NCBI GenBank assembly: GCA_040752125.1
Contig: JBFMFK010000003.1
Coordinates: 19,034 to 83,033, forward strand
Direction: 5' to 3'
DNA: 64,000 bases
From: Patescibacteria group bacterium
GTDB taxonomy: Bacteria > Patescibacteriota > Minisyncoccia > UBA9983
The notes under the pieces are model-generated. The model saw only the letters and a list, made by a program, of their open reading frames with translations, was not told where the DNA came from and did no database searches. Positions within the stretch are counted from its first letter, which is position 1. The number at the start of each line of letters is the position of its first letter. The translations under genes were made by a program, and so were the position numbers. Shown piece by piece: positions 1 through 64,000 of the stretch.

Positions 1-2
1 TT

Positions 3-1016
3 TTGAAAAATAGGGGGTATGAAACATCCGGCATATTTTTAAATTTAGGGCAGATCAACTATAAAAATGCCCTTAATGCTGCAAAAAAAGTGGCAAAAAA
101 AATCGGCATACCTCAAAAAACTATTGATTTAAGAAAGAAATTTAAAAAAGAAGTCATTGATTATTTTTTAAAAGGATATAGTTGCGGCATTACACCGAAT
201 CCCTGCATCATTTGCAATAAAAAAATCAAATTTAGAGTGGTTTTTGATTTAATGAAAAAATGGAAATATGATTATTTATCTACCGGGCATTATGTAAAAA
301 AAATAAAAGGTATTTCAGGTTTCGAGCTTCGAGTTGCGCGCGACAAAAATAAAGACCAGTCTTATTTTTTGTATAATTTAACCCAAAAACAATTGGCTAA
401 ATTATTATTTCCGCTGGGGAATTACACAAAAGATGAAGTAAAAAAAATGGCGAAAAAATGGAGGCTGAAAACTTTAAAGAGAGAAAGCCACGACATTTGT
501 TTTTTGGCAGGTGAGCATGGAAAATTTTTGCGCCGGCATTTAAAAAAAATAAAAAGAGGTGAAGTTATGGATATAAACGGAAATCTGATAGGGTTTCATG
601 ATGGTTTGCCATTTTATACAATCGGCCAGAGAATCGGCTTGGGCGGAGGGAAGATAGTGCCTTATTATGTTGTAGAAAAAGACGCAAAAAGGAATATTTT
701 AATCATTGCAAGCAAGGCAGAGGAAAAAAAGTTTTATAAAAAAGAAGTAGTTATTAAAAATATTAATTGGATAAGCGGTAAATCTCCGGATTTGAAAAAA
801 GTTTATAAAGCACGAATAAGATATAGGCAGCCGTTGCAAACTTGCAGAATTATATTGCTAAAAACCAAAAACAAAAAAGTTGCCACTTGGAAGCGATCGC
901 ATTTATCTGGTAACATTTTAGCGAAATTTGCAAAACCTCAAAGAGCAGTGACTCCCGGCCAATCCTTGGTTTTATATGATGGACAGAAACTTCTTGGGGG
1001 TGGTATCATAAAATAA
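3..1016 (+). CDS. mnmA: tRNA-specific 2-thiouridylase MnmA, C-terminal part (5' end lies outside the window)
   Basis: The ORF runs from the window edge and the PP-loop N-terminus is missing. The conserved MnmA motifs GITPNPCIICNKKIKF and DQSYFL are present, and it lies next to alaS. Confidence 0.8.
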   Translation: MKNRGYETSGIFLNLGQINYKNALNAAKKVAKKIGIPQKTIDLRKKFKKEVIDYFLKGYSCGITPNPCIICNKKIKFRVVFDLMKKWKYDYLSTGHYVKKIKGISGFELRVARDKNKDQSYFLYNLTQKQLAKLLFPLGNYTKDEVKKMAKKWRLKTLKRESHDICFLAGEHGKFLRRHLKKIKRGEVMDINGNLIGFHDGLPFYTIGQRIGLGGGKIVPYYVVEKDAKRNILIIASKAEEKKFYKKEVVIKNINWISGKSPDLKKVYKARIRYRQPLQTCRIILLKTKNKKVATWKRSHLSGNILAKFAKPQRAVTPGQSLVLYDGQKLLGGGIIK

Positions 1017-1018
1017 TA

Positions 1019-2719
1019 ATGACATCCAGAGAAATCAGAAAAAAATTTTTGGAATTTTTTAAAGAGAAAGGACATACGATTATTCCATCAGCTTCATTGA
1101 TTCCGAATGAAACAGATCCTACTGTTCTTTTTACTACTGCTGGCATGCATCCTTTAGTGCCTTATCTTTTAGGAGCAGACCATCCCGGTGGAAAGCGAGT
1201 GGCAAATATCCAGAAATGCATCCGGACTGTTGATATAGATAAAGTGGGAGACAACAGTCATTTGACTTTTTTTGAAATGCTGGGCAACTGGTCTTTTGGT
1301 GATTATTTTAAGCGCGAGGCGATTGAATGGAGTTTGGAATTTTTAACTGATAAAAAATGGCTAGGAATTAATAAAAATAGAATTAGTGTGACAGTTTTTG
1401 CCGGTGATAAAGATGCGCCGCGAGACGAGGAATCAGCCAAAATCTGGCAATCACTCGGTATTCCTCAAAAAAGAATTTTTTACAAAGGCAAAGAGGATAA
1501 TTGGTGGGAACCAGCAGGAGCTACTGGGCCGTGTGGGCCAGATACAGAAATGTTTATTAACCTGCCTGACGGCAAGGCGGGTGGCACGGAAATCTGGAAT
1601 GATGTTTTTATGGAATACAACAAGAGAGCGGACGGGAAATATGAGATATTAAAACAAAAAAATGTTGATACTGGAATGGGATTGGAAAGAATTGCCATGA
1701 TAATGCAAGGGAAAGATAATGTTTATGAAACAGATTTGTTTGCGCCCGTAATAGAAAAAATTAAAGCAATATCTCTTACAAGTTACAAGTTACAAGTTAC
1801 AAGTTACAGAATTATCGCTGACCATATCAAGGCCGCCACTTTTATTATTGCTGATGGAGTGGAGCCATCAAATTTAGGCAGAGGATATGTGTTAAGAAGA
1901 TTGATTCGCAGAGCAATAAGGCATGGCCGGTTGTTAGGTATAGAAAAAAATTTTACAAAAGAAATTGCAGAAGTTGTCATGGATATTTATAAAGAACAAT
2001 ATCCAGAATTATTAAACAATAAATTAAAAATTATGAATGAACTAAAAAATGAAGAACAAAGATTTAAAAAAACACTAGAAAAAGGATTGAAAGAGTTTGA
2101 AAAAGGAACTGAGCCATTTATTCTTTTTACTACTTACGGTTTCCCTATAGAGTTAACGCAGGAATTAGCAAAAGAAAAAGGAATTGAAATAGATATAAAA
2201 AAATTTAATGAGCAATTAAAAGCACATCAGGAACTTTCGCGGACTGCTTCTGCAGGAATGTTTAAGGGCGGATTAGCAGATGACAGCGAACAAACAACAA
2301 AATATCATACTGCCACACATTTACTTTTGGCCGCATTGAGAAAAATATTGGGTGAGCATGTGATACAAAAAGGAAGCAATATTACAGAAAAAAGACTTAG
2401 GTTTGATTTTAATCATCCTCAAAAACTTACACACGAGCAGATTCAGACAATAGAAGATTTAGTGAATAAGAAAATTGAAGAAAAAATTCCTGTGCAAATG
2501 ACTGAAATGCATAAAGACGAAGCTTTAAAAACAACAAAGATTTCTTTTGATCCGTCAAAATATGGCGAAATAGTGAAAGTTTATCAAATAGGAGATTTTA
2601 GTATTGAACTTTGCGGCGGTCCTCATGTAAAATCAACCAGCGAATTAGGCCATTTTAAAATCATTAAAGAAGATGCCAGTTCAGCTGGTGTCCGCCGGAT
2701 AAGGGCGGTTTTGGAATAA
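1019..2719 (+). CDS. alaS: alanyl-tRNA synthetase, compact form (catalytic + tRNA-recognition + editing HxxxH/CxxxH, no C-Ala domain)
   Basis: It carries the class II AlaRS signature FTTAGMHPLVPYLLG plus RIIADHIKA and GRGYVLRRLIRRA. The editing-site motifs HTATHLLLAAL and CGGPHV are present. Length is 566 aa. Confidence 0.85.
   Translation: MTSREIRKKFLEFFKEKGHTIIPSASLIPNETDPTVLFTTAGMHPLVPYLLGADHPGGKRVANIQKCIRTVDIDKVGDNSHLTFFEMLGNWSFGDYFKREAIEWSLEFLTDKKWLGINKNRISVTVFAGDKDAPRDEESAKIWQSLGIPQKRIFYKGKEDNWWEPAGATGPCGPDTEMFINLPDGKAGGTEIWNDVFMEYNKRADGKYEILKQKNVDTGMGLERIAMIMQGKDNVYETDLFAPVIEKIKAISLTSYKLQVTSYRIIADHIKAATFIIADGVEPSNLGRGYVLRRLIRRAIRHGRLLGIEKNFTKEIAEVVMDIYKEQYPELLNNKLKIMNELKNEEQRFKKTLEKGLKEFEKGTEPFILFTTYGFPIELTQELAKEKGIEIDIKKFNEQLKAHQELSRTASAGMFKGGLADDSEQTTKYHTATHLLLAALRKILGEHVIQKGSNITEKRLRFDFNHPQKLTHEQIQTIEDLVNKKIEEKIPVQMTEMHKDEALKTTKISFDPSKYGEIVKVYQIGDFSIELCGGPHVKSTSELGHFKIIKEDASSAGVRRIRAVLE
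1777..1809. repeat. heptanucleotide tandem repeat (ACAAGTT)x4 inside the alaS coding sequence
   Basis: Direct read: cttACAAGTTACAAGTTACAAGTTACAAGTTACAGaatt, which encodes TSYKLQVTSYR in frame. Confidence 0.9.
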
Positions 2720-2746
2720 AGAAATAAATTTATTATAATATAATTA

Positions 2747-3937
2747 ATGGGTCTTTTTAGGAAAAACAAAAGTAAAAAGGAGCTTATCGCAATTATTGAT
2801 ATCTCCAGTGCCTCGGTGGGGGGAATGTTGTTGGAGAAAAGCCAGGGATCAAGAGAGATTATCTCTTCGGCGAGATATCCGATAAATTTCCTATTTGATA
2901 TAGATTTTCAGGCACATTGGAGATCTACAACAACTTCTATTAATAGGGTTTTAAGTGAGTTAACAAAGAATTATCAAAAAAGACCCGATAAGATTCTCTG
3001 CGTCTTTTCTCTTTTATGGGGTGTGAGCCAGACGAGGATAATTAAAGTGAGGAAAGAGCAATCATTTAAAGTAAAGAAAAATTTCTTGGACAAATTGATA
3101 AATGATGAAGTTAAAATTTTCAAAAGCCAATGGCAAAATAAGACGCCATCTCTCAAGGAAAGTTCTGAACTTATAGAAAGCGAAGCGATGAAAGTTGCCT
3201 TGAACGGATATTTTTTGCAGGATCCCGATGATAAACACGCGAAGACAATAGATATGTACGTTTATATGAGCTTGATTTTAAAAGAAGTGAGAGACAAAAC
3301 AAGAGAATTATTATCAAGATACCTTGGCGAAACTACGGTTTATTTTCACACTCTTCCCTATGTCATTTTTATTTTTTTAAGGGATGAATTAAATATCTCT
3401 GACAGGTTTATGTTTTTGGAAATAGGCGGTGAGACATCAGAATTATCCACAATAAAAGATGGCATTCTGGAAGAAACCATTTCCTTTCCCAAAGGGAGAA
3501 ATTTCTTGATAAGGAAAATAGCTACTGAATTAAAAACTTTTATAGATGATGCAGAATCGAATTTAAAAAGTTTCAGAGAAAAACATATCTCCAATCATCT
3601 CAGTGCAGGGATTGAAAAAATAATTGATGATAATAAAAAAAATTGGTATGAATATTTTTACAGAATATTCAGTGATCTTTCTCAAGATTGCCCCTTGCCT
3701 CGAGACATATTTGTTCTTGGTGATAAAACGATTACTCCAGAGATAATAGATTTTTTGAAAGATGATTCTTTTTCAAAATTTACCACCCTGGGAAAGCCCC
3801 TAGAAGTCAAGGAGATATCAGCGGAGGACTTAAGTCATTATTTCAAATTTAGAGGAAGTTTCGATAAAGATAAAGATTTGTTTTTGATGATTGAAAGTTT
3901 TTTTGCAGACAGATTTTTAAATTACAATATAAAATAA
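2747..3937 (+). CDS. hypothetical protein, possibly actin-like (ASKHA) ATPase fold (FtsA/PilM-like)
   Basis: The N-terminal IAIIDISSASVGG and the later FLEIGGETSELSTI resemble the phosphate-1 and phosphate-2 motifs of the actin/FtsA/PilM family. The match is weak. Confidence 0.35.
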   Translation: MGLFRKNKSKKELIAIIDISSASVGGMLLEKSQGSREIISSARYPINFLFDIDFQAHWRSTTTSINRVLSELTKNYQKRPDKILCVFSLLWGVSQTRIIKVRKEQSFKVKKNFLDKLINDEVKIFKSQWQNKTPSLKESSELIESEAMKVALNGYFLQDPDDKHAKTIDMYVYMSLILKEVRDKTRELLSRYLGETTVYFHTLPYVIFIFLRDELNISDRFMFLEIGGETSELSTIKDGILEETISFPKGRNFLIRKIATELKTFIDDAESNLKSFREKHISNHLSAGIEKIIDDNKKNWYEYFYRIFSDLSQDCPLPRDIFVLGDKTITPEIIDFLKDDSFSKFTTLGKPLEVKEISAEDLSHYFKFRGSFDKDKDLFLMIESFFADRFLNYNIK

Positions 3938-3947
3938 ATTTTTTATT

Positions 3948-5186
3948 ATGTCCCCTAAAATCCTAGAAGACGTTATAAGAAAAAAGAAGATTGAGATTAT
4001 TCCGCAGGCGCCAGCGATTACAAAGACGTGCCGTGGAAAAACTAAAAGAAAATTCTCTTTGAAGATTCTTTTTTGGGTTTTTATTTCTCTTGCCGTTATT
4101 TTCTTTTTGATTATCCTAATAAGTTTTTTTGTTTCAGCCACAGTTAAATATACCCCCAAACAAGAGCTGTTTTCAGCAGATTTAAATATGAAGGCATTTA
4201 GGGGGAATGTTAAAAATAATTCTCTGTTATTTGAAATTATCCAAATGAGCTATGAAGCTTCTCAGTCTTTAGCCGCAACCGAAGTCAAAAATGTTGAGTC
4301 AAGGGCAAATGGCATTATTATCATTTATAATAATTTCAGTTCCAATTCCCAAGTTTTAATTAAAAACACTCGTTTTGAGACGCCTGACGGGAAGATTTAT
4401 AGAATAAATGAAACTATCACTGTTCCCGGGATACAAAAGAGAGATAGCGGTAATATCCCCGGATCACTGGAAGTGAAAGTCTACGCAGATAAGCCAGGCG
4501 ATAAATATAATATCGGCTTGACTGATTTTACAATACCCGGCTTTAAGGGCGACCCGCGTTATGAAAAAATTTACGGCCGATCCAAAACAAATATGTCAGG
4601 AGGATTCATTGGTAAGGCAGCTGTTTTAAGCCAGACAGATATTGATAAAATCAATTTGGTCCTCAGCGATAAAATCAAAAAACATCTGGAAGAAGAAATA
4701 ACAAGCAAAAAACCAAATGGCTTTATTCTTTTCAATAAAGCTCTGATGATTAATCTTGAAGATGCGGTTGAAAATCCTAAGGTCGGAGATGTCGGAGATA
4801 AATTTATTTTTAAAAAGAAGGGGGTGGCAACAGGATTTCTCTTGCCTGAAGAATCTTTTACAAGTCAGATATTGAAAAATTATTTGAGCGAAAATGAAGT
4901 GGCAGAGGTTCGCCTTTTAGATGCTGAGAAACTTGATTTTACTCTTATCAGCAGCAATCAGGATAATACAGAGATTGTCTTTAAAGTAAAAGGAAATGTG
5001 CGCGCTGTTTGGAAAGTTGATGAAGATTCTTTAAGTAATGATCTTTTGAATATCAAAGACAAGAACTATGCTGCTGTGTTTAAAAATTATCCTGCGGTTG
5101 AAAGGGCGGAAATATCTTTCAAGCCATCATGGTGGCAGAATATGCCCAGAAAAAAGTCAAAGATTAAATTTGAAGAGGTCTTGTAA
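3948..5186 (+). CDS. hypothetical membrane-anchored protein (single N-terminal TM helix, large extracytoplasmic domain)
   Basis: The ORF is 412 aa with a hydrophobic segment FWVFISLAVIFFLIILISFFV near the N-terminus. No recognisable catalytic motif. Confidence 0.4.
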   Translation: MSPKILEDVIRKKKIEIIPQAPAITKTCRGKTKRKFSLKILFWVFISLAVIFFLIILISFFVSATVKYTPKQELFSADLNMKAFRGNVKNNSLLFEIIQMSYEASQSLAATEVKNVESRANGIIIIYNNFSSNSQVLIKNTRFETPDGKIYRINETITVPGIQKRDSGNIPGSLEVKVYADKPGDKYNIGLTDFTIPGFKGDPRYEKIYGRSKTNMSGGFIGKAAVLSQTDIDKINLVLSDKIKKHLEEEITSKKPNGFILFNKALMINLEDAVENPKVGDVGDKFIFKKKGVATGFLLPEESFTSQILKNYLSENEVAEVRLLDAEKLDFTLISSNQDNTEIVFKVKGNVRAVWKVDEDSLSNDLLNIKDKNYAAVFKNYPAVERAEISFKPSWWQNMPRKKSKIKFEEVL

Positions 5187-5248
5187 AAATATTTTCAATC
5201 CGGTATCATTTAATCAAAGATAAAATTCCTTATATTAAAGGAGGTTGA

Positions 5249-5686
5249 ATGAAAAAAATCTTAATTTTGGTTTTTGTCTTTGCATTTTTTTTCACCAGCA
5301 ACTGTCTGTTTCTTGAAAAGATGCAAGGTAAAATCTGGGATTTTTTCTTTAAGAAGAAAAATGAATACTATGAAGCGATTGCTTCTTGGTATGGTCCGGG
5401 GTTCTGGGGCAAGTGCCGCGCTGACGGAAAAATCTATCATTTAGATGACAACAAAATTTTTGTTGCTCATAAAGATTATCCTCTTGGAACAAGATTAAAA
5501 ATAACAAACCTGAATAATGGAAAAACCATCGTGGCGAAAGTTCTTGATAGAGGCCCTTATATTTATGGTCGGGAGATAGATCTCTCGTATGGAGCGGCAA
5601 AAATTTTAGGCGCCATAGAACCCGGTTTAATACCGGTAAGAATTGAAAAAATTGAACATTTTTCTTCAAATAGGCGATACCGCTAA
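5249..5686 (+). CDS. rlpA: RlpA-like double-psi beta-barrel lipoprotein (septal ring lytic transglycosylase RlpA family)
   Basis: It has a signal peptide and the core ASWYGPGFWGK...GKTIVAKVLDRGPY characteristic of the RlpA DPBB domain. A strong RBS aaaGGAGGttgaATG precedes it. Confidence 0.75.
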   Translation: MKKILILVFVFAFFFTSNCLFLEKMQGKIWDFFFKKKNEYYEAIASWYGPGFWGKCRADGKIYHLDDNKIFVAHKDYPLGTRLKITNLNNGKTIVAKVLDRGPYIYGREIDLSYGAAKILGAIEPGLIPVRIEKIEHFSSNRRYR

Positions 5687-5708
5687 AGAGGCGGTATCGC
5701 CATTTTTC
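5673..5708 (+). terminator. rho-independent terminator (GGCGATACCGC-taaagag-GCGGTATCGCC + T-run)
   Basis: A perfect 11-bp stem is followed by attttt immediately after the rlpA-like stop. Confidence 0.8.
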
Positions 5709-5754
5709 CACACTTAACAAAAAATAGAAATATGAGATAATAATATAACTCATA

Positions 5755-6009
5755 ATGTCTTTAGGAAAAAGATTAGATTCAAAATTTGGTTTTATAGTGT
5801 TTTTCGGTTTTATCTTGATAGATAGTGTTTTTTTGATTTCAATTTTCAATCGGATGACAGAAGAAGAGGTTAAAAATTTTGATGAATGTGTGCAGAAGGG
5901 CTATCCGGTTTTAAATTCTTCACCAAATAGGGAATGTTCAACTTTAGAAGGACAAGTTTTTATAGAAGAGAGAAGATCTGAGATGAATGTGAACAAAAAC
6001 AAAAAATAA
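5755..6009 (+). CDS. hypothetical small membrane protein
   Basis: ORF only; it has a hydrophobic N-terminal segment and no known motif. Confidence 0.25.
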   Translation: MSLGKRLDSKFGFIVFFGFILIDSVFLISIFNRMTEEEVKNFDECVQKGYPVLNSSPNRECSTLEGQVFIEERRSEMNVNKNKK

Positions 6010-6049
6010 TCTCTCTATCAAAAAATCCTTTATTTTTCATTTTTTCAAT

Positions 6050-6075
6050 TGTATAATATTATATACCATATAATA
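6050..6075 (+). promoter_or_regulatory. extended -10 (TGTATAAT) followed by 8-3-8 AT-rich palindrome TATTATAT-acc-ATATAATA upstream of znuC-like gene; candidate Zur/Fur-family operator
   Basis: Direct sequence read. The operator-overlapping-promoter geometry resembles Zur boxes. Confidence 0.3.
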
Positions 6076-6079
6076 CGCC

Positions 6080-6781
6080 GTGAACAGCAGTATGAATAAT
6101 ATTTTAGAAGTAAACAATCTTTCTGTTAAATTCAGGAATGAAAAGATAATTGACAATCTTTCTTTTAATTTAAAGGAAAAAGATAATCTTGTGATCCTTG
6201 GTCCCAATGGTGCGGGTAAAAGTGTCCTCTTAAAAACTCTTCTGGGGCTTTTGCCGTTTGAGGGAGAGATTAAATGGAAAAAGGAGGTAAGAATCAGCTA
6301 TGTGCCCCAGAAATTTTTCCCTTCCGGCGAGATTCCTCTCAGCGTTGAGGAATTTTTTAAATTAAAGAAAATAGAAAAAAACGAAATTGAAAAATCTTTA
6401 AGATCAGTGGGATTGACTGATTTGGAGATTATGAAGAAAAAGATCGGCGTTATCTCAACAGGAGAGTTTCAAAGAGCGATGATCGCCTGGAGTCTGGCAG
6501 ACAATCCTGATGTTCTGCTTTTTGATGAGCCGACTGCGGGTATTGATATTGGCGGCGAGGAAACTATTTATAATCTTTTGATGCAAATAGAAAAAGAATT
6601 GAATCTGACCATGGTTATTGTTACTCATGAGCTTAATATCATTTATAAATTTGCCAATAGTGTTCTCTGCCTGAATAAAAAAGCAGTTTGCTATGGCACC
6701 CCTGAAGAAGCTCTTACGCCAGAAAGCATTGGTCAATTATACGGAGGGAAGATAAAATTTTATCAGCATCAACATGATTGA
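6080..6781 (+). CDS. znuC: metal (Zn/Mn) ABC transporter ATP-binding protein
   Basis: Walker A GPNGAGKS is present together with the ABC signature, a Walker B LLFDEP, and an H-loop. The gene overlaps the downstream ABC-3 permease. The start may be the ATG at 6092. Confidence 0.8.
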   Translation: MNSSMNNILEVNNLSVKFRNEKIIDNLSFNLKEKDNLVILGPNGAGKSVLLKTLLGLLPFEGEIKWKKEVRISYVPQKFFPSGEIPLSVEEFFKLKKIEKNEIEKSLRSVGLTDLEIMKKKIGVISTGEFQRAMIAWSLADNPDVLLFDEPTAGIDIGGEETIYNLLMQIEKELNLTMVIVTHELNIIYKFANSVLCLNKKAVCYGTPEEALTPESIGQLYGGKIKFYQHQHD

Positions 6782-7544
6782 AGAACAAATTTTTTACAGC
6801 CTGATCGCCGCAATCTTTGTGGGAGGTTCAACAGGGTATCTTGGTTCTTTGATGGTAACAAGGCGGATGGCTTTAGTGGGAGATGCCTTGGGTCATGTGG
6901 CCTTGCCAGGTATAGCTATGGCTCTTTTATATAATTTTAATGTTATCTTGGGTGCGCTCGCCTCTCTTTTTTTTGGAATTTTACTTATCTGGTTTTTACA
7001 TTTCAAAACAGAATTGCATACCGAGGTATTGACAGGAATAATTTTCGCTGTCAGTCTTGCTTTTGCATTTCTCATCCTTCCATCGGAGGATTTAGAGACG
7101 GCATTGATTGGAGATATTGCCAAAATCAATACTCTTGAATTTATCATCACTGTTTTTCTTTCTTCAATCATTTTTCTCATTGTCAGATATATTTATTCCA
7201 AAATTGTTTTAATGACTTTATCAGAAGATTTAGCCAAATCCAAAAAGATAAATGTTAATCTGAACAATCTCATTTATTTGTTGAGCGTTGGAATTATCAT
7301 TGCCCTAGGAATAAAAATAGTCGGCTCGCTTTTAATAGGAGGGCTTGTTATCATTCCTGCGGCAGCCTCAAGAAATTTAAGCAAAAACCTGTCCCAATAT
7401 GTCTTTGGAGCAGTATTTATTGGAATCTTCAGTGCTCTTTCAGGAGTTTTATTATATAGGGCAACCGGCTTTTCTGCCGGTCCAATTATCATTCTTATTG
7501 CCGCCATGGTCTTTTTAATATCATTTTTATTCAAGCAAAAATAA
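6774..7544 (+). CDS. znuB: ABC-3 family metal permease (ZnuB/MntB-like)
   Basis: It is a polytopic membrane protein. The N-terminus GGSTGYLGSLMVTRRMALVGDALGHVALPG is typical of ZnuB-type permeases. Confidence 0.8.
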   Translation: MIEEQIFYSLIAAIFVGGSTGYLGSLMVTRRMALVGDALGHVALPGIAMALLYNFNVILGALASLFFGILLIWFLHFKTELHTEVLTGIIFAVSLAFAFLILPSEDLETALIGDIAKINTLEFIITVFLSSIIFLIVRYIYSKIVLMTLSEDLAKSKKINVNLNNLIYLLSVGIIIALGIKIVGSLLIGGLVIIPAAASRNLSKNLSQYVFGAVFIGIFSALSGVLLYRATGFSAGPIIILIAAMVFLISFLFKQK

Positions 7545-7561
7545 AAAATACGATACAAATA

Positions 7562-8239
7562 ATGCCTAAACATATTGCCATAATAATGGACGGTAATCGA
7601 AGATGGGCGGAAAAAAGAGGATTGCCATCAATTGTCGGCCATAAAAAAGGATATTTGAATTTTAAAAAAATCGCAGAGGCTTGCGATAAACTGGGGATAA
7701 AAATCCTGACAGTTTATGCTTTTTCCACAGAGAATTGGCAGAGAAGCAAAACCGAAGTTTCTTATTTGATGAAGTTATTTGAAGAGAACATAAAAAAAGA
7801 AAGGAAATTTTTTAACAAAAACAATATCCGTTTTAATGTCATTGGTCAGATAGAGAAGTTGCCGGAAAAACTCAGAAAAATAGTTTGTGAGGTGATGGAA
7901 AAGACAAAGGAAAACAAAAAAAGAATTATTAATGTGGCGATCAGTTATGGGGGAAGGGCAGAGATAATCAACGTCATAAAAAAGATTTTAGAGAGAAAGG
8001 TTCCTTCTGATAAAATTGATGAAAAGATTTTTGAGGAATATCTCTACACTGCTGGCCAAAAGAATCCTGATTTGATAATAAGAACAGGTGGCGAAAAGAG
8101 ACTTTCCGGATTTTTAACATGGCAATCTGTATATTCAGAGCTTTATTTTTCTGACAAGCTCTGGCCGGATTTTAATGAAAGAGACTTGAAAGAGGCAATT
8201 CAAGAATTTCAAAAGCGTCAAAGGAGATTTGGCAGATAG
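7562..8239 (+). CDS. uppS: undecaprenyl pyrophosphate synthase (isoprenyl transferase)
   Basis: It carries HIAIIMDGNRRWA and YAFSTENWQRS motifs. The C-terminus RTGGEKRLSGFL is also characteristic. Confidence 0.9.
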   Translation: MPKHIAIIMDGNRRWAEKRGLPSIVGHKKGYLNFKKIAEACDKLGIKILTVYAFSTENWQRSKTEVSYLMKLFEENIKKERKFFNKNNIRFNVIGQIEKLPEKLRKIVCEVMEKTKENKKRIINVAISYGGRAEIINVIKKILERKVPSDKIDEKIFEEYLYTAGQKNPDLIIRTGGEKRLSGFLTWQSVYSELYFSDKLWPDFNERDLKEAIQEFQKRQRRFGR

Positions 8240-8317
8240 TGAAAATACTTGACTCTGTTTTTTCTTTAGTGTAAATTTTAATGTAGAAAAGAAATCTTTT
8301 AAACAGAGGAGGTATGA

Positions 8318-8614
8318 ATGGATTTTAGAATCATCAGTATTAATGGAGTGAAAAAATTTAAGCTTGATCCATGGCAACCGGACAAATTATATCCAGTCCC
8401 GGAAGGCACCCATTACGTTCATGTCAGAGCAGGTAAGTTATGTTTTGGTCAAACTAATAACAATCCCAATCTTAAGTCCAAAACCAGAATCAAGACCAAT
8501 CGGGGAACATTCTTTCTAAATCCCTTAGGTAATAGGTGCAGATTCATTAGTTTTTACTCTTATTTTTACAATTCTAGTGGCCATCATTATGGCGAACCTC
8601 AATGGCACGAGTAA
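8318..8614 (+). CDS. hypothetical protein
   Basis: A strong RBS (gaGGAGGtatgaATG) precedes it and a clear terminator follows. No recognisable motif. Confidence 0.4.
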   Translation: MDFRIISINGVKKFKLDPWQPDKLYPVPEGTHYVHVRAGKLCFGQTNNNPNLKSKTRIKTNRGTFFLNPLGNRCRFISFYSYFYNSSGHHYGEPQWHE

Positions 8615-8628
8615 TGAATTCTAAACAA

Positions 8629-8660
8629 GGGGGAGGTTTTAATCCCCCTTTTTATTTATT
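8629..8660 (+). terminator. rho-independent terminator (GGGGGA-ggttttaa-TCCCCC + TTTTTATTTATTTT)
   Basis: Direct read after the stop of the 8318 ORF. Confidence 0.8.
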
Positions 8661-8676
8661 TTATTTTACTACAAAA

Positions 8677-8701
8677 TGTTCAACTTCCGATATCGAACAT
8701 T
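8677..8701. promoter_or_regulatory. 25-nt palindromic motif TGTTCAACTTCCGATATCGAACATT upstream of ddl; near-identical copy upstream of proS (22893..22917)
   Basis: 22 of 25 nt are identical between the two copies. The second copy is a perfect 11-1-11 palindrome. Confidence 0.5.
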
Positions 8702-8744
8702 TTGAACATTTTGAAAATAAAGACTATGTGGTATTATATCAATA

Positions 8745-9731
8745 ATGGCAATCAAGGTAGGCATTCTTAGGGGCGGTCCATCTAATGAACATGAAGTTTC
8801 CCTAAAAACAGGGGAAAACGTAATTAAATATCTGCCCCAAAAATATTCTGTCTACGATATTATTCTAGGAAAAAGCGGAAATTGGTTTTTCAATAAAAAA
8901 ATTTCTCTTCCTGATAAAATTCTCCGGTCTATAGATGTTGTTTTCAATGCTTTACACGGAGAATTCGGCGAAGATGGAAAGGTTCAGCAAATTCTGGAAA
9001 CCTTTGGCGTTCCCTATACAGGTTCTGGCATCCTCTCCTCGGCATTGGGAATGAATAAAATTTTTTCCAGCGCTATCTTCGCAAAGGTCGGGCTGAAGAT
9101 ACCTGAAGGTATTATCATTGATAAAGAAAAATCACTCCTGGAAACAGCAAAAGATATTTTCAAACTGAAATCTCCTCCTTGGGTGGTAAAGCCAATTTCC
9201 TGCGGCTCGTCAGTCGGGGTTTGCGTGGCAGATACTTTTGACGATCTTGTAAGGGGTATAAAAGATGCCTTTTTATACAGCAATAGAATAATTATTGAGG
9301 AATATATCAAAGGAAGGGAAATGACCTGCGGGGTTATTGACAGTTTCAGAGGAGAAAGATATTACGCTCTGCCGGTGACAGAAATTATCCTTCCGCCATT
9401 TTGTAAATTTTTTGATTATAATGCAAAATATAAATATGAGACGCAGGAAATCTGTCCTGCTAATATTGATTTGAATATCAAAAAATCAATAGAAGAGATG
9501 GCAAAGACAGCGCATAGATCATTGGGCTGTAGAGATTACTCAAGATCTGATTTTATGGTTGCGTATAAAAAGAGGAAACCGGAAATATATATTCTTGAGA
9601 TTAATACTTTGCCCGGCTTGACACCAGCCTCTCTTTTGCCAAAGGCATTGAGTGCTGTTGGTTCAACCTATACAGAATTTTTAGATCACATCATTGGATT
9701 GGCATTAAACAGAAAAAATAATAAAAAATAA
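8745..9731 (+). CDS. ddl: D-alanine--D-alanine ligase
   Basis: The N-terminus reads IKVGILRGGPSNEHEVSLKTG. An ATP-grasp body is present, and the C-terminus ILEINTLPGLTPASLLPKA matches Ddl. Confidence 0.85.
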   Translation: MAIKVGILRGGPSNEHEVSLKTGENVIKYLPQKYSVYDIILGKSGNWFFNKKISLPDKILRSIDVVFNALHGEFGEDGKVQQILETFGVPYTGSGILSSALGMNKIFSSAIFAKVGLKIPEGIIIDKEKSLLETAKDIFKLKSPPWVVKPISCGSSVGVCVADTFDDLVRGIKDAFLYSNRIIIEEYIKGREMTCGVIDSFRGERYYALPVTEIILPPFCKFFDYNAKYKYETQEICPANIDLNIKKSIEEMAKTAHRSLGCRDYSRSDFMVAYKKRKPEIYILEINTLPGLTPASLLPKALSAVGSTYTEFLDHIIGLALNRKNNKK

Positions 9732-9733
9732 TT

Positions 9734-11053
9734 ATGGAAGAAAGAAATGTCGTAATAAAACTAGAGAATGTAGATTTTTACTACGATAAAGGCAAACCCA
9801 CTGAGGTGAGGGCGCTTAAAGAAATTGATCTTGACATTAAGACTGGTGATTATGTTAGTTTTTTCGGTCCGTCCGGTTGCGGCAAATCTACCATACTTTA
9901 CGTTATTGCTGGCGTGGAAAAGCCGGAATCAGGAAGGGTATTGGTCAATAATCAGGATCTGATGACTTTTTCTCCCAGAGAATTGGCAATTTACAGGCAG
10001 GTTGCCATTGGAATAATTTTTCAGAATTTTAATCTTATACCATCTGTCAGAAATATAGATAATGTTACCTTACCGATGGCCTTTTTGGGAATTTCTCCTG
10101 AAAGAAGAAGGCGCAGAGCAATGGAGATTCTTGGCCGTCTGGACATAGATGATTTAGCAGATCGTTTTCCGCATGAATTGTCCGGAGGCCAGCAGCAGAG
10201 AGTGGCCATTGCTCGAGCAATGGCCAATGACCCACCGATTATTTTAGCTGACGAACCTCTTGGCAATCTTGACACTGCCAATGCCACCAATGTTCTTGAC
10301 CTTTTAAGAAAATTCAAGGAAAGAGACGGTAAAACTATTGTTATGGTTACTCACGAGGCCTGGAGCTTGCGCGATGTGGATCGAGTCTTTTATATGCGCG
10401 ACGGAGCCATTATTAGAATAGAAGAGAGGAAAAAGAAAGAATCTGAATTGAAAAAAGTCGGCACATCATTTTATTACAAAAAGCTCTTTCCCGAATTGGC
10501 AGATGTTGAGAGCAGGGCCAAGGCAGTGGCATCTTTGATGCTTAGAGGCCATTCAAAAGAAGAAGTGAAAAGATTGGAATTTTTTCTCGTGCAGCTGATG
10601 AGGAAAAATATTGAAAAAGATTTATTCAAAAGGTGTCTGGATAGGCCATTTAAAAATGGCGGGGTCGGTCTTTGGAGACAGAAGGCTAATAAGATCGCTG
10701 ATTATGTTGAAGAGATCATCCAAGCACAGTCAGATCTTTCTGTGCTTTATAAAAAATTGGAGAAATTCCCTGATGCTCCATTATATGAAGAAATCAGCAA
10801 TTTGAGAAAGTGGCTGATTGAAGGATATGATTTGCGGTTAACACCGCTTCAAATGGGCCGCCTCAATGAAATTATTGGCGAGAGAATCAGAAATATAATC
10901 TCTGCTGAAGATTTTAAGAAAATTCTTGACCTTTCCAAAGATAAAGGAGGGGTGGGGCTGAAAATCCAGACCAGTTTAAAAATGGCTGAAAAATTGGAAA
11001 CCTTTTTGGGCAAACAAAAGACAGAAGAAATAAATAAAGAAGTAATCGTGTAG
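9734..11053 (+). CDS. ABC transporter ATP-binding protein (MacB/LolD/FtsE-type) with ~220-aa C-terminal extension containing an internal duplication
   Basis: Walker A GPSGCGKST, signature LSGGQQQRVAIARA and Walker B ILADEP are present. The C-terminal tail carries two KxGGVGL repeats (FKNGGVGLWRQK... and SKDKGGVGLKIQ...). Confidence 0.8.
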   Translation: MEERNVVIKLENVDFYYDKGKPTEVRALKEIDLDIKTGDYVSFFGPSGCGKSTILYVIAGVEKPESGRVLVNNQDLMTFSPRELAIYRQVAIGIIFQNFNLIPSVRNIDNVTLPMAFLGISPERRRRRAMEILGRLDIDDLADRFPHELSGGQQQRVAIARAMANDPPIILADEPLGNLDTANATNVLDLLRKFKERDGKTIVMVTHEAWSLRDVDRVFYMRDGAIIRIEERKKKESELKKVGTSFYYKKLFPELADVESRAKAVASLMLRGHSKEEVKRLEFFLVQLMRKNIEKDLFKRCLDRPFKNGGVGLWRQKANKIADYVEEIIQAQSDLSVLYKKLEKFPDAPLYEEISNLRKWLIEGYDLRLTPLQMGRLNEIIGERIRNIISAEDFKKILDLSKDKGGVGLKIQTSLKMAEKLETFLGKQKTEEINKEVIV

Positions 11054-11064
11054 CGAATATTTTT

Positions 11065-12336
11065 ATGGATACTCAAAAATTTCAAGAAAAAGAATTTAAG
11101 ATACAAAGAGAACAGAACATGGTGTTAAAAGCTGATTCCCACCATCTTCGGTTTGGAGATCTTTTTAAATTGTCTTTGCGAGTTTTCAGGGTGAGACCGG
11201 CAAGAACTCTGCTGACGATTTTGGGAATTTCCATAGGCATTGGCACGGTTTTGTTTTTGGTTTCTTTGGGCTATGGCCTGCAGTATATTTTAATAGGAAA
11301 ACTGGCAGCCACAGAGGATTCTTTGGTAACATTGGATGCTTATTATCCTACGGAAAGCAATCTTAACATTATGCAAAAAGACATTGATGAGATTCTTGTT
11401 ATGGAGGGAGCCCAGGAAATAAGTCCGGTGGCAGAATTCACCGGAGAAACAAAGCTAGACACTCTTTCAGGATTTGTAATGGTGAAGATAGTGCGTCCGA
11501 ATTATTTCCGCTTGTCTGGAACGGCCGCAGACAAGGGTTCTGTATTTACTGAAGGCGAGAAATCAGCAATAATTTCCAATAATGCCCTGCAGCTTTTTGA
11601 TTTGGATCCTGATAATGCTCTTGGCAAAAAGGTTTCTGTAAAGGTTTTTTTCCTGCTCAATCAAGAATCAGAAGTTAAGACTGTGGATATTACTTCGGAA
11701 TTCAACATCAAAGGCATTATCAATGACGACACCCAACAGCCTTTTATTATGATTCCTTTTGATTCAGTTCCAGAGGCACCCCCTTCTTATCAGAGGATTT
11801 TGGTCAAAGCAAAGAGCATAGATGAAGTAGAGCCATTAAGAGATAAATTGATTGCCCAAGGATTTTTAATTTCCGCGAGAATTGATTTGGTAAATCAGGC
11901 AAAAAAAATCATGACCATCATCACTATTATCTTAGGTGTATTCGGCGTAACCGCCCTAGTTGTTTCTGCTATCGGAATGTTCAATACTATGATTATCGGA
12001 TTTATGGAAAGAATTTTTGAAGTCGGAATTATGAAATCAATCGGCGCTTCAATACAGGATATCAGAAATCTTTTTCTGATGGAATCTTTCATAATGGGAA
12101 TCTTAGGCGGCATTGGCGGAATTTTGATAGGGATCTTGAGCGGAGAAATATTCAATCTTGTTTTGAATCTCATTGCCAAGAACTTGGGCGGAAAGTCTGT
12201 TCAGTTGTTTATTTATCCTTGGCAATTTTTGATTTTTATTTTTATAATCTCAGCATTAGTTGGCATCAGCTCTGGATTCTGGCCTGCGCGCAAGGCATCA
12301 AAACTGTCGCCAAAACAAGCCTTCATACAGAAGTAA
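11065..12336 (+). CDS. ABC transporter permease, FtsX/MacB-like (N-terminal TM, large extracytoplasmic domain, three C-terminal TM helices)
   Basis: The N-terminus LRVFRVRPARTLLTILGISIGIGTVLFLVSLG and the C-terminal TM bundle are typical of the MacB_PCD/FtsX family. Confidence 0.75.
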   Translation: MDTQKFQEKEFKIQREQNMVLKADSHHLRFGDLFKLSLRVFRVRPARTLLTILGISIGIGTVLFLVSLGYGLQYILIGKLAATEDSLVTLDAYYPTESNLNIMQKDIDEILVMEGAQEISPVAEFTGETKLDTLSGFVMVKIVRPNYFRLSGTAADKGSVFTEGEKSAIISNNALQLFDLDPDNALGKKVSVKVFFLLNQESEVKTVDITSEFNIKGIINDDTQQPFIMIPFDSVPEAPPSYQRILVKAKSIDEVEPLRDKLIAQGFLISARIDLVNQAKKIMTIITIILGVFGVTALVVSAIGMFNTMIIGFMERIFEVGIMKSIGASIQDIRNLFLMESFIMGILGGIGGILIGILSGEIFNLVLNLIAKNLGGKSVQLFIYPWQFLIFIFIISALVGISSGFWPARKASKLSPKQAFIQK

Positions 12337-12406
12337 TCGCGGATTAACGAATTTGTGCGAATATGACTAATACAAAAGAAAATAAATACTTATTTAAAAC
12401 CAAAAT

Positions 12407-12820
12407 ATGAATGGTCCAATAAAAATTCTGGCGATTGAGGATGATGAATTTATAAGAATCTTGTTAATGGATATTTTCTGGATTCATGGTGTCAAAGACA
12501 ATCTTCAGCTTCTTCTGGCTAGCAACATCAGCGAGGCAAGAGATATTTTAAATAGAGAGAAACCAGCATTGATTATTTTGGATATGATGCTGCCTGAAAA
12601 AGAAGAAGAGCCGTTGAATAAGCTTGCTGGTTGCAAATTTTTGGAAGAATTAAAGAAAAACTCGCGAACACGAGATATTAAAATACTTGTATTTTCTGGT
12701 TTTGACGATAAAGAGCTAAAGGAAAAAGCAATGAAATTAGGAGCAGATAAATTTTTAGTCAAAGGAGAGCATATGCCAAAAGAGCTTTTAGATTCAATAA
12801 AAGAGCTAATCAACATATAA
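12407..12820 (+). CDS. stand-alone response-regulator receiver domain (CheY-like)
   Basis: IKILAIEDDEFIRILL, ALIILDMMLP and a conserved K (KILVFSG) are present. There is no output domain, and no histidine kinase is visible in the window. Confidence 0.75.
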   Translation: MNGPIKILAIEDDEFIRILLMDIFWIHGVKDNLQLLLASNISEARDILNREKPALIILDMMLPEKEEEPLNKLAGCKFLEELKKNSRTRDIKILVFSGFDDKELKEKAMKLGADKFLVKGEHMPKELLDSIKELINI

Positions 12821-12859
12821 TTTTGCTTTGTTTCTCGCGAAAGCAAGAAGAATTTCTCT

Positions 12860-12890
12860 ATCTCGCATCCACGAGATTTTTATTTTTTCA
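12860..12890 (+). terminator. rho-independent terminator (ATCTCG-catcca-CGAGAT + TTTTATTTTTT)
   Basis: Direct read downstream of the receiver gene. Confidence 0.65.
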
Positions 12891-12978
12891 GAAATTGAAA
12901 AAATTTTTTATCATCAGGAGATAAACGAATTTTTATTTATCCACAAGAAAAACAATAAAAAACATATCAAAAAAAACA

Positions 12979-13020
12979 ATAATGCAATATAATTAATGCA
13001 ATATAATTAACATTAATAAT
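12979..13020. repeat. tandem ~14-nt direct repeat (TAATGCAATATAAT x2 + degenerate third copy) upstream of the MNT gene
   Basis: Direct read. Confidence 0.7.
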
Positions 13021-13030
13021 GTATTAGCAA

Positions 13031-13363
13031 TGTATTAAGGGAAGGCATATCGAAAAACCAATCAAAAAATTTTCAATAAATAAAAAAGAAGCAGAGCAGA
13101 TTAAAAATATAATCAAAAGACATATTAATCTGAGAGATTATAAAATTTTTATTTTCGGATCGCGAGCAAAGGGCAGAGCTCGAAAATTTTCTGATTATGA
13201 TGTAGGAATTATAGGTAAGAAAGAAGTGCCTAGCGAGAAAATGATTTTGATTGAAGAAGAATTTGAAAATTCAGATTTGCCATATAGTGTTGAAGTAATA
13301 GATTTTGCTATGGTGAGTGATGATTTTAAAAAAATTGCTTTAAAGAAAATTAAAAAACTATGA
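13031..13363 (+). pseudogene. minimal nucleotidyltransferase (MNT, HI0073-like) with an in-frame TAA at codon 3 after the only ATG (otherwise intact 107-codon reading frame; may use a non-AUG start)
   Basis: The frame carries GSRAKGRARKFSDYDVGI (GSx9-11SDxD NTase motif), followed by EVIDFAM. It reads ATG TAT TAA GGG AAG..., and there is no ATG, GTG or TTG between the TAA and the NTase motif. The ORF is absent from the supplied ORF track for that reason. Confidence 0.55.
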
Positions 13364-13374
13364 GCTAAAACCAA

Positions 13375-13755
13375 ATGAAGAAAGAGAGAAAAGACACACT
13401 AATTGAAAAGTTTGAAGAAGCCTTTCAGAGATTGGAAGAAGCAATTAAAGAACGGCCGACTCAAATGAACAAAGATGCAACTATCCAACGTTTTGAATTT
13501 ACTTTTGAATTAAGTTGGAAAGCGGCGCAAGCATTTTTGAAAGATCAAGGCATTGTTTGTAAAAGTCCGCGAGATTGTTTCAGAAAGTCTGCTGATTATG
13601 GTCTGATTAAAAGTCCAACACCCTGGTTTGATTTTTTAAAAGCAAGAAATAATATTGCGCATACCTATAACCAAAAGATGGCAGATAGGATTTATAAAAA
13701 AGCAATTAAATTTCCAAATTTCGCTGAAAAACTTTTAAAAAATTTAAAAGAATAA
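13375..13755 (+). CDS. HEPN-domain nucleotidyltransferase substrate-binding protein (HI0074 family), partner of the upstream MNT
   Basis: IQRFEFTFELSWKA and the R-x4-H motif ARNNIAHTY are present. It follows the MNT gene after 11 nt. Confidence 0.7.
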   Translation: MKKERKDTLIEKFEEAFQRLEEAIKERPTQMNKDATIQRFEFTFELSWKAAQAFLKDQGIVCKSPRDCFRKSADYGLIKSPTPWFDFLKARNNIAHTYNQKMADRIYKKAIKFPNFAEKLLKNLKE

Positions 13756-13765
13756 CTTAACAAAC

Positions 13766-13860
13766 ATAAAAAAGTTTTTCAAAAATATTATAATAAATAA
13801 AAAATCCGAAATCCGAAATCCTAAACAAATTTCAATGAATCAAATCCCAAATTCAAATTA
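13766..13860. repeat. ~95-nt leader repeat R1 (AAAAAGTTTTTCAAAAATATTATAATAAA...AAATCCGAAATCCGAAATCCTAAACAAATTTCAATGAATCAAATCC), duplicated at 14521..14611
   Basis: The two copies are about 90% identical, each placed directly upstream of an operon start. Each contains a TATAAT and a triple AAATCCN direct repeat. Confidence 0.85.
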
Positions 13861-13867
13861 AAAACAT

Positions 13868-14098
13868 ATGATAACAAAAATCCCATTGAAATCTTATAAA
13901 AAACAAATCTCTTTGAAACGTTTCTCGGGGAAATGGGTAGCTTTTATTAATGATAAAGTTATTGCCTGGGCAGATAACCTTCAAGATTTAGAGAGAAAGA
14001 TAAAAAAGATAAGACCCAAAAAGGAACCAGTTTATTTTTTGGTACCAAGAAAAGATGAAGGGCCCTATATTTTGTTTCCCATACATTTTCCACAATAA
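13868..14098 (+). CDS. small hypothetical protein, DUF5678-like (GKWVAF..DKVIAWADNLQDLERKIKK)
   Basis: The ORF is 76 aa. Its pattern resembles the DUF5678 family that I recall from archaea and thermophiles. The assignment is from memory, not from a search. Confidence 0.4.
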   Translation: MITKIPLKSYKKQISLKRFSGKWVAFINDKVIAWADNLQDLERKIKKIRPKKEPVYFLVPRKDEGPYILFPIHFPQ

Positions 14099-14114
14099 TT
14101 CAATATGAAAAAAC

Positions 14115-14504
14115 ATGGAAAAAGAATTTAATTATTCACAAAAAGATAATAAATGGTATCCAACTATTGATGTAATTCTTCAAGGTCATGTGCGAGGGCG
14201 AGCCTTTAGGGCTTTAGTTGATTCTGGGGCTTCTATTTCAATATTTCGAGGAGAAGTTGCTGATTATTTAGGAATTCTTTTAGAAAAAGGAAAGCCGACG
14301 TATTTAACCGGAGTTGGTGGAAGAATTTTAGGTTACTTACATAAAATTCCTGTAGAAATTGAAAATAAAAAATTTAATTGTAAAATCATTTTTTCACGAG
14401 AATATACAGTTTCTTTTAATATTTTAGGTCGTGATAACTTTTTCTTGCCGTTTTTAATCACTTTTAACGAGAAGATGAGAAAATTAAAAATTATTGATTA
14501 TTAA
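14115..14504 (+). CDS. retropepsin-like aspartic protease (clan AA, single-domain, presumably homodimeric)
   Basis: The canonical active-site motif is present as ALVDSGASISIF (hydrophobic-hydrophobic-D-S/T-G-A), followed by a GVGG flap-like segment. Length is 129 aa. Confidence 0.6.
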   Translation: MEKEFNYSQKDNKWYPTIDVILQGHVRGRAFRALVDSGASISIFRGEVADYLGILLEKGKPTYLTGVGGRILGYLHKIPVEIENKKFNCKIIFSREYTVSFNILGRDNFFLPFLITFNEKMRKLKIIDY

Positions 14505-14520
14505 TTATGAGATGAGAAAA

Positions 14521-14611
14521 TATAAAAAAGTTTTTCAAAAATATTATAATAAAAAATCCTAAATCCTAAATCCTAAACAAATTTCAATGAATCAAATCCT
14601 AAAATCCAAAC
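14521..14611. repeat. leader repeat R2 (copy of R1)
   Basis: See R1. Confidence 0.85.
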
Positions 14612-14614
14612 AAT

Positions 14615-14740
14615 ATGAGAATTAAAATTTGCAAAAAATATTTGGCAATAATTACAATCGTTGTTCTTCTTTTGGGAATGATGCCGGCAAAAGAAGTTGA
14701 GGCGGCCACTTTTAGCAGGATGTTAATTAAAAATTTTTAA
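14615..14740 (+). CDS. 41-aa signal-peptide-like mini-ORF duplicating the N-terminus of the giant surface protein (…KEVEAATFS…), translationally coupled (TAATG) to the MNT gene
   Basis: MRIKICKKYLAIITIVVLLLGMMPAKEVEAATFSRMLIKNF can be compared with MRKFEKFLKKTLSIILLVILVSSALFANPQTVEAATFNW of the 15443 gene. At nucleotide level, gttgaggcggcCacttttaG aligns with gttgaggcggcGacttttaA. Confidence 0.3.
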   Translation: MRIKICKKYLAIITIVVLLLGMMPAKEVEAATFSRMLIKNF

Positions 14741-15087
14741 TGAATTATTCCATGGGTACCAAAATTGAAATTAAAAATTTACCAAAAGAGTTGAGGAAGA
14801 AAAGAATAGAAGAAAAATTAGCAGAAATTTGTGAACGCGAGGCCATAATCCTTATGTCTGTCTTTGGTTCTTTTGTTAAGGGACAGCAAAGAAAAAAAAG
14901 CGACATTGATATGGCAATTGAGTTTGCTAAAAATAGTGGAAAAAGCCTTTTGGATTTAGTTCGGATAGAAAATGAATTGACAAAAATATTTAAAAGAAAA
15001 GTAGACCTCGGGATTTTCAGCAGCCTAAATCCTTACATAATTCAAGATGTAAAAAAAGAAATGCAAACAATTTATGAAAAAAGATAA
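14740..15087 (+). CDS. minimal nucleotidyltransferase MntA-like (antitoxin of HepT/MntA type VII TA pair)
   Basis: The NTase motif FGSFVKGQQRKKSDIDMAI is present. The gene overlaps the downstream HepT by 14 nt. Confidence 0.75.
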   Translation: MNYSMGTKIEIKNLPKELRKKRIEEKLAEICEREAIILMSVFGSFVKGQQRKKSDIDMAIEFAKNSGKSLLDLVRIENELTKIFKRKVDLGIFSSLNPYIIQDVKKEMQTIYEKR

Positions 15088-15412
15088 GGCCTATTTAAAG
15101 CATATTTTAGATGCAATAGCCGATATAAAGAAATTTACAGAAGATATCTCAGAAGAAAAGTTTTATGAAGATAAAGAAAAACAGTATGCTGCCTTGAGGG
15201 GGCTTGAGATAATTGGCGAGGCAACAAAGAATCTTAGTAGGGAGTTAAGAGCAAAGAATCCTGAGATTCCCTGGAAAGATATTGCAGGTATGAGAGATAA
15301 GTTAATTCATGAATATTTTGGTGTCAATCTGGAATTAGTTTGGGAAACTATTAAAGATAGACTTCCTAAACTTAAAAAACAAATTTCTGAAATATTAAGT
15401 AACCTTAAATAA
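15074..15412 (+). CDS. HepT-like HEPN toxin (DUF86)
   Basis: It carries the R-x4-HxY motif MRDKLIHEYFGV and has the typical size of 112 aa. Confidence 0.75.
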   Translation: MKKDKAYLKHILDAIADIKKFTEDISEEKFYEDKEKQYAALRGLEIIGEATKNLSRELRAKNPEIPWKDIAGMRDKLIHEYFGVNLELVWETIKDRLPKLKKQISEILSNLK

Positions 15413-15442
15413 AATTTAGTAAAAAAGTAAAAAGAAAAAAAT

Positions 15443-18400
15443 ATGAGAAAATTTGAAAAATTTTTAAAGAAAACTTTATCAATAATCCTTTTGGTTATTT
15501 TGGTTAGTAGTGCTCTTTTTGCAAATCCCCAAACTGTTGAGGCGGCGACTTTTAATTGGACGCAGAGTAATTGGTCTGGCGGGGCTTCTGCCAACACTGC
15601 TTCTCATCCTACCAATCAAACCGGCTGGAGTTATTATGCTTCAAAAGATGCTAATTTATCCGCTGGAGCGAGCAGCTTAACTCTCTCCACTATTGCTTCT
15701 TCCACCACCCAAACCACGAATGCTGATTTTAATTCGGGAGCAACTTCAACAACGCAGGTGAGTAATAATAGTGTGGTGTTGGCAGTAGAAACGCCGGGAG
15801 CTTCTTGTGAAAGTAGCATTACTGTTAACCACACTGCCGGCGCAATATCGCCAATTACCACAAGTATTACTTATGGAACGGTAATTACTAATCTTACAGG
15901 ATCTAATAAATGCTGGATAACCCAAAACCTTGGTGCTTCCCAACAGGCAAGTTCAGCTACTGATAATACCGATGCCTCTGCTGGCTGGTATTGGCAATTT
16001 AACCGCAAGCAGGGGTATGCAGTTGGGCCAACACCTGCCTGGACAATTACATCCATTGATGAATCTAGCGACTGGACTTCAGCTAATGACCCCTGCACCA
16101 TAGAGCTGGGCACCGGTTGGCGCTTGCCTACTTATACTGAATGGGCTAATGCTGATGGAGGATGGGCTAACTATAACGATACATACGCTTCTGTGTTAAA
16201 ACTCCATGCTGCTGGCGGCCTCTTCGCCAGCAGTGGCGGCCTGTACGGCAGAGGCGCGACCGGCCTCTACTGGAGCAGTACTCAGTACATTAGCACCCTC
16301 GGCTACTACCTGATCTTCGACAGCAGCAGCAGCAACATGGGCAGCGACAACAATAAGGCGTCTGGGTTTTCGGTGCGCTGCCTTACAGATAATATTTTAG
16401 GCTACTACTCCTCTGGCACTTTTACTTCTAATGTGATTAATCTTGGAACAAATGTAAATTGGGGCAATCTTTCCTGGACTGAAACAGGAACAGGCACGAT
16501 AACTATGAAAGCTCGGTCTTGTGATGACAGCGCTTGTTCTGGTGAAGCAGCTTTCACAAGTTGTTCTAATATCACTAATGGCGCGGCTTTATCAACTGGT
16601 AATTGTGTAACTAATGGTCATCAATATATTCAATATCAAACTGCGCTCTCAACTTCAGATATCTCATTTACACCTTCTTTAGATGACGTGACTATTGGAT
16701 ATAATTATTATCCTTCTTCTCAAAATCTAACTTCATCTAAATACGATTCCTCATCTGACGGCAATGTTATTGGCGGCCTGGCTTGGGATGAGGATGCGAC
16801 TCTTACTTCTGGAACGAGTGTAACCCTGTCACTTCGCACTGCTTCAAGCACAGTTAATCTTGATTCTGCCTCTTGGAGCGATTTTACCAATGCCACAGCA
16901 AATTGTTCTAAAGCAGGGACAAGAGTAACTTGCACCTCTTCAGCCATTCCTTCTTCTATGAAAGACGGCTCTGGCGACCAGTGGCAGCAATATAAAGTTA
17001 CTCTGACTTCTACTGGTGCTAACAAACCCACTGTAACATCTGTCATTCTCACTTATGTGGTTAATGCTCGGCCGGAGTTTGATGTGCCTAATACCACTGC
17101 TTCCCAAATCTCTGATTCCGGCAGTGCTAACTGGGGCAAGGTGCAGATAACTTATCCTATTAAAGACATTGATACTACTTCTGGTTCTATTACTCCCGGA
17201 TATGTCACTCCTTCTTTTGAATATAATACTGGCTCTGGCTGGACAACCATTACCTCTGGTTATTTGAATTCCGGAGCTTTAGACAATAAAGCGGTGCAGG
17301 AAGGAAGCTATACATCGCACACTGCTTATTGGGACGCCAAAACGCAGATCCCTAGCACTTATACAACGACCGGCCAGATACGTATCACTATAAATGATAA
17401 TGAGGGCGCCAATAATTCCACCAGCACTACCATTTCCAATATTACCATTGACACTACGAATCCAACTTTATCAGCTTTTACCCTTGACTCGTCCGCGGAT
17501 ACTTTAACGATTTCTGCTTCTGATAATTCTAATCTCCAATATCTAATTTCTAATAACCAAGACGGCTCGGCTGATGGCTCTAATGCTATTTCCAGCTCTT
17601 GGCAAACAGTAGGAGGAACTTCTACCAGTACTACCCGCGCCTGGGCATATTCTCCGGACTCCACTGGTTATGAATCAGTTACTATTGCCTACAGAGATAT
17701 TTACGGAAACACTGCCACTACCACAGATATAGCGCCTTATCAGCCCAAGAACTTTTACTATAAAGATATCTGCAATACTGCTATCAATGACTGGAGAGAA
17801 TTTCTTTCTTGGGGAGTGTATACTGCCACCACCACTTCTTCTTGGGCTAATTACAAAGTTTATCGGTCCACAGATGGAACGACTTATTCTTTGCTTGGCA
17901 CTTTAAGCAGTGACGTTAATACCAATTACTATATTGATTCTTCTGTAGCTTCAACTACTACTTATTATTATAAAGTTTTAATCACTGATTCTGACGGAGA
18001 TATTTCATCTTTCACAGACCCGGTGTCCGATCTGCCCAATGGCCAGGGCGGTTCTGACTCTACCGCTCCCTTAATCACTTCCGGCCCTACTGTGACAGAA
18101 ACCAAATCAACCTGGGCAAGCATTGTCTGGACAACAGACGAGATTTCCAATTCAGTGGTGGAATACGGCTTGACAACTAGCTACGGCTTAACCAGCACGG
18201 TAAACACTATGGTTACTTCTCATTCTGTAACTTTAACCGGGCTCACTCCCAACACCACTTATTATTTTCGGGTTAAATCAACAGATATTGCCTCTAACAC
18301 GGTCACATCAAGCGGCTCGTCATTTGTCACCACTCAAGGACCGATTATCTCTTCTGTCACAGCAGAGAGCGTGACTGACAATACCGCTTCTATTGTCTGG

Positions 18401-20335
18401 AACACTACCACTGATTCTTCTTCTTGGGTCTATTATTCCACCAGCGCCTCGTTTACCAGTTCTTCTACAGAAGGCACTAATACTTTGGTTGGCACCTCAA
18501 CTGCCGGCTATTACCAGCACCGCGTAACCCTGACTGGACTGACAAAGAACACAACCTACTATTATTATGTTAAGTCAACTGACGCTAATTCTGACACTGC
18601 CACAGACACCAATGGCGGCAATTATTATACTTTTACCACTACTTATGACAATCAGCCGCCAGTGATTTCAGACATTACAGTTCCGGTCCGGGCATATAAC
18701 GCTTTGGTTGTTACCTGGAACACTGATGAAAACGCCAATACACGGCTGTATTATGATACTGTAAGTCATGTTGATTGTTCTGGATATTCTAATAGTTCAA
18801 CTTTAGACACCAACCTGACTATTTCCCATGCTGCGGCAATAACTTCCCTTATTGGAGAAACCGCTTATTATTACAGGGTTATTTCAGCTGACGCTAATGG
18901 CAACACCACTTGCTCTAGCGAGCAGGAGACCTCCACTGTGGCTGAGAATGAAATTATTACTGTTTATGTCGGCGGTGGAGGGCCTTCTACGCCTGTTGTT
19001 GTTGATACCACAGCCCCGGCTATTTCCAATATTAATGTCAGCGATATCTCGGCTTTTGGAGCAACAGTGAATTTTAGCATCAGCGAGCCAGCAGCAGGAT
19101 TTGTTCATTACGGCAAGGACACTAATTACGGATTTATTGCCGGTTCTGACACCTTGGCCTCCAGCCACAGCGTAAAATTAGCCGGCTTGCGCCTGGGCAC
19201 AGAATATCATTATAAAGTAACGGCTATGGACAAAGCCGGTAATGTGGGCCAGTCTTCAGACCAGACCTTTTCCACTCTTTTTGCTGCAGAGGCTCTGGAA
19301 GAATTAACGACTTTGGAAAATGCAGAGCAGTTCCAGGAGCAACTAGAAGGAATAATTGAGTCAGTTATGCCTTCCTTGGTTCCTCCTTTTGTGAGCAATG
19401 TCATAGTTGACAATATCACAGAAACTTCTGCTACGGTCAAATGGAAAACCAATATTCCTGCTTTCGGTTCTGTTTCCTATGCAAGTGATTCTGAATATAA
19501 TCAAGACAAGGAAAAACCATATGTGGTGGAAATTGTTGAGAGTACAAAAGAAAAAATTAAAGAACATACTCTAGAGCTGCGCGACCTCTCTCCCGCAACC
19601 AAATATCATCTTCAGGCAAAGTCTTATGTTTTTCCGGATGTGATAGGCAAATCCAAAGATTCTGAATTTTATACATTATCATCAAAGATAAAGCCGGAGA
19701 TCACAAGAGTGGGCAATACTGATGCTGAAGTGAGATGGGTGACTGCTAAAGAAACATCTTCTTTTGCCGAATACCGAAATCTTGCGACAAATAAATTAGG
19801 AAGGATGGGAGATGATAGAAGAGTTCAAAGTCACTTCTTAAAGATAGAAAATCTTGCTCCGGGAACAAATTATGAAATCAAGGTCTTTGGCTATGACCAA
19901 GACAATAATATTATTGAAGCTGATTCCATTACCATCAGGACCAAACAAGATATATCTCCGCCTGTTATTTCTTCCATCAGGATTGATAATGCCATGGTTC
20001 CCGGCAAAAGGGATAAACTTCAGACAGTGATCTCCTGGAAAACAGACGAATCATCCAATTCCCGAGTTTATTTTGAAGAAGGAATTGGAATTTCAGATAA
20101 GCTTACCAATAAGACTGGTCAAGAGAATGAATATACCACAGACCACATTGTCATCATTACCTCAATGAAGCCAGCCACAGTTTATAGAATCAAAGTTTCT
20201 TCCAGGGATGAGGCCGGCAATACAGCTGATTCTCCAATGAGGACCTTTTTGACTCCGCGCTCTGCAGAATCTGTTTTAGATGTCATTGTCCGCAATTTTG
20301 AGGAAAGCTTTGGATTCCTCAAGCGCCTGCGCTAA
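15443..20335 (+). CDS. 1630-aa secreted/surface protein: signal peptide, FISUMP/DUF1566-like domain (…CWITQNLGA…GWRLPTYTEW…GFSVRCL), Ser/Thr-rich linker regions and ~7 fibronectin-III/PAP-N-like repeats
   Basis: The N-terminus has a hydrophobic core followed by VEAATF. The FISUMP hallmarks KCW..QNL, GWRLPT..EW and G.SVRC are present. The repeated FN3-type units each end in ...Y.Y.V.S.D..GN. There is no C-terminal anchor. Confidence 0.85.
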   Translation: MRKFEKFLKKTLSIILLVILVSSALFANPQTVEAATFNWTQSNWSGGASANTASHPTNQTGWSYYASKDANLSAGASSLTLSTIASSTTQTTNADFNSGATSTTQVSNNSVVLAVETPGASCESSITVNHTAGAISPITTSITYGTVITNLTGSNKCWITQNLGASQQASSATDNTDASAGWYWQFNRKQGYAVGPTPAWTITSIDESSDWTSANDPCTIELGTGWRLPTYTEWANADGGWANYNDTYASVLKLHAAGGLFASSGGLYGRGATGLYWSSTQYISTLGYYLIFDSSSSNMGSDNNKASGFSVRCLTDNILGYYSSGTFTSNVINLGTNVNWGNLSWTETGTGTITMKARSCDDSACSGEAAFTSCSNITNGAALSTGNCVTNGHQYIQYQTALSTSDISFTPSLDDVTIGYNYYPSSQNLTSSKYDSSSDGNVIGGLAWDEDATLTSGTSVTLSLRTASSTVNLDSASWSDFTNATANCSKAGTRVTCTSSAIPSSMKDGSGDQWQQYKVTLTSTGANKPTVTSVILTYVVNARPEFDVPNTTASQISDSGSANWGKVQITYPIKDIDTTSGSITPGYVTPSFEYNTGSGWTTITSGYLNSGALDNKAVQEGSYTSHTAYWDAKTQIPSTYTTTGQIRITINDNEGANNSTSTTISNITIDTTNPTLSAFTLDSSADTLTISASDNSNLQYLISNNQDGSADGSNAISSSWQTVGGTSTSTTRAWAYSPDSTGYESVTIAYRDIYGNTATTTDIAPYQPKNFYYKDICNTAINDWREFLSWGVYTATTTSSWANYKVYRSTDGTTYSLLGTLSSDVNTNYYIDSSVASTTTYYYKVLITDSDGDISSFTDPVSDLPNGQGGSDSTAPLITSGPTVTETKSTWASIVWTTDEISNSVVEYGLTTSYGLTSTVNTMVTSHSVTLTGLTPNTTYYFRVKSTDIASNTVTSSGSSFVTTQGPIISSVTAESVTDNTASIVWNTTTDSSSWVYYSTSASFTSSSTEGTNTLVGTSTAGYYQHRVTLTGLTKNTTYYYYVKSTDANSDTATDTNGGNYYTFTTTYDNQPPVISDITVPVRAYNALVVTWNTDENANTRLYYDTVSHVDCSGYSNSSTLDTNLTISHAAAITSLIGETAYYYRVISADANGNTTCSSEQETSTVAENEIITVYVGGGGPSTPVVVDTTAPAISNINVSDISAFGATVNFSISEPAAGFVHYGKDTNYGFIAGSDTLASSHSVKLAGLRLGTEYHYKVTAMDKAGNVGQSSDQTFSTLFAAEALEELTTLENAEQFQEQLEGIIESVMPSLVPPFVSNVIVDNITETSATVKWKTNIPAFGSVSYASDSEYNQDKEKPYVVEIVESTKEKIKEHTLELRDLSPATKYHLQAKSYVFPDVIGKSKDSEFYTLSSKIKPEITRVGNTDAEVRWVTAKETSSFAEYRNLATNKLGRMGDDRRVQSHFLKIENLAPGTNYEIKVFGYDQDNNIIEADSITIRTKQDISPPVISSIRIDNAMVPGKRDKLQTVISWKTDESSNSRVYFEEGIGISDKLTNKTGQENEYTTDHIVIITSMKPATVYRIKVSSRDEAGNTADSPMRTFLTPRSAESVLDVIVRNFEESFGFLKRLR

Positions 20336-20411
20336 CGTTAAAATCAGAAATTAAAAATCAAAACTCTTTGTAATTTGTTAAAAATATGTTATATTATATT
20401 TTTGACATTAT

Positions 20412-20482
20412 GGGCCTATAGTTTAGTGGCAGAACACCGCTTTTGCACAGCGGAAATGGCAGTTCGATTCTGCCTAGGTCCA
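20412..20482 (+). tRNA. tRNA-Ala (anticodon UGC)
   Basis: The cloverleaf can be drawn by hand. The acceptor stem GGGCCTA/TAGGTCC includes the G3:U70 wobble that is the Ala identity element. The anticodon stem is CCGCT/AGCGG with loop TTTGCAC, the T-loop is TTCGATT, and there is no encoded CCA. Confidence 0.85.
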
Positions 20483-20483
20483 A

Positions 20484-21185
20484 ATGCATCCTCTTTTTGA
20501 AGCGCACCTAGAGAGAAAGACATTTGATCATGGATACTTAATGTTGGGTGATTTTTCAGTTTCTCTTTCATATGTTATGGAAGCTGCAAAAGTTATTCTT
20601 GATCCTCCGGCTGGCAGATTAGACATTCATCCTGATTTTTTTCATTTTAGATTTGGCTCTTTCGGCATTGACAACAGCAGGGAAATAATTTATAAAGCCT
20701 CGCAGAAACCGCTTTTGGGAAGGGCAAAAGTTTTTATCATTGAAACAAACTCTTTCACAATAGAATCAGCCAATGCGCTTTTAAAAATAATGGAAGAACC
20801 AACCAAAAATACCTTTTTTTTCATCATTGCTTCAGCCAGAGAAAATATTATTCCTACGCTTTGTTCACGATTGACAATCATAAATAATTTTATATCTGAC
20901 ATAAAAATTGGTGGAGAAGAGAGGAAAATTTATGAAAAATTTTTTTCTGATCTGCCGACAAAAAGGATAAATTTAATAAAATCTTTTGAAAAAGACAGAC
21001 AAAGAGCCATAAAATTTCTTAACGGCCTAGAGATTTTTTTATCAGAAGAGTTAATTAGAAAGAAGAATATCTCTATCTCCGAAGCCTTAAAAGAGATAGC
21101 GAGGACACGCGGATTGATTTTGAGCAGAGCCGCCTCTGTCAAGATGATAATGGAACATCTTGCCTTAAGTTTACCGCAAATGTAA
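20484..21185 (+). CDS. holB: DNA polymerase III delta-prime (HolB)-like clamp-loader subunit, degenerate P-loop
   Basis: SANALLKIMEEP and PTLCSRL are present (delta-prime sensor-1/SRC region). The start directly abuts the tRNA, so the true start may be downstream. Confidence 0.5.
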   Translation: MHPLFEAHLERKTFDHGYLMLGDFSVSLSYVMEAAKVILDPPAGRLDIHPDFFHFRFGSFGIDNSREIIYKASQKPLLGRAKVFIIETNSFTIESANALLKIMEEPTKNTFFFIIASARENIIPTLCSRLTIINNFISDIKIGGEERKIYEKFFSDLPTKRINLIKSFEKDRQRAIKFLNGLEIFLSEELIRKKNISISEALKEIARTRGLILSRAASVKMIMEHLALSLPQM

Positions 21186-21210
21186 AATAGGAATAATCAT
21201 CAAAAAGTTT

Positions 21211-21759
21211 ATGTATGATTTGTCAGCAATCAATAAAAAGGGTGCGGAAATGAAAGACTGGTTCAAAAAGGAAATAGGCTCATTGCGCACCGGCCGGGCC
21301 ACCCCAGCCTTAATGGAAAATATTTTTGTTGATGTCTATGGCAGTAAAAGCCTCGTCAAACAAGTCGCTTCAATTACTGTTGAAGATGCAAAGACTCTGC
21401 GCATTACGCCATGGGATGTTTCCTTGCTAAAAAATATTGAGAATGCACTGATGAACGCGAATTTCGGGAGCAATCCGATCGTTGATAAACAATCTGTCAG
21501 CATATCATTGCCTCAACTGACTGAAGAAAGGAGGAAGGCATTAGTAAAAATTGTCAATGAAAAGCTGGAGCAGGCAAAAATCTCTTTGAAGGTGGAGCGC
21601 GATGAATTATGGAGAGACATCCAAGAAAAAGAAAGGAAAGGCATCATTACCGAAGATGAAAAATTCAGATTAAAGGATAAATTACAGAAGGAACTTGCAA
21701 AAATTAATGATGAGCTCACAGAAATTGCTGTACGCAAAGAAGAAGAAATAATGAGTTAA
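21211..21759 (+). CDS. frr: ribosome recycling factor
   Basis: LRTGRATPALMENIFVDVYGS is present, with the coiled-coil C-terminal half typical of RRF. Confidence 0.85.
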   Translation: MYDLSAINKKGAEMKDWFKKEIGSLRTGRATPALMENIFVDVYGSKSLVKQVASITVEDAKTLRITPWDVSLLKNIENALMNANFGSNPIVDKQSVSISLPQLTEERRKALVKIVNEKLEQAKISLKVERDELWRDIQEKERKGIITEDEKFRLKDKLQKELAKINDELTEIAVRKEEEIMS

Positions 21760-21765
21760 AAATTT

Positions 21766-22818
21766 ATGTCTATTATCTTATTTGTTTTTATTTTGGCTCT
21801 TTTAATTTTGTCCCACGAATTTGGACATTTTATTATTGCCAAGAAAAGCGGAGTGCGGGTAGATGAATTCGGTTTTGGATTTCCGCCCAGACTTTTAAAA
21901 TTCAAAAAGGGTGAGACAATTTACAGCATCAATCTTATTCCCTTTGGCGGATTTGTAAAGATATATGGAGAAGAAGGAGCGGAGAAGCAAGACCCAAGGA
22001 GTTTTGCTTCCAAACCAATTAGCATCAGGGCTTTGGTGATAGCAGCAGGCGTTATTTTCAATATTTTTCTTGGCTGGATTTTGATTTCCAGCGGATATAT
22101 GGTGGGCCTGCCCACCAGCGTCAGTTCTGCGCCAGCAGGTGCGGAAATAAGCGAGAGAAGCATTATTATTTTGGAAGTCAGGAACGGAACGCCAGCTGAA
22201 ATCGCTGATTTAAAAGCAGGCGACAAAATTCTTGGTTTTAATTCCATTGAAGAATTCCAAAGTTTTGTTGCAGAAAATAAGGGCAGGGAAGTGAAATTAA
22301 ATTACCAAAGAGGCGAAGAGAATTTTTCGGCAAAAATTACACCAAGAGCAGATCCTCCTCAAGGTCAAGGGTCTTTGGGGATTAGTTTGGATGAAATTGG
22401 GATTGTGAAAATTCCTTGGTATCGGGCGGTGTGGGAAGGGGCAAAGGTAACTTACAATTTGCTTATTACAATCGCTGTTTCCATTTATATGTTTGTTGCC
22501 AATGCCATCAAAGGTCTGGCGGGATTTGAGCAGGTCTTGGGGCCGGTGGGAATTGTTACCGTAACCGGCACTGTGGCAAAAATGGGGTTTGCTTATATTT
22601 TGAATTTTGTCGCTTTGCTTTCTATCAATTTAGCTATCATTAATATCCTGCCTTTTCCGTCATTGGACGGCGGCCGGCTGTTGTTTCTGGCAATAGAGAA
22701 AATAAAGGGATCGCCAGTTAATCCGAAAATCAGCGGCATTATCCATAGCATCGGCCTGGCATTGCTTTTAATTCTTATGCTCGCCATAACCTACCATGAT
22801 ATCATGAGGTTGATATAG
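21766..22818 (+). CDS. rseP: RIP metalloprotease RseP (site-2 protease, M50) with PDZ domain
   Basis: HExxH is present as LSHEFGHFIIAK. A PDZ-like segment lies between the TM helices, and the C-terminal motif LPFPSLDGGRLL is present. Confidence 0.85.
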   Translation: MSIILFVFILALLILSHEFGHFIIAKKSGVRVDEFGFGFPPRLLKFKKGETIYSINLIPFGGFVKIYGEEGAEKQDPRSFASKPISIRALVIAAGVIFNIFLGWILISSGYMVGLPTSVSSAPAGAEISERSIIILEVRNGTPAEIADLKAGDKILGFNSIEEFQSFVAENKGREVKLNYQRGEENFSAKITPRADPPQGQGSLGISLDEIGIVKIPWYRAVWEGAKVTYNLLITIAVSIYMFVANAIKGLAGFEQVLGPVGIVTVTGTVAKMGFAYILNFVALLSINLAIINILPFPSLDGGRLLFLAIEKIKGSPVNPKISGIIHSIGLALLLILMLAITYHDIMRLI

Positions 22819-22944
22819 TCAACGACTCGTCGATGACTCGACAACGGTTGTCGAGTTTGTAATAAAGGGTGCAACTACGATGCGATCGCATTTGTTCGAC
22901 TTCCGAAGTCGAACATTAGTCGATAATCTTAATGGTTTTGACTA
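22819..22944. promoter_or_regulatory. GC-richer structured intergenic region with 7 GTCGA/TCGAC occurrences, a 7-bp/3-nt hairpin (TCGACAA-cgg-TTGTCGA, 22838..22854) and the perfect palindrome GTTCGACTTC-c-GAAGTCGAAC (22894..22914)
   Basis: Direct read. The composition contrasts with the flanking AT-rich DNA. Confidence 0.5.
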
Positions 22945-24231
22945 TTGGATTTTTTTAATGTAAAATTTAAAACAATGAGACAATCAAAGCTATTCCCAAA
23001 AACATTGAGAGAAGATCCAAAGGATGAAGTTTCCATCAATGCCAAGCTCCTGATAAGGGGCGGCTTTATAGATAAATTAATGGGAGGAGTTTACAGTTTT
23101 CTTCCCTTAGGATTTTGTGTCCTTAAAAAAATAGAGAATATTATAAGAGAAGAAATGGAAGCCGCAGGAGGACAGGAGATACTGATGCCGGTTATTCAAC
23201 CAAAAGAGAATTGGCTAATAACTAAAAGATGGGACACTTATGATACCTTATTTAAGTTTGCGAGTTTTTATTCAAAAACAGAATTTGCTCTCGGTCCCAC
23301 CCATGAAGAAATTATTTCTCCTTTGGTAGGCAAATTCTCTTTATCTTATAAAAATCTTCCACTTTATCTTTTTCAAATTCAAACTAAATTAAGAGATGAG
23401 AAAAGAGTTAAGGCCGGCATTCTGCGCGGCAGAGAATTTATAATGAAAGATCTCTATTCTTTTCATACTGATGAGAAAGACCTTGATAGATATTATGAAA
23501 AAATGAAAAAACATTATATGAATATATTCAAGAAATGCGGGGTAGGTGACAAAACTTTTATCACATTTGCTTCAGGAGGAACTTTTTCAAAATATTCCCA
23601 TGAATTTCAGACTGTCACAGAGGCAGGAGAAGATAAAATTTTTATTTGCGATAGCCATGCGGGGAAGCAAAATTCCAACAAAGGTTGCCAGACTGCAATC
23701 AATAAAGAAATATTTGACGAACAAAACTTTTGTCCGGTTTGCAAGGGTAAGAAATTCAAAGAAAAAAAAGCCATAGAAATAGGCAATATTTTCAAGTTAA
23801 AAACCAAATACTCTTCCCCTTTTGGTTTAAAATTCACAGATAAAGATGGAAATAATAAAGATGTTATCATGGGATGCTATGGCATAGGTTTAGGTCGGCT
23901 TTTGGGAGCAATCGTAGAAGTGCATCATGATTCAAAAGGTATCATCTGGCCGGAATCGGTTTCTCCCTTTAAGATTCATCTTTTGGAGCTTGATAGGAGT
24001 GTTAGAGACCTTTATGCGTATTTAAACAAAAACGGCATAGAGGTATTATATGATGACAGAAAAGATGTTACTGCAGGAGAAAAATTCAATGACGCGGATT
24101 TGCTGGGAATACCATATAGAGTAATAGTCAGTAAAAAAACTTTAAAGGCCGGGAAAATAGAAGTAAAAAAAAGAGGATCAGAAAAACCAAAATTGATTTT
24201 AAAAAAAGATTTGTTGAGATATGTTAAATAA
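22945..24231 (+). CDS. proS: prolyl-tRNA synthetase, short bacterial-type without editing insertion; carries a Cys/His-rich insert (CDSHAG…C…CPVC)
   Basis: Class II motifs are present. The N-terminus MRQSKLFPKTLRE and the anticodon-binding C-terminus match ProRS. The probable true start is MRQSK at 22975. Confidence 0.85.
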   Translation: MDFFNVKFKTMRQSKLFPKTLREDPKDEVSINAKLLIRGGFIDKLMGGVYSFLPLGFCVLKKIENIIREEMEAAGGQEILMPVIQPKENWLITKRWDTYDTLFKFASFYSKTEFALGPTHEEIISPLVGKFSLSYKNLPLYLFQIQTKLRDEKRVKAGILRGREFIMKDLYSFHTDEKDLDRYYEKMKKHYMNIFKKCGVGDKTFITFASGGTFSKYSHEFQTVTEAGEDKIFICDSHAGKQNSNKGCQTAINKEIFDEQNFCPVCKGKKFKEKKAIEIGNIFKLKTKYSSPFGLKFTDKDGNNKDVIMGCYGIGLGRLLGAIVEVHHDSKGIIWPESVSPFKIHLLELDRSVRDLYAYLNKNGIEVLYDDRKDVTAGEKFNDADLLGIPYRVIVSKKTLKAGKIEVKKRGSEKPKLILKKDLLRYVK

Positions 24232-25273
24232 ATTTTATGAACTTTTTTCAAGCGACATTGGTATTGATTTAGGTACGGCTAATACCTTGGTTTATGTCAA
24301 GGGGCGGGGAATTATAATCAATGAACCTTCCATTGTTGCCATCAATAAAAAAACAGATCAGGTGGTGGCCATAGGCAATGATGCCAAAAAAATGTTGGGA
24401 AGAACACCAGCACATATTGAAGTGATTAGGCCGTTGGTAGAAGGAGTTATCTCTGATTTTGAAATTACCGAAGAAATGCTGAGATATTTTATTAAAAAAA
24501 TCCATCAAGGCAGTTCTAAGATTTTTGCCCGGCCGCAGATAGTTATCGGTGTTCCTTCAGGAATCACTAATGTAGAAATCAGGGCGGTGCGCGATGCTGC
24601 TACAAATGCCGGAGCCCGCACTGTTCATATTGTGGAAGAACCAATAGCAGCTGCCATCGGAGTGAGATTGCCAATTTATGATCCTATCGGCAATATAGTG
24701 ATAGATATCGGAGGCGGAACAACAGACATCGCTATTATCTCATTGGGGGGCATTGTCATTTCAAAAAATATGAGGATTGCCGGAGATAGATTTAATGAAG
24801 ATATAATCAATTATATGAGAGATGAATTTAAGATGTTGATTGGTGAAAGAACTGCTGAAGATATCAAGATAGCCACCGGTTCTGTTGCCAAATCCAGCGA
24901 GGGGATAGAGACAATAGTTAGAGGAAGAGACCTTGTGAGCGGCTTGCCAAGAGAGGTTATCATTACAGATTCAGATATCAGAGAGGCCATCATAAAATCT
25001 GTAAAACTTCTAATAAAGGCAACCAAAGAAGTAATAGAAGAAACACCGCCTGAACTTATTTCAGATATAATGCACAGAGGAATTGTTATGGTCGGAGGAG
25101 GGTCGTTTTTGCGGGGCCTGGCTAAAACCTTTGAATCAGAAATTAAAATCCCTGTATTTATCCCTGAAGATCCTCTAACAGCAGTGGTTAGGGGCACAGG
25201 GATTATCCTTGAAGATTTAAATAGATTTAAAGATATCCTTATTCAGCATGAAGACGATTTACCACCGCACTAA
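24221..25273 (+). CDS. mreB: rod shape-determining protein MreB
   Basis: DIGIDLGTANTLVYV and DIGGGTTDIAIISLGG actin-fold motifs are present. Confidence 0.9.
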   Translation: MLNKFYELFSSDIGIDLGTANTLVYVKGRGIIINEPSIVAINKKTDQVVAIGNDAKKMLGRTPAHIEVIRPLVEGVISDFEITEEMLRYFIKKIHQGSSKIFARPQIVIGVPSGITNVEIRAVRDAATNAGARTVHIVEEPIAAAIGVRLPIYDPIGNIVIDIGGGTTDIAIISLGGIVISKNMRIAGDRFNEDIINYMRDEFKMLIGERTAEDIKIATGSVAKSSEGIETIVRGRDLVSGLPREVIITDSDIREAIIKSVKLLIKATKEVIEETPPELISDIMHRGIVMVGGGSFLRGLAKTFESEIKIPVFIPEDPLTAVVRGTGIILEDLNRFKDILIQHEDDLPPH

Positions 25274-26054
25274 GATTAAGGGCATCAAGAAGCTTATTGT
25301 CATAGCCTTAATCTTAATTTTTATTTTTTTCATTTCCCAATCAGATTATCTCAAATCAAAATTTTCAAATTTTTTTCTGACAGCAGCAAAGCCGTTCTGG
25401 AAAATCAGCCTTGTCTCTAAAGATTGGCTTAACAAAAATTTGTCTGGATTTAAAGAAAAAGCATTGCTTGCAGAGCAGAATGAAAGATTAAAAAGCAAGA
25501 TTCAGGAATTGGAAGCAAAATTTATCAATTACAGTATTTTAGAAAAAGAGAATCAAGATCTTAAAGAGGCTCTTTCGCGCTTTCAAGAGAAAAATCAAAA
25601 ATATATTTTGGCCAATATACTGGCGAGACCGCCGCAGACCGGCTTTGATGTTTTGATTATAGATGTTGGTTCATTGAACGGAATCCAACAGGGTATGAGA
25701 GTGATAGCCTACGATGATATTTTGTTTGGATATATTAATGAAGTCTTTTCAAAAACCAGCAAAGTAACATTGATTTCTTCTCCTTCAAAAGAGAATGATG
25801 TATTTATACAAACAGACCGCCAGGATCAAATTTTTACTATTGCCAAGGGGAGAGGAGGTGGAAATCTTGAAATCAAACTGCCTGTTTCCATTGACATCAA
25901 GGAAGGAAATCCAATTTTGTCTGTAGGTACTTTTCCTTTGGTAATTGGCGTTGTCTCTAAAATAGAAAAAAACCAAGCTGATCCTTTTCAGAAAATTTTT
26001 TTCCGCCTCCCAATTAACATTCAACAGTTGCGCTATGTCTTTATAGAGAAATAA
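25248..26054 (+). CDS. mreC: rod shape-determining protein MreC
   Basis: It has an N-terminal TM, a coiled coil (LLAEQNERLKSKIQELEAK) and a beta-rich C-terminal domain. It sits directly after mreB. Confidence 0.7.
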   Translation: MKTIYHRTKIKGIKKLIVIALILIFIFFISQSDYLKSKFSNFFLTAAKPFWKISLVSKDWLNKNLSGFKEKALLAEQNERLKSKIQELEAKFINYSILEKENQDLKEALSRFQEKNQKYILANILARPPQTGFDVLIIDVGSLNGIQQGMRVIAYDDILFGYINEVFSKTSKVTLISSPSKENDVFIQTDRQDQIFTIAKGRGGGNLEIKLPVSIDIKEGNPILSVGTFPLVIGVVSKIEKNQADPFQKIFFRLPINIQQLRYVFIEK

Positions 26055-26055
26055 C

Positions 26056-26298
26056 ATGATTAAAAGGATAATCAGTGATATCATTCTATTCTTTAGCATT
26101 TTTTGGCTAGCCTGGTATTGGACGGTTTTGATTATTCTTATCTTTATGATTTTTTTTGAAGACTACTGGGAAGGTGTGGCCGCAACATTTTTTATGGATA
26201 TTCTTTTTTCCAAAAGCTTTGGCATTTTCACCGTTCTCTCTCTTATTTTCTTCTTTTTTATTGGTAAAATGAGAACAAACATCAGATATGGTCTTTAA
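26056..26298 (+). CDS. mreD: MreD-like small polytopic membrane protein
   Basis: The call rests on position between mreC and pbp2. The protein is 80 aa and very hydrophobic. Confidence 0.4.
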   Translation: MIKRIISDIILFFSIFWLAWYWTVLIILIFMIFFEDYWEGVAATFFMDILFSKSFGIFTVLSLIFFFFIGKMRTNIRYGL

Positions 26299-27970
26299 TT
26301 TTAGAAAAAAGAAACAAAAACCCATAGAAATTTATCCTGACGAGATCTTTCTTGATTCAAAAAATATTCCGCAATTTGACGTTTACCAGTTTGAAGGGAG
26401 GATTGAAAAACCCATTGGCAAAAGAACTTTTATCACTATGACCGTATTTTTTATTATGGTTGGTATTTTTTTTGTCGGCGAGCTTTTTTCTATACAAATT
26501 CTAGAAGGAAAAACTCTTAGGGAAAGAAGTGAGAAAAATAGTCTTAGAATAGATTATATTTTGGCAAATAGAGGCATTATTTTTGACAGAAACGGAGAAA
26601 CTTTGGCGTGGAACGAACCTGATGCCAGATTATATATAGATTGGAACGGCCTCAGTCATGTGTTGGGATATGTCGGCCTGCCCTCGGAAGAAGATTTGCA
26701 AAAGATTGATAATCTTCCACTGAAGCAGATTTTAGGCAAAGATGGAATAGAAAAAAGATACAATGATATTCTAGGAGGAAAACCGGGAATGAAAATAGTT
26801 GAGACAGATGTAGAAAATAATATTATATCAGAAAGCATACAGAATCATCCGGAAGAAGGAAAAAATATAAAATTAACCATTGATGCCAAATTGCAATCGC
26901 AATTTTTTAATATCATGGAATCTGTTATGAAAGACAGAGGATTCCATGGCGGGAGCGGAATCATTATCAATGTTAATAACGGCGAGATCTTATCGCTTGT
27001 GAGCTGTCCGGAATATGACTCTGAAATTCTTTCAAAAGGTGAACCCGAAGAAAAGATAATGGAATTTTTAAATGATGCCAATAAGCCTTTTCTTAATCGC
27101 GTCATAGCTGGTCTTTACGCTCCAGGATCAATCATTAAGCCATTGATTGCCATTGCCGCTCTTAATGAAAATATAATTTCTTCACAAAAACAAATTTTTA
27201 GCGCGGGATATATCTCTATTCCTAATCCTTTTTTCCCTGACAAGCAAAGTATATTCAAAGATTGGAAGACGCACGGCTGGATTGATATGAGAAAGGCGAT
27301 CGCTGTCTCTTCAGATGTATATTTTTACGAAATTGGAGGAGGATTTGAAGAGCAAAGAGGTCTTGGTATTAAAAAAATTGAAGATTACACAAAATTATTT
27401 GGGCTTGATTCGTTAACAGGAGTAGATCTCTATGGCGAAGAAATCGGTATCGTGCCCAATCCTGATCTAAAAGAAAAATTTGAACCTAATGACCCTATTT
27501 GGAGAATAGGAGATACTTATAATGCCAGCATCGGCCAAGGATATTTCCAGGTAACACCTGTAGAGATGGCAATTTATGCATCAGCTATTGCCAACAAAGG
27601 AAAGATTATCAAACCTCATCTTATTCTTGAAGATAACATTCAAGACTACACACTGCGAAGTTTAAATATATCAGAAGATTATTTTAATATTATCCATGAG
27701 GGTATGCGATTGTCAGTCAAAGAGGGGACCGCCAGTGCATTGAATGTTTTTGGTGCAGAGATTGCTGCTAAAACCGGTACAGCTGAGATAGGAGCTGGTA
27801 AAAAATATGTTAATTCTTGGGTGATAGGATTTTTCCCTTATGATCATCCACAGTATGCTTTTGCAGTTGTTATGGAAAAAGGACCTTCTGCCAATCTTGT
27901 AGGCTCGCCCTATGTAATCCGTCAGTTAATTGATTGGATGACTATCTATACCCCTCAATATTTGAAGTAG
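26288..27970 (+). CDS. mrdA: penicillin-binding protein 2 (elongasome transpeptidase)
   Basis: SxxK (GSIIKP), SxN (SSD) and KTG (KTGTAE) motifs are present, with an N-terminal TM and dimerisation domain. It follows mreBCD. Confidence 0.8.
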   Translation: MVFNFRKKKQKPIEIYPDEIFLDSKNIPQFDVYQFEGRIEKPIGKRTFITMTVFFIMVGIFFVGELFSIQILEGKTLRERSEKNSLRIDYILANRGIIFDRNGETLAWNEPDARLYIDWNGLSHVLGYVGLPSEEDLQKIDNLPLKQILGKDGIEKRYNDILGGKPGMKIVETDVENNIISESIQNHPEEGKNIKLTIDAKLQSQFFNIMESVMKDRGFHGGSGIIINVNNGEILSLVSCPEYDSEILSKGEPEEKIMEFLNDANKPFLNRVIAGLYAPGSIIKPLIAIAALNENIISSQKQIFSAGYISIPNPFFPDKQSIFKDWKTHGWIDMRKAIAVSSDVYFYEIGGGFEEQRGLGIKKIEDYTKLFGLDSLTGVDLYGEEIGIVPNPDLKEKFEPNDPIWRIGDTYNASIGQGYFQVTPVEMAIYASAIANKGKIIKPHLILEDNIQDYTLRSLNISEDYFNIIHEGMRLSVKEGTASALNVFGAEIAAKTGTAEIGAGKKYVNSWVIGFFPYDHPQYAFAVVMEKGPSANLVGSPYVIRQLIDWMTIYTPQYLK

Positions 27971-27998
27971 TTATTTGAATAAATTATAATCTATAAAT

Positions 27999-29465
27999 AT
28001 GAGTTCGTTTGAGGAATTACGGAAAGGGAGATTGGAAAAATTAAATCTTCTCAGAGAAAAAGGCGTGGACCCTTTTCCTATATCCATTCGGAGAGATTTT
28101 TCTATTATTGAGGCATTAAAAGATTTTCCCAAATTATCCAAAAAGAAAAAACAATCTTTTGTCTGCGGAAGGGTAATGGCGATACGCGAGCACGGGGGCT
28201 CTATTTTTTTTGACATTAGTGACGGTGACGCAATAATGCAGGCCTATATCAAAAAAGATGAAATAGGAAAGGAACAATTTTCTCTTTTTCAAGAAACCAT
28301 TGATATCGGTGATTTTGTAGAGCTTAAAGGATTATTTTTTAAGACAAAGAAAAAGGAAAAAACAATAAAAGTTTCTCAATGGAGGATTATCGCAAAATCC
28401 TTAAGACCTTTGCCGGACAAATGGCACGGCTTGCAGGATGTTGAAGAAAGATTCAGAAAAAGATATCTGGATTTATTGATGAACAAAGAAATAAAAGGAA
28501 GATTTTTGCTGCGTTCTAAAATTATCTCAGAGATGAGAAACTATCTTGATAAAGAAGGTTTTCTGGAAGTGGAAACGCCGGTTTTGCAGCATTTGGCAGG
28601 CGGAGCATTGGCCGAGCCTTTTAAAACCCATCATAATGCTTTGGATATAGATTTATATCTCCGCATTGCGCCTGAACTTTATTTAAAAAAATTATTGATT
28701 GGAGAATTTACAAAAATTTATGAAATAGGAAGAAATTTCAGAAATGAGGGGATTGATGTTACTCATAATCCTGAATTTACCATGCTTGAATTGTACGAAG
28801 CATATAGAGACGCGGAATATTTAAGAAAATTTTCAGAAAAAATGATAAAAACTATAGTCAAGAAGATTTTGGGTAAAAAAGAATTTGAATTTAGAGCAGA
28901 GAAGATATCTTTTAGAAAAAAATTCAATATTGTTTCCTATTTAGATATTCTTAAGTATTATACTTTAATAATTGAACCAGAAAAAATGTCGCGCGAAGAT
29001 TTTGTGCTGAAATCTAAGCAATTTGGAATCAAGACAGAAGATTTTGAGACTAAAGAAAAAATAATGGACAATATTTTTAAAAAAATATGCCGGCCAAAAA
29101 TAATCCAGCCGACATTTGTTATTGACTACCCAACAGGATCATCGCCTTTAGCCAAAAGAAAGGAAAAAGATAAAAACTTAATTGACAGATTTCAATTGAT
29201 AATAGGCGGCTTGGAAATTATTAATGGCTTTTCTGAACTTAATGACCCTCTTGAACAAAAAGAAAGATTTAAAGAACAGGATAAAGCCAAAGAAAAAGGA
29301 GAAAAAGAAGTTTCTCCCAGTGATGAGGATTATCTTGAAGCAATAGAATACGGACTGCCGCCAGCTGCCGGTCTTGGTGTCGGCATAGACCGTCTGGTTA
29401 TGCTTCTTGCCAATACTCACAACATTCGCGAAGTCATTCTTTTCCCGACCTTAAGACCAAAATAA
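27999..29465 (+). CDS. lysS: lysyl-tRNA synthetase, class II
   Basis: An OB-fold N-terminus is followed by FLEVETPVLQ, and the C-terminus ends in GLGVGIDRLVMLL. Confidence 0.9.
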   Translation: MSSFEELRKGRLEKLNLLREKGVDPFPISIRRDFSIIEALKDFPKLSKKKKQSFVCGRVMAIREHGGSIFFDISDGDAIMQAYIKKDEIGKEQFSLFQETIDIGDFVELKGLFFKTKKKEKTIKVSQWRIIAKSLRPLPDKWHGLQDVEERFRKRYLDLLMNKEIKGRFLLRSKIISEMRNYLDKEGFLEVETPVLQHLAGGALAEPFKTHHNALDIDLYLRIAPELYLKKLLIGEFTKIYEIGRNFRNEGIDVTHNPEFTMLELYEAYRDAEYLRKFSEKMIKTIVKKILGKKEFEFRAEKISFRKKFNIVSYLDILKYYTLIIEPEKMSREDFVLKSKQFGIKTEDFETKEKIMDNIFKKICRPKIIQPTFVIDYPTGSSPLAKRKEKDKNLIDRFQLIIGGLEIINGFSELNDPLEQKERFKEQDKAKEKGEKEVSPSDEDYLEAIEYGLPPAAGLGVGIDRLVMLLANTHNIREVILFPTLRPK

Positions 29466-29596
29466 TCTATTTAGCATCCGCATCCGATTTTCGATTTTCG
29501 ATGTTTAATCGAACTTATATTTGCTATAGCAGATATAAGTACATTTAAATATAAATACATTACAAATGTTACCTTTTTTTATTCACTAAATTCCTT

Positions 29597-29699
29597 TGTG
29601 GAAGTTATCCACAATCTTTTATTTGGAAAATAAAGAAAAGTGGAGTATAGTGTTAATAAAGTGGTAGATTGTGGATAATTGTGTGGATAATGTGGATAA
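29597..29699. promoter_or_regulatory. DnaA-box cluster: TTATCCACA (29605..29613) and three TGTGGATAA (29670..29678, 29682..29690, 29691..29699) plus a 2-mismatch box at 29597; adjacent AT-rich tract 29536..29590
   Basis: Four perfect 9-mers matching the E. coli/B. subtilis DnaA-box consensus fall within 95 bp, immediately upstream of mraZ. Confidence 0.6.
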
Positions 29700-29723
29700 C
29701 TCTCATTTATACGGAAAAATATT

Positions 29724-30158
29724 ATGCTTATTGGTGAATACAAACATAGTCTTGACCCTAAGAAAAGGGTAGCCATCCCTGCAAAATTTAGAAAGGAAAT
29801 AGGAAAAAAAGCAGTAATCACTCGAGGATTAGATCAGTGTCTTTTCATATATCCAATGAATGAATGGGGAAAGGTGGCCGAAAAACTTAGCGAGCTACCG
29901 ACCGGCTCATCTGATACAAGAAATTTCGTCCGCCTTTTCCTGTCAGGTGCAAGTGATGTAGAAATTGATGCTTTAGGAAGAGTCTTGATTCCGGATTATC
30001 TTAAAAAATTTGCCGGCCTGAAGGAAAAAGCAGTTATTGTAGGTATGCATAAGCGATTAGAAATATGGAGCGAGGAGAACTGGGAGAATTATAAACAGCG
30101 CATAGAAAAACAGACAGACATTCTGGCAGAAAAATTAGGAGAATTAGGAGTATATTAA
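29724..30158 (+). CDS. mraZ: transcriptional regulator MraZ
   Basis: The N-terminus reads GEYKHSLDPKKRVAIPAKFR and the duplicated MraZ fold is present. It is the first gene of the dcw cluster. Confidence 0.9.
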   Translation: MLIGEYKHSLDPKKRVAIPAKFRKEIGKKAVITRGLDQCLFIYPMNEWGKVAEKLSELPTGSSDTRNFVRLFLSGASDVEIDALGRVLIPDYLKKFAGLKEKAVIVGMHKRLEIWSEENWENYKQRIEKQTDILAEKLGELGVY

Positions 30159-30161
30159 TTT

Positions 30162-31067
30162 ATGCTTCATAAGCCTGTTCTTTTAAAAGAAGTAGTAGGA
30201 TATCTGAATCTTAAGCTAGGCGATACTGTTTTGGATGCAACAATAAATGGAGGTGGACATGCAGAAAAAATTGTAGAAAGAATCGGCAATGATGGAACAT
30301 TAATTGGTATAGATCAAGATGCGGTGATATTAGAAAAACTTAAATTAAAAATTAAAAATTTAAAATTTAAAGATAATGTAGTTTTAATAAATGGAAATTT
30401 TAGAGATTTAGATAAACTTTTAGAACTTTTAAAGATAAAAAAAATAAACGGAGCGTTATTTGATCTAGGAATGAGCTCAATCCAATTGGAAGACTCAGGC
30501 CGAGGATTCACATTTATGAAAGATGAACCTCTATTAATGACTTACAAATCAGAGATCGCCAGCAGTGATTTAACAGCAAGAGATATATTAAATCAATGGA
30601 GCGAAGAGGATCTAACACAAATCCTATTCAAATATGGCGAAGAAAGATATGCCAGAAAAATAGCGAGAGCGATTATTAAAAAGAGAAAGAAAAAGAAAAT
30701 AGAAACTACTACAGAATTAAAAGAGATAATAGAAAAAAATGTTCCGCCATCTTATCGCCATAAAAAAGGTATAAGCCCTGTCACAAAAACATTTCAGGCA
30801 TTAAGGATCACAGTCAATGATGAACTAAATGCACTAAAAGAGGGAGTCGGAAAAGTTTGGAAGATTATGAAACCCGGTTCAAGATTGGTAGTAATATCAT
30901 TTCATTCACTTGAAGATAGAATAATTAAGAATTTTTTTAAAGATAAAAAAAATAATGGAGGGGGAATCATTCTAACAAAAAAACCAATAGTGCCGTCAAG
31001 CGAAGAAATAAAGATAAATCCAAAATCACGTAGTGCAAAATTAAGAGCTATAGAAAAAATAAAATGA
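30162..31067 (+). CDS. rsmH: 16S rRNA (cytosine1402-N4)-methyltransferase RsmH
   Basis: The N-terminus reads HKPVLLKEVV. DATINGGGHA and FHSLEDR motifs are present. Confidence 0.9.
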   Translation: MLHKPVLLKEVVGYLNLKLGDTVLDATINGGGHAEKIVERIGNDGTLIGIDQDAVILEKLKLKIKNLKFKDNVVLINGNFRDLDKLLELLKIKKINGALFDLGMSSIQLEDSGRGFTFMKDEPLLMTYKSEIASSDLTARDILNQWSEEDLTQILFKYGEERYARKIARAIIKKRKKKKIETTTELKEIIEKNVPPSYRHKKGISPVTKTFQALRITVNDELNALKEGVGKVWKIMKPGSRLVVISFHSLEDRIIKNFFKDKKNNGGGIILTKKPIVPSSEEIKINPKSRSAKLRAIEKIK

Positions 31068-31387
31068 CAACCTTAATCAAAACAATTCCATATCAGATCT
31101 TAGATGAAGATAAAAGAAAAATCTTGTCTCGTTTATTTTTGGTAATTATTGCATTCTCGTCCATATTTTATGTCTATTTCGCAGGATTGACCATTAAGCA
31201 AATGCTGGAAAAAAACAAAAATGAAGAACATTTTAAACTGATCAATAGAGAATATCAACAAAATGAGGAGAAATATTTCAGAATTCTTGCTCAATTAGAC
31301 CTAGAACAAGCCCGTTTATTAGGATTCATTGACCCAAAGAAGGGAGAATTTATAGTCTATCAATCTGCCGCTGTTGCTCGCAGATAA
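31064..31387 (+). CDS. ftsL: FtsL-like small bitopic division protein
   Basis: It sits between rsmH and ftsI and has one TM plus a coiled coil. Confidence 0.5.
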   Translation: MTTLIKTIPYQILDEDKRKILSRLFLVIIAFSSIFYVYFAGLTIKQMLEKNKNEEHFKLINREYQQNEEKYFRILAQLDLEQARLLGFIDPKKGEFIVYQSAAVARR

Positions 31388-33104
31388 CATGAGGCGAGAC
31401 AGTATTGTTCGTCGTATTAGAATAACGTATTTTTTTCTTTTTATTATCGGCGCCTTTTTTATCGCGCGTCTTTTTTTTATTCAGGTGATCCACGGACAAT
31501 CCTATAGGGAGATGGCCAATCAACAATATATTTCACCGTCTAGTCATTATTTTGATAGGGGTATTATCCATTTTAAAAAAAAAGATGGGCAATTAATTTC
31601 TGCTGCAACAATCAAAACAGGCTACCTTTTGGCTATTAATCCGAAGCTGATAGAAAATGCCGAAGATATCTATGAAAAGATTTCAATAATCACCGCGATA
31701 GATAAAGAATTATTTTTAAAATCAGTATCAAAAAAGGATGATCCTTACGAAGAAATTAAACATCGTCTTAATGAAGATGAGGCAAAGAGAATCCAAAAAC
31801 TGGGAATAAATGGAGTCGGCATCCATTCTGAAACATGGAGGTATTATCCTGCACAAAATCTCGCCTCAAGTGTTCTGGGTTTCGTCGGATATAATGGAGA
31901 CAAATTGGAAGGAAGATATGGTCTTGAAAAATACTATGAATCAATTTTAAAAAGAGGGGGGGGCGGAAATCTTAAAATAAATTCATTTGCTGAGACAATA
32001 ATTGATATCAAAAATTTGGTAGGGAATAATTCTCAAGAAGGCGATATTATCCTGACTATTGATCCTGAAGTCCAGACCTTTTTGGAAAATAATCTTAACG
32101 AACTCCTGAAAAAATATGATGCTCAACTAGCCGGGGGTATTATTATTGAACCAAAAACAGGGAAAATACTGGCAATGGCTGCAAAGCCTGATTTTGACCC
32201 AAATAATTATGCTGAAATTAAAAATCTCTCTTTCTTTCTCAATCCTAATGTACAGAACACCTTTGAAATGGGATCAATAATGAAAGCGCTGACGCTTGCT
32301 GCCGGTTTAGATTTAAATAAGATTACTCCCCAGAGTACTTATAGAGATGAAGGCTTTGTGATCTTGAATAATAAGCGCATAGAAAATTATGACAGCAAGG
32401 GGCGCGGCCTAGTTGATATGCAAACAGTGTTAAATAAATCTTTAAATACGGGAGCGGTATTCGTGATGCAACAGATAGGGAAAGAAAATTTTTATAATTA
32501 CATCCTTAATTATGGTCTAGGAGAAAAAACCGGCATTGATCTGCCAGACGAAGTATCTGGTTTGATTTCTAATCTTAAAAGTGACAGAGAGGTGGAATAT
32601 GCCACTGCCTCTTTTGGTCAGGGTATTGCTGTCACGCCAATTGAAATGGCCTGCGCCCTGTCTGCCTTGGCCAATGGCGGATTGCTAATGAAACCGTATA
32701 TTATTGATGAAATCAGAAGCGAGGATGGAGTCTCTAGAAAAAAAATAGAGCCAATAGAAAAAAGAAGAGTTTTAAAACAGGAAACTTCTGAAGAAATAAG
32801 CAGGATGCTGGTTAAAGTAACAGATGAGGCGCTTGTTAATGGCGCCTACAAAATGGATCATTATACCATTGCTGCGAAAACAGGCACGGCCCAGATGCAC
32901 AAAGAAGATCAAAAAGGTTATTACGAAAATGAATATATACATTCATTCTTTGGATATGCGCCAGCCTTTGATGCAAGATTTTTAATCCTGCTCTATCTGG
33001 TAAAACCTCAAGGCGTTGCCTATGCCTCTCATTCATTGACAGAGCCTTTTATCAATATTTTGAAATTTTTACTGAATTATTATCAGGTTCCGCCAGACAG
33101 ATGA
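31374..33104 (+). CDS. ftsI: penicillin-binding protein FtsI (PBP3, divisome transpeptidase)
   Basis: SxxK (GSIMKAL), SxN (SLNTG) and KTG (KTGTAQ) motifs are present. It occupies the dcw position. Confidence 0.8.
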   Translation: MLADNMRRDSIVRRIRITYFFLFIIGAFFIARLFFIQVIHGQSYREMANQQYISPSSHYFDRGIIHFKKKDGQLISAATIKTGYLLAINPKLIENAEDIYEKISIITAIDKELFLKSVSKKDDPYEEIKHRLNEDEAKRIQKLGINGVGIHSETWRYYPAQNLASSVLGFVGYNGDKLEGRYGLEKYYESILKRGGGGNLKINSFAETIIDIKNLVGNNSQEGDIILTIDPEVQTFLENNLNELLKKYDAQLAGGIIIEPKTGKILAMAAKPDFDPNNYAEIKNLSFFLNPNVQNTFEMGSIMKALTLAAGLDLNKITPQSTYRDEGFVILNNKRIENYDSKGRGLVDMQTVLNKSLNTGAVFVMQQIGKENFYNYILNYGLGEKTGIDLPDEVSGLISNLKSDREVEYATASFGQGIAVTPIEMACALSALANGGLLMKPYIIDEIRSEDGVSRKKIEPIEKRRVLKQETSEEISRMLVKVTDEALVNGAYKMDHYTIAAKTGTAQMHKEDQKGYYENEYIHSFFGYAPAFDARFLILLYLVKPQGVAYASHSLTEPFINILKFLLNYYQVPPDR

Positions 33105-34195
33105 TAAAAAAAGAATACGATAAATTTTTATTGATCATTGTAGGTATTTTTATAATATCCGGAGTTTTTATCTTGACGTCTGCTTCAACTGGACTTTTAA
33201 GCAGAAATGGAAACGTCAGTTTATCAAACATTTTATTTCGACAGTTTGTCCTCGGACTTGGTGAAGGGATAATTCTTTTTTTAATCACGAGTCGCATCCA
33301 TTATAAAAAATGGAAAAAATTTGCATTAATAATCTTTCTCATCTCTTTTTTACTGACTGTCCTGGTCTTTGAGTCACATATCGGTTTTGGCCATGGAGGG
33401 GCAAGGAGGTGGCTTAATATAGGACAGTTTTTCTTTCAACCATCTGAATTGCTCAAGCTTGCCTTCATTATATATCTGGCTTCCTGGCTGAGCACCAGAC
33501 AAGAACATGTACAATCTTTTAAATTTGGTCTTGTTCCCTTTTTGATCATCGTCGGATTGGTGGGTCTTGTTTTAATCAAGCAGCCTGATATAGGCACATT
33601 GGGTGTCGTTGCTATAACCAGTCTGACTATGTTTTTTATTGGCGGAGGCCGGCTGAGCCAGATTGCCTTTACAATTTTCTTGGGAGTAATTTTAGTTTAT
33701 ATTCTCACTCTCACTTATCCTCACGTTGCTAACAGATTGGTCGTTTTTTTAAATCCTTCAGCAGATCCTCAAGGAATAGGATATCAGATGAAACAGTCGC
33801 TTATTGCCATTGGTTCAGGCGGTCTTCTGGGAAGAGGTTTTGGCATGAGTGTGCAAAAATTTTATTATCTTCCCGAGCCAATAGGAGATTCTATCTTTGC
33901 TGTTTTTGCAGAGGAATTTGGTTTTATGGGAAGTTTGTTTTTAATAGGCCTTTTTATGTTCTTTCTTTACAGAGGTTTTTCTATTGTTTTGAAAGTACCT
34001 GATCAATTTGCTAGACTCTTAGGCTCAGGAATTGTTATACTAATAGTAGCCCAGAGCTTGATTAATATTGGATCAATGACGGGCATTATACCATTAACTG
34101 GTCTGCCCTTGGTTTTTATTAGCCAAGGGGGTTCATCCTTGGCAATGGCAATGGCAGAAGTCGGAATTTTATTCAATATTTCCCGATATGTATAA
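33101..34195 (+). CDS. ftsW: SEDS glycosyltransferase FtsW
   Basis: It is a polytopic protein with the conserved SEDS C-terminal region. It sits directly upstream of murG. Confidence 0.85.
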   Translation: MIKKEYDKFLLIIVGIFIISGVFILTSASTGLLSRNGNVSLSNILFRQFVLGLGEGIILFLITSRIHYKKWKKFALIIFLISFLLTVLVFESHIGFGHGGARRWLNIGQFFFQPSELLKLAFIIYLASWLSTRQEHVQSFKFGLVPFLIIVGLVGLVLIKQPDIGTLGVVAITSLTMFFIGGGRLSQIAFTIFLGVILVYILTLTYPHVANRLVVFLNPSADPQGIGYQMKQSLIAIGSGGLLGRGFGMSVQKFYYLPEPIGDSIFAVFAEEFGFMGSLFLIGLFMFFLYRGFSIVLKVPDQFARLLGSGIVILIVAQSLINIGSMTGIIPLTGLPLVFISQGGSSLAMAMAEVGILFNISRYV

Positions 34196-34201
34196 GCTAC
34201 T

Positions 34202-35329
34202 ATGAAAATAATCCTTACGGGCGGAGGCACAGGAGGACATTTTTATCCTATTCTCGCTGTTATAGATGCAATAAATATGCTTGCGGAGCAAAAGAAAATG
34301 TTGCCTCCGGAGATAGTTTTTATGTCTGATTCTCCTTATGATTCTGCTGAATTGGTAAAACGCGGGGTACGTTTCAAGAGAATCTATGCCGGAAAGATCA
34401 GACGTTATTTTTCTTTAAGAAATTTCCCTGACATTCTTAAAACTTTAGCAGGAATCATAAAGGCGGTTGTGATTGTTTACCTAGATTTTCCTGATATCAT
34501 CTTCAGCAAGGGCGGCTATGTCAGCTTCCCAGTTATCTTTGCAGCAAAAATTTTTGGTATGCCTCTGGTTATCCATGAATCAGATGCAGTACCTGGGAAA
34601 GTAAACCAATGGGCAGGAAAATTCGCCAGAGGAATAGCTATTTCTTTCCCGCAGACAATCAAATATTTCCCCAAAGAAAAAACCGCCTATACAGGCAATC
34701 CAATTAGAAAAGGATTTTCTGTTCCCCTAAAAACGGGTTCAAGGGAAATATTAAAACTGGAGGAAAATCTCCCGGTTATTCTCGTCCTCGGCGGATCACA
34801 AGGGGCAAGGGCGATCAATGATCTCATTCTTGATGTACTGCCTGAATTGATTCAAAAATACCAGATTATCCATCAATGCGGAGAAAATAATTTTGAGGAT
34901 GTCAAAAAAAGAATATCTATTATTTTAGATAAATCTTCATTAAGCCATAGATATCATCTTTTTAAATATCTCAAAGAAGATTTATTGAGGATGGCTTATG
35001 GCAGTGCCAATTTAGTCATTTCTAGGGCGGGTTCGGGTTCAATTTTTGAGATTGCTACTTCTGGTTTGCCCAGCATTCTTATTCCACTTCCTCATGCAGC
35101 CCAGGATCATCAAAGAGAAAATGCACAGGCATATGCAGAGACCGGAGCCACAGAGATTATTGAACAGAATAATCTTACGCCTCATATTCTGCTTTCTGAA
35201 ATAGAAAAAATAATATCTAATAAAAAATTAATGGAAGATATGTCTAAGACAGCAAAAAATTTCTCCAAGCCAGATGCTGCAGAAAAAATAGCCAAAGAAA
35301 TTTTAGTTATTACTTTGGAACATTCTTAA
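34202..35329 (+). CDS. murG: MurG (UDP-GlcNAc:lipid I GlcNAc transferase)
   Basis: GGGTGGHFYP N-terminal glycine-rich loop; GT28 fold. Confidence 0.9.
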   Translation: MKIILTGGGTGGHFYPILAVIDAINMLAEQKKMLPPEIVFMSDSPYDSAELVKRGVRFKRIYAGKIRRYFSLRNFPDILKTLAGIIKAVVIVYLDFPDIIFSKGGYVSFPVIFAAKIFGMPLVIHESDAVPGKVNQWAGKFARGIAISFPQTIKYFPKEKTAYTGNPIRKGFSVPLKTGSREILKLEENLPVILVLGGSQGARAINDLILDVLPELIQKYQIIHQCGENNFEDVKKRISIILDKSSLSHRYHLFKYLKEDLLRMAYGSANLVISRAGSGSIFEIATSGLPSILIPLPHAAQDHQRENAQAYAETGATEIIEQNNLTPHILLSEIEKIISNKKLMEDMSKTAKNFSKPDAAEKIAKEILVITLEHS

Positions 35330-35331
35330 AA

Positions 35332-36729
35332 ATGGAAAGATCTTCAATCAAAGATTTAAAAAATAAAATAGGAAAGAGTGTGAAAATTTCCGGCTGGGTA
35401 GATGCACGAAGAGACCATGGTAAATTGATTTTTCTTGACCTGCGCGATGCGGGTGAAAAAGTGCAAACAGTAATCCTGCCTGAGAAAAAAGAAGTCCATC
35501 ATTTAGGAGAAAAAATTAGGCCCGAATGGATTTTAGAAATGATAGGGGAAGTCAAAAAACGCCCTGAGAAAATGGTCAATCCAGAGCTGTTGCTCGGAGA
35601 TATAGAAATTGAAATTGATAAGATAATAATTCTAAATCAATCAAAAACGCCCCCATTTGATTTAAGCACTAGTGGCTATGAAGTTGATGAGGAAATCCGT
35701 CTTCTATACCGTTATCTGGATCTGCGGCGGCAGAGACTCCAGAAAAATTTAAAAATTCGCCATGAAATAATAAAATTTATCCGCGATGAACTTTCAGAAA
35801 GGGGCTTTATAGAAATAGAAACTCCGCTTTTAACTAAATCTACACCAGAAGGAGCGCGCGATTATGTAGTGCCTTCACGCCTTCACCCAGGAAAATTTTA
35901 TGCTCTTCCGCAATCGCCCCAGCAATACAAACAGCTTTTAATGGTCGCCGGGATAGAAAAATATTTTCAAATCGCCAAGTGTCTGCGCGATGAAGATACC
36001 AGAGGAGACAGACAGCCGGAATTTACACAGTTGGATCTGGAGATGAGTTTTATTGATGAAAATGAAGTAATGAATTTAATTGAAGAAATGATGATCAAAA
36101 TTATTGAGAAATTTTTTCCAAACAATAGAATTTTAAAAAGGCCCTTCCCAAGAGAAAAATACGGCGATGTCATTAAGAATCATCAAACTGACGCTCCAGA
36201 TATTAGAAACAATAAAAGCAATAATGCTGAATTGGCATTTTTGTGGGTGACAGATTTTCCTCTTTTTGAATATTCTGACAAAGAAAAAAGATTAGTTTCA
36301 GTTCATCATCCTTTTACCAGTCCGCATTTGGATGAAATTGAAATGTTGGATAAATTTCCCAAACAAATAAGAGCAAGAGCATATGATTTGGTTTTGAATG
36401 GTTTTGAGATAGGCGGCGGATCAATCAGAATATACCAAAGAGATTTGCAGGAAAAGATTTTTAAAATTTTGGGCATTAAGCCAAAGGTTTATAATACACA
36501 ATTCGGGCATTTACTTGAGGCATTTGAATTCGGCGTTCCACCACACGGCGGAATCGCTTTGGGTTTAGACAGATTGATCGCTATTCTTCAAGATGAACCC
36601 AATATCCGCGAAGTTATTGCTTTTCCAAAAACCGGCGACGGAAGAGACCTAATGATGAATGCGCCAACAGAAATTGACAAAGAACAACTCAAAGAACTGG
36701 ACATTGAAATCAAAAAAAAGAAATATTAA
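35332..36729 (+). CDS. aspS: aspartyl-tRNA synthetase, short archaeal/type-2 form
   Basis: An OB-fold N-terminus is followed by QSPQQYKQLL and FRDEDTR-like CLRDEDTRGDRQPEFTQLD. The C-terminus ends in GLDRLIAIL. Confidence 0.9.
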   Translation: MERSSIKDLKNKIGKSVKISGWVDARRDHGKLIFLDLRDAGEKVQTVILPEKKEVHHLGEKIRPEWILEMIGEVKKRPEKMVNPELLLGDIEIEIDKIIILNQSKTPPFDLSTSGYEVDEEIRLLYRYLDLRRQRLQKNLKIRHEIIKFIRDELSERGFIEIETPLLTKSTPEGARDYVVPSRLHPGKFYALPQSPQQYKQLLMVAGIEKYFQIAKCLRDEDTRGDRQPEFTQLDLEMSFIDENEVMNLIEEMMIKIIEKFFPNNRILKRPFPREKYGDVIKNHQTDAPDIRNNKSNNAELAFLWVTDFPLFEYSDKEKRLVSVHHPFTSPHLDEIEMLDKFPKQIRARAYDLVLNGFEIGGGSIRIYQRDLQEKIFKILGIKPKVYNTQFGHLLEAFEFGVPPHGGIALGLDRLIAILQDEPNIREVIAFPKTGDGRDLMMNAPTEIDKEQLKELDIEIKKKKY

Positions 36730-37078
36730 TGACCTAATGACCTAAACCTTGTTTAGGTCAAGACAAAAATTGAGATTGAAGTTTGGGGATATCTTGCATC
36801 CAACACCACCCCTAATTGCACGTTGGTTATTTGGTATGAATGCGCAAGTTTGTTGCCAAGACCACTTTTACGTCCAGGCTCTGATATTAGCGATGCCAAA
36901 TGGGTGACAAAAAGAGAAGTAAAAAAATTTTGCGATTCTGACGTCATTTCTCTATGGCCAAAAGAAATTAAAAAATATTTCGGAGTTAAAATAAGGTAGC
37001 CTAAAGCTACCTTTTTTATTTATTATTTAGAAAACTCAGCCCATGCCCCAAACTTAGTTTAGGTCAAATTTAGGTCAA
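36729..37078. mobile_element. ~350-bp element bounded by inverted TGACCTAA repeats (left TGACCTAATGACCTAAAC-cttg-TTTAGGTCA; right GTTTAGGTCAAATTTAGGTCAA) enclosing an 88-codon start-less gene remnant and its terminator; MITE-like or decayed cassette
   Basis: Direct read of the repeats. The internal frame (…VWGYLASNTTPNCTLVIWYEC…AKWVTKREVKKFCDSDVISLWPKEIKKYFGVKIR*) has no ATG, GTG or TTG. Confidence 0.3.
36994..37020 (+). terminator. rho-independent terminator (AGGTAGC-ctaaa-GCTACCT + TTTTTATTTATT)
   Basis: Direct read at the end of the enclosed gene remnant. Confidence 0.7.
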
Positions 37079-37114
37079 TTGAAAAAAACAGAAAAAATGT
37101 TAAAATAATTAGGT

Positions 37115-37825
37115 ATGTATGCAGTAAAAGTAGGGCAGTTTGAGGGACCGTTGGATCTGCTTTTAGAACTTATAGAAAGACACAAATTGTCAATCAATGA
37201 TATCTCCCTGGCGCAAATCACTGACCAATATTTAGAGCATCTTAAGCAATTAGATGGTTTTCCCATAGAAGAAGTGGCGCTTTTTATCACCATCGCCTCA
37301 ACATTAATACTGATTAAATCACACTCTTTAATACCTTCAATGGAATTAACCCCTGAAGAAGAAGAGAATATTGAAGAACTTGAGGAACGATTGAGGATAT
37401 ACAGACAGATTAAGACACTTTCCATCCATATAAAACAGATATTTTACAAAAACCCAGTTTTTGCAAGAGAGGGTTTTAAAAATATAACAATAGGCTTTAT
37501 AGAGCCGAAGGGCATATCTGTGGATAACTTATATGTCATATTTAAGAATGTAATAGATAGATTGCCTAAAGAAAACTGCCTTCCTGAAGTGAAAGTAAAA
37601 AAGATTATCAGTTTAGAGGAAAAAATAAAAGAATTGGCCGGCAGGATACAAGGTCAATTGGAACTCTCTTTCAGAGAGTTCGCAACTTCGAGAGCTGATA
37701 TGAAAGATAAAAAAATTGAAATGATAATAAGTTTTCTGGCGATGCTGGAAATGATCAAAAGAGAAATAATCATTGTGAATCAAATAGAATTATTCGGCGA
37801 AATCAATATTTGCAGATATGAATGA
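37115..37825 (+). CDS. scpA: segregation and condensation protein A
   Basis: The N-terminus GPLDLLLELIERHKLSINDISLAQITDQYL matches ScpA. Confidence 0.85.
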   Translation: MYAVKVGQFEGPLDLLLELIERHKLSINDISLAQITDQYLEHLKQLDGFPIEEVALFITIASTLILIKSHSLIPSMELTPEEEENIEELEERLRIYRQIKTLSIHIKQIFYKNPVFAREGFKNITIGFIEPKGISVDNLYVIFKNVIDRLPKENCLPEVKVKKIISLEEKIKELAGRIQGQLELSFREFATSRADMKDKKIEMIISFLAMLEMIKREIIIVNQIELFGEINICRYE

Positions 37826-38384
37826 TCTTGATAAACACATTGAAGCCCTGTTATTTTTAAAAGGTGAGTCAATGACCGTGAGAGAATTGGCGAAATTATT
37901 GAATGTAAAAGAGAAAGAGATAAAAGATACACTTGATATACTTGAGGAAAAATTTTCAGAAAGGGGAGTAAGACTGGTGAAAAAGGACGAATCAGTCATG
38001 ATGGTTACAGCATCCGAATCTTCGAAATTTACAAAGAAACTTGTGGATGAAGAATTTAATTCAGAATTGACAAGAGCCAGCCTAGAAGTATTAACCATCG
38101 TCCTATATCGCAACTCTGTCACCAGAGCAGAGATAGATTACATCAGAGGAGTAAATTCTTCATTTATAATACGCAATCTTCTAATCAGAGGATTAGTAGA
38201 AAGAATCCTCAACCCAAGAGATAGCAGAAGCTATCTTTATAAGCCAACCTTTCAGCTTCTCAATTATCTTGGCGTCAAAGATATCGATGAATTGCCTGAC
38301 AGAGATATCTTAAATAAATCTGTAGATAAAATAAAAAAAGAGAATGAATATAAGAACGAGAACAGCAATAATACTAATTTTTAG
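37818..38384 (+). CDS. scpB: segregation and condensation protein B
   Basis: Tandem wHTH domains are present, with HIEALLFLKGESMTVRELAK. It overlaps scpA. Confidence 0.85.
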   Translation: MNDLDKHIEALLFLKGESMTVRELAKLLNVKEKEIKDTLDILEEKFSERGVRLVKKDESVMMVTASESSKFTKKLVDEEFNSELTRASLEVLTIVLYRNSVTRAEIDYIRGVNSSFIIRNLLIRGLVERILNPRDSRSYLYKPTFQLLNYLGVKDIDELPDRDILNKSVDKIKKENEYKNENSNNTNF

Positions 38385-39213
38385 CTTGGTTTTTTTATTT
38401 TCCTACCAGATTCAGATTAATCAAAGACAAGAAGATGAATTTATTAAAACAACAGAGAGAAAAAAGATTTTTTTCTCTGATTTGAATTTGAAAGCCAAAG
38501 CCGTTTATGTTTTTGATATTAATAAAGACGAAGAGATTTTTGAGTATAATGCTGACAGTCAGCTTCCTCTAGCCAGTCTGACAAAAATTATGACTGCATT
38601 AATAGCTTTGGAAAATATACCCGCGGATCAGTATATAGAAATTTTACAGAAGGCGATTCTAGAAGAAGGCGATAATGGTTTTTCAGTTGGTGAAAAATTT
38701 AAAGCCTTAGATTTAATTGATGCTATGCTCATTTCTTCCTCCAATGACGCTGCGGCAGCCATTGCTCTTTCTTTTAAAGACAATAAATTTCTCTCCCTGA
38801 TGAACGAAAAATCAAAGAAAATCGGGCTAAATCAGACCATTTTTTTGAATCCAACTGGTTTAGATATGTCTAAGGATATTGCCGGCGCTTATGGATCGGC
38901 AAAAGATGTCGCCCAGCTTTTAAAATATACTCTGGAAAATCATCCCAAACTTCTCAAGAGAACCTCAGACCCTGAGCTAATAATCAATTCTCATACTTTT
39001 AGGAATACTGATAGACTTGTTGAGAATATTCCCGGCATTATAGCAAGCAAGACTGGTTTTAGTGATTTGGCTGGCGGTAATCTCGTTGTTGTCGCTGATA
39101 TTAGTCTTGGACATACTCTCATTTTTGTTGTTTTAGGGTCTACAGAAGAGGGCAGATTCGAGGATATGGAGAAACTTTATAAACAGACTTTATCTTATTT
39201 TAATGCAGAATAA
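38344..39213 (+). CDS. dacA: D-alanyl-D-alanine carboxypeptidase (S11, PBP5/6-like)
   Basis: It has a signal peptide, SxxK (ASLTK), SxN (SSSND) and KTG (KTGFSD). Confidence 0.75.
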   Translation: MNIRTRTAIILIFSLVFLFSYQIQINQRQEDEFIKTTERKKIFFSDLNLKAKAVYVFDINKDEEIFEYNADSQLPLASLTKIMTALIALENIPADQYIEILQKAILEEGDNGFSVGEKFKALDLIDAMLISSSNDAAAAIALSFKDNKFLSLMNEKSKKIGLNQTIFLNPTGLDMSKDIAGAYGSAKDVAQLLKYTLENHPKLLKRTSDPELIINSHTFRNTDRLVENIPGIIASKTGFSDLAGGNLVVVADISLGHTLIFVVLGSTEEGRFEDMEKLYKQTLSYFNAE

Positions 39214-39231
39214 TATGTTATCATAACAATT

Positions 39232-40284
39232 ATGGTAGTTGTATTAAAAGTTTTTGGATTATCTATCTTCGCATTCTTTCTGGCTGTTTTGTTGACTCCG
39301 GCTCTCACTAATTATCTCTACAGAAATAAAATGTGGAAGAAAAAAGTACGGACCGAAGCACTGACAGGCGGCGAAGCGAAGATTTTTTCTCAACTTCACA
39401 AAGATAAAGAAGTAGGCACGCCCAGAATGGGTGGCATTCTCATCTGGTTGACCACTTTTATCATTATTATTTTGTTCTGGCTGTTGGCATATTTTTTACC
39501 TTCATCTTTAATCCAACGGATTAATTTTTTGAGCAGAAACCAAACCTGGCTGCCTTTTTTTACGCTAATGATGGCTTCTCTGATCGGCCTAACAGATGAT
39601 ATCTTGCAGATTCGCGGTCAAGGCAAATATATGGCCGGCGGAATAAGCCTGACAAAGAGAATTGTCTTGGTTTCAATACTGGGTCTTATCGGTGGTTATT
39701 GGTTTTACTTTAAATTAGGAATGAGTTCAATCCTCATTCCTTTTGTAGGTGATGTAAATCTTGGTATCTTTTTAATACCTTTATTTATTATAGTTATGCT
39801 GGCAATGTTTTCGGGCGGAGTGATAGATGGGATTGACGGTTTGGCTGGAGGAATTTTTGCAGCAATCTTTTCGGCCTATGGAGGCATTGCCTTTTTCCAA
39901 AACCAGATTGATCTTGCAGCATTCTGCGGAGTGATTGTCGGCGGTATATTGGCTTTTTTATGGTTCAATATTCCTCCAGCAAGATTTTATATGGGAGAGA
40001 CAGGCATTTTGGGTTTAACGACAACTCTCACTGTTGTAGCATTTTTAACAAAGTCAGTGGTAGTACTTTTGATCATTGCCTTCCCTCTACTGGCGGCTTC
40101 AGGTTCAGTAATATTACAATTGCTTTCAAAAAAAATTTTCCATAAAAAATTATTTAAAGTGGCACCGATTCATCACCATTTTGAAGCATTGAGCTGGCCT
40201 TCCTACAAAGTAACGATGCGTTTCTGGGTAATCAGCGTTGTTTTAGCTGTCATAGGTATGGTCTTTGCATTAATAGGAAAATAA
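39232..40284 (+). CDS. mraY: phospho-N-acetylmuramoyl-pentapeptide transferase MraY
   Basis: LIGLTDDILQI, VIDGIDGLAGG and HHHFE motifs are present in a polytopic protein. Confidence 0.9.
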   Translation: MVVVLKVFGLSIFAFFLAVLLTPALTNYLYRNKMWKKKVRTEALTGGEAKIFSQLHKDKEVGTPRMGGILIWLTTFIIIILFWLLAYFLPSSLIQRINFLSRNQTWLPFFTLMMASLIGLTDDILQIRGQGKYMAGGISLTKRIVLVSILGLIGGYWFYFKLGMSSILIPFVGDVNLGIFLIPLFIIVMLAMFSGGVIDGIDGLAGGIFAAIFSAYGGIAFFQNQIDLAAFCGVIVGGILAFLWFNIPPARFYMGETGILGLTTTLTVVAFLTKSVVVLLIIAFPLLAASGSVILQLLSKKIFHKKLFKVAPIHHHFEALSWPSYKVTMRFWVISVVLAVIGMVFALIGK

Positions 40285-40297
40285 AAATAAAAAAATA

Positions 40298-41845
40298 TTG
40301 TATAATATAAAATCAATGGCAAAATATAATATAATAATTAAAAATGGAACTGTCTTTGACGGCAAGAGCAATAGTCCTCAGAAAATTGACATCGGAATTA
40401 CAAAAGATGAAATTAAAAAAATAGGGAACTTAGAGAAAGAAACCGCGGAGAAAATTATTGATGCGCAAGGCAGATATGTTTCTCCAGGCTTTATTGACCT
40501 TACTAACCATTCAGACATTCGATGGACAATTTTTACTAATCCTGTACTGGAAAGTCTGCTCAGACAGGGCATAACCACAATTTTGGGGGGAAATTGCGGA
40601 CTTTCCATTGCACCCCTGGTAAGGGGAATAGGAATCTCTGGAGTCAATGTTAATTGGCAGAGCGTAAGCGAGATGCTTGCTGAACTAGATAACCGCCAAC
40701 TCTCTCTTAATTTTGGAACACTGGTTGGCTTTAAAACTCTAGAAGAAAATTCAACAGATTTTAATCAGATGAAGATGCTACTGGAAAGTTCCCTTAAAGA
40801 GGGTGCTTTTGGTTTATCCACTAGTCTGGGCCTTGGACCTACACGTCTTTCAGAAGATGAAATTGAAGAATTATTAAAATCATTAAAAAAATTTGGAGGA
40901 TTTACAAAACATCATCTTGAAGATGAAGGCAAGGAGATCCTGCCAGCACTCTCTAATATCATAGGATTTGCCAGAAAAACAGAAACGCAAACTCATATTT
41001 CTCATTTTAAAATTTTAGGCAAAGGTGCTTGGCCATTATTTGATAGCACCTTAGAAATGATGCGAAACGCCCGTGCAGAGGGTATAAGACTCACTTTTGA
41101 TTTTTTCCCATATCAAAGAACTGGCTCAAATCTTTTTATGCTTCTACCGTCATGGCTAAGGAAGATGGGCAGGGATCAAATAATAGACGTTTTAAAATCA
41201 AAAGAAAGCAAATTAAGGGAAGAAACAATAAAATCTCTGGAAAATCTGACACTCCATTATGATAAAATCACTGTGACCTCATCATTAAAAGAAATTGCCA
41301 ATACAGGTAAAACGATTCTTGAAATAAGCAGAATAACCGATCTTTCACCAGAAGAAACAATTTTAGATCTTTTGGCGTCAAATAATCTTTTTGTTTCTAT
41401 TTTTAGTGAAGTGATTAATAAATTCCATATATTAAAATTAAGCCAAGAAGATTACGGCGCCATCGCTACTGACGGCATAGGATATGACGCATCTATTTTT
41501 ACAACAGCAACGGATTTGCCACATCCAAGATCTTTTGGCACCTTTCCCAAGGCATTCAGGATTTTTGTCAAAGAGGAGAATCTTCTTGATTGGCAGAAAA
41601 CCATTTATAAATCAACAGGTCTTCCTGCAGCCATCTTAGGATTAAAAGATCGTGGTACTATTGAAAAAGGAAAAAAATCTGATATTATCGTATTTAATCC
41701 TAATGAACTGAGTGAGCATTCAACATACGAAAATCCTTTTCAGTTTTCCGGAGGCATTGAATATGTCATCGTTAACGGCATTATAGAATTAGATAAAAAT
41801 CAATTGACCGGCAAATCAGCCGGCAGAGTATTGAAGAAAACATGA
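40298..41845 (+). CDS. N-acyl-D-amino-acid deacylase (D-aminoacylase) family amidohydrolase
   Basis: GRYVSPGFIDLTNHSD…GITTILGGNCGLSIAP is the typical D-aminoacylase N-terminal signature. Confidence 0.7.
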   Translation: MYNIKSMAKYNIIIKNGTVFDGKSNSPQKIDIGITKDEIKKIGNLEKETAEKIIDAQGRYVSPGFIDLTNHSDIRWTIFTNPVLESLLRQGITTILGGNCGLSIAPLVRGIGISGVNVNWQSVSEMLAELDNRQLSLNFGTLVGFKTLEENSTDFNQMKMLLESSLKEGAFGLSTSLGLGPTRLSEDEIEELLKSLKKFGGFTKHHLEDEGKEILPALSNIIGFARKTETQTHISHFKILGKGAWPLFDSTLEMMRNARAEGIRLTFDFFPYQRTGSNLFMLLPSWLRKMGRDQIIDVLKSKESKLREETIKSLENLTLHYDKITVTSSLKEIANTGKTILEISRITDLSPEETILDLLASNNLFVSIFSEVINKFHILKLSQEDYGAIATDGIGYDASIFTTATDLPHPRSFGTFPKAFRIFVKEENLLDWQKTIYKSTGLPAAILGLKDRGTIEKGKKSDIIVFNPNELSEHSTYENPFQFSGGIEYVIVNGIIELDKNQLTGKSAGRVLKKT

Positions 41846-42210
41846 GTCATATAGCCAGTCCTATTGGCAATGAAATTACCTGCGTAATGTATGACATCGA
41901 TGATGCTGTCTTAAATGATGTAGAAAAATTGGAACAAGCCTTACTAGAGGCGGCGAGTAAGGAAAATTTAACAGTCCTAAAACAGATGTCTCATAAGTTT
42001 GAGCCGTACGGCTTTACGGCAATGCTGATGATACAAGAATCGCACATAGCTATCCACACCTATCCAGAATATCATTGTTTAGTTTTTAATCTTTACAGTT
42101 GCCGTGGTCCTAATGATGGGAAGATCACAATGGAATCTTTTAAAAATGCAGTAAAACCAAAAGAAATTGATCTGAAGGAAAGAAAGATAAAAATAGATTC
42201 AAAAGAATAA
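41842..42210 (+). CDS. speH: S-adenosylmethionine decarboxylase proenzyme (small SpeH/SpeD class, pyruvoyl enzyme)
   Basis: The self-cleavage motif ESHIAIHTYPE is present (E-S↓H). Size is 122 aa. Confidence 0.75.
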   Translation: MSHIASPIGNEITCVMYDIDDAVLNDVEKLEQALLEAASKENLTVLKQMSHKFEPYGFTAMLMIQESHIAIHTYPEYHCLVFNLYSCRGPNDGKITMESFKNAVKPKEIDLKERKIKIDSKE

Positions 42211-42215
42211 ACTAA

Positions 42216-43520
42216 ATGATAAAGAAAATAATCAAAAAGATAATCATCTTCCTGCTTCAGTTTGAAGCTAGGCTCATTCTCAAAAAATACAAACCAAAAA
42301 TAATTGCCATCAGTGGAACGGTAGGCAAAACCTCTGCCAAAGACGCAATCTATCGCGTTCTTTCTTCTAAATTAAAAGTGAGGAAGAGTGAAAAAAGCTA
42401 TAATAACGAAATAGGCGTACCGCTTACTATCATAGGATCAAAAAGCGGATGGAATAATGTTTTTGCCTGGATTTTTAATTTAATTAAAGGCTTGAAAGTT
42501 ATTTTTTCAAAAAATCATTATCCCTCTTGGTTGATCTTGGAGACCGGTGTTGACAGACCCGGGGATATGGGGAAGATGCTGAAATTAATCAGGCCGGACA
42601 TTGGAGTTATCACTGCCCTTGGTGAAATTCCAGTTCATATAGAATATTTTAAAGAAATAGAAGATCTTATCAGAGAAAAAGCTAAAATCTTACAGGCACT
42701 CAAGAAAGATAATTTTGCGATACTGAATTGTGATGATAAAGGTATTTTAGAATTAAAATCAAAAATTGACGCCAGTATAATTACTTATGGGTTCTCGGAA
42801 GAGGCGGATTTCAAGGCGTCAAATTATCGGATAATTTTCAGAAAAGAAGGTGATAGAGAAATCCCGGAAGGCATTTCCTTTAAAGTTGATTATCAGGGCA
42901 ATATCATCCCGGTTCGCCTCTATGGTTCTTTTGGTAGACAAATCGTCTATGCTGCCTTAGCTTCTATGGCAGTTGGAAGTATTTTAAATTTTAATCTGGT
43001 GGAAATGGCAGAGCTGTTATCAAATTATGAATCTCCTCCAGGGAGACTAAGGCTCCTTGAGGGCATAAAACATAGTTCTATTTTGGACGACACCTATAAC
43101 TCTTCACCCATAGCAGTAAGAACTGCCTTAGAATTATTAAAGGAAATCCCTGCAAAAAGGAAGATTTCTGTCTTGGGAGATATGTTGGAGCTTGGGAAAT
43201 ATACCATTGAGGAGCACAGAAGAATGGGAAGGATGGCAAAAGAATCGGCAGATATTCTTTTCTTCATCGGACCACGTTCAAAGTTTGCAGCTGAAGAGGC
43301 TGAGATAGAAGGAGTTAAAAAAGAAAATATTTTTGAATTTTCCACTTCTGAAGAAGTAAAGATGACCGTTCAAGAGAAGATAAAAGAAGGTGACCTGATT
43401 CTTATCAAGGGATCGCAAAGCATGAGGATGGAAAAAATTACAGAAGAAATAATGCTCCATCCAGAGAAAAAAGAAGAACTTCTTGTCAGACAGGAGAAAG
43501 AATGGTTGAATAGATCATAA
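42216..43520 (+). CDS. murF: UDP-MurNAc-tripeptide--D-Ala-D-Ala ligase MurF (compact, lacks N-terminal domain)
   Basis: A Mur ligase P-loop ISGTVGKTS is present. The MurF-type DDTYNSSP motif is seen (compare DDSYNANP). Position is next to mraY. Confidence 0.75.
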   Translation: MIKKIIKKIIIFLLQFEARLILKKYKPKIIAISGTVGKTSAKDAIYRVLSSKLKVRKSEKSYNNEIGVPLTIIGSKSGWNNVFAWIFNLIKGLKVIFSKNHYPSWLILETGVDRPGDMGKMLKLIRPDIGVITALGEIPVHIEYFKEIEDLIREKAKILQALKKDNFAILNCDDKGILELKSKIDASIITYGFSEEADFKASNYRIIFRKEGDREIPEGISFKVDYQGNIIPVRLYGSFGRQIVYAALASMAVGSILNFNLVEMAELLSNYESPPGRLRLLEGIKHSSILDDTYNSSPIAVRTALELLKEIPAKRKISVLGDMLELGKYTIEEHRRMGRMAKESADILFFIGPRSKFAAEEAEIEGVKKENIFEFSTSEEVKMTVQEKIKEGDLILIKGSQSMRMEKITEEIMLHPEKKEELLVRQEKEWLNRS

Positions 43521-43550
43521 GGCTTGCCCTGCGAAGCTTCAGCGAAGTGG

Positions 43551-43622
43551 GACCTCTTCGTCTAGTGGTTAGGACACATGGTTCTCAGCCATGCAACACG
43601 GGTTCGACTCCCGTAGAGGTCA
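43551..43622 (+). tRNA. tRNA-Glu (anticodon CUC)
   Basis: Cloverleaf drawn by hand. The acceptor stem is GACCTCT/AGAGGTC. The anticodon stem is CATGG/CCATG with loop TTCTCAG, and the T-arm is ACGGG-TTCGACT-CCCGT. Confidence 0.85.
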
Positions 43623-43639
43623 ATGCTATAATAAGACCA

Positions 43640-46306
43640 ATGTTAAGACAGGCAATTGCTTGGCATAGTTTGGATTTAAAAGAAATAAAAAAACAATTGG
43701 CGACTGATTTTAGCAATGGTTTAAGTGAAAAAGAAGCGCAAAAGCGGCAGAAACATTACGGCAAAAATCTTTTTGAGAAAAAAAAGAAATTTTATTATCT
43801 TAAACTTTTATGGAAGCAAATAAAAAGCCCCCTTATTTTTATCTTAATCATCGCCGGCCTTATCACTCTCATTTTAAAAGAATATGCTAACACTACTGTT
43901 ATTTTCATCGCTGTTTTTATAAATACTTTAATGGGCATCTTTCAGGAAGGTCGGAGTTCGCGGGCTTTTGAAAAATTGCAAGCATCACAGAAAAAATACG
44001 CCACCCTTGTCAGGGAGGGTAGAAAAAAAATAATAGAATCTTCCGAACTTGTTCCCGGCGATATTATTGAAATCCAAATGGGGAATCAGGTGCCAGCGGA
44101 TGCCCGCATCATAGAATCAAAGAGGTTGGAAGCCAATGAAGCAGTTTTAACAGGGGAATGGCTGCCAGTCAAAAAAGACAATCAAAAATCTCTGCCTGAG
44201 AAAACACATATCACTGACAGGAGCAATATGTTGTGGATGGGGAGTTTGGTGACAGAGGGGTGGGGAAGAGGCGTTGTTGCAGATACGGGTTTCAACAGCC
44301 AAGTCGGCCGCATCGCTGAATTTATAAGCGGAGAAGATACGGTTGTTACGCCGCTTCAAAAAAATACAAAAAAATTGGCTAAGTTTCTGAGTTTTATCGT
44401 TGTTTTGTCGCTGTTGGTTTTGATCATCCTGGGTTTGTGGCGGGGCCAGAACTTTTTTGGCATATTTTTAACTGCTGTAGCTCTGGCAGTGTCAGCTATT
44501 CCCGAGGGCCTGCCAGTGGCAGTGACAGTGGTTTTAGCAATAGGAATGCAGAAAATTTTTTCCAAAAACGGCCTGCTGAAAAATTTAGATTCAGCAGAAA
44601 CCCTTGGTTCCACTTCTCTCATTCTCACTGACAAAACCGGCACCCTTACAAAGGCAGAGATGAATGTGGAAAAAATCATTACTTTGCTTTCCGAAGAAAA
44701 CAAATTAAAGCCAAAAGAACACAAAGACAGATTGGCTGTTTTAGAGATGGCTTTGCTAGCCACTGAAGCATTTATAGAAAATCCTCAAGATAATCTCGGA
44801 GAATGGATTATTAGAGGAAATCCAATGGGGAGGGCAATTTTTCTGGCTTCCTTGGAATCAGATATCCAGCCTTTGGTCTTGCAAAAAGAGCATAAGCGCA
44901 TTGATTTTATACCTTTTGACGCGGGCAGAAGATATGCCGCTTCCTTATATAAAAAAAATAATCAGGAATCTTATATTTTTGTCATTGGCGCGCCAGAAGT
45001 TATTCTTCAGTTTTGCAACAAAATTTACAAAAAAGAAAAGGAAATTGCTCTTAGCGAACCAATACTCAAATTATTAAACAAGGCCTCTTTGGAAGAAACC
45101 TCAAAAGGCGCGAGAATTTTAGCTGTGGCTTACAGAAAGGCAGATTGGGATTCTTTTCCCAGAGAGCAAGAGAAGAAACATAAGGAAATTTTTTCAAAGA
45201 TGACCTTGGGAGGATTTATTGCCTTTCATGACCCCTTAAGAGAGAATGCCAAGCAGTATTTGCAAGAGTCAAAGGAAGCATCTATAAGAACTGTGCTGGT
45301 AACCGGCGACCATGTGGAAACCGCTAAAAAAATCGGAGAGGAAGTCGGAATTTTACGCAAAAACGGACTTGTTTTAACAGGAGATGAGTTAGAAAAAATG
45401 AGCGACAAAGAACTCGAGGAGATAATCGGAAAAGTAGATATTTTTGCTCGAGTCCTGCCCCAGCAAAAAATGAGAATTTCAAATTTCTGGCAGCAAAGAG
45501 GGGAAATAGTGGCTATGACCGGCGACGGAGTTAATGACGCGCCTGCCTTAAAGCACGCTGATATCGGAATTGCTCTTGGTTCAGGCACCGAGGTGGCAAA
45601 AGAAGCGTCAGATTTAATTCTTTTAAATGATAGTTTTAATACTATTGTGGAGGCAGTTAAGGAAGGAAGAAGAATCATGGATAATTTAAGAAAAATTATT
45701 ACCTATCTTTTGTCAACGTCTTTCAGTGAAATCGTCTTAGTGGCGAGCTCCATTCTGGTTGGCGCGCCATTGCCAATTCTGCCTGCGCAAATTCTCTGGG
45801 TCAATATCATAGAGGAAGGTTTTATGAATTTTGCCTTTGCTTTTGAGCAGGCTGAAGAGAATATTTTAAAAAGAGACCCCAAAAAAGAATGCAGCAGGGC
45901 AATTTTGACAACACGAATAAAAAAAATGATTTTGATAATAGTGGCAATAACCAGTCTTTTGCTTATCTCTGTATTTTTTTTCTTAGATTATAAAAATTAT
46001 CCCCTGGAAAAAGTAAGAACGGTTATGTTTGGGGCTATGGCCATAGATGCAATATTTTTCAGTTTTTCCCTCAAGAATCTGCGAAAGCCGGTTTGGAAAA
46101 TCAATATCTTTTCCAACATTTATCTTCTTTTCTCGCTATCAGTCAGTATTTTTCTTTTGCTGAGTGTTTTATTTATTCCTTTTCTGCAAAAATTGCTTTC
46201 TGTTGTTTCGCTTAGTTTTTTAGAATTAATGATTATTTTTATTATCGGCTTTTTGAATCTTTTGACCATAGAAACAGTAAAATATTTCGTCTTTAGAAAA
46301 CAATAA
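43640..46306 (+). CDS. P-type Ca2+-transporting ATPase (P2-type)
   Basis: DKTGTLT, TGDGVNDAPALK and the PEGLP TM4 motif are present. The supplied ORF (from 43547) reads through tRNA-Glu, so the start is taken at ATG 43640 (MLRQAIAWHSLDLKEIKK…). Confidence 0.85.
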   Translation: MLRQAIAWHSLDLKEIKKQLATDFSNGLSEKEAQKRQKHYGKNLFEKKKKFYYLKLLWKQIKSPLIFILIIAGLITLILKEYANTTVIFIAVFINTLMGIFQEGRSSRAFEKLQASQKKYATLVREGRKKIIESSELVPGDIIEIQMGNQVPADARIIESKRLEANEAVLTGEWLPVKKDNQKSLPEKTHITDRSNMLWMGSLVTEGWGRGVVADTGFNSQVGRIAEFISGEDTVVTPLQKNTKKLAKFLSFIVVLSLLVLIILGLWRGQNFFGIFLTAVALAVSAIPEGLPVAVTVVLAIGMQKIFSKNGLLKNLDSAETLGSTSLILTDKTGTLTKAEMNVEKIITLLSEENKLKPKEHKDRLAVLEMALLATEAFIENPQDNLGEWIIRGNPMGRAIFLASLESDIQPLVLQKEHKRIDFIPFDAGRRYAASLYKKNNQESYIFVIGAPEVILQFCNKIYKKEKEIALSEPILKLLNKASLEETSKGARILAVAYRKADWDSFPREQEKKHKEIFSKMTLGGFIAFHDPLRENAKQYLQESKEASIRTVLVTGDHVETAKKIGEEVGILRKNGLVLTGDELEKMSDKELEEIIGKVDIFARVLPQQKMRISNFWQQRGEIVAMTGDGVNDAPALKHADIGIALGSGTEVAKEASDLILLNDSFNTIVEAVKEGRRIMDNLRKIITYLLSTSFSEIVLVASSILVGAPLPILPAQILWVNIIEEGFMNFAFAFEQAEENILKRDPKKECSRAILTTRIKKMILIIVAITSLLLISVFFFLDYKNYPLEKVRTVMFGAMAIDAIFFSFSLKNLRKPVWKINIFSNIYLLFSLSVSIFLLLSVLFIPFLQKLLSVVSLSFLELMIIFIIGFLNLLTIETVKYFVFRKQ

Positions 46307-46318
46307 TTTTGAAGCATT

Positions 46319-47275
46319 ATGTTTTTATACATCCTGATATTTGTCATAAGTTTTATTTTTCTAATAAAGGCCGGTGCCACACTTGTCAGGTCGCTTACCA
46401 AATTAGCCCGATTTTTTCAGGTTTCCGAATATGTTATTGCGTTTTTTTTGATGAGTTTTGCCACGTCCATACCAGAACTTTTTGTCGGCTTGTCCTCGGC
46501 ACTGGAAGACATTCCTCGGCTTTCGTTAGGGAATATTATAGGTGCCAATTTTATCAACGTCACTCTTATTATGGGTGTAATCGTGTTATTAAACAGAGGT
46601 ATAAAAATTGAAAGTAAAATCTCTCAGGAAAATTTTTGGCTGATTTTTTTCTTGGTTCTTTTTCCTATATTTTTGTCATTAGATGGAATGATTTCCCGAA
46701 GCGATGGTGTTATTTTACTTCTAGCTTTTATTCTTTACTTAGCCAGTTTAATCAAAGAGAAGGAATATTTCACTAAAACTATTAAATCGATTGAGTTTAA
46801 TCACGAAATCAGCGTCGGAGTCTTTAAATGGCTAGGAAGATTTTTATTAGGTATTATAATTCTTCTTTTAAGTTCCTTTGCACTTGTTTGGGCCGGCAAA
46901 CAGCTAATATTTGGGTTGGGTATAAGCGCTTTATTTTTTGGAATAATTTTTGTGGCTTTGGCTACCACCGTGCCAGAACTTGTTTTTGGAATCAGGGCAT
47001 CACTGCTTAAACATACGCAAATGAGCATCGGCAATACAATGGGAAGTGTGGCATTTAATTCGGCTTTCATTATTGCCTTGGTAAGCATCGTAAATCCTAT
47101 CCAGATTGATAATAATATAAACTTTTTCTTTGCAATAATTTTCTTGATTGCTGCCATGCTTTTATTAAATATTTTTGTTTACACCCGCTCCAACATTTCC
47201 TCTCGTGAAGGCATAATTTTAATAGGGCTTTATATCTTTTTCCTCGTCATCCAATATCTTTTTTATACAATTTAG
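46319..47275 (+). CDS. Na+/Ca2+ exchanger family (CaCA/YrbG-like) membrane protein
   Basis: Two alpha-repeat motifs are present: GNIIGANFINVTL and GNTMGSVAFNSAFII. Confidence 0.8.
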   Translation: MFLYILIFVISFIFLIKAGATLVRSLTKLARFFQVSEYVIAFFLMSFATSIPELFVGLSSALEDIPRLSLGNIIGANFINVTLIMGVIVLLNRGIKIESKISQENFWLIFFLVLFPIFLSLDGMISRSDGVILLLAFILYLASLIKEKEYFTKTIKSIEFNHEISVGVFKWLGRFLLGIIILLLSSFALVWAGKQLIFGLGISALFFGIIFVALATTVPELVFGIRASLLKHTQMSIGNTMGSVAFNSAFIIALVSIVNPIQIDNNINFFFAIIFLIAAMLLLNIFVYTRSNISSREGIILIGLYIFFLVIQYLFYTI

Positions 47276-47319
47276 AATTTTATAAGATTATTCATTATAT
47301 TTATAAAATTAAGATTATT

Positions 47320-47347
47320 AAGTATTTCTACGATCGTAACTATACTT
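47320..47347. promoter_or_regulatory. 28-bp palindrome AAGTAT-ttc-TACGATCGTA-act-ATACTT overlapping the -35 region of the PaaX-like gene promoter (extended -10 TGTATAAT at 47362..47369, start codon 6 nt later)
   Basis: Direct read. A related copy, AAGTATTCTTACGATCGTAGCGATATTT, lies downstream of the gene at 47955..47982. Confidence 0.5.
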
Positions 47348-47375
47348 AATAGTTGTATTTTTGTATAATTGAGCT

Positions 47376-47927
47376 ATGGCAAGATATAGTCCCTATAGAA
47401 AAAAGATTCTTTTAATGCTTTTGGCTGGTGTGGCTTTAGGATTGACTTATTCTCCGAGAGGTCAAAAAAAGATTCTGAAAGCATTTATAAAAGATTGGAA
47501 AAATATAGAACGCGACAGATTATATTATCTACTGAATGAGTTTAAATATGAACGGCTGATAGATTATCAAGAATCAAGTAATGGAACAATCAAGGTTATA
47601 TTAACTGAAAATGGTAAGAAAAAAGCGCTTCAGTATGACTTTGATGAAATAAAAATTAAAAAACCAAGTCAATGGGATGGTAAATGGAGATTGGTTATAT
47701 TTGACATTCCGGAGCGAATTAGAAAAGGGAGGGATGCTTTAAGAGATAAATTAAAAGACCTTGATTTTTATGAATTGCAAAAAAGTGTCTGGGTTCATCC
47801 GTATCCTTGCGAAGATGAGATTAATTTTATAACCGAAGTTTTTGACTTAAGATCTTATATTAGATTTGCTGAAATAATAAAAATTACAAATGAAGCAAAA
47901 TTAAAATTGCATTTTAAATTATATTAA
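47376..47927 (+). CDS. PaaX-like small transcriptional regulator (N-terminal winged helix + WDGKW…VIFDIPE C-terminal domain), paralog 1
   Basis: WDGKWRLVIFDIPE matches the PaaX middle-domain hallmark WDGKW. It is 45% identical to the minus-strand paralog at 63205..63759. Confidence 0.6.
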   Translation: MARYSPYRKKILLMLLAGVALGLTYSPRGQKKILKAFIKDWKNIERDRLYYLLNEFKYERLIDYQESSNGTIKVILTENGKKKALQYDFDEIKIKKPSQWDGKWRLVIFDIPERIRKGRDALRDKLKDLDFYELQKSVWVHPYPCEDEINFITEVFDLRSYIRFAEIIKITNEAKLKLHFKLY

Positions 47928-48042
47928 ATTGTGCATCGCGCATAAGTATTAAGTATTCTTACGATCGTAGCGATATTTCATAGTTTAGCTGGCTAGCTGG
48001 TTAGTTGATTAAATTAGATTTAAATGGAAAATGGAAAACAAA

Positions 48043-48075
48043 AAAGCCGAAAAGGATTAAATCCCGATCGGCTTT
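48043..48075. terminator. bidirectional hairpin (AAAGCCGAAAAGGATT-a-AATCCCGATCGGCTTT) between convergent genes
   Basis: Direct read. There is an A-run on the left and a T-containing flank on the right. Confidence 0.6.
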
Positions 48076-48094
48076 AAAGATTTAAGAGCAAGAT

Positions 48095-48394
48095 TTAATG
48101 AAACTGAAGAATCAATGATTCGTTATCTTGACATATAACTTCAATACGTAAGCCAAAAATGTCACTAATCATAAGAGCAATACTACGTGCAGTATGTGGA
48201 TCTCCATAGAAAAACCACTTATCATCTCCATCGTCACAGATTAAAGGTGTATAATCTCTTTTGAAACCTATTGTCATACATCTTTTTGTTAAAAAAGAAC
48301 ATACCATTATATCACCAGATTGAATTGTAGTTTCTGGACCTTGAGATCCTATTCTTAGTTTTCTTATTTTTTTAGAAACAATCCTTTCTTCCAT
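48095..48394 (-). CDS. hypothetical protein (99 aa)
   Basis: A strong RBS lies on the minus strand (AAGGAGGattggCATG). No recognisable motif. Confidence 0.4.
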   Translation of the reverse strand: MEERIVSKKIRKLRIGSQGPETTIQSGDIMVCSFLTKRCMTIGFKRDYTPLICDDGDDKWFFYGDPHTARSIALMISDIFGLRIEVICQDNESLILQFH

Positions 48395-48439
48395 GCCAAT
48401 CCTCCTTCTTATTCAAAAAATATGCTAAAATAATACTTA

Positions 48440-49801
48440 ATGAGCAAGGCTCAATCTGAAAAGAAGAATAGCATAGATAAAGATATAAGTCAAGATGTGG
48501 TGACGAGGTTTGCGCCGAGTCCAACAGGAGTTTTGCATATAGGCGGTGCGAGAACTGCGCTTTTTAATTATTTATTTGCCAGACAAAATAATGGCAGGTT
48601 TATCTTGCGCCTTGAAGATACTGATAAAGAGCGATCTAAAAAAGAATGTGAAGAAGATATTATTCGTAGTTTAAAATGGCTGGGTTTAGATTGGGATAAA
48701 TCTTACAAGCAAAGTGAACGCAAGGAAATCTATAAAAAATATATTAATCATCTGATAAAAAAAAGGAGGGCTTATATTTCAAAAGAAGTGACGGGCAACA
48801 GGGCAACAGTGATAAGATTTAAAAATCCCTGCACAAAAATCAGCTTTCAGGATTTAATTAGAGGTCAAATAGAATTTGATACCACAGAATTGGGTGATTT
48901 TGTAATTGCCAAAGATGAAAATACGCCCCTTTTCCATCTAACCGGCGCCATAGATGATTACGAAATGAAAATTTCTCATATTATACGCGGAGAAGATCAT
49001 ATTTCCAACACTCCTCGGCAAATTCTTATTCAGCAGGCTCTTGATTTCTCTAGCCCAATTTATTCCCATATTCCATTAATCTTGGGTCCTGACCGTTCAA
49101 AACTTTCCAAGCGCCACGGTGCTGTTTCTTTAAAAGAATACAAAGATATCGGTTATTTGTCAGAAGCACTGATAAATTTTTTGGCTTTTTTGGGATGGAA
49201 TCCTGGGACGGAAAAAGAAATTTTCAGTTTGGAAGAATTGATAAAAGAATTTTCTTTAAAGCAAGTCCAGAAAAGCGGAGCAATTTTTAATATTGAAAAA
49301 TTAAACTGGATAAATAAGCAATATATTATGAAAAAGAATTTAGAAGAATTGGCCGTTGAATTGATATATTTTCTTCCAGAAAAATGGCGAGAAAAAGCAG
49401 AAAATGAAAAAAAATTCTGGAGAAAAATAGCGGGACTAGAAAGAGAAAGAATCAGTACCTTGTCAGAAATAGGGGAGAGTATAAATTATTTTTTTGAAGA
49501 GCCTAATTATGAAAAAGAAAAATTATTATGGAAAAATGAAAAAAGTTTAAATAATGTGGAGGTTTACCTTAAAAAAATTATAGAGATGCTAAGCAAATTA
49601 AGTGAAAAAGAATTTACGTCGCACAATATCAAAGAGTTGATTTGGGATTATGCTGAAAAACAAGGAAGAGGCAATGTTTTATGGCCTCTTAGGGTGTCCT
49701 TAACAGGCTTGGAAAAATCTCCGGAACCTTTTATAATTTCAGAAATACTAGGCCAAACAGAGACAATAAGAAGAATTCAAAATGCAATCAATAAATTATA
49801 A
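48440..49801 (+). CDS. gltX: glutamyl-tRNA synthetase
   Basis: The HIGH motif reads PSPTGVLHIGGART, and the KMSKS-type motif is KLSKR. Confidence 0.9.
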   Translation: MSKAQSEKKNSIDKDISQDVVTRFAPSPTGVLHIGGARTALFNYLFARQNNGRFILRLEDTDKERSKKECEEDIIRSLKWLGLDWDKSYKQSERKEIYKKYINHLIKKRRAYISKEVTGNRATVIRFKNPCTKISFQDLIRGQIEFDTTELGDFVIAKDENTPLFHLTGAIDDYEMKISHIIRGEDHISNTPRQILIQQALDFSSPIYSHIPLILGPDRSKLSKRHGAVSLKEYKDIGYLSEALINFLAFLGWNPGTEKEIFSLEELIKEFSLKQVQKSGAIFNIEKLNWINKQYIMKKNLEELAVELIYFLPEKWREKAENEKKFWRKIAGLERERISTLSEIGESINYFFEEPNYEKEKLLWKNEKSLNNVEVYLKKIIEMLSKLSEKEFTSHNIKELIWDYAEKQGRGNVLWPLRVSLTGLEKSPEPFIISEILGQTETIRRIQNAINKL

Positions 49802-51089
49802 GAAAAATTTATTGCAGATTTTTATTTTTGTATTATTTTCTGGCTATTTTTTAATAATCTCTTTTTTAAATGTTTCAGATGTTTCTGCAGAAACAGTAGA
49901 GCAATTAAGGAAAAAAATACAAGAAAGAAACCAGCAAATTGAACAGATTCAGAAAGAGATTGAAAAATATCAAAAACAACTTGATCAGACGCTGGAGGAA
50001 AAGACTACTCTTAAAAATGAAATCAGCCGTTTAGAGATTACTCAAAAAAAATTAATCTCTGATATTAATCTAACTCAAAAACAAATAGAAAGCACTGGCT
50101 TTAATATTGAACGTTTAGAGATAGAGATTGCCGATAAACAAAACAGCATAACAGGCAAAAAAGGTGAGTTATCTGAAATAATCAGAAGCCTGAATGAAGC
50201 AGAATCTCAATCACTGGTAGAAATTACCCTGGCTAATGATACATTGTCAGATTTTTTCACTGATATTGAACGGATGGAAAATTTTCAAAAAGAGCTTAAC
50301 ATCAATCTTAAAGAATTAAAGGAATTGAAAAGTTTTTTAGAAGAAGAAAAAGCTGAGCGGGAAATTGAAAAACAAAATTTTGAAGATTTGAAAGGCAAGC
50401 TTGTTGACCAGAAAATCATTGTTGATTCCACAAAAAAACAAAAGAATCAGATTCTCACCCTAACAAAAAACAAAGAAGAAAATTACAAAAAAATCTTGGC
50501 TGATAGAGTTACTAAACAGAAAGCATTAGAAGATGAAATAAGATCAATTGAAGAACAAATAAGAGTGGTCATTGATCCTAGTTCATTGCCCCGGGCCGGT
50601 TCAGGTGTTTTGAAATGGCCACTAGATTCTATAATGATCACTCAATATTTTGGTAATACGCCCTTCGCAACCCAAAATCCACAGGTTTATAATGGTCAAG
50701 GTCATAATGGGATAGATCTTCGGGCAAGCATTGGAACTCCAGTTAAGGCTGCTGGTGATGGAACAATAACTGCCATTGGAGATACTGATCAAAGTTGTTA
50801 TGGAGTTTCTTTTGGCAAATGGATATTAATCAGTCATCCTAATAATCTCTCAACATTATACGCCCATCTTTCTTTAATCCGGGTTTCTATTGGCCAATCT
50901 GTAAAAGCTGGCAATATAATCGGCTATGCTGGCACAACCGGATACACTACAGGACCACATCTTCATTTTAGTGTCTATGCCACGCCAGGGGTGAAAATTG
51001 ATCAGATAAGAAGCAAAATATGCGGCACAATGATGACTTTACCGGTTGCTTCTTTCAATAGTTATTTAAATCCCTTGTCATATCTCTAA
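49782..51089 (+). CDS. coiled-coil + M23 (LytM) peptidase domain protein, EnvC-like
   Basis: It has an N-terminal TM/signal, a ~250-aa coiled coil, and the M23 motifs HNGIDLRA and HLHFSV. Confidence 0.8.
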   Translation: MQSINYKKNLLQIFIFVLFSGYFLIISFLNVSDVSAETVEQLRKKIQERNQQIEQIQKEIEKYQKQLDQTLEEKTTLKNEISRLEITQKKLISDINLTQKQIESTGFNIERLEIEIADKQNSITGKKGELSEIIRSLNEAESQSLVEITLANDTLSDFFTDIERMENFQKELNINLKELKELKSFLEEEKAEREIEKQNFEDLKGKLVDQKIIVDSTKKQKNQILTLTKNKEENYKKILADRVTKQKALEDEIRSIEEQIRVVIDPSSLPRAGSGVLKWPLDSIMITQYFGNTPFATQNPQVYNGQGHNGIDLRASIGTPVKAAGDGTITAIGDTDQSCYGVSFGKWILISHPNNLSTLYAHLSLIRVSIGQSVKAGNIIGYAGTTGYTTGPHLHFSVYATPGVKIDQIRSKICGTMMTLPVASFNSYLNPLSYL

Positions 51090-51112
51090 AATTCGTGTTA
51101 TTATATTGAATA

Positions 51113-51358
51113 ATGAAAAATCAAGGTTTTATAAAGCTTTTAATCACTATACTAATTATTATCACTATTTTCAGTCTTCTTGATATAAGTATAAGATCTT
51201 TGGCAGAAAAAATTTGGAACAATATAAAATACTGGTGGGGCAGATACTTAAAAGAGTCTGCAACACGTCTCTTCAGAGAGGTATTAATAAAAGGGCTTCT
51301 TAAACCGTCTATTGAATATATAGAAAGCCATTGGCTGAAAAATGATCTTGCAAAATAA
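51113..51358 (+). CDS. hypothetical small membrane protein
   Basis: ORF with one TM helix, followed by a hairpin at 51389..51422. Confidence 0.3.
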   Translation: MKNQGFIKLLITILIIITIFSLLDISIRSLAEKIWNNIKYWWGRYLKESATRLFREVLIKGLLKPSIEYIESHWLKNDLAK

Positions 51359-51443
51359 CTTGCAAAATAAATGGTATAGAGATAGAGTAAAGTGTCGCAA
51401 AAGGTATATTGTCCGACACTTTATATTTTAATCCCCTAAAATT

Positions 51444-52625
51444 ATGCGAATATCATATACTGCATTAGATACATATAAATCCTGTCCATTGAAATTTAAA
51501 TTTCAGGAAATTGACAAAATAAAAGTTCCTAAAAATATAGAATTGATTTTTGGCTCTGTTGTGCATTCTTCTTTGAAATATATGTTTGAAAGAAGTCCTC
51601 TCTACCCTACCATTGATCAAGTTATTGACTTCTTTCGTAATTTATGGGACGAAAAACTGCAGGCCTTTAATACTCCTGATTTTGAACAAAAGAAAAAAGT
51701 CTATTATGAAGAAGGTATTGATATGCTCAAAAGATTTTATAAACATAATCAGCCGTGGAATTTTAATGTTGTTGATTTGGAGTCACGTTTTGAAGCTGAT
51801 ATAACCGACAAAAAATCTGGAGAAAAACATACTTTAGTGGGAACAATAGACAGAATTGATAAAAATCATGACGAAAATTTCTATGAAATCATAGATTATA
51901 AAACTCAAAAGAGGATGCCCTCAAAAGATTCTATTGATCAAGATCTGCAGATATCAATTTATCAGTTGGGTTTGATTAAAAAGTGGCCGCATTTATCTCA
52001 CAATAATATCAAGTTAAGTTTTTATTTTTTAAAGCATGGAGAAAAAATTTCTACCAGTCGCACTGAAGAACAAATAGAAAAAACAAAACACACGATTATA
52101 AAAAACATCAACGAGGTCAAGACGCGCATAAATAACAATTTTGATTTTCCTGCCTATCCTTCTGTGCTTTGTGAATGGTGCGGATACAGATCTATGTGTC
52201 CGATGTGGAAGCATTTGTATGATCAGAAATACGCCAAACTGGATGACGGCCAGGCAAAAGAGATTGTGAAAGAATACTTTGATTTAAAATCGCAAAATGA
52301 ACAAAATAATGAACGCCTAGACGAATTGAAGGCCATTATTTTTGGCTTTATGGATGACCAGAAAATAGACAGGGTTTTCGGCAGCGAGGGTTATTTAACA
52401 AGAAAAACTCAGGAGAGATTTTCTTATGACCTGGAAAAAATAAAGGAGATTTTGACGCCGCTTGGCAAATGGGAGGAAATTTTGTCAGCAGATGAAAAGA
52501 AACTAGAAAAAATCCTCTCTTCCCTATCAGAGGAAGTTCAGGAAAAAATTCTCGCCTTGCGCACTAAAAAGCAAATCACAACTCTCACTGCCTCTAAAAA
52601 GAAAATCGAATCAGAGGAAAAATAA
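51444..52625 (+). CDS. PD-(D/E)XK nuclease, Cas4/AddB-like with 4-Cys cluster and ~130-aa coiled-coil C-terminal extension
   Basis: The N-terminus ISYTALDTYKSCPLKF matches the SxS..Y..CP motif. GTIDRID (D) and EIIDYKT (E.K) are present, followed by QLGLIKK and CEWCGYRSMCP (C-x2-C-x5-C). Confidence 0.7.
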   Translation: MRISYTALDTYKSCPLKFKFQEIDKIKVPKNIELIFGSVVHSSLKYMFERSPLYPTIDQVIDFFRNLWDEKLQAFNTPDFEQKKKVYYEEGIDMLKRFYKHNQPWNFNVVDLESRFEADITDKKSGEKHTLVGTIDRIDKNHDENFYEIIDYKTQKRMPSKDSIDQDLQISIYQLGLIKKWPHLSHNNIKLSFYFLKHGEKISTSRTEEQIEKTKHTIIKNINEVKTRINNNFDFPAYPSVLCEWCGYRSMCPMWKHLYDQKYAKLDDGQAKEIVKEYFDLKSQNEQNNERLDELKAIIFGFMDDQKIDRVFGSEGYLTRKTQERFSYDLEKIKEILTPLGKWEEILSADEKKLEKILSSLSEEVQEKILALRTKKQITTLTASKKKIESEEK

Positions 52626-52626
52626 A

Positions 52627-52660
52627 AAGGCGATCTCTATTTCAATCGCCTTTTAGTTTT
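52627..52660. terminator. bidirectional terminator (AAGGCGAT-ctctatttca-ATCGCCTT + T-run) between convergent genes
   Basis: Direct read. Confidence 0.7.
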
Positions 52661-52686
52661 TTGGTTATAGTTTAATTTTTAATAGT

Positions 52687-53184
52687 TTAATTTTTACCTG
52701 TCAGTTCTTTCCAGTGAGTCTTTGGTCGTAGACGTTTAGATCCCTGTTTGCATAAAGCACATTCTTCTGGTGGCACTGCCCAGATTTCTTTTTCTATCAA
52801 AGCAACAATGAGTCTTTTACCATAATAATCAATTGGCAGTTTTGGCGGCCGATGGACAAGAATACCAACATAAGGAAGAAAATTAACTGGATTTGGGTTC
52901 CCTTCTCTTATTGCTCTCTCTACCTCATTAAGGGTATGAGCAGTAGTTGTAAGTTCCTCAATTTGTAAGACTGAATCTCCTTCTGGGATTGCCATTCTTT
53001 TCCATATCATTTTTTTACCTTTTGGATCAGTTGGGTCTTTTTCTACGCACATATTGATAGGTGCACTAATGGCTCTAGCCACATCGTGGGCAAAAGTAAT
53101 TCCAGCCATAGGAGAACCTATTACCCAATCAACTCTGGTGTCAATTTTGCTGTAAGCAATAATCTTACGGATTTTTTCCCCCAA
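52687..53184 (-). CDS. type I phosphoribosyltransferase-fold protein (PRPP-binding-like motif VLQIEELTTTAHTL), TTG start
   Basis: The supplied ORF starts at a TTG. There is no ATG in the in-frame upstream stretch up to the stop at 53281. VIGSPMAGITFAHDVA and LQIEELTTTAHT resemble PRTase loops. Confidence 0.45.
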   Translation of the reverse strand: MGEKIRKIIAYSKIDTRVDWVIGSPMAGITFAHDVARAISAPINMCVEKDPTDPKGKKMIWKRMAIPEGDSVLQIEELTTTAHTLNEVERAIREGNPNPVNFLPYVGILVHRPPKLPIDYYGKRLIVALIEKEIWAVPPEECALCKQGSKRLRPKTHWKELTGKN

Positions 53185-53350
53185 CTGGTCTGCTAGGATA
53201 TCAGAAAGATTAATATATTTGAGAACTCGTAAGCAATCGAAGAACCCAATAATATTCCTAACATTTTGAAGTAAATTTTGTCAACTATCCCCTATTCCAT
53301 GCCATAGTAATGAATAGATGACAATATGTCGCAAAATAAAGTGAACATTT

Positions 53351-53371
53351 ATCTGCGATAGCAAGTATATG
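53351..53371. promoter_or_regulatory. 21-nt core ATCTGCGATAGCAAGTATATG (copy a), identical to 63154..63174 and related to 63809..63829
   Basis: Exact 21/21 match with the copy upstream of rplU. It lies about 170 nt upstream of the minus-strand PRTase gene. Confidence 0.6.
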
Positions 53372-53437
53372 TACATTATCTCAAAAAATCTCAAAAGAAA
53401 AATTAAAAATAAAAAAGCAGCATCTTTCAACCACCTT

Positions 53438-53821
53438 TTATTTCAACCCTTTGCAGTTGGAAGCAGGGACATAGCCGGCCTTGCGTGCCTCTTCTATGGA
53501 AGAAAACCAAATTTTATTTTCTTCTTTTATTTGCTGAGCACCGCCACACCAAGGATAGTGGTATTTAGTGCCGTTTTTAGAAGCCACAACACTTCCGTGC
53601 GAATCGAAACCGGGTTTCGATTCTATCATAAGGTTGGCACTCAAATTTTCTATGGTTATAGGTACTCTATTTTCCCTTATTTTTGATAATCTGCCCAAGC
53701 CAAAACTAATCAAGGCAACAAGAATAATAACCATTACTAAAAGAATATCTTTTTCATAAGATTGAATTTTGGATTTGCATTTTTTTACGGTTTCTGTTAA
53801 CATATAAGGAATATGGCTCAT
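53438..53821 (-). CDS. membrane-anchored hypothetical protein with C-terminal KYHYPWC…[12 protein letters not shown]…C domain
   Basis: It has one TM helix. The C-terminal motif resembles a small Cys-containing domain seen at the ends of many Firmicutes/CPR membrane proteins. It is preferred over the implausible overlapping plus-strand ORF 53369..53686. Confidence 0.4.
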
Positions 53822-54091
53822 CGTAAAGCTGGTGGTACAGCTAAAAACTTAAGAGATTCACAGCCGAAATTTTTAGGCGTAAAACTTTATGGCGGTCATT
53901 CTGCAAAGCCTGGGTCTATTTTGGTTCGCCAGCGCGGTACGCAGATACTTCCCGGAAATAATGTCAAAATGGGGAAAGATCATACTTTATATGCTGTTAA
54001 TGCTGGCATTGTGAAATTCACAGAAAAAAGAAAAACAAGATTTGACAGAAAAATTCGGAGATATAAAATTGTTAATGTTATCCCCTCTTAG
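53813..54091 (+). CDS. rpmA: 50S ribosomal protein L27
   Basis: The N-terminus reads [17 protein letters not shown]. Confidence 0.9.
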
Positions 54092-55712
54092 ATTTTGTTA
54101 TTATCTTCACAAACTCTTTAAACAAAGGGTGGGGATTTAAGGGGCGCGATTTAAATTCTGGATGGAATTGTACGCCAACAAAAAATGGGTGTTTCTTCCG
54201 TGATAATTCTGCTATTTCCATTAATTTTTTATCAGGGGATTGGCCGGAAAAAATTAATCCCTTCTTTTCTAAAATCTTAATGTAATCAGGATTCACTTCC
54301 CAACGATGCCGATGTCTTTCCGAGATCAAATGTTCTTTATAGGCGTTGAAGGCAATGGTATTTTTCTTTAAGATAGCTGGATAAGCGCCCAATCTCATCG
54401 TGGCTCCATAATTTTTATCTTCCAGATTTTTCTTTTGGTCAGGTAAAATATCAATCACAGGATATCTTGTCTTTCTGTCTACTTCTGTGGTATTTGCCTT
54501 TTTCAAGCCGCAAACATTTCTTGCAAATTCTACAACCATCAGCTGCATGCCATAACAAAGACCAAAAAAAGGAATTTTATTTTCACGACAGAATTGTATT
54601 GCCTTTATTTTTCCTTCGATTCCCCTACTCCCAAACCCCCCGGGCACAATGATGCCCTGATAATTTTTTAAATCTTTCAGGGCCTTAGGATCTTTTTCAA
54701 ATTTTTCAGCATCAATCCAGTTAATCGCTGGCCTTCTTTTATAAAAACAAAGAGCATGCTTAACAGATTCTATTACAGAAATATAAGAATCTGATAAGAG
54801 GAAATCACCGGTTCCGAAATATTTTCCAACTACGCCGATCTTCAACGGTATTTTTGAGGCCCTTAGATATCTTACCATCCGCTGCCACCTCTTCAGGTTT
54901 CTTTTTTTAGGCTTAAGCTTCAACTTTTTCAAGATAATATCGCTAAGTCTTTCTTTTTCAAAATTGATCGGCGCCTCATAAATACTTTCTATATCTGGAG
55001 CAGAAATTGTCTCCTCTTCCTGCATGCTGCAGTTTACTGCAATTTTTGCCTTGCGTTTTTTATCAAGGGGCATTCTTGATCGCGCAATGATGATGTCGGG
55101 CTGTATGCCCGCTGAATTTAATGTGCGTACAGCATACTGAGTTGGCTTTGTTTTCATCTCCCCGATTTTGCTTGGTATAGGAAGATAGCTTACCAGAATA
55201 AAAAGAACATCGTTTGGTTTCCTCAGTTTTAATATCCTTGCGGCTTCCAAAAATAGGATATTCTGGTATTCTCCAACTGTCCCGCCAATCTCTATAATGA
55301 TAAAATCTGCCCTTGCCTTTTGGCCGGCCTTTTTGATTCTTTCAATTACCTCTAGGGGAATATGGGGCACAACTTCAACACATTTGCCACCATAACCTAA
55401 GTTTCTTTCTCTATTTATCACGGAAAGATAAATACTTCCTGTTGTCATATAATTAATCGCCGGCAGGTTTATATCTAAAAACCTTTCGTAATTTCCCATA
55501 TCTTGGTCGGTTTCTGTTCCCTCTTCCAAAACAAAAACTTCTCCATGTTCAGTCGGATTCATTGTACCTGCATCTACATTTACATAGGGATCAATTTTAA
55601 TGGCAGTAACATTAAATCCTCTAGATTGCAGAATCTTACCAATGGCAGCAGAGGCAACACCTTTCCCTACCCCAGAAATTACACCGCCAACTACAAAAAT
55701 ATATTTGGTCAT
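54078..55712 (-). CDS. pyrG: CTP synthase
   Basis: The N-terminus reads [17 protein letters not shown] GATase C-terminal half with the GLCYGMQ motif is present. Confidence 0.9.
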
Positions 55713-56134
55713 GTTACGATAGTGATAAATTGTTTATCTCTCACCTTTATCCTATATTCTCCTATTGATTTTATCGGGTGCTCTAATTCTATAATCTCTG
55801 AAGGGATATCAATATGATGCTGTTCTTTCAAAATTTTGCTTATTTGTTCCGGCTGAATAGCGGCGAATAAATGTCCCTTTTCATTGGCCTTTGTTTTATA
55901 AGTTATTTTAATCCCGTCCAAACTCTCAATGTTTTTCGTCAAAATATCTTCCTGTATCGCCCGCTCTTCAGCTATCTGTTTCTTCTTTTTTTCTATTGCT
56001 TGAACATTAGCTGTTGTGGCAATTACAACGAGTTTTTTAGGAATCAAAAAGTTACGCGCATAACCATCGTTGACATTTTTTACTTCATATTTCCTGCCTA
56101 CCCTCGGCACATCTTGGAGAAGAATAACTTTCAT
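55709..56134 (-). CDS. rplI: 50S ribosomal protein L9
   Basis: The N-terminus reads MKVILLQDVPRVGRKYEVKNV. Confidence 0.85.
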   Translation of the reverse strand: MKVILLQDVPRVGRKYEVKNVNDGYARNFLIPKKLVVIATTANVQAIEKKKKQIAEERAIQEDILTKNIESLDGIKITYKTKANEKGHLFAAIQPEQISKILKEQHHIDIPSEIIELEHPIKSIGEYRIKVRDKQFITIVT

Positions 56135-56202
56135 TGTTAAAATTATAATAGCATATCTGAATTAACTTGCAAAAACTTTGAAAATCAACGATAATTAAAA
56201 AT

Positions 56203-56598
56203 ATGAACGAAAATAAGCTGAGCAATCTTAAGAAGATTTTTAAATTTTATCCACAGATAAAACTTGTTTATCTTTTTGGTTCAAGGGCAAAAGGTAAAAC
56301 AGGTCCTCTCAGTGATTATGACTTCGCTTTTTATATAGATGAAAAAGACAAGAAAAAAGTTTTTGAACTGAAATTTAAATTAATGGATGAAATAACCAAT
56401 GAATTAAAAACAGACAAGGTTGACATAATAATGTTAGACACAACAGAAGGACCTGAAATAAAATATAATATCATTAAGGAAGGTAAATTAATCTATGGAA
56501 AAGAGCCATATAAGATTTTAATTGAACCAAAAATTTTCAATGAATATTTTGATTTTATTTCTATTCTTAAAAGACATAATCTTACAAAAGTATCATGA
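56203..56598 (+). CDS. minimal nucleotidyltransferase (MntA-like antitoxin)
   Basis: LFGSRAKGKTGPLSDYDFAF (GSx9-11SDxD NTase motif) is present. Confidence 0.75.
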   Translation: MNENKLSNLKKIFKFYPQIKLVYLFGSRAKGKTGPLSDYDFAFYIDEKDKKKVFELKFKLMDEITNELKTDKVDIIMLDTTEGPEIKYNIIKEGKLIYGKEPYKILIEPKIFNEYFDFISILKRHNLTKVS

Positions 56599-57011
56599 CT
56601 AATTTAAGTATAATTGAAAATAAAATAAGTGCCATCCAAAAGTATTTAAAGATTCTTGAAGGATACCAAAAATATTCCAGGAAAGAAATAGAAGAAAATA
56701 TTGACATCAGAGGAGCTGTAGAAAGATATCTCTATCTTGTTAGTCAAGCAGCCATTGATTTAGCAGGGGCGGTTATTTCTTTTAAAAACTTGCGCAAACC
56801 CAGCACTCTTAGTGAAAGCTTCCATATTCTTAATGAAGAAAATATTATCCCGAAGGAATTAGTTGAAAAAATGACAAGAATGACTGGGTTTAGAAATATC
56901 ATCGCTCATGATTATGAAAAAGTAAATTATGATATTGTCTATGACATTTTGCACAATAAGCTTAAAGATATTGAAGAGTTTACAAAGATTATCAAAATGC
57001 TAAAATCTTAA
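56595..57011 (+). CDS. HepT-like HEPN toxin (DUF86)
   Basis: GFRNIIAHDY (R-x4-HxY) is present. It overlaps the MNT by 4 nt. Confidence 0.75.
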   Translation: MTNLSIIENKISAIQKYLKILEGYQKYSRKEIEENIDIRGAVERYLYLVSQAAIDLAGAVISFKNLRKPSTLSESFHILNEENIIPKELVEKMTRMTGFRNIIAHDYEKVNYDIVYDILHNKLKDIEEFTKIIKMLKS

Positions 57012-58220
57012 AGTTGACATTAATATCTCTATTGCCTTATCCATTTGGGGATCACGATTGGATTCTTTATCTTTTTCTGTCATTTCCACTTTTATATTAG
57101 GTTCTAAACCGCCTTTGGAGATTGATTTACCATCAGGAGTCAACCATTGAGCAATGGTCAATTTAAGTGATGTATCCTTTGTCACTGGAATCAATTCCTG
57201 TACTGATCCCTTACCGAACGTCTTAACGCCAACTAACCTCGCTGTTTTGTATTCTTGAAGGGCGCCAGCGAGAATTTCAGAAGCAGAGGCACTGCCATTA
57301 TTGATCAAAATAACTATAGGTAAATTATTAAAAATATCATAACCTTTACTCCTATAAACATTCTCATCGCCAGTAGCAAAAGTTTCTTTTGTGATGATCT
57401 TCCCAGCAGGCAAAAACCAGCTGGCAATATCAACCGCCGCTTCTAAATAACCGCCGGGGTTATTTCTCAAGTCAAGAATCAGCTTGTCATTACCTGACAA
57501 AATAAATTCTCTAAGCGCCGCTCTGAAGGCGGTTGTCGATGTCCCTCCAAAATTATACAGTTTAATTATAAAAATTCCTCCGGGTTTAGATTCTGTATTC
57601 AAAACAGGAATATTGATAACATCTCTTACAATCTCTACTTCAAAAGGAATGTCTTTACTTTCCCTCACAATAAGTAATTTAACTTTTGTTCCCCTTGGTC
57701 CTCTGATCAATTGAGCAGCATCATCAGATGTCATATTGACAGTCATCTCGTCATTGATCTTAAGTATTTTATCTCCTGGTTTAAGACCGGCTTTTTCCGC
57801 AGGCGAATTTTTAAGAGGAGAAACAATGGTCAATGCTCCATCTTTGACAGTAATCTCCATACCAACTCCTTCAAAGTTTCCGCTGATGTCTTCTTCAAAC
57901 ATCTTGGATTTTCCAGGGGGGAAAAAAGTTGAATAAGGATCACCTAAAGAATTAACCATTCCTTCAATGGCGCCCCAGACCTTCTTTTGGTTATCAAGCC
58001 CATCTGATGATGCGAATTTTTCATCAATAATATTCCACGTTTTCCAAAATGGTTCAAAATCAATATTTGCTGGCTTTTCCTTATCTTTATTAATAACTCC
58101 AACTGCCTTTTCTATTTCGGGCCGCTGGGAATAACCAAAAAAAACGCCTCCTGTAAAGATCCCCAAAAGAAGCGCAAAGATTATGAAAATATAGATACCT
58201 TTTTTTATTGGCCGATTCAT
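57000..58220 (-). CDS. ctpA: carboxy-terminal processing protease (S41, Ctp) with PDZ domain
   Basis: DLRNNPGGYL is present. A PDZ segment GLKPGDKILKIND and an N-terminal TM are also present. Confidence 0.85.
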   Translation of the reverse strand: MNRPIKKGIYIFIIFALLLGIFTGGVFFGYSQRPEIEKAVGVINKDKEKPANIDFEPFWKTWNIIDEKFASSDGLDNQKKVWGAIEGMVNSLGDPYSTFFPPGKSKMFEEDISGNFEGVGMEITVKDGALTIVSPLKNSPAEKAGLKPGDKILKINDEMTVNMTSDDAAQLIRGPRGTKVKLLIVRESKDIPFEVEIVRDVINIPVLNTESKPGGIFIIKLYNFGGTSTTAFRAALREFILSGNDKLILDLRNNPGGYLEAAVDIASWFLPAGKIITKETFATGDENVYRSKGYDIFNNLPIVILINNGSASASEILAGALQEYKTARLVGVKTFGKGSVQELIPVTKDTSLKLTIAQWLTPDGKSISKGGLEPNIKVEMTEKDKESNRDPQMDKAIEILMSTLRF

Positions 58221-58261
58221 TTAATTTATTATCACAGATTTATATTCTTTTTTCAATGTTT

Positions 58262-58295
58262 GGAGGTTGAACCTCTGTTTAGAGGTTCAACCTCC
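58262..58295. promoter_or_regulatory. perfect 15-bp inverted repeat GGAGGTTGAACCTCT-gttt-AGAGGTTCAACCTCC in divergent ctpA / corA-like intergenic region
   Basis: Direct read. Each arm is also internally palindromic around GGTTGAACC. Confidence 0.5.
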
Positions 58296-58367
58296 TGCGC
58301 GTTTCCATCGCTTTTTTATATTGTCCTTTTATTTCAAAATTAGACATTATATAATAAATCCAATAAT

Positions 58368-59261
58368 ATGATTTCCACCTGTAAATATAATCATCTTACT
58401 TGGGTAGATCTAGAATGTCCCACCTCTGAAGAAATCAAATCAGTAATGACTAAATTTCTTATCCATCCCTTTGTGGCCGAAGAGCTTCTCAAACCTACTT
58501 TTCGTCCCAGGGTTGATGCCTATAAAGATACTCTTTACCTTATTCTGCATTTCCCTATTTACAATAATGTAAACAGAGAATATCGTTCCTGCGAGATAGA
58601 TTTTATTCTTGGAAAGAATTTTTTAATTACAACTCATTATACCACCATCACTCCTCTCTATGAAATTGCCAAAATCTTTGAGGCAAAGGGTATGATTAGG
58701 GAAAAAAATATCTCTAAGAATAGCGGCATCCTTTTCTTTTATATCATTAGACAACTTTATGACTTTTCAGAAACCCAATTAAACTTAATTGAATCCAAAA
58801 TAGACTTTATCGGAGAAAGAATGTTTGAGAAAAAATCCACTCTCTACGACCTTGTTAGAAAAATCTCGCATATAAAAAAAGAGATTCTTGATTTTAAAAG
58901 AATCATCCATTTTCACAAAGAAATTTTTTATTCACTTGAAGCAGTGGCGCCTAAATTTTTCGGTGAAGATTTCATTTATTATCTGAATAATATAAATGGC
59001 GAATATCAAAAACTCTGGAATGTAATGGAAAATCATATAGAAACCATTATTGCTCTTCAGAACACTCTTGATTCCCTTCTCATGCACCGCTCAAATGATG
59101 TTATGAAAATATTGACTATGATGGCTCTCTTTACCTTCCCCTTAACGGTCATCATTGGCTTGTTCGGTATAGACACAAAAATTTTACCTCTAGTTATCAT
59201 TATAATGGTTGTTGTGGCAACCGGAATGCTTTCATATTTCAAGTATAAAAAATGGATCTAG
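58368..59261 (+). CDS. CorA-family divalent cation transporter with non-canonical GID in place of GMN
   Basis: It has a CorA-type N-terminal domain and two C-terminal TM helices. The loop motif reads LFGIDT (59166..59174) where CorA normally has YGMNF. Confidence 0.7.
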   Translation: MISTCKYNHLTWVDLECPTSEEIKSVMTKFLIHPFVAEELLKPTFRPRVDAYKDTLYLILHFPIYNNVNREYRSCEIDFILGKNFLITTHYTTITPLYEIAKIFEAKGMIREKNISKNSGILFFYIIRQLYDFSETQLNLIESKIDFIGERMFEKKSTLYDLVRKISHIKKEILDFKRIIHFHKEIFYSLEAVAPKFFGEDFIYYLNNINGEYQKLWNVMENHIETIIALQNTLDSLLMHRSNDVMKILTMMALFTFPLTVIIGLFGIDTKILPLVIIIMVVVATGMLSYFKYKKWI

Positions 59262-60661
59262 ATATCAATTTGTATAATACTCTCTCTCTAAAAAAAGAAA
59301 AATTCAAGCCGATCAAAAATAAAAAGATAGGGCTGTATACCTGCGGACCAACTGTTTATAATTTCGTCCACATAGGCAATATAAGAACATTTATCTTTGA
59401 AGATATACTTAGAAGGACTTTTGAATATAATGGATTTAAGATAAAGCATATTATGAATATCACTGATGTCGGGCACCTTTCGTCTGATGCTGATGAAGGC
59501 GAAGACAAAATGACTCTGGCCTTAAAACGGGAGAATAAGCCATTAACCCTAAAGGCAATGAAAGAAGTGGCGGATTTTTATGCAGAAAGATTTAAGGAGG
59601 ATATAAAAAATTTAAATATTAAAATGCCTTCTTTAATGCCGAAAGCCAGTGAGCATATCAAGGAAGATATAGGCATTATTAAAAGATTAGAGAGAAAAGG
59701 TTTTATTTACAAAACAAGCGATGGGATCTATTTTGATGTTTCAAAATTTAAAAATTATGGAAAATTGGGCAGGCAAAAAAAAATAGCGAGCCAAAAATAC
59801 AGCAGAATCAATATCAATCCTGAAAAGAAAAATCCAGCTGATTTTGCGTTATGGAAATTTAACGATAAACTTGGATGGAAAAGCCCCTGGGGGGAAGGTT
59901 TTCCTGGCTGGCATATTGAATGTTCAGCTATGTCTACAAAATATCTTGGTCAACCTTTTGACGTCCATACTGGAGGCATAGACCATATACAGGTTCATCA
60001 CCAGAATGAAATTGCTCAATCTGAGGCGGCGTATGAAAATCCGCTGGCGCATTATTGGCTGCATGGAGCATTTTTGATCGTAGATCAAAAAAAGATGGCC
60101 AAATCAGATGGCACCTTTATTACTTTGAAAGATATAAAAGAAAAAGGATTCAATCCCATTGCCTTCCGCTATCTTACATTGGGGACGCATTACCGTAAGC
60201 CATTAAATTTTTCTTGGAAGAGTCTTGAATCAGCCCAGAAAAGCTTGGAACATTTGTATAATCAGCTTTTAACTATTAGTAACCAGCCAATAGACAAAAA
60301 TAAAATTGATAAAAAATTTAAGGAAAACTTTTTGAAAGCTATAAATGATGATTTAAATATTCCTCAAGCATTAGCATTAATCCAAAAATTATTAAAATCA
60401 AAACTGAAAACTGATGAATATAAGCTGTCTACTATTTTGGACTTTGACCGAGTTCTAGGATTAAAAATAAAAGAAAATATTGCTCCAATAAAAATTCCGC
60501 GAGAAGTGGAAGAATTGGCTAAAAGAAGAGAATCATTAAGAAAAGAGAAAAAATGGGAGGAAGCCGACCATTTGCGCAAGAAGATACTGGAGCTGGGATA
60601 CAAGATAGAAGATATAAAGAAAGGATATATCTTGAAACGAAGTGAGCATATGGTAAGATAA
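59252..60661 (+). CDS. cysS: cysteinyl-tRNA synthetase
   Basis: The HIGH motif reads [16 protein letters not shown], and KMSKS reads KMAKSDG. Zinc ligands C…C…H are present. Confidence 0.9.
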
Positions 60662-60668
60662 AATTGCT

Positions 60669-62027
60669 ATGGCTAGAGAAATTTCAAAGAGCACCGTAAG
60701 AATACCGCCACACAATATTGAAGCAGAAGCATCTGTTTTGGGCTCCCTGATGCTTGATTCTAATGCTATCAATATCGTCGCTGATATTTTAAAACCAGAA
60801 GATTTCTACGATCAAAAACATAATATTATCTACCAGACAATGATTGATCTGTATCTCAATAAAGAGCCAATTGATTTCCTTTCTCTTTCTACGAAACTGA
60901 AAGAAAAAAAATTACTAAAAGAAGCCAGTGGGAATGCCTATCTTACTGATCTTGTCAATATTGTTCCAACGGCTTCTAATGCGAAGTATTATGCAGAGAT
61001 AGTAAGGAAGAAAAAGATTTTAAGGGACCTTATAGAGATATCAAATTACATCTCCAATTTGGGATTCAATGAGTCTGAAGATGTTGAATATATTCTTGAT
61101 GAAGCAGAGAAAAAAATTTTTAATATCGCCAGATATTCTATTCGCCAGAAATTTCAAAGTATTAAGACAGCGCTTGAGGAGGCATGGGAAAGGATTGACA
61201 GATTGAATAAATCGCAAGGAGAGCTGCGGGGAATCCCGACTGGTTTTATAGAAATTGATAATATGCTTGCCGGTTTACAGAAATCAGATTTAATAATTTT
61301 AGCTGCCAGGCCTAGTATGGGTAAGACTGCCTTAGCATTAAATATTGCTAAAAATATTGCCTGCAAATCCAATATTCCGGTTGGTATTTTCAGCCTAGAG
61401 ATGTCCGCTCAGCAACTTGTGGATAGATTGATAGCTTCAGAGGCACATGTCAATTCTTGGAAATTAAGGACAGGCAGGATTTCTTCAGAAGATGAATTTC
61501 AGAGAATCAGTGATGCATTAGACACTCTTTCAAGAGCACCCCTCTTCATAGATGACGAACCATCCAATAATATTCTTCAGATGCGGGCCATGGCCAGAAG
61601 ATTGCAGACAGAACATGGTCTTGGTCTTTTAATTGTAGATTATATTCAGTTAATGGTGCCCAGACAGACAGTTGAAAGTATGGTGCAACAAATGACAGAA
61701 ATTTCCCGTTCGTTGAAGGGATTGGCAAGAGAATTAGATGTTCCTGTTCTGGCAATTTCACAACTTTCCAGAGCTGTTGAATCAAGACATGATAAAAGAC
61801 CCAAACTACATGACCTCCGCGATTCTGGAAGTATTGAACAGGATGCAGACGTTGTTATGTTTATCTATAGAGATGAAAGATATAATCCTGAATCTCAATC
61901 GCAGAATATTGCTGAAATACTCATAGAAAAGCATAGAAATGGCCCGATAGGAAGTGTCCAGCTTTATTTTGATCCTCAGAAGGTTAGTTTTTATAATATT
62001 GAAAAGGGTGATTTTGGCTCAATATAA
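60669..62027 (+). CDS. dnaB: replicative DNA helicase DnaB
   Basis: The N-terminus reads PPHNIEAEASVLGSLMLD. Walker A GARPSMGKTA and the RecA-like C-terminal domain are present. Confidence 0.9.
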   Translation: MAREISKSTVRIPPHNIEAEASVLGSLMLDSNAINIVADILKPEDFYDQKHNIIYQTMIDLYLNKEPIDFLSLSTKLKEKKLLKEASGNAYLTDLVNIVPTASNAKYYAEIVRKKKILRDLIEISNYISNLGFNESEDVEYILDEAEKKIFNIARYSIRQKFQSIKTALEEAWERIDRLNKSQGELRGIPTGFIEIDNMLAGLQKSDLIILAARPSMGKTALALNIAKNIACKSNIPVGIFSLEMSAQQLVDRLIASEAHVNSWKLRTGRISSEDEFQRISDALDTLSRAPLFIDDEPSNNILQMRAMARRLQTEHGLGLLIVDYIQLMVPRQTVESMVQQMTEISRSLKGLARELDVPVLAISQLSRAVESRHDKRPKLHDLRDSGSIEQDADVVMFIYRDERYNPESQSQNIAEILIEKHRNGPIGSVQLYFDPQKVSFYNIEKGDFGSI

Positions 62028-62031
62028 TCTT

Positions 62032-62090
62032 GAGTAGTCAGTAATCAGTAGTCAGATTTGTCTGACTGCTAAGATATTGGCTACTGACTA
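62032..62090. repeat. nested inverted repeats (AGTAGTCAGta…AGTAGTCAG / CTGACTGCT…tACTGACTACT) between dnaB and recR
   Basis: Direct read. There is no T-run, so it is not a canonical terminator. Confidence 0.5.
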
Positions 62091-62095
62091 CTAAT

Positions 62096-62710
62096 ATGTT
62101 TGATAAACTTATCGAAGCATTTCTCAAATTTCCAGGTATTGGCCCACGGCAGGCAAAACGTTTTGTTTATTTTTTGGCAGGCCAAGATGAAAAATTTCTA
62201 AAAAATTTGGCCGGACTTTTTTTAGAAATAAAAAAAGATATAAAACAATGCGACTCGTGCTTCAGGTTTTTTTCGAAACCCGGTTTCGACGCAAAGAAAC
62301 CAGCTTTCAGATGTGAGATATGCAGTGATATTAACCGCGAAAAAAATCTGCTTATGGTAGTTGAAAAAGATGTGGATCTAGAAAATATAGAAAAGTCCAG
62401 AGCTTATAATGGAAAATATTTTGTTCTCGGGGGTATGCTTTCATTGAATGGAAAAAACCGATTATCTAGTCCACGGTTCAAAGAATTATTCAACAAAACA
62501 GGAAAAGAAAGACCAAAAGAAATCATTATAGCCACAAGTGCCACCATTGAGGGAGAAAACACCGCTCGTTATGCAGAGAAAATCTTGGAGCCTTTGGCAA
62601 AAAAATTCCAATTAAAAGTCTCTCGTTTAGGACGAGGACTTTCAACAGGAACAGAACTTGAGTTTATTGACAGCGAAACAATGACCAATGCTTTAAGGAA
62701 TAGACAATAA
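62096..62710 (+). CDS. recR: recombination protein RecR
   Basis: An HhH motif (FPGIGPRQAKR) is present, followed by a C4 zinc finger (CDSC…CEIC) and a Toprim domain. Confidence 0.9.
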   Translation: MFDKLIEAFLKFPGIGPRQAKRFVYFLAGQDEKFLKNLAGLFLEIKKDIKQCDSCFRFFSKPGFDAKKPAFRCEICSDINREKNLLMVVEKDVDLENIEKSRAYNGKYFVLGGMLSLNGKNRLSSPRFKELFNKTGKERPKEIIIATSATIEGENTARYAEKILEPLAKKFQLKVSRLGRGLSTGTELEFIDSETMTNALRNRQ

Positions 62711-62717
62711 TTAGAAA

Positions 62718-63038
62718 TTAGGATTTGATATCCAAAATCTTGATTTTAATATATCTCTGTCTATGACCCCTTTTTACTCGGTAACGGGTTTTTGGTTTAT
62801 ATTTTAATATTATTACCTTTTTTGCCCTTCCTTCCTCTTCCACTTTTGCTTCTACTTTTGCTCCCTCTACAAAAGGAGTACCGATTCTTATATTTTCTCC
62901 ATTGACAACTAAAAGCACTTTATCAAAAACAATATCGCCGTTTTTTACGGCCTTTATTTTCTCTATTTTTATTTTATCTCCCTGCTTAACCAAATATTGC
63001 TTCCCTCCAGTTTGTATAACCGCAATTTCATTGTTCAT
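62718..63038 (-). CDS. rplU: 50S ribosomal protein L21
   Basis: The N-terminus reads IAVIQTGGKQYLVKQGDKI and the C-terminus GHRQRYIKIKI. Confidence 0.9.
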   Translation of the reverse strand: MNNEIAVIQTGGKQYLVKQGDKIKIEKIKAVKNGDIVFDKVLLVVNGENIRIGTPFVEGAKVEAKVEEEGRAKKVIILKYKPKTRYRVKRGHRQRYIKIKILDIKS

Positions 63039-63147
63039 ATAAGTATGATATTACATTAAATTTAAAATAAATACAAGCTTTTACCTAATTTTTACCTAAA
63101 ATGTTTAAAATCTATAGAAAATCAATTCAATAGGAACAACAATGGAT

Positions 63148-63181
63148 TTACCATATATCTGCGATAGCAAGTATATGGTAA
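63148..63181. promoter_or_regulatory. TTACCATATA-TCTGCGATAGCAAG-TATATGGTAA: perfect 10-bp inverted arms around the 14-nt core; copy b, upstream of rplU and downstream of PaaX-like paralog 2
   Basis: Direct read. Confidence 0.6.
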
Positions 63182-63204
63182 TCTATGTACTGCTCTATTT
63201 AAAT

Positions 63205-63759
63205 TTATAATAAATCAAAATGTTTTTTTAAATGCAATTCATTATCTATTGAATCAGCAATAATGAATCTTACAAATTTTCTTATATCATAAAATTCTAT
63301 AAGGTAATCTATTTCATTTTTACAATCGTAGGGGTGAACAAAAACACTCTTTTGAAATTCATAAAATGCCAATTGTTTCAAATAAAATCGTAAAGCTTCT
63401 CTTATCTTTTTTCTCTTTTCAGGAATATCAAAAAGCACTACTCGCCATTTTTTATCCCATTTTTGTGGCTTTTTAATTTTCATTTTATCCAGATCATAAG
63501 TGAGAGCTTTTTGTTTTCCTTTATCAGTGAGAATTATTGTTAAAGTCCCATCTAGATTTTGTCTTTCCGCAACCAGTTTTGATTCATATAAACTTTTTAT
63601 TGCTCTTCTAAGTGCCCGCACTTCAATCTCTTTCCATTCTTTACTCATGCCCTTAAGAATCTGAAAATATCTTTTTGGCGAGCCAGAAAGTCCTAAAGCT
63701 AAACCACCTAAAAGCAAAAGCAATATTTTTTGTTGTATTTCTCCCGGTCCTCTTGGCAT
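63205..63759 (-). CDS. PaaX-like small transcriptional regulator, paralog 2
   Basis: WDKKWRVVLFDIPE is present. The architecture matches the 47376 gene. Confidence 0.6.
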   Translation of the reverse strand: MPRGPGEIQQKILLLLLGGLALGLSGSPKRYFQILKGMSKEWKEIEVRALRRAIKSLYESKLVAERQNLDGTLTIILTDKGKQKALTYDLDKMKIKKPQKWDKKWRVVLFDIPEKRKKIREALRFYLKQLAFYEFQKSVFVHPYDCKNEIDYLIEFYDIRKFVRFIIADSIDNELHLKKHFDLL

Positions 63760-63799
63760 AATTCAATTTTATAATTATTTTATAATAATTATAGAACAA

Positions 63800-63832
63800 T
63801 TACCATATACCAGCGATAGCAAATATATGGCA
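63800..63832. promoter_or_regulatory. TTACCATATA-CCAGCGATAGCAAA-TATATGGCA: copy c of the palindrome, immediately upstream of PaaX-like paralog 2 (overlapping its probable -35/-10 region)
   Basis: Direct read. 28 of 33 nt are identical to copy b. Confidence 0.6.
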
Positions 63833-63857
63833 GATTGGATAATAAATTGATTCTTTA

Positions 63858-63892
63858 CGAATAAAAAAGGAGGCGTAAAATTTTAGCCTCCT
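63858..63892 (-). terminator. minus-strand rho-independent terminator (AAGGAGGC-gtaaaatttta-GCCTCCTT, T-run on minus strand) for a gene beyond the right window edge
   Basis: Direct read. On the minus strand the stem is followed by TTTTTTATTCG. Confidence 0.55.
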
Positions 63893-64000
63893 TGTTCTCG
63901 AGGAATACTTATCATTATTATTAGAGCCACTACTATATCCACTCTTCAGACCTCCTTTCAAAAATTTCTATTGTTTTCAAACTCTAAAATCAGGTTATCA

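Follow-up and report, generated by a model that had tools for sequence, protein, structure and literature searches.

REP/RAYT systems and REPtrons are described from Proteobacteria (PMC3479197, PMC3116915, PMC6006769) and are exemplified by E. coli YafM/RayT (4ER8) and Pseudomonas REPIN-RAYT. In these systems a short hairpin palindrome occurs between genes, mostly at their 3' ends, copies of the palindrome bracket the gene of a Y1 HUH transposase, often in inverted orientation, and palindrome and protein co-vary between genomes. The family described below is alike in these respects. Related enzymes can have flanking structures without the GT[AG]G motif and few further genomic copies, as reported for TnpA_Y1 subclass 2.6 (Bacteroidetes) and class 3 (Quentin et al. 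2018, PMC6006769). Elements of the IS200/IS605 group (IS608, ISDra2 and the miniature derivatives called PATEs) have in common with the present system the catalytic fold, the HUH/Y chemistry and the recognition of a subterminal hairpin on single-stranded DNA.

The window, that is, the whole 64-kb stretch of Patescibacteria DNA that was analysed, holds two palindromic 25-mers, one upstream of ddl and one upstream of proS. The initial annotation offered two readings of them: they could be the operator through which some dimeric regulator connects cell-wall precursor genes with translation genes, or they could be a small repeated element. The second is the one supported here, and it can be specified as a REP-like hairpin family with RAYT-like genes. 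With a probability of about 0.8, the two 25-mers are solo copies of a REP-like element family from a RAYT-type system that is widespread in Patescibacteria (CPR), and the presence of ddl and of proS-mreBCD-pbp2 as neighbours is best read as a coincidence of insertion sites and not as a regulon. Such a system was not found described for Patescibacteria, and no literature with both REP/RAYT and CPR was found among the matches listed.

The two palindromes in the window

Copies 1 and 2 (Table 1) are identical at 22 of 25 bases, and both are intergenic singlets, 14.2 kb apart. A degenerate search of the 64 kb with up to three mismatches returned these two sites, against 0.00 expected from 100 dinucleotide-preserving shuffles, which bears out the earlier view that two such 25-mers are unlikely to arise by chance; the genomic G+C content of about 30% assumed there has to be corrected, the window being 35.8% G+C. 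Copy 2 is, as had been described, a palindrome of the form 11-1-11 with no mismatch, TGTTCGACTTC-C-GAAGTCGAACA. The palindrome of copy 1 is imperfect, with 6 bp of arm pairing followed by a mismatch, and this copy differs from the family consensus TGTTCRACNTCNGANGTYGAACA at a single position. The extra arm directly 3' of copy 1 is fully complementary to the left arm of that copy, AATGTTCAA, and the minimum-free-energy fold at this site makes use of the extra arm. Half-arm duplications of this kind are also present beside other members of the family (L029, L034, L060, L066, L073, L097 and L103). Apart from copies 1 and 2 with the extra arm, no copies or half-sites were found in the window, and relaxed patterns gave matches across it at chance level.

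Table 1. Features at and around the two palindromes, in window coordinates
Feature	Position	Strand	Remark
Terminator-like hairpin with T-run, of the upstream 98-aa ORF	8627..8650	+	terminator scan
REP-like palindrome copy 1, TGTTCAACTTCCGATATCGAACATT	8677..8701	.	decayed copy
Extra right arm, TTGAACATT	8702..8710	.	directly 3' of copy 1
Possible ddl promoter, TTGAAA-17-TTATAT	8711..8739	+	by eye; no call by the + strand scan
Operon 3' of copy 1: ddl, ABC ATPase, MacB/FtsX-type permease, receiver-only response regulator	8745..12820	+	context, outside the element
Terminator-like hairpin after rseP, core TCGACAACGGTTGTCGA	22830..22854	+	terminator scan
REP-like palindrome copy 2, TGTTCGACTTCCGAAGTCGAACATT	22893..22917	.	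perfect palindrome within 22893-22915
Promoter-like TTGACT-17-TAAAAT, 10/12 matches, in the copy 2/proS interval	22938..22966	+	promoter scan
Run 3' of copy 2: proS, mreB, mreC, PBP2, class II Lys/Asn-type tRNA synthetase	22975..29465	+	context, outside the element

The distances to the downstream genes given in the initial annotation proved correct: the ddl ATG (8745) follows the end of copy 1 by 44 nt, and from the end of copy 2 it is 28 nt to a TTG (22945) and 58 nt to an ATG (22975). With this ATG as its start, ProS has 418 aa and agrees exactly with the protein in NCBI. Copy 1 is situated between the hairpin of the 98-aa ORF and ddl, and copy 2 lies 38 nt downstream of the rseP hairpin. 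Neither copy was itself called terminator-like by the scan. The rseP hairpin is a second, different palindrome, which is also found at one of the related loci (L121). Measured to the -35 hexamers, one palindrome centre is 23 nt away and the other 34 nt, which differ by 11 bp or one helical turn; this helical phasing was judged coincidental given the positions of the palindrome across the family. At gathering thresholds, Rfam matched two tRNAs in the whole window and nothing else, and with permissive settings Rfam had no match at the palindromes of four repeat-rich loci. No RAYT gene is present in the 64-kb window.

A family of hairpin-forming palindromes

The family unit is a near-perfect palindrome of approximately 23-25 nt, aTGTTC[A/G]AC-N-TC-N-GA-N'-GT[T/C]GAACAt, of the TGTTNRACNNCNGNNGTYNAACA type. 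Outside the window it was met in 111 metagenome stretches, with 125 instances, so that the further copies which the initial annotation proposed to look for do exist in number in other genomes, whereas the window has only the two. The Patescibacteria MAG KR11_0.1_MetaG.mb.31 has five copies, counted as exact-pattern copies, four of them within 1.3 kb (L001), and the 1.03-Mb contig Ga0209864_1000001 has three. Some copies form pairs, 58 nt apart at L001 and about 213 nt apart at L054 and L055, in which orientation is set by the centre base only, the unit being nearly symmetric. Two scan matches in Acidobacteria (L002 and L003) were treated as probable chance, a back-of-envelope estimate giving about four chance hits; a match inside gpmI of a Saccharibacteria genome (L004) may be a real in-frame copy.

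The two arms vary together. Arm pair 16-28 is AU in 62 instances, GC in 32, GU in three and other in 11, and arm pair 19-25 is AU in 67, GC in 12, CG in seven and UA in seven. The covariation score was 0.230, compared with 0.125 in shuffles, none of 500 of which reached 0.230, and 73% of cells pair for the structure, against 31-41% in slid controls. Moreover, on average the unconserved flanks add 2.5 nt to the perfect palindrome, versus 0.64 nt in the control, and extension by at least 4 nt is found in 32% of copies versus 2.4%. Arm covariation and flank extension together fit a hairpin, and the palindrome is predicted to fold stably on both strands. As RNA or as single-stranded DNA, the unit can form a hairpin whose stem is 10-12 bp and whose loop is 3 nt.

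With crude ORF calling, 74 of 109 instances are intergenic; in the median, the stop codon upstream is 42 nt away and the start codon that follows 80 nt. The instances have no orientation bias. In-frame copies occur within coding regions, in tsaE (L055), in a PBP2 homologue (L020) and in the transposase gene considered below. The eight flank columns on either side (-1 to -8, +1 to +8) have an A/T preference only (A-A-A before, T-T-T after) and no foot of the GT[AG]G or CGTC type.

An associated RAYT-like transposase

At eight loci (L013, L033, L035, L037, L041, L078, L094 and L098) clustered copies of the palindrome lie 0-30 nt from both ends of one gene, whose product of 220-290 aa contains an IS200-like Y1 HUH transposase domain and a C-terminal extension. 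All four of the bracketed genes that were scanned match Pfam Y1_Tnp (PF01797; E 1e-5 to 2.5e-11), and their best and only NCBIfam match is NF047646 (REP_Tyr_transpos, equivalog), at 21-61 bits, which is below the cut-off of 80 bits. The motifs are invariant or nearly so overall, and N-H-x-H (HUH) and the Tyr of Y-I-H-x-N-P are invariant in sets of 13 and 24 sequences. An AlphaFold model (pLDDT 80.5) gave as its first-ranked Foldseek match 4er8_A, the E. coli RAYT bound to a REP hairpin (E 4.3e-4, TM 0.51/0.65, rmsd 3.9); the TnpA proteins of IS608 and ISDra2 were the next-best structural matches, with higher rmsd or lower TM and by a modest margin. A single-sequence search of the RAYT against solved structures gave nothing, and a profile search gave weak matches only, the best of them to IS608 and ISDra2 TnpA.

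The association also appears when approached from the protein. Four loci chosen by protein similarity alone (L120-L123) all have a RAYT homologue with a related palindrome within 40 nt, on both sides of the gene in three of the four, and these palindromes are co-varying. The palindrome drifts with divergence of the RAYT, as in TGTTGGACATCGGAAGTCCAACA, TGTTAGACACCGAGTGTCTAACA, ATGTTAGACGCCGAGCTTCTAACAT and TGTGCAAAACCGAGCTTTGCACA. The gene neighbourhoods of L120-L123 differ between genomes, and no tnpB partner was seen beside these RAYT genes. Within its own coding sequence the transposase gene has one conserved in-frame palindrome. Homologues of this 'transposase' number at least 1,939 at E <1e-10, and the named ones among the matches listed are mostly from Patescibacteria lineages.

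The 23-mer of copy 2 is the reverse complement of the REP situated 12 nt after the stop codon of the L094 RAYT. A protein with 81% identity to the L094 RAYT (P0122) is MEW5907848.1, and its accession is only 212-228 numbers away from those of the Ddl (MEW5907620.1) and ProS (MEW5907636.1) of the window; its gene very probably belongs to the MAG of the window, on a different contig. The arrangement of a RAYT gene flanked by family palindromes (a REPtron) was seen in the related loci, the protein-selected L120-L123 among them, and not in the window itself.

Orthologous ddl and proS loci

The motif is missing, allowing four to five mismatches, at ddl in three relatives (L117, L118 and L119; 62-67% aa identity) and at proS in two (L124 and L125; 70-75%), these nearest available relatives being fairly distant, at 75% aa identity or less, and most having conserved gene order. 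The conservation at orthologous promoters that the initial annotation had proposed as a check was, accordingly, not found. In the relatives ddl and proS abut their upstream neighbours, with no separate promoter region, and in L125, where synteny is kept in full, the gap between rseP and proS is 23 nt. The same locus has a diverged family palindrome 6 nt before a Ddl-family gene. Many copies elsewhere and none at the orthologous promoters exclude a chance duplication and indicate a mobile repeat; chance duplication of the 25-mers is likewise ruled out by zero sites expected in shuffles and more than 100 instances elsewhere. Across the family, the motif lies 5' of 46 genes, which belong to 61 Pfam families, none with more than two members, and neither a Ddl nor another cell-wall family is among the top 25 Pfam families listed for either side.

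Origin of the copies and alternative explanations

By comparison with REP/RAYT and IS200/IS605 systems, the transposase would recognise the hairpin on single-stranded DNA, cut it and rejoin it, and through this cut-and-rejoin activity new copies would enter intergenic regions, for the most part right after genes. The insertions in the window would then have entered the spacers between the 98-aa ORF and ddl and between rseP and proS, each time behind a terminator-like hairpin and ahead of the gene that follows. Once in place, a copy could possibly act locally as an extra transcriptional stop, an insulator or a 3'-end stabiliser of read-through RNA.

The main alternatives differ in what the palindrome is for and in what moves it. 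A dimeric transcription factor, LexA-like in flavour, that binds the double-stranded palindrome and co-regulates ddl and proS-mreBCD-pbp2 would explain why both copies lie upstream of promoter-like hexamers (one called by the scan, one seen by eye), with centres spaced to fall on the same helix face, why peptidoglycan genes occur in both downstream runs, why the diverged L125 palindrome precedes a Ddl-family gene and why L037 has copies between umuD-like and umuC-like genes. Such an operator is nevertheless very unlikely: the motif is missing from the five relatives' loci, its neighbours are functionally mixed across the 109 instances, and stops are nearer than starts. The variable flanks that extend the palindrome also argue against it, as protein recognition of double-stranded DNA needs none, and the L037 copies are accounted for by a RAYT gene that was inserted between the two umu genes. 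The search for a regulator gene suggested by the initial annotation returned no DNA-binding regulator next to either copy, the ddl run having a receiver-only protein, and GTTCGAC-N7-GTCGAAC is unlike the Cheo box CGAAC-N4-GTTCG in arm order and spacing. A LexA/SOS box as such is ruled out by arm order, spacing and gene context. A cis-acting RNA or transcription hairpin (terminator, insulator, 3'-end protection or RNA-binding protein site), to which the transposase is linked only incidentally, would agree with the 42 of 85 copies that lie 0-30 nt after a stop codon, with A-run/T-run flanks like those of bidirectional terminators (e.g. L005, L023, L024, L025 and L114) and with stable folding of both strands. 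It is judged improbable as the primary role, given that a T-run follows the stem (at least six T in eight) in only 11 of 62 copies and that the window copies are not terminator calls and are each preceded by a separate terminator-like hairpin. In addition, terminators of distant genomes do not retain a common 20-nt sequence, whereas this palindrome co-varies with the transposase that it brackets; there are in-frame copies within coding regions, and no Rfam family matches. A role of this kind is compatible with a REP-like origin as a secondary, co-opted function.

The nature of the mobile system is a separate matter. An active IS200/IS605-type insertion sequence, whose solo palindromes are leftover or miniature ends (PATE/MITE-like), could take the place of a RAYT that is present once per genome, passes down vertically and has a REP population of its own. 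Pfam names Y1_Tnp 'Transposase IS200 like', the TnpA proteins of IS608 and ISDra2 are second-best by structure and best by sequence among solved structures, the low copy number of the palindrome is more like that of IS ends than of classical REP, and the gene neighbourhood varies among genomes. This is an unlikely reading, since the protein, at 220-290 aa, is longer than IS200/IS608 TnpA (about 130-155 aa) and has a C-terminal extension, and REP-associated enzymes are the best matches in both the NCBIfam and the structure searches. Furthermore, both ends have palindromes of one family, with no separate left-end and right-end types, solo palindromes are present far away from transposase genes, and no tnpB partner was seen beside the genes. 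It is also conceivable, with little probability, that hairpin and RAYT-like protein form a domesticated system and not mere selfish DNA, in which the protein would be a hairpin binder or nuclease, specific for sequence and structure, that regulates itself through the internal palindrome, and the few dispersed copies (at ddl, at proS-mreBCD and at the L125 Ddl-family gene) would serve as insulators or switches of the operons beside them. Three further candidates were set aside. Integron attC sites, which AAC...GTT resembles through RYYYAAC/GTTRRRY, were rejected by reasoning, as GAC...GTC breaks the core and the element is far shorter than attC and brackets a Y1 transposase, not gene cassettes beside an integrase. 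A parS-like site or a DNA-uptake sequence, considered for the TGTT...AACA ends and the terminator-like pairs, fits neither the flank palindromy nor the transposase bracketing, and for a DNA-uptake sequence the copy number is far too low.

If the palindromes are solo copies of a REP-like family, as is preferred here, they should be flagged as repeats in annotation, and the lead towards a ddl/proS regulon falls away. On this reading the streamlined genomes of the ultra-small Patescibacteria carry a system of the REP/RAYT type, a compact natural setting in which to study RAYT hairpin recognition and the possible persistence of such elements through domestication under strong genome reduction. Contig binning and strain typing in Patescibacteria could also make use of the palindrome as a convenient marker.

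Comparison with known systems

Two described elements outside the REP and IS200/IS605 groups have points in common with the present one. Rickettsia palindromic elements (RPEs) also occur as in-frame copies within protein-coding genes; they are 100-150 bp long, compared with 23-25 nt for the present element, and are not known to have a dedicated transposase. The LexA Cheo box of Gram-positive bacteria likewise has GTTC and GAAC tetramers in a palindrome, but here the arms are in opposite order with 13 nt between GTTC and GAAC, and the motif is not at SOS-type genes as a class, nor conserved at orthologous promoters.

In comparison with IS200/IS605, the protein is longer, there is one end-hairpin family, no tnpB was seen and solo hairpins are scattered. 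Within the TnpA_Y1 classification, the element centre C-C/G-G-A resembles the CnGA of class 3, but it is at the hairpin tip and not in a 5' foot, and the Y-I-H-x-N-P motif is class 2-like. The low copy number (two in 64 kb, five in a MAG, three in a 1.03-Mb contig) counts against a classical REP.

The family also differs from the classical REP/RAYT system. Its palindrome has a loop of 3 nt, is close to perfect and lacks the GT[AG]G or CGTC foot; copies are few per genome here, versus tens to hundreds classically, and those of the window are singlets, whereas REPINs are doublets. The protein, at about 220 aa, scores below the NCBIfam equivalog cut-off, and its gene carries an in-frame internal palindrome. 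A footless, near-perfect hairpin, a very low copy number, tolerance of in-frame copies and one copy inside the transposase gene thus set the Patescibacteria family apart from the classical system, which it resembles in its hairpin, its placement and its bracketed transposase.

The two palindromes in the window

The initial annotation reported two near-identical 25-mers, copy 1 ahead of ddl and copy 2 ahead of proS, and their positions (Table), their identity at 22 of 25 bases and the perfect 11-1-11 palindrome of copy 2 were all borne out. Copy 1 is a degraded palindrome, and an additional right arm directly 3' of it pairs perfectly with its left arm. The genomic G+C content, put at about 30%, was not reproduced, that of the window being 35.8%. 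A degenerate pattern allowing up to three mismatches had no window matches beyond the two copies and none in 100 dinucleotide-preserving shuffles, and relaxed searches of the window for arms or half-sites gave nothing above chance.

The window derives from a Patescibacteria (CPR) contig. The Ddl and ProS encoded in it match exactly the NCBI MAG proteins MEW5907620.1 and MEW5907636.1, encoded on a 92,813-nt contig. The gene ddl heads a run continuing with an ABC ATPase, a MacB/FtsX permease and a receiver-only response regulator, and the promoter-like site downstream of copy 2 precedes proS, mreB, mreC, PBP2 and a class II synthetase. Neither window copy resembles a canonical terminator. The terminator-like hairpin just 5' of copy 2 (window 22836-22856) has a core, TCGACAAC-N1-2-GTTGTCGA, that recurs in a terminator-like palindrome of another, related genome (L121 2573-2595).

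Positions of the palindromes and adjoining features (window coordinates, or those of comparison stretches where an L-number is given)
Feature	Position	Remark
Terminator-like hairpin of 98-aa ORF	8627-8650	copy 1 lies between it and ddl
Copy 1, TGTTCAACTTCCGATATCGAACATT	8677-8701	
Additional right arm, TTGAACATT	8702-8710	directly 3' of copy 1
Terminator-like hairpin 3' of rseP	22830-22854	upstream of copy 2
Copy 2, TGTTCGACTTCCGAAGTCGAACATT	22893-22917	
Promoter-like TTGACT-17-TAAAAT	22938-22966	downstream of copy 2, ahead of proS
Copies inside RAYT-like genes	L078 1978; L098 5663; L037 1219; L033 4784; L094 2278; L041 9860; L054 2125; L120 10174; L121 10180	

Other repeats and palindromes occur in the window. 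Two PaaX_M/Cas2-like genes of 183-184 aa (47376-47927, +; 63205-63759, -) each have a ~37-nt palindrome of their own at either end (47316-47985; 63146-63835), TATTAAGTAT..CTACGATCGTA..ATACTTAATA for the first gene and ATTACCATATA.CTGCGATAGCA..TATATGGTAAT for the second. A further copy of the second type lies upstream of a 105-aa ORF and rpmA (53322-53371), and a diverged one between a Lys/Asn-type synthetase gene and mraZ (29515-29540); these genes and palindromes may represent a regulator that controls itself and a small regulon, or else a further mobile module. Just upstream of mraZ are four to five DnaA-box-like nonamers (TTATCCACA / TGTGGATAA; 29590-29710), and the same TTATCCACATA follows two copies of the ddl/proS-type palindrome in the comparison stretch L001. 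Direct repeats of ~100 nt, 92-95% identical and containing AATCC(G/T)AA pentamer-like runs (13762-13857; 14518-14609), lie upstream of an aspartyl protease-like gene (14115) and an MNT nucleotidyltransferase gene (14740). A palindrome with 15-bp arms, GGAGGTTGAACCTCTGTTTAGAGGTTCAACCTCC (58262-58295), separates a divergent S41 peptidase gene (57000-58220, -) from a gene starting at 58368. Finally, the GTG start assigned mechanically to a P-type ATPase ORF (43547-46306) overlaps with tRNA-Glu (43551-43622), so that the true start of the ATPase gene must be further downstream.

Copies in other genomes and metagenomes

The alternative originally offered, a small repeated element, is supported by the finding of further copies. 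When one genome per species was scanned for the exact pattern, five copies came from the same Patescibacteria MAG, KR11_0.1_MetaG.mb.31. Four are spaced over less than 1.3 kb among argS, an MNT/HepT toxin-antitoxin pair and a small ORF (L001), and the fifth is terminator-like (L005); one Saccharibacteria match lay inside gpmI. Two Acidobacteria matches in the same scan look like chance. A slightly relaxed pattern gave 125 instances in 111 metagenome stretches from groundwater, sediment and similar samples, with the consensus aTGTTC[A/G]AC-N-TC-N-GA-N'-GT[T/C]GAACAt.

Crude ORF calling places 74 of the 109 distinct instances between genes. The stop of the upstream gene is closer (median 42 nt; ≤30 nt in 42/85) than the start of the following one (median 80 nt; ≤30 nt in 7/51). 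No orientation bias was seen among the instances, and a T-run follows the stem in only 11 of 62 copies. Neighbouring genes are functionally mixed on both sides, the 46 genes with the motif on their 5' side falling into 61 Pfam families of at most two members each and the 74 with it on their 3' side into 84 families, with Y1_Tnp among the commonest. Ddl or cell-wall families were absent from the top 25 families listed for either side.

A second palindrome family, TGTCAACGTGGCAGGTTGACA, absent from the window, adjoins copies of the first (L001 1358, 2097, 2624-2670; L031, L062) in mosaic clusters that are reminiscent of BIMEs and include a tandem run of the TGTCAACGTGGCAGGTTGACA left arm. A sister palindrome, TGGTCGACTT(CGT/ACG)AAGTCGACCA, occurs four times in 2.4 kb (L053 2699, 4137, 4746, 5054) near the RAYT-like gene of the 1.03-Mb contig Ga0209864_1000001, showing that two related hairpin families coexist in one genome. 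In-frame copies also occur inside ordinary genes, namely tsaE (L055 1505), a PBP2 homologue (L020 2481) and gpmI (L004 6137), in place of a variable loop; L020 has LVSCSTSDVEQIG where the window PBP2 (26288-27970) has LILEDNIQDYTLRSLN. These are reminiscent of Rickettsia palindromic elements.

Hairpin signature

At the positions left free by the search pattern, the two arms covary, pair 16-28 being A-U in 62, G-C in 32, G-U in 3 and unpaired in 11 of 108 instances, and pair 19-25 being A-U in 67, G-C in 12, C-G in 7 and U-A in 7. The covariation score was 0.230 against 0.125 in shuffles, none of 500 reaching the observed value, and 73% of cells were paired for the structure compared with 31-41% in slid controls. 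The perfect palindrome also runs on into the non-conserved flanks, for a mean of 2.5 nt compared with 0.64 nt in a control that combined left and right flanks from different instances. Extensions of at least 4 nt occur in 32% of instances compared with 2.4% of this control; L042, L043, L016, L028, L040 and L096 are examples of extended palindromes. Partial duplications of one arm lie beside the element in L029, L034, L060, L066, L073, L097, L103 and at window copy 1. In its covariation and flank extension, the family behaves as a hairpin and not as a protein-binding duplex.

A RAYT-like transposase gene bracketed by the palindrome

In eight loci (L013, L033, L035, L037, L041, L078, L094, L098), clustered copies bracket one gene, 0-30 nt from both its start and its stop. 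All four of the bracketed genes scanned match Pfam Y1_Tnp ('Transposase IS200 like'; E 1e-5 to 2.5e-11), and the sole NCBIfam match of the four proteins, below the curated cut-off, is REP-associated tyrosine transposase (RAYT; REP, repetitive extragenic palindrome). The HUH motif is invariant, as is the tyrosine of Y-I-H-x-N-P. A profile search of solved structures matched ISDra2 TnpA and E. coli TnpA_REP only weakly; the best PDB match of the AlphaFold model of one such protein, P0123 (pLDDT 80.5), was 4er8_A, a REP-associated tyrosine transposase bound to a REP hairpin, followed by the IS608 and ISDra2 transposases. The arrangement is the REPtron layout of REP/RAYT systems (PMC6006769, PMC5581495).

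A further copy lies in frame inside the RAYT-like genes, about 170-200 nt from the start (Table), and encodes F-V-(R/Q)-H-R-x-F-N-I in most members, with another reading frame used in L098. It is always the same variant as the palindrome flanking the gene, suggesting self-regulation or self-targeting.

For the L094 protein, at least 1,939 homologues reach E < 1e-10, and the named ones among the 120 matches listed are mostly annotated as 'transposase' of Patescibacteria, Parcubacteria or Paceibacterota. Four loci (L120-L123) were selected solely by protein similarity (80, 65, 60 and 57% identity) and long contigs. A related palindrome lies within 40 nt of the gene in all four, on both sides in three, and its sequence drifts along with the protein: TGTTGGACATCGGAAGTCCAACA; TGTTAGACACCGAGTGTCTAACA, with its two flanking copies inverted; ATGTTAGACGCCGAGCTTCTAACAT; TTGTTGAAAACCGAGCTTTTAACA and TGTGCAAAACCGAGCTTTGCACA. 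Such co-evolution of hairpin and enzyme is likewise a trait of REP/RAYT systems (PMC6006769). About 8 kb from the RAYT locus of L121, an unusual gene (277-1719) encodes a 480-aa fusion of LexA DNA-binding, S24 peptidase and N6/N4 DNA methyltransferase domains.

The 64-kb window itself holds no RAYT gene. A 23-mer of copy 2 is the reverse complement of a copy 12 nt past the stop of the L094 gene. P0122 (MEW5907848.1), encoded on a contig of 86,862 nt, shares 81% identity with the L094 protein and retains both the HUH motif and the Y-motif tyrosine. Its accession lies 212-228 numbers beyond those of the window's ProS and Ddl, whose own gap of 16 tracks gene order; because the numbers are this close, we infer that P0122 belongs to the same MAG.

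Operator or mobile hairpin at ddl and proS

The palindrome had been posed mainly as a putative operator for a dimeric regulator linking ddl and proS. Peptidoglycan genes are indeed present in both downstream runs, and the palindrome centres lie 23 and 34 nt from -35 hexamers, the ddl promoter being a by-eye reading only; an operator has no stronger points in its favour. The self-complementary variable flanks, however, point to a stem, which needs them, whereas a dimeric regulator does not, and the genes beside family copies are heterogeneous, with the motif nearer stops than starts.

Conservation at the orthologous promoters likewise failed to emerge among the nearest available relatives, all distant (Ddl, 67, 63 and 62% identity; ProS, 70% in L125). 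The motif is absent from the three ddl loci, even with five mismatches, and at proS in the ProS relatives. The ddl neighbourhood is partly kept, with uppS upstream in all three and the ABC transporter and FtsX genes downstream in L117, and ddl overlaps or abuts the gene upstream. L125 is fully syntenic at proS (giant fn3 gene, holB, frr, rseP, proS, mreB, mreC, PBP2), with an rseP-proS gap of 23 nt compared with 156 nt in the window. As the motif is absent and the genes are closer together in these distant relatives, the spacers carrying the element are lineage-specific. The outcome for the putative operator is deflationary.

A diverged family member, TGTTGAACACCGAGTGTTCAACA, does occur elsewhere in L125 (6540-6562), between the giant fn3 gene, 17 nt upstream, and a Ddl-family gene of 304 aa, 6 nt downstream; the product of the latter is 56% identical to the window Ddl, with a 26-aa deletion. 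Given about 20 spacers in this locus, the odds of such a placement by chance are roughly 1 in 20, for a match spotted only in hindsight. That two genomes have a palindrome ahead of a ddl gene may be due to chance or be left over from a REP-linked rearrangement.

Proposed mechanism and comparison with REP/RAYT systems

By analogy with REP/RAYT biochemistry (PMC3479197), IS200/IS605 biochemistry and the 4ER8, IS608 and ISDra2 structures, the putative RAYT-like enzyme would recognise the folded element on single-stranded DNA, then cut and rejoin it, which could spread copies into permissive intergenic DNA. Secondarily, the element could plausibly act as an additional stop or insulator between operons. 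No literature joining REP/RAYT with Patescibacteria/CPR was among the matches listed, one listing covering 15 of 649 matches. The palindrome and its enzyme would seem to work like a REP/RAYT system, with several departures from the canonical form: the palindrome, almost perfect and with a loop of 3 nt, lacks a GT[AG]G or CGTC foot, its copy number is very low, the protein is longer and divergent, and the gene carries a conserved in-frame internal palindrome. TnpA_Y1 subclasses with atypical flanking structures have been published (PMC6006769).

Follow-up and report, generated by a model that had tools for sequence, protein, structure and literature searches.

A probably composite surface-protein locus with three small gene pairs in one gap in an uncultured CPR bacterium

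Results

Gene content of the interval between the receiver gene and tRNA-Ala

The interval at 12.85–20.4 kb of the window (the whole 64-kb stretch of DNA analysed) was examined gene by gene, and every feature that an earlier note on this DNA had listed in it was found at the position given there (Table 1). The interval holds two MntA/HepT-type gene pairs (MNT1/HEPN1 and MNT2/HepT), a DUF5678/retropepsin pair, two copies of a direct repeat (R1 and R2), a mini-ORF and a 4.9-kb gene for a giant secreted surface protein, which alone makes up 64% of its length. The receiver gene on the left is followed by a candidate terminator found by consensus scan, with a 6-bp stem containing three GC pairs and then TTTTTATTTTT. 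The tandem 14-mer upstream of MNT1 possibly acts as a promoter or operator. On the right, tRNA-Ala is followed by holB and then by frr and rseP.

Table 1. Features of the interval and its flanks, in window coordinates
Feature	Position	Strand	Evidence or remark
Receiver, stand-alone response regulator (left flank)	12407..12820	+	PF00072 at 7e-15; member of conserved cluster
Terminator-like hairpin and T-run after receiver gene	12860..12888	+	consensus scan only
Tandem 14-mer TAATGCAATATAAT, 2.2 copies, upstream of MNT1	12980..13010	.	TRF score 62, 100% matches
MNT1, MntA-like minimal nucleotidyltransferase, GS-X10-DYD	~13049..13363	+	NF047752 at 1.5e-9; translation
HEPN1, HI0074-family HEPN, R-X4-H-X-Y (RNNIAHTY)	13375..13755	+	PF08780 at 2.5e-33; TIGR01987 94.4 bits
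R1, ~100-nt direct repeat ending at DUF5678 ATG	13759..13867	+	contains TATTATAAT and (AAATCCK)x3
DUF5678 protein, 76 aa	13868..14098	+	PF18929 at 3.8e-12
Retropepsin-like aspartic protease, 129 aa	14115..14504	+	PF13650, PF13975, PF09668, PF00077 (four clan-AA families)
R2, second copy of R, ending at mini-ORF ATG	14515..14614	+	repeat search
Mini-ORF, 41 codons	14615..14740	+	translation; stop overlaps MNT2 start (TAATG)
MNT2, MntA-like presumed antitoxin, GS-X10-DID	14740..15087	+	PF18765 at 1.5e-17; PF01909 at 4e-15
HepT, presumed toxin, R-X4-H-X-Y (RDKLIHEY)	15074..15412	+	PF01934 at 2e-32, 111.9 bits, above cutoff
Giant secreted FN3-repeat surface protein, 1630 aa	15443..20335	+	FN3/Pur_ac_phosph_N repeats; conserved Paceibacteria orthologue
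Swapped head domain, aa ~120–316, FISUMP/DUF1566-like (CLec2-type), lectin-like	15800..16390	+	TIGR02145 at 7e-5, below cutoff
DGR-type variable region (VR)-like patch	16206..16386	+	alignment with VR and TR of L080 and L097
tRNA-Ala(TGC)	20411..20483	+	conserved holB neighbour
holB, DNA polymerase III delta' (right flank)	20484..21185	+	PF13177; synteny

Conserved backbone of the locus

The locus was compared with its relatives by tblastn over 64 related Patescibacteria loci and by ORF maps of three of them (L001, L003 and L004). The surface protein is 55% identical to its counterpart in the closest relative, L001, 44% identical end-to-end to that of L003 and 37–46% identical to many others, and its gene is an orthologue passed down vertically. 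In 28 of the 64 loci the receiver gene and an ABC transporter of the MacB/FtsX type are linked to it, with the C-terminal region no more than 9 kb from the permease; among the 36 loci with 7 kb or more of sequence on each side, this is true of 19. In the other 36 of the 64, no surface orthologue was found next to the ABC genes. The stop codon of the surface gene lies 15–291 nt from the receiver start in 18 loci, and receiver orthologues adjoin ABC genes in most. L003 keeps the order receiver, surface gene, (ddl), tRNA-Ala, holB, frr and rseP; it is the sole relative showing a tRNA-Ala/holB junction, with the tRNA inverted and ddl placed between the tRNA and the surface gene. The backbone, which we reconstruct as ABC ATPase, MacB/FtsX-type permease, receiver, giant FN3 surface protein, tRNA-Ala, holB, frr and rseP, thus shows vertical inheritance within this Patescibacteria (Paceibacteria) clade.

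The ATPase and the permease that flank the locus match the MacB, LolD/LolCE and FtsE/FtsX models, all at scores far under the equivalog cutoffs. They resemble these ABC systems in combining an ATPase with an FtsX-family permease, here as conserved partners of the surface gene, and differ from them in a C-terminal extension of ~200 aa on the ATPase. MacB/LolCDE/FtsEX-type systems are not known to be linked to a giant FN3 protein or to an orphan receiver.

A variable gap between the receiver and surface genes

The only accessory part of the interval is the 2.6-kb gap between the receiver and surface genes, where the DUF5678/retropepsin pair and both MntA/HepT-type pairs lie. The closest genomes in the searched collections share 55–67% protein identity, a fairly deep divergence rather than that between strains, and across it the same gap was found to hold no genes in L001 (57 nt in all), one coiled-coil gene in L003, and a PaaX-like gene, two coiled-coil genes and an unrelated HEPN-MNT pair in L004. 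The gap probably serves as a landing slot for autonomous two-gene modules.

MntA/HepT-type pairs

Both pairs consist of an MNT gene immediately upstream of a HEPN gene, each encoding fewer than 150 aa, and both carry the motifs defined for MntA/HepT systems (PMC7641770): GSX10DXD in the MNTs (GSRAKGRARKFSDYD and GSFVKGQQRKKSDID) and RX4HXY in the HEPNs. HEPN1 scores well over the TIGR01987 cutoff (55.8 bits) and also exceeds that of PF08780, at 115.2 bits, and is presumed from its sequence to be an RNase toxin. The NCBIfam equivalogs fall below their cutoff of 60, at 57.9 (MNT2, just below) and 37.7 bits for NF047752 and 47.2 and 22.7 bits for NF047751. HepT overlaps MNT2 by 14 nt.

The closest described system is the type VII HepT/MntA pair of Shewanella oneidensis (SO_3166/SO_3165; PMC7641770), including its HI0073/HI0074-type subclass (PF08780). 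Likeness extends to the upstream MNT overlapping or abutting the HEPN, to the motifs in all four proteins and to the Pfam families, listed for such pairs as PF01934/PF01909 and PF08780/PF01909 (PMC7641770). By analogy with the published mechanism (PMC7641770), and given the intact motifs, the HEPN RNase of each pair would be neutralised when the MNT AMPylates the tyrosine of RX4HXY. The pairs here differ from the type VII system in their equivalog scores (57.9 and 47.2 against 60), in the relic ORF translationally coupled to MNT2, and in the absence of a canonical start codon for MNT1. The MNT1 frame is open from 13028, with its first ATG, GTG or TTG only at 13226, and the start at 13049 in Table 1 assumes ATC; judged from the sequence, MNT1 would either require an ATC, ATA or ATT start or have lost its start codon, and for this reason the MNT1/HEPN1 pair may be decaying. 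A third MNT-HepT pair stands alone among housekeeping genes at 56203–57011, and such modules therefore scatter singly.

The DUF5678/retropepsin pair

The DUF5678 protein is composed of a small beta-beta-alpha-beta core and a C-terminal tail, LVPRKDEGPYIL, that is invariant in an alignment of 62 homologues. Its AF2 model has a pLDDT of 74, the tail falling below 70 and being predicted disordered, and no PDB entry matched it by fold or by sequence. The neighbouring protease scores 33.5 against a PF13650 cutoff of 24.3, and DSGA and ILGRDNFF are both invariant in an alignment of 38 sequences. With its D-S/T-G-A motif and a modelled single-lobe beta-barrel fold, it is predicted to be a clan-AA protease: the AF2 model (pLDDT 80) is placed by Foldseek closest to the Rickettsia conorii protease APRc (PDB 5c9f; TM 0.71, probability 1.00) and then to the HIV and SIV proteases. 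It shares with APRc and the retroviral enzymes this fold, the DSGA active-site motif and a GRD/N motif, and differs from them in being soluble, without a membrane domain, and in always being accompanied by an upstream DUF5678 gene.

The pair shifts its genomic context like a toxin-antitoxin module. It recurs in three unrelated settings: beside a gene for a PT-HINT protein, within a pilus locus, and between the two transketolase subunit genes. In L069 the gene caller missed the DUF5678 ORF, which is nevertheless there. More than 400 protease homologues were found, at up to 76% identity (the surface protein reaches at most 55%), and many DUF5678 and protease homologues lie on contigs of equal length. 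The pair is widespread, mobile and uncharacterised; the literature searched contained no description of the pairing or of its toxicity or neutralisation, and PADLOC gave only a weak match (PDC-M08B at 4e-4). We propose that the invariant, predicted-disordered tail of the DUF5678 protein docks into the protease, predicted to be dimeric, either as a pseudo-substrate inhibitor or as a dedicated substrate.

Repeats and a relic of the surface gene

R1 and R2 are ~90% identical over ~100 nt. Each of the cores, 30 and 31 nt long, has just two copies in the window, where chance predicts 0; a search for R elsewhere than at these two sites found none. R1 shows no stable fold (z +0.6) and no Rfam match, and is presumed to be a promoter with an unstructured leader.

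The mini-ORF that follows R2 is a relic duplicate of the start of the surface gene (signal peptide plus VEAATF). It is identical at 18 of 19 nt to 15536–15554, its local alignment with the surface-gene 5' end scores 35 (shuffles: mean 18.7, maximum 31, 0 of 500 reaching 35), and its AATF matches the N-terminal AATYTF of the surface family.

These repeats can be read as scars of two insertions, each of which would have left a ~100-nt direct duplication of its target: the DUF5678-protease module is flanked by R1 and R2, and MNT2-HepT has the signal-peptide relic on one side and the real start of the surface gene on the other. Such duplications fit single-crossover (Campbell-type) integration of small circles, a model built on two pairs of diverged repeats. 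As a consequence of insertions of this type, MNT2-HepT and the surface gene would now probably share the R2 promoter and leader.

Composition and head domain of the surface protein

The earlier note had described the composition of the surface gene as atypical. The deviation is real (GC 0.434, GC2 0.506), and arises mostly from amino-acid content: the high GC results from richness in Thr, Ser, Ala and Gly, with the excess at codon position 2, and GC3 is 0.385 within a window range of 0.17–0.42. The sole deviation of another kind is a 180-nt patch with a sharp GC3 spike at about 16200–16390.

This patch lies at the end of a head domain that is 50–66% identical to FISUMP domains. Orthologues are conserved over aa 1–115 and from ~310–321 onward and bear unrelated domains at the head position, a pattern that points to exchange of the head among surface-protein orthologues.

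A DGR-type variable region in the head

The VR-like patch coincides in part with the GC maximum of the window over 150 nt (peak at about 16201–16360); its GC3 reaches 0.88, and 61% of its codons are NNC. It was aligned with L080 and L097, two metagenomic loci with canonical target-TR-Avd-RT cassettes in which 15 of 16 TR/VR mismatches fall at TR adenines. The patch has NNC at 17 of the 18 positions where the L080 TR, which is heterologous and not the cognate template, has AAC, and the amino acid is kept at 35 of the 43 other codons. The head and the L080 DGR target share 61% identity, so that the VR sits in a CLec-type domain of a recognised class (DUF1566/Fib_succ_major; PMC5758913). The last 60 codons of this FISUMP/CLec2 head were probably written by a diversity-generating retroelement.

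[quoted passage not shown] In contrast to those targets, the VR here is internal (codons 255–315 of 1630) rather than C-terminal. No second copy of the patch that could be a cognate template repeat was found in the 64-kb window, window ORFs of at least 150 aa contain no Y[AVMIL]DD motif of a reverse transcriptase, and tblastn of the L080 RT and Avd against the window gave only E values above 0.3. The sequence downstream of the patch forms no stable hairpin (z +0.6; in L080 and L097 z is -2.9).

Discussion

We consider it probable that the interval is a composite, made up of an inherited backbone, a slot for modules, insertion scars and a swapped head, and not one acquired island. An inherited surface-protein cluster, belonging to a tiny uncultured CPR bacterium, has taken up three small gene pairs of toxin type within a single gap.

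The earlier note had read the region as an island ending at tRNA-Ala. In its classical form, a 7.6-kb block would have been acquired horizontally and integrated beside the tRNA, its integrase later being lost. The run of accessory-type genes beside a tRNA gene, which recalls tRNA-associated islands and integrative elements, the low GC3 of the small genes (0.17–0.29) and the repeats within the region agree with that reading. It is nevertheless largely refuted already, and we regard it as very improbable. The earlier note had named conserved gene order in relatives among the findings that would refute an island, and L003 displays it for the backbone from the surface gene through tRNA-Ala to rseP; relatives do not lack the block with its flanks joined, and only the 2.6-kb gap varies. 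The absence of an integrase or transposase was borne out, Pfam and NCBIfam searches at 12.8–20.5 kb matching no integrase, recombinase or transposase gene. The tRNA itself, a conserved neighbour of holB, was rejected as an attachment site: its 3' end (25 nt, up to three mismatches allowed) occurs once in the window, with no att repeat, and the block lies on its 5' side. Elements that target a tRNA sit 3' of it. Nor, apart from the 180-nt patch, is the composition foreign, GC3 (normal in the surface gene) and codon-usage scores being within the range of the window. Of an integron-type cassette array, with its IntI integrase and its attC-like imperfect palindromes separating the cassettes, there is no sign: no integrase was matched, and R1 and R2 fold no better than shuffles on either strand. 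A chimeric contig, into which assembly had joined, for example, the GC-rich patch or the modules of another population, could be suspected in a metagenome-assembled genome with a patch so sharply unlike its flanks; it is highly improbable, as the reading frame is unbroken across both patch junctions, single FISUMP domains match the uninterrupted head over its full length, an out-and-back switch within 180 nt is rare in chimeras, and the modules have the codon usage of the host.

The alternative that the earlier note had offered, a hyper-variable surface/defence locus, comes closer, in that the gap differs among relatives and the head, with its DGR-type variable region, is swapped. In a stronger form, the modules would be functionally coupled to the surface gene, co-transcribed with it from R1/R2 and regulating it or stabilising the locus. 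The TAATG overlap ties the mini-ORF to MNT2, HepT lies only 30 nt from the surface gene with no terminator-like site between them, the same slot holds a HEPN-MNT pair in L004, and an MNT-HepT pair lies directly upstream of the DGR target in L080. We find such coupling unlikely, since the modules of L004 and L080 come from other families or from remote relatives of these (41–47% identity or no match), L001 has none, and modules of these types are also found elsewhere in unrelated gene surroundings. As for the patch, a fossil VR of recent capture seems to us more likely than a remote target still acted on by a DGR at another place in the genome, because neither TR nor RT is in the window and the hairpin that usually follows a VR is absent. 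Activity seems doubtful also from the internal position of the VR, as published surveys place VRs at C-termini because their cis elements must be intergenic (PMC8144416), and from the lack of Avd as well as TR and RT within 64 kb. It would nonetheless agree with the sharp boundaries and undecayed GC3/NNC composition of the patch in a 35%-GC genome, with documented remote targets more than 100 kb away (PMC5758913) and with a CPR-restricted clade of cell-encoded DGRs (PMC8144416), and the head of the surface protein would then be continuously diversified. Many close homologues share the VR signature without a local TR.

Synteny and composition of the receiver to holB interval

All items in the feature inventory of the earlier note were located in the window and the inventory was correct (see the table); every gene of the interval lies on the plus strand. 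The genome is that of a low-GC (~35%) Patescibacteria/CPR bacterium, and the permease adjoining the region shares at most 62–67% identity with proteins from MAGs labelled Wolfebacteria, Terrybacteria or Paceibacterota. The closest match to the surface protein, besides the protein itself, is 55% identical, and no close relative is present in the collections searched. Elsewhere in the window, the P-type ATPase ORF as listed (43547–46306, GTG start) overlaps tRNA-Glu(CTC) at 43551–43622; its true start probably lies downstream of 43547, because Pfam matches begin only at aa 39.

Features of the interval between the receiver gene and holB (window coordinates)
Feature	Position	Strand
Receiver	12407–12820	+
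Terminator-like hairpin	12860–12888	+
Tandem 14-mer	12980–13010	
MNT1	~13049–13363	+
HI0074-type HEPN	13375–13755	+
Repeat R1	13759–13867	+
DUF5678	13868–14098	+
Retropepsin-like protease	14115–14504	+
Repeat R2	14515–14614	+
41-codon mini-ORF	14615–14740	+
MNT2	14740–15087	+
HepT	15074–15412	+
1630-aa FN3-repeat surface protein	15443–20335	+
tRNA-Ala(TGC)	20411–20483	+
holB	20484–21185	+

Window proteins were mapped onto 64 loci, each surrounding a homologue of the adjacent permease. BLAST composition-based statistics masked a ~1,700-column alignment between the surface proteins of the window and of L003, a near relative, leaving only a 79-aa match; with composition adjustment off, the two are 44% identical in an end-to-end alignment of 1,738 columns, and synteny was recounted with this setting, which such Thr/Ser-rich orthologues need. 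The C-terminal region of the surface protein was found no more than 9 kb from the permease in 28 of the 64 loci and, among the 36 loci that extend for at least 7 kb in both directions, within the same distance in 19. The commonest order is surface, receiver, ATPase, permease, with 15–291 nt between the surface stop and the receiver start in 18 loci; the nearest relatives (L001, L003 and L004) have the order of the window, namely ATPase, permease, receiver, surface. L003 continues from its surface gene through ddl, tRNA-Ala(TGC), holB, frr and rseP, its tRNA-Ala being near-identical to that of the window and inverted in orientation. The synteny in relatives, including L003, therefore places the 4.9-kb surface gene and the tRNA-Ala/holB junction in the inherited backbone.

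The earlier proposal of an accessory island inserted at tRNA-Ala was thus not borne out: in addition to the conserved synteny, profile searches identified no integrase among the genes of the interval, no second copy of the tRNA-Ala 3' end was found within the 64-kb window, and the block sits 5' of the tRNA. The companion suggestion of a hyper-variable surface/defence locus was partly right, the accessory part being the gap between the receiver and surface genes.

A conserved cluster of this kind is observed in many Paceibacteria (window 9734–12336, 12407–12820 and 15443–20335; loci L001–L064 and L075). It is composed of a MacB/LolD/FtsE-like ATPase, extended by ~200 aa at its C-terminus, together with an FtsX-family permease, an orphan receiver and the giant FN3 protein, which has the conserved end motif ...SAESV.D.I.KNF.E.F.FLK.L. 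Export, anchoring and mechanotransmission are candidates for what may link these components functionally. In L075, a JGI contig with an orthologous surface/ABC cluster, a stretch of ~4.8 kb (17122–21923) downstream of the ABC permease is without called genes.

The GC content of the surface gene is 0.434 and its GC3 0.385, with a GC2 of 0.506 compared with ~0.3 elsewhere; the protein contains 14.4% Thr, 13.6% Ser, 7.5% Ala and 6.9% Gly, and this amino-acid content accounts for the GC excess as well as the negative skew. GC3 is low in the six small genes (0.17–0.29) yet in line with that of other small window genes, and they score normally for codon usage. For the scanning of CPR genomes, the locus illustrates that a set of small accessory genes beside a tRNA can belong to a conserved cluster with modules accreted in one gap, and that a surface gene can owe its high GC to amino-acid content.

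Modules and duplications in the receiver–surface gap

The gap varies among the nearest relatives. The two genes are 57 nt apart in L001, one coiled-coil gene separates them in L003, and in L004 two coiled-coil genes, a PaaX-like gene and an unrelated HEPN-MNT pair lie between them; in the window, the gap spans 2.6 kb and holds three two-gene modules. Such modules also occur outside it, as in a third MNT-HepT pair at 56203–57011 (PF18765 and PF01934, 4-nt overlap, low GC3 of 0.21–0.27), which sits alone between rplI (55709–56134, minus) and an S41 C-terminal-processing peptidase gene (57000–58220, minus). Two window genes of ~184 aa with a PaaX_M (Cas2-like) domain (47376–47927 and 63205–63759) and a similar 181-aa gene in the L004 gap (11685–12230), labelled PaaX-like from the appearance of its sequence alone, may represent a further family of small accessory genes that recurs in these genomes.

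GSX10DXD is present in both MNTs of the gap and RX4HXY in both HEPNs. These are the signature motifs of the type VII HepT/MntA system, in which the motif tyrosine is poly-AMPylated by MntA to silence the HepT RNase (PMC7641770), and on the basis of the motifs the same mechanism would be predicted for the window pairs. These pairs exceed the cutoffs of the Pfam and TIGR models and fall just short of those of the NCBIfam equivalogs. The MNT1 frame has its first ATG/GTG/TTG only at codon 67 (13226); MNT1 would need an ATC, ATA or ATT start, or may have lost its start codon. PADLOC and PHROGs searches returned generic MNT matches and one weak match for the protease (PDC-M08B, 4e-4), and nothing else.

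R1 and R2 are direct repeats of ~100 nt and ~90% identity (88% mean column identity over the aligned stretch with flanks) that bracket the DUF5678-protease pair, the 3' end of each lying exactly at an ATG. Both repeats are unstructured, and their content, a TATTATAAT box and three AAATCCK heptads, would fit a promoter plus leader. Only two copies are present within the 64-kb window, the 25-nt core has no match in metagenome_contigs or viral_contigs, and no R-like sequence lies upstream of DUF5678 genes elsewhere; R is therefore local. A structured RNA or known RNA family was rejected, as Rfam gave no match even at E = 1 and folding was no better than in shuffles, and the same folding result together with the lack of an integrase disposes of an integron-like reading.

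The mini-ORF that follows R2 encodes a signal peptide plus VEAATF, resembling both the N-terminus of the surface protein (…TVEAATFNW) and AATYTF, a motif found across the family. Around the VEAATF motif it is identical to the surface gene at 18 of 19 nt, and the alignment of the two start regions beats 500 of 500 shuffles. MNT2-HepT thus lies between two copies of the initial ~100 nt of the surface gene, just as two R copies flank DUF5678-protease. Single-crossover integration of small circles would yield exactly these flanking duplications and is the model that we propose. An ATGAGAA(A/T)... string recurs where the protease gene ends, at the R2 5' edge, at the mini-ORF start and at the surface-gene start (14477–14541, 14615 and 15443), and the first 30 nt of R2 and the surface gene are 80% identical; this may be another degenerate relic of the surface-gene 5' end, or chance in AT-rich DNA.

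The DUF5678/retropepsin pair

The type VII toxin-antitoxin (TA) pairs, the lectin-like head derived from a diversity-generating retroelement (DGR) and the MacB-type ABC cluster are components of known kinds; the DUF5678/retropepsin pair appears uncharacterised, and a literature search found no relevant account of it. More than 400 homologues of the protease (identity up to 76%) and 62 of the DUF5678 partner (up to 71%) lie nearly all on short Patescibacteria-type contigs, with many of both sets on contigs of equal size. Where context is available, the two genes are again found together, overlapping by 4 nt, in unrelated settings: adjoining a PT-HINT protein, within a type IV pilus/T4SS-pilin locus, and between the two genes for transketolase subunits with a PIN gene alongside, where the DUF5678 ORF was missed by the gene caller yet is present. 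The pair is widespread in Patescibacteria and moves as a unit.

DSGA and ILGRDNFF are invariant in the protease, and its AF2 model (pLDDT 80) resembles Rickettsia APRc (5c9f, TM 0.71) as well as the proteases of HIV and SIV. For the partner, a small beta-beta-alpha-beta domain, the PDB gave no significant structural or sequence match; the C-terminal tail of this partner, (F)LVPRKDEGPYIL, is invariant and predicted to be disordered. We infer a TA-like module in which this tail docks into the protease: the dimeric aspartic protease would be the effector, and the tail either its built-in pseudo-substrate inhibitor or its dedicated cleavage substrate. As a candidate protease-based toxin-antitoxin or defence system, the pair is tractable. 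We rate it as possible, and less likely than not, that the pair is an undescribed mobile TA-like/defence module; a second reading of similar standing is that a remote DGR continues to diversify the internal variable region (VR) of the surface protein.

A DGR-type patch in the surface-protein head

Surface orthologues have in common aa 1–115 and everything from ~aa 310–321 on; between these, they carry unrelated domains, including beta-propeller-like repeats, LamG, RCC1, YncE-like and others. The insert of the window is a FISUMP/DUF1566-like domain (TIGR02145, 7e-5, below cutoff), and this head is 50–66% identical to domains of Bacteroidota-type proteins and small secreted proteins. Its last 60 codons (16206–16386) overlap the most GC-rich 150 nt of the window (peak ~16201–16360), with GC3 up to 0.88 and NNC codons at 61% compared with 23% in the rest of the gene. 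No donor of the patch stands out, database homologues being 43% similar inside it and 56% outside.

Among the closest homologues, L080 and L097 are canonical DGR targets, with a C-terminal VR, a template repeat (TR) ~250 nt downstream, then the accessory gene Avd and a reverse transcriptase (RT) with YVDD; 15/16 of their TR/VR mismatches fall at TR adenines. Compared with these heterologous, not cognate, TRs, the patch has NNC at 17 of 18 TR AAC codons, where 11 different codons occur and Asn is kept twice, and the amino acid is kept at 35 of the 43 remaining codons. DUF1566/DUF823/Fib_succ_major is a recognised VR class (PMC5758913; PMC4159848). We conclude that the patch was written by a DGR.

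No TR for the patch, and no RT or Avd, was found within the 64-kb window. The VR is internal rather than C-terminal as in L080 and L097, and lacks their downstream hairpin; surveys attribute C-terminal placement to the requirement that the cis elements be intergenic (PMC8144416). We rate a recently grafted fossil VR as probable, and above an active target of a remote DGR, which we consider rather unlikely; if true, the latter would violate the rule of C-terminal VR placement. Plain gene conversion or artefact makes up the remainder. The giant protein conserved beside the MacB-type ABC system has an exchangeable head, here probably borrowed from a DGR target with its hypermutated ligand-binding surface, and this points to how episymbiotic CPR bacteria may retool host/particle attachment by domain grafting.

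In many small secreted proteins (L077, L079, L082, L085, L086, L105, L108 and others), the FISUMP-type domain is C-terminal. These show the same GC3 jump in their last ~60 codons, with no template repeat in the several kb available, and the subfamily seems to be rich in orphan or remote VRs.

In L080, an MNT-HepT pair (22–637) lies directly upstream of the DGR target gene (696–1760), juxtaposed as in the window. The two pairs share 41–47% identity, an ordinary family-level similarity on which en-bloc gain of MNT2-HepT with the DGR-target head was rejected; the shared arrangement is probably coincidence. A canonical DGR pair unrelated in sequence to the window patch is found in L021 (Wolfebacteria CP011209), ~9 kb downstream of the ABC permease: VR 19981–20112 and TR 20481–20612 differ over 132 nt by 24 mismatches, 92% of them at TR adenines, and an Avd-like four-helix ORF lies at 20612–20917 (minus).

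Follow-up and report, generated by a model that had tools for sequence, protein, structure and literature searches.

What do a small protein of the DUF5678 family and a single-domain aspartic protease do next to each other in the genome of a Patescibacteria group bacterium? The two genes lie on the forward strand of a 64,000-nucleotide stretch of contig JBFMFK010000003.1 (assembly GCA_040752125.1, positions 19,034 to 83,033), hereafter the window. The DUF5678 gene occupies positions 13868-14098 and the protease gene 14115-14504; both start with ATG, they encode 76 and 129 aa, respectively, and exactly 16 nt (14099-14114) separate the stop codon of the first from the ATG of the second. A sequence-only reading, made by a model without database searches, had given the positions of both ORFs and their spacing exactly, and the peptide strings that it quoted are present, with ALVDSGAS at residues 33-40 of the protease. 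At NCBI, a Patescibacteria (CPR) MAG encodes proteins 100% identical to both translations on a 92.8-kb contig, where they bear the names 'DUF5678 domain-containing protein' and 'retropepsin-like aspartic protease'. The same reading had placed the pair between two MNT/HEPN pairs, and this arrangement was borne out by annotation of the flanking genes: upstream lie an MNT-like ORF (about 13022-13363), in which no canonical start codon occurs before the last 45 codons, and an NTase_sub_bind/HEPN gene (13375-13755), while downstream lie an MNT gene (14740-15087) and a HepT gene (15074-15412), the last three being assigned by Pfam.

The identification of the 129-aa protein as a retropepsin, for which an HMM check against the D-S/T-G-A families had been proposed, was upheld by four clan-AA Pfam families (Asp_protease_2, gag-asp_proteas, the Ddi1-type Asp_protease and RVP), all of which exceeded their gathering cut-offs (PF13650, 33.5 bits versus 24.3; PF13975, 31.0 versus 28.2; PF09668, 28.7 versus 26; PF00077, 24.6 versus 20.7). 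The NCBIfam clan-AA subfamilies TIGR02281 (17.5 versus 57.95 bits) and TIGR03698 (15.3 versus 57.35 bits) did not reach theirs. At least 406 homologues were found, and the conservation of each motif was taken from an alignment of 46 homologues that are 54-73% identical to the window protein. The catalytic motif D36-S-G-A39 (14220-14231, forward strand, with D36 at nt 14220-14222) is invariant in all 46, sits in the hydrophobic-hydrophobic-D-[ST]-G-A pattern L34-V-D36-S-G-A39, and aligns with DTGA of the FIV protease. In the flap motif T65-G-V-G-G-R70 (14307-14324, forward strand), G66 and G69 do not vary and G68 and R70 almost never do, and the segment aligns with GIGG of FIV. The retropepsin 'GRD/N' helix cap is represented by L104-G-R-D-N108 (14424-14438, forward strand), in which L104, G105, R106 and N108 are invariant and which aligns with LLGRDN of FIV. 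When the family profile was compared with the PDB, the FIV protease was recovered at E=1e-5, with all three motifs matching residue for residue, and the RVP structures of yeast and human Ddi1 at 1e-4. The AF2 model (pLDDT 88) has the beta-barrel fold of one retropepsin lobe, and Foldseek matched it to the HIV-1/2 proteases (E ~5e-6, probability 1.00) and to Rickettsia APRc (5c9f; probability 1.00, TM 0.73/0.71), the latter being the best full-length structural match. By every feature of sequence and fold considered, the protein is a member of clan AA. Because the motifs and fold are intact and no signal peptide or membrane segment was read from the sequence, it is apparently a cytoplasmic, catalytically intact one-lobe retropepsin that is predicted to be active. 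Each 129-aa chain supplies one catalytic Asp only, which implies a dimer, and from its family we infer that the protease would have to dimerise for activity.

The upstream protein, which the sequence-only reading had proposed to be DUF5678, indeed matched PF18929 over positions 3-49 of the 49-position profile, at 46.3 bits against a cut-off of 23.2 (E=3.8e-12). Its N-terminus is rich in Lys and is followed by a small ββαβ core (GKWVAF..., about residues 21-58) and a C-terminal tail; in the structural model (pLDDT 74) the core spans residues 23-58 and the tail is a low-confidence coil, and it is predicted to be disordered. Searches of the PDB found no fold relative of DUF5678, Gag-like, ubiquitin-like or otherwise, and neither Pfam nor structure searches found a DNA-binding domain of the HTH, RHH, AbrB or Phd type. 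The C-terminal tail, LVPRKDEGPYIL, is almost invariant. Its motif L58-V-P-R-K-D-E-G-P-Y-I-L69 (14039-14074, forward strand) is conserved in an alignment of 62 homologues that are 39-68% identical to the window protein and share GKWVA and L-V-P-R-K-D-E-G-P-Y-[IV]-L; here L58, V59, P60, R61, K62, D63, E64 and G65 show no variation and P66, Y67 and L69 hardly any. In the wider survey of 81 unique pairs, P60 and P66 are the sole positions without variation, and entropy does not exceed 1.1 bits across positions 58-67. The motif is encoded by 53 distinct nucleotide versions using all synonymous codons, so that what is constrained is the peptide and neither an RNA signal nor a ribosome-binding site. 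When 1.84 billion representative proteins were searched with a profile, 417 DUF5678 clusters were found, nearly all with lengths of 55-90 aa. Most of the 147 DUF5678 sequences read, including distant members, keep the C-terminus VP-x-x-[DE]-E-x-x-x-[IV]-L, and an acidic D-E/E-E pair is always retained in the tail.

Pairing of the two genes was surveyed from both sides. Anchored on DUF5678, a survey of 185,579 species-representative genomes yielded 32 loci, 26 of which carry an intact retropepsin gene directly downstream on the same strand; the protease is decayed (shortened or frameshifted) in three others (L016, L024 and the first pair of L038) and absent from the remaining three (L015, L029 and L041, with DUF5678 itself truncated in L041). 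Anchored on the protease, a survey of metagenomes yielded 80 loci, and in all 73 with enough upstream sequence an intact DUF5678 gene lies directly upstream (73/73, counting L082, in which DUF5678 carries an insertion and its tail is intact). No intact protease without DUF5678 was found among the surveyed loci. The sequence-only reading had staked its proposal on the pairing being conserved in other genomes, and conserved it is, also in distant DUF5678 branches, where the next gene is again a retropepsin even if no Pfam hit is on record. The proteases of these branches carry the motifs DSGC...LLGREDFF (L129), DTGS (archaeal L127) or DSGA and DTGA (L125), and several are truncated or split. Of the two associations for which a neighbourhood survey of DUF5678 genes had been proposed, the one with retropepsins appeared (26/32), while the one with defence genes was not consistent, the neighbours being mostly housekeeping genes with a few ParE, IS200 and HicB among them. 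The DUF5678-retropepsin pair thus consists of two adjacent, co-oriented small genes that occur together across unrelated contexts. Fisher's test on the asymmetry of decay, 5/31 versus 1/73, gave p=0.009, the second fraction becoming 0/73 when L082 is re-read as intact, in a comparison of two differently sampled collections with small numbers. Proteases were found decaying beside intact DUF5678 and never the reverse, as would be expected if the protease were harmful alone.

The 32 DUF5678-anchored loci belong to many Patescibacteria classes, Omnitrophota, 'Obscuribacterium' (Melainabacteria), Vicinamibacterales (Acidobacteriota), a gammaproteobacterial MAG and DPANN archaea, the DPANN carriers being Aenigmatarchaeota and Nanoarchaeia; the pair also occurs in a deltaproteobacterial MAG. 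One MAG holds two copies of the module (L017 and L018), and tandem copies occur in L038 and L125. The 145 genes that flank the pairs represent 131 different Pfam families, the commonest being ParE toxins (4), 23S-rRNA-IVP proteins (3) and IS200 transposases (3); HicB is also present, and the other flanking genes are housekeeping genes, for example those for EF-G, Clp, trigger factor and L32. Neither a conserved third gene nor a consistent defence island was found among these 145 neighbours, and the 'defence-gene neighbourhood' of the sequence-only reading therefore describes the window but not the module. Searches of IMG/VR viral contigs, GenBank phages and PLSDB plasmids found no homologues, and PHROGs gave no meaningful match. 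In PADLOC-DB 2.0, DUF5678 had no match, the protease had only a sub-threshold one (PDC-M08B, 18.3 bits, E=4e-4), and no system was matched by both proteins. These surveys show a self-contained two-gene cassette of about 0.65-1 kb, with insertion sites that differ between genomes. Judging by its occurrence at many different genomic sites, the module is to all appearances mobile and patchily distributed.

How such a cassette may have been inserted is suggested by the repeats around it. The duplicated leader that the sequence-only reading had pointed out proved real, an 82-nt copy upstream of the pair (13766-13847, forward strand) being 93% identical to a downstream copy (14522-14599, forward strand) that lies just before the next ATG (14615), with 0 such matches in 100 shuffles. 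The start-to-start spacing of 756/752 nt corresponds to the pair plus one repeat copy. The upstream copy contains a perfect TATAAT (13789-13794) and three AAATCC[GT] units; it has no Rfam family, and a sigma-70 consensus promoter scan of the leader found sites no more numerous than in shuffles. When, for 55 non-redundant loci, the 400 nt before DUF5678 were compared with the 400 nt after the protease, direct repeats were found to bracket the pair in 13, the window's duplicated leader being one of them, with lengths of 28-120 nt, identities of 84-100% and a spacing of about 740-1010 nt. In controls with the interval shifted by ±1300 or ±1800 nt, a repeat was found in 3 of 165 cases, cross-locus controls gave 0 matches, and no inverted repeats of 25 nt or more surround the pair in the 55 loci. 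The bracketing repeats are local host sequence and vary between loci, ranging from a TATAAT-bearing, promoter-like leader (window and L023) to a terminator hairpin after EF-G (L025/L081) and a segment that reads as the 3' coding end of an upstream gene (L111/L026). The repeats are not a shared att site, and no recombinase is present inside the brackets. The brackets read as a long, variable target duplication or as what results when a small circle with the pair and a host fragment integrates by a single crossover.

The functional options that the sequence-only reading had offered, namely a toxin-antitoxin or abortive-infection-like module or a protease with its inhibitor or substrate, are compatible with these comparative data. 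Our preferred reading, to which we assign a probability of roughly 45%, is that the two genes form a type II toxin-antitoxin-like cassette whose protease is held in check by the tail of DUF5678. The retropepsin dimer would be the harmful effector, cleaving cellular proteins when free, and DUF5678, made first and in step with the protease, would bind and restrain it. The restraining element would most likely be the disordered C-terminal tail (VP-R-K-D-E-G-P-Y-I-L), which might occupy the substrate cleft, acting as a pseudo-substrate or mimicking a product, or might block the terminal beta-sheet holding the dimer. Loss or turnover of DUF5678, through cassette loss, stress or possibly infection, would then release the protease. 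The cassette itself would insert via host functions and leave direct target duplications of 28-120 nt, such as the window leader. Strict linkage, asymmetric decay, separate polypeptides, 4-nt gene overlaps, varied insertion sites, bracketing direct repeats and conservation of the tail argue for a toxin-antitoxin-like arrangement, whereas the lack of a DNA-binding domain in DUF5678, a PADLOC match that is only sub-threshold, the inconsistent genomic setting with respect to defence islands and the absence from the phages and plasmids searched argue against it. A broader formulation, which we put forward tentatively and regard as fairly unlikely, would have a new class of selfish addiction or defence cassette, its aspartic protease dimer held off by a pseudo-substrate tail of DUF5678, spreading through CPR, Omnitrophota and DPANN as a unit of about 0.75-1 kb without a recombinase of its own and leaving target duplications of 30-120 nt; such a cassette would be a free-living prokaryotic counterpart of the restraint that an upstream peptide exerts on retroviral proteases.

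The resemblance to type II toxin-antitoxin modules such as ParDE, HicAB and MNT/HepT extends to several features. Both comprise two small co-oriented genes, the upstream one encoding a small and partly disordered protein, usually with a 4-nt overlap (66 of 103 pairs here); both are mobile, patchy and sometimes multi-copy; and an orphan 'antitoxin' (DUF5678) can be found beside a decayed 'toxin' (the protease), with toxin-antitoxin genes as occasional neighbours. Most type II antitoxins carry a DNA-binding domain (HTH, RHH or AbrB), however, and DUF5678 differs in having no such antitoxin-typical fold. We know of no aspartic protease among toxin-antitoxin toxins. The HIV-1 protease with its transframe/p6* region, a retropepsin of the dimeric type, offers another likeness in its DxGA, GxGG flap and GRD/N motifs. 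The coding sequence of the HIV protease is directly preceded by that of a polypeptide whose short acidic peptides keep the enzyme in check until they are cut, and by analogy the logic would be the same as that proposed for the DUF5678 tail. In contrast to HIV-1, the proteins here are separate polypeptides with neither a frameshift fusion nor a retroelement context, and the DUF5678 sequence shows no relationship to that of Gag or p6*. In Ddi1 (UBL-RVP-UBA), a small alpha/beta domain precedes the protease domain, and Ddi1 shares with the window protein the above-cut-off match to PF09668 and the profile match of 1e-4 to RVP structures; the window protein consists of the protease domain only, and no UBL or UBA domain flanks it in the same polypeptide. 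APRc of Rickettsia, which is membrane-anchored, RimB of the Pseudomonas RimABK system and RloA of P. aeruginosa are, like the protease described here, prokaryotic single-domain clan-AA enzymes, but they have no DUF5678 partner, and RimB belongs to another operon (rimABK). With these three enzymes, bacterial retropepsins are by now better characterised than the sequence-only reading allowed when it called them functionally uncharacterised apart from a few cases.

Alternatively, the two proteins could be a protease and its substrate, the retropepsin cutting or trimming the DUF5678 tail and thereby switching DUF5678 on or off, with processed DUF5678 as the functional product. The invariance of the tail is what would be expected of a specific cleavage site, and it fits such a site equally well as a restraining element. 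Between the motif and the end of the protein there are 0-10 variable, mostly hydrophobic residues available for removal, but many DUF5678 members stop exactly at ...PY[IV]L and have nothing left to remove. SpoIIGA, which is encoded in one operon beside its substrate pro-sigma-E, provides a model for an aspartic protease whose gene adjoins that of its target. SpoIIGA is, however, a multi-pass membrane protein of divergent fold, the gene order is reversed, and neither of the two shows any sequence relationship to either protein here. Precedents also come from RimB, a bacterial retropepsin-like enzyme that trims a C-terminal poly-Glu tail, and from the secreted RloA, which cleaves Glu-rich sequences; both work with operon partners, and the DUF5678 tail always contains its acidic pair. 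Against such a maturation pair, which we consider rather unlikely, stand the orphan DUF5678 genes that outlast a decayed protease, odd if function needs processing, and the patchy, mobile and multi-copy spread, which points to no host pathway in need of the product. DUF5678 might instead be an activator, adaptor or assembly factor for the folding, dimerisation or targeting of a non-toxic accessory protease, the two forming a regulated-proteolysis module of ultra-small symbionts. The protease was never seen without DUF5678 in the surveyed loci, the 4-nt overlap of most pairs is a translational-coupling geometry, and the paper on RimB notes that, in the rare cases where bacterial A2-family peptidases have been characterised, further proteins are involved, either as activators of the protease or as members of a catabolic cascade. 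Obligate enzyme-cofactor pairs are often fused somewhere, though, and no DUF5678-protease fusion was found among 150 DUF5678 representatives or among the 120 best matches to a fused query; the long proteins among the 150 are tandem DUF5678 repeats with helical N-terminal regions and no visible protease, one of them with a sub-threshold TPR match. The protease moreover decays while DUF5678 stays, and the insertion scars and highly variable context suggest a selfish cassette over a host pathway, all of which makes an activator role distinctly unlikely.

A dedicated anti-phage abortive infection system, in which DUF5678 would sense a phage product and free the protease to kill the cell or cut a phage protein, differs from the toxin-antitoxin-like reading only in its trigger. 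The position of the window pair between two MNT/HEPN pairs, the weak similarity of the protease to PDC-M08B and the copy in the deltaproteobacterial MAG, which lies inside an integrase-flanked island beside an MqsA/HTH_3-like gene, would all fit such a role. We nevertheless find it quite improbable given that the neighbours across loci are mostly housekeeping genes, that DUF5678 has no PADLOC match, and that the phage and viral contigs searched hold no homologues, which might have hinted at an arms race. The retroviral type of the protease, together with a protease frame that is -1 relative to the upstream gene in the loci with a 4-nt overlap, that is, in most loci, could finally recall a retroelement relic (a gag-pro remnant) or a fusion protein made by programmed frameshifting as in retroviruses. 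No reverse transcriptase or integrase linked to the pair as a retroelement was found, before its ATG the protease frame stays open for no more than about 8 codons, and DUF5678 has no Gag-like or other fold relative in the PDB. The two frames are related differently in different loci, by +1 with the 16-nt gap in the window and by -1 in the overlapping pairs, which led us to reject a retrovirus-like frameshift fusion, and since this relation is not conserved we regard a retroelement origin as extremely improbable.

Full-text searches of the literature found no paper that describes the DUF5678-retropepsin pairing. The term 'DUF5678' appeared in one unrelated plant paper only, neither the combination of 'retropepsin-like' and 'toxin-antitoxin' nor that of PF13650 and 'antitoxin' occurs in any paper, and 'PDC-M08' is likewise absent. 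Our comparisons suggest that the new element is a toxin-antitoxin-like cassette with an unprecedented class of effector and an uncharacterised partner. The known effectors of toxin-antitoxin and conflict systems are mostly nucleases, kinases, NTases and pore formers; were the toxin-antitoxin-like reading true, aspartic proteases would join these chemistries, and DUF5678 would gain its first functional context. At 76 + 129 aa, the pair would also be a very small natural system in which to study the inactivation of a retropepsin in trans, which bears on the origin of retroviral and Ddi1-type protease regulation. The module occurs chiefly in CPR, DPANN and Omnitrophota, which have tiny genomes and cannot be cultured on their own, and a cassette testable in E. 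coli would give experimenters a rare point of access to their biology. From the scars comes a further, unexplained observation on cassette insertion, the direct-repeat brackets being a concrete trace of insertion by a two-gene module without a recombinase, a process that is poorly understood for toxin-antitoxin modules generally.

Covariation between DUF5678 and protease columns, calculated as mutual information over the 81 unique pairs, was dominated by phylogeny and by near-invariant columns. One lineage combines the DUF5678 tail VPAAREEPHLII with an altered protease flap, GIKGR.

Direct repeats were found to bracket 13 of 55 DUF5678-retropepsin loci, compared with 3 of 165 shifted controls. 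In the window, the two copies lie at 13766-13847 and 14522-14599, on either side of the gene pair, and further bracketed pairs were found at surveyed loci L023, L025/L081, L026, L028, L051, L078, L087, L089, L107, L111 and L112. The repeats are 28-120 nt long with 84-100% identity between copies, differ in sequence from locus to locus, and originate from host sequence, be it a promoter-like leader, a terminator or a coding region. No recombinase was found inside the brackets. Taken as a group, these repeats look like long target duplications. At another locus, L014, an octamer array (AAAACAAT)n precedes the DUF5678-retropepsin pair (2757-2851), and a short copy of the AAAACAAT unit follows the protease stop (3460-3500).

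The second leader copy in the window is followed by a 41-aa ORF (14615-14740, beginning MRIKICKKYLAIITIVVLLLGMMPAKEVEAATF), which is similar to the signal-peptide region of a 1630-aa surface protein starting at 15443 (15443-15560; beginning MRKFEKFLKKTLSIILLVILVSSALFANPQTVEAATF). An MNT/HepT pair (14740-15412) lies between the two. This arrangement suggests that the MNT/HepT pair was likewise inserted with target duplication, in this case of the large gene's 5' end. Upstream of the DUF5678-retropepsin pair, the MNT partner of the HEPN gene is present as a full-length open frame (approximately 13022-13363) with the motif GSRAKG...SDYDV, in which no ATG, GTG or TTG occurs ahead of the last 45 codons; its start is either non-canonical or lost.

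A larger mobile-element context is possible for the pair in a deltaproteobacterial MAG (L133-L137), where two RuvC-like genes, DUF5678, the retropepsin and a bPH_2 protein gene follow one another in tight, co-oriented order, adjoining two tyrosine integrases and an HTH_3/MqsA-like gene.

In a higher-GC branch of the family, DUF5678 may have a role independent of the protease. Four proteins of about 250 aa (P0264, P0292, P0320 and P0326) have a helical region ahead of each of their two DUF5678 domains, with a TPR_14 match, below threshold, in P0264 only. No retropepsin was visible with these proteins on the one short contig examined (L123), nor with P0297 (L124), a 128-aa two-domain protein devoid of helical regions.

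An archaeal contig that also carries fibrillarin and Nop genes has a divergent DUF5678 followed by a retropepsin (2699-3152) that, in two independent assemblies (L127 and L128), is split into two overlapping ORFs, a DTGS half and an ILG half. The split could reflect recoding, or else a frameshift or pseudogene common to both assemblies. Two-pair tandem arrays, whose pairs belong to different subfamilies, were observed in L038 (2962-4062) and L125 (2501-3530); in L038 the protease of the first pair is truncated and in L125 both proteases are, with the DUF5678 genes intact in both arrays.
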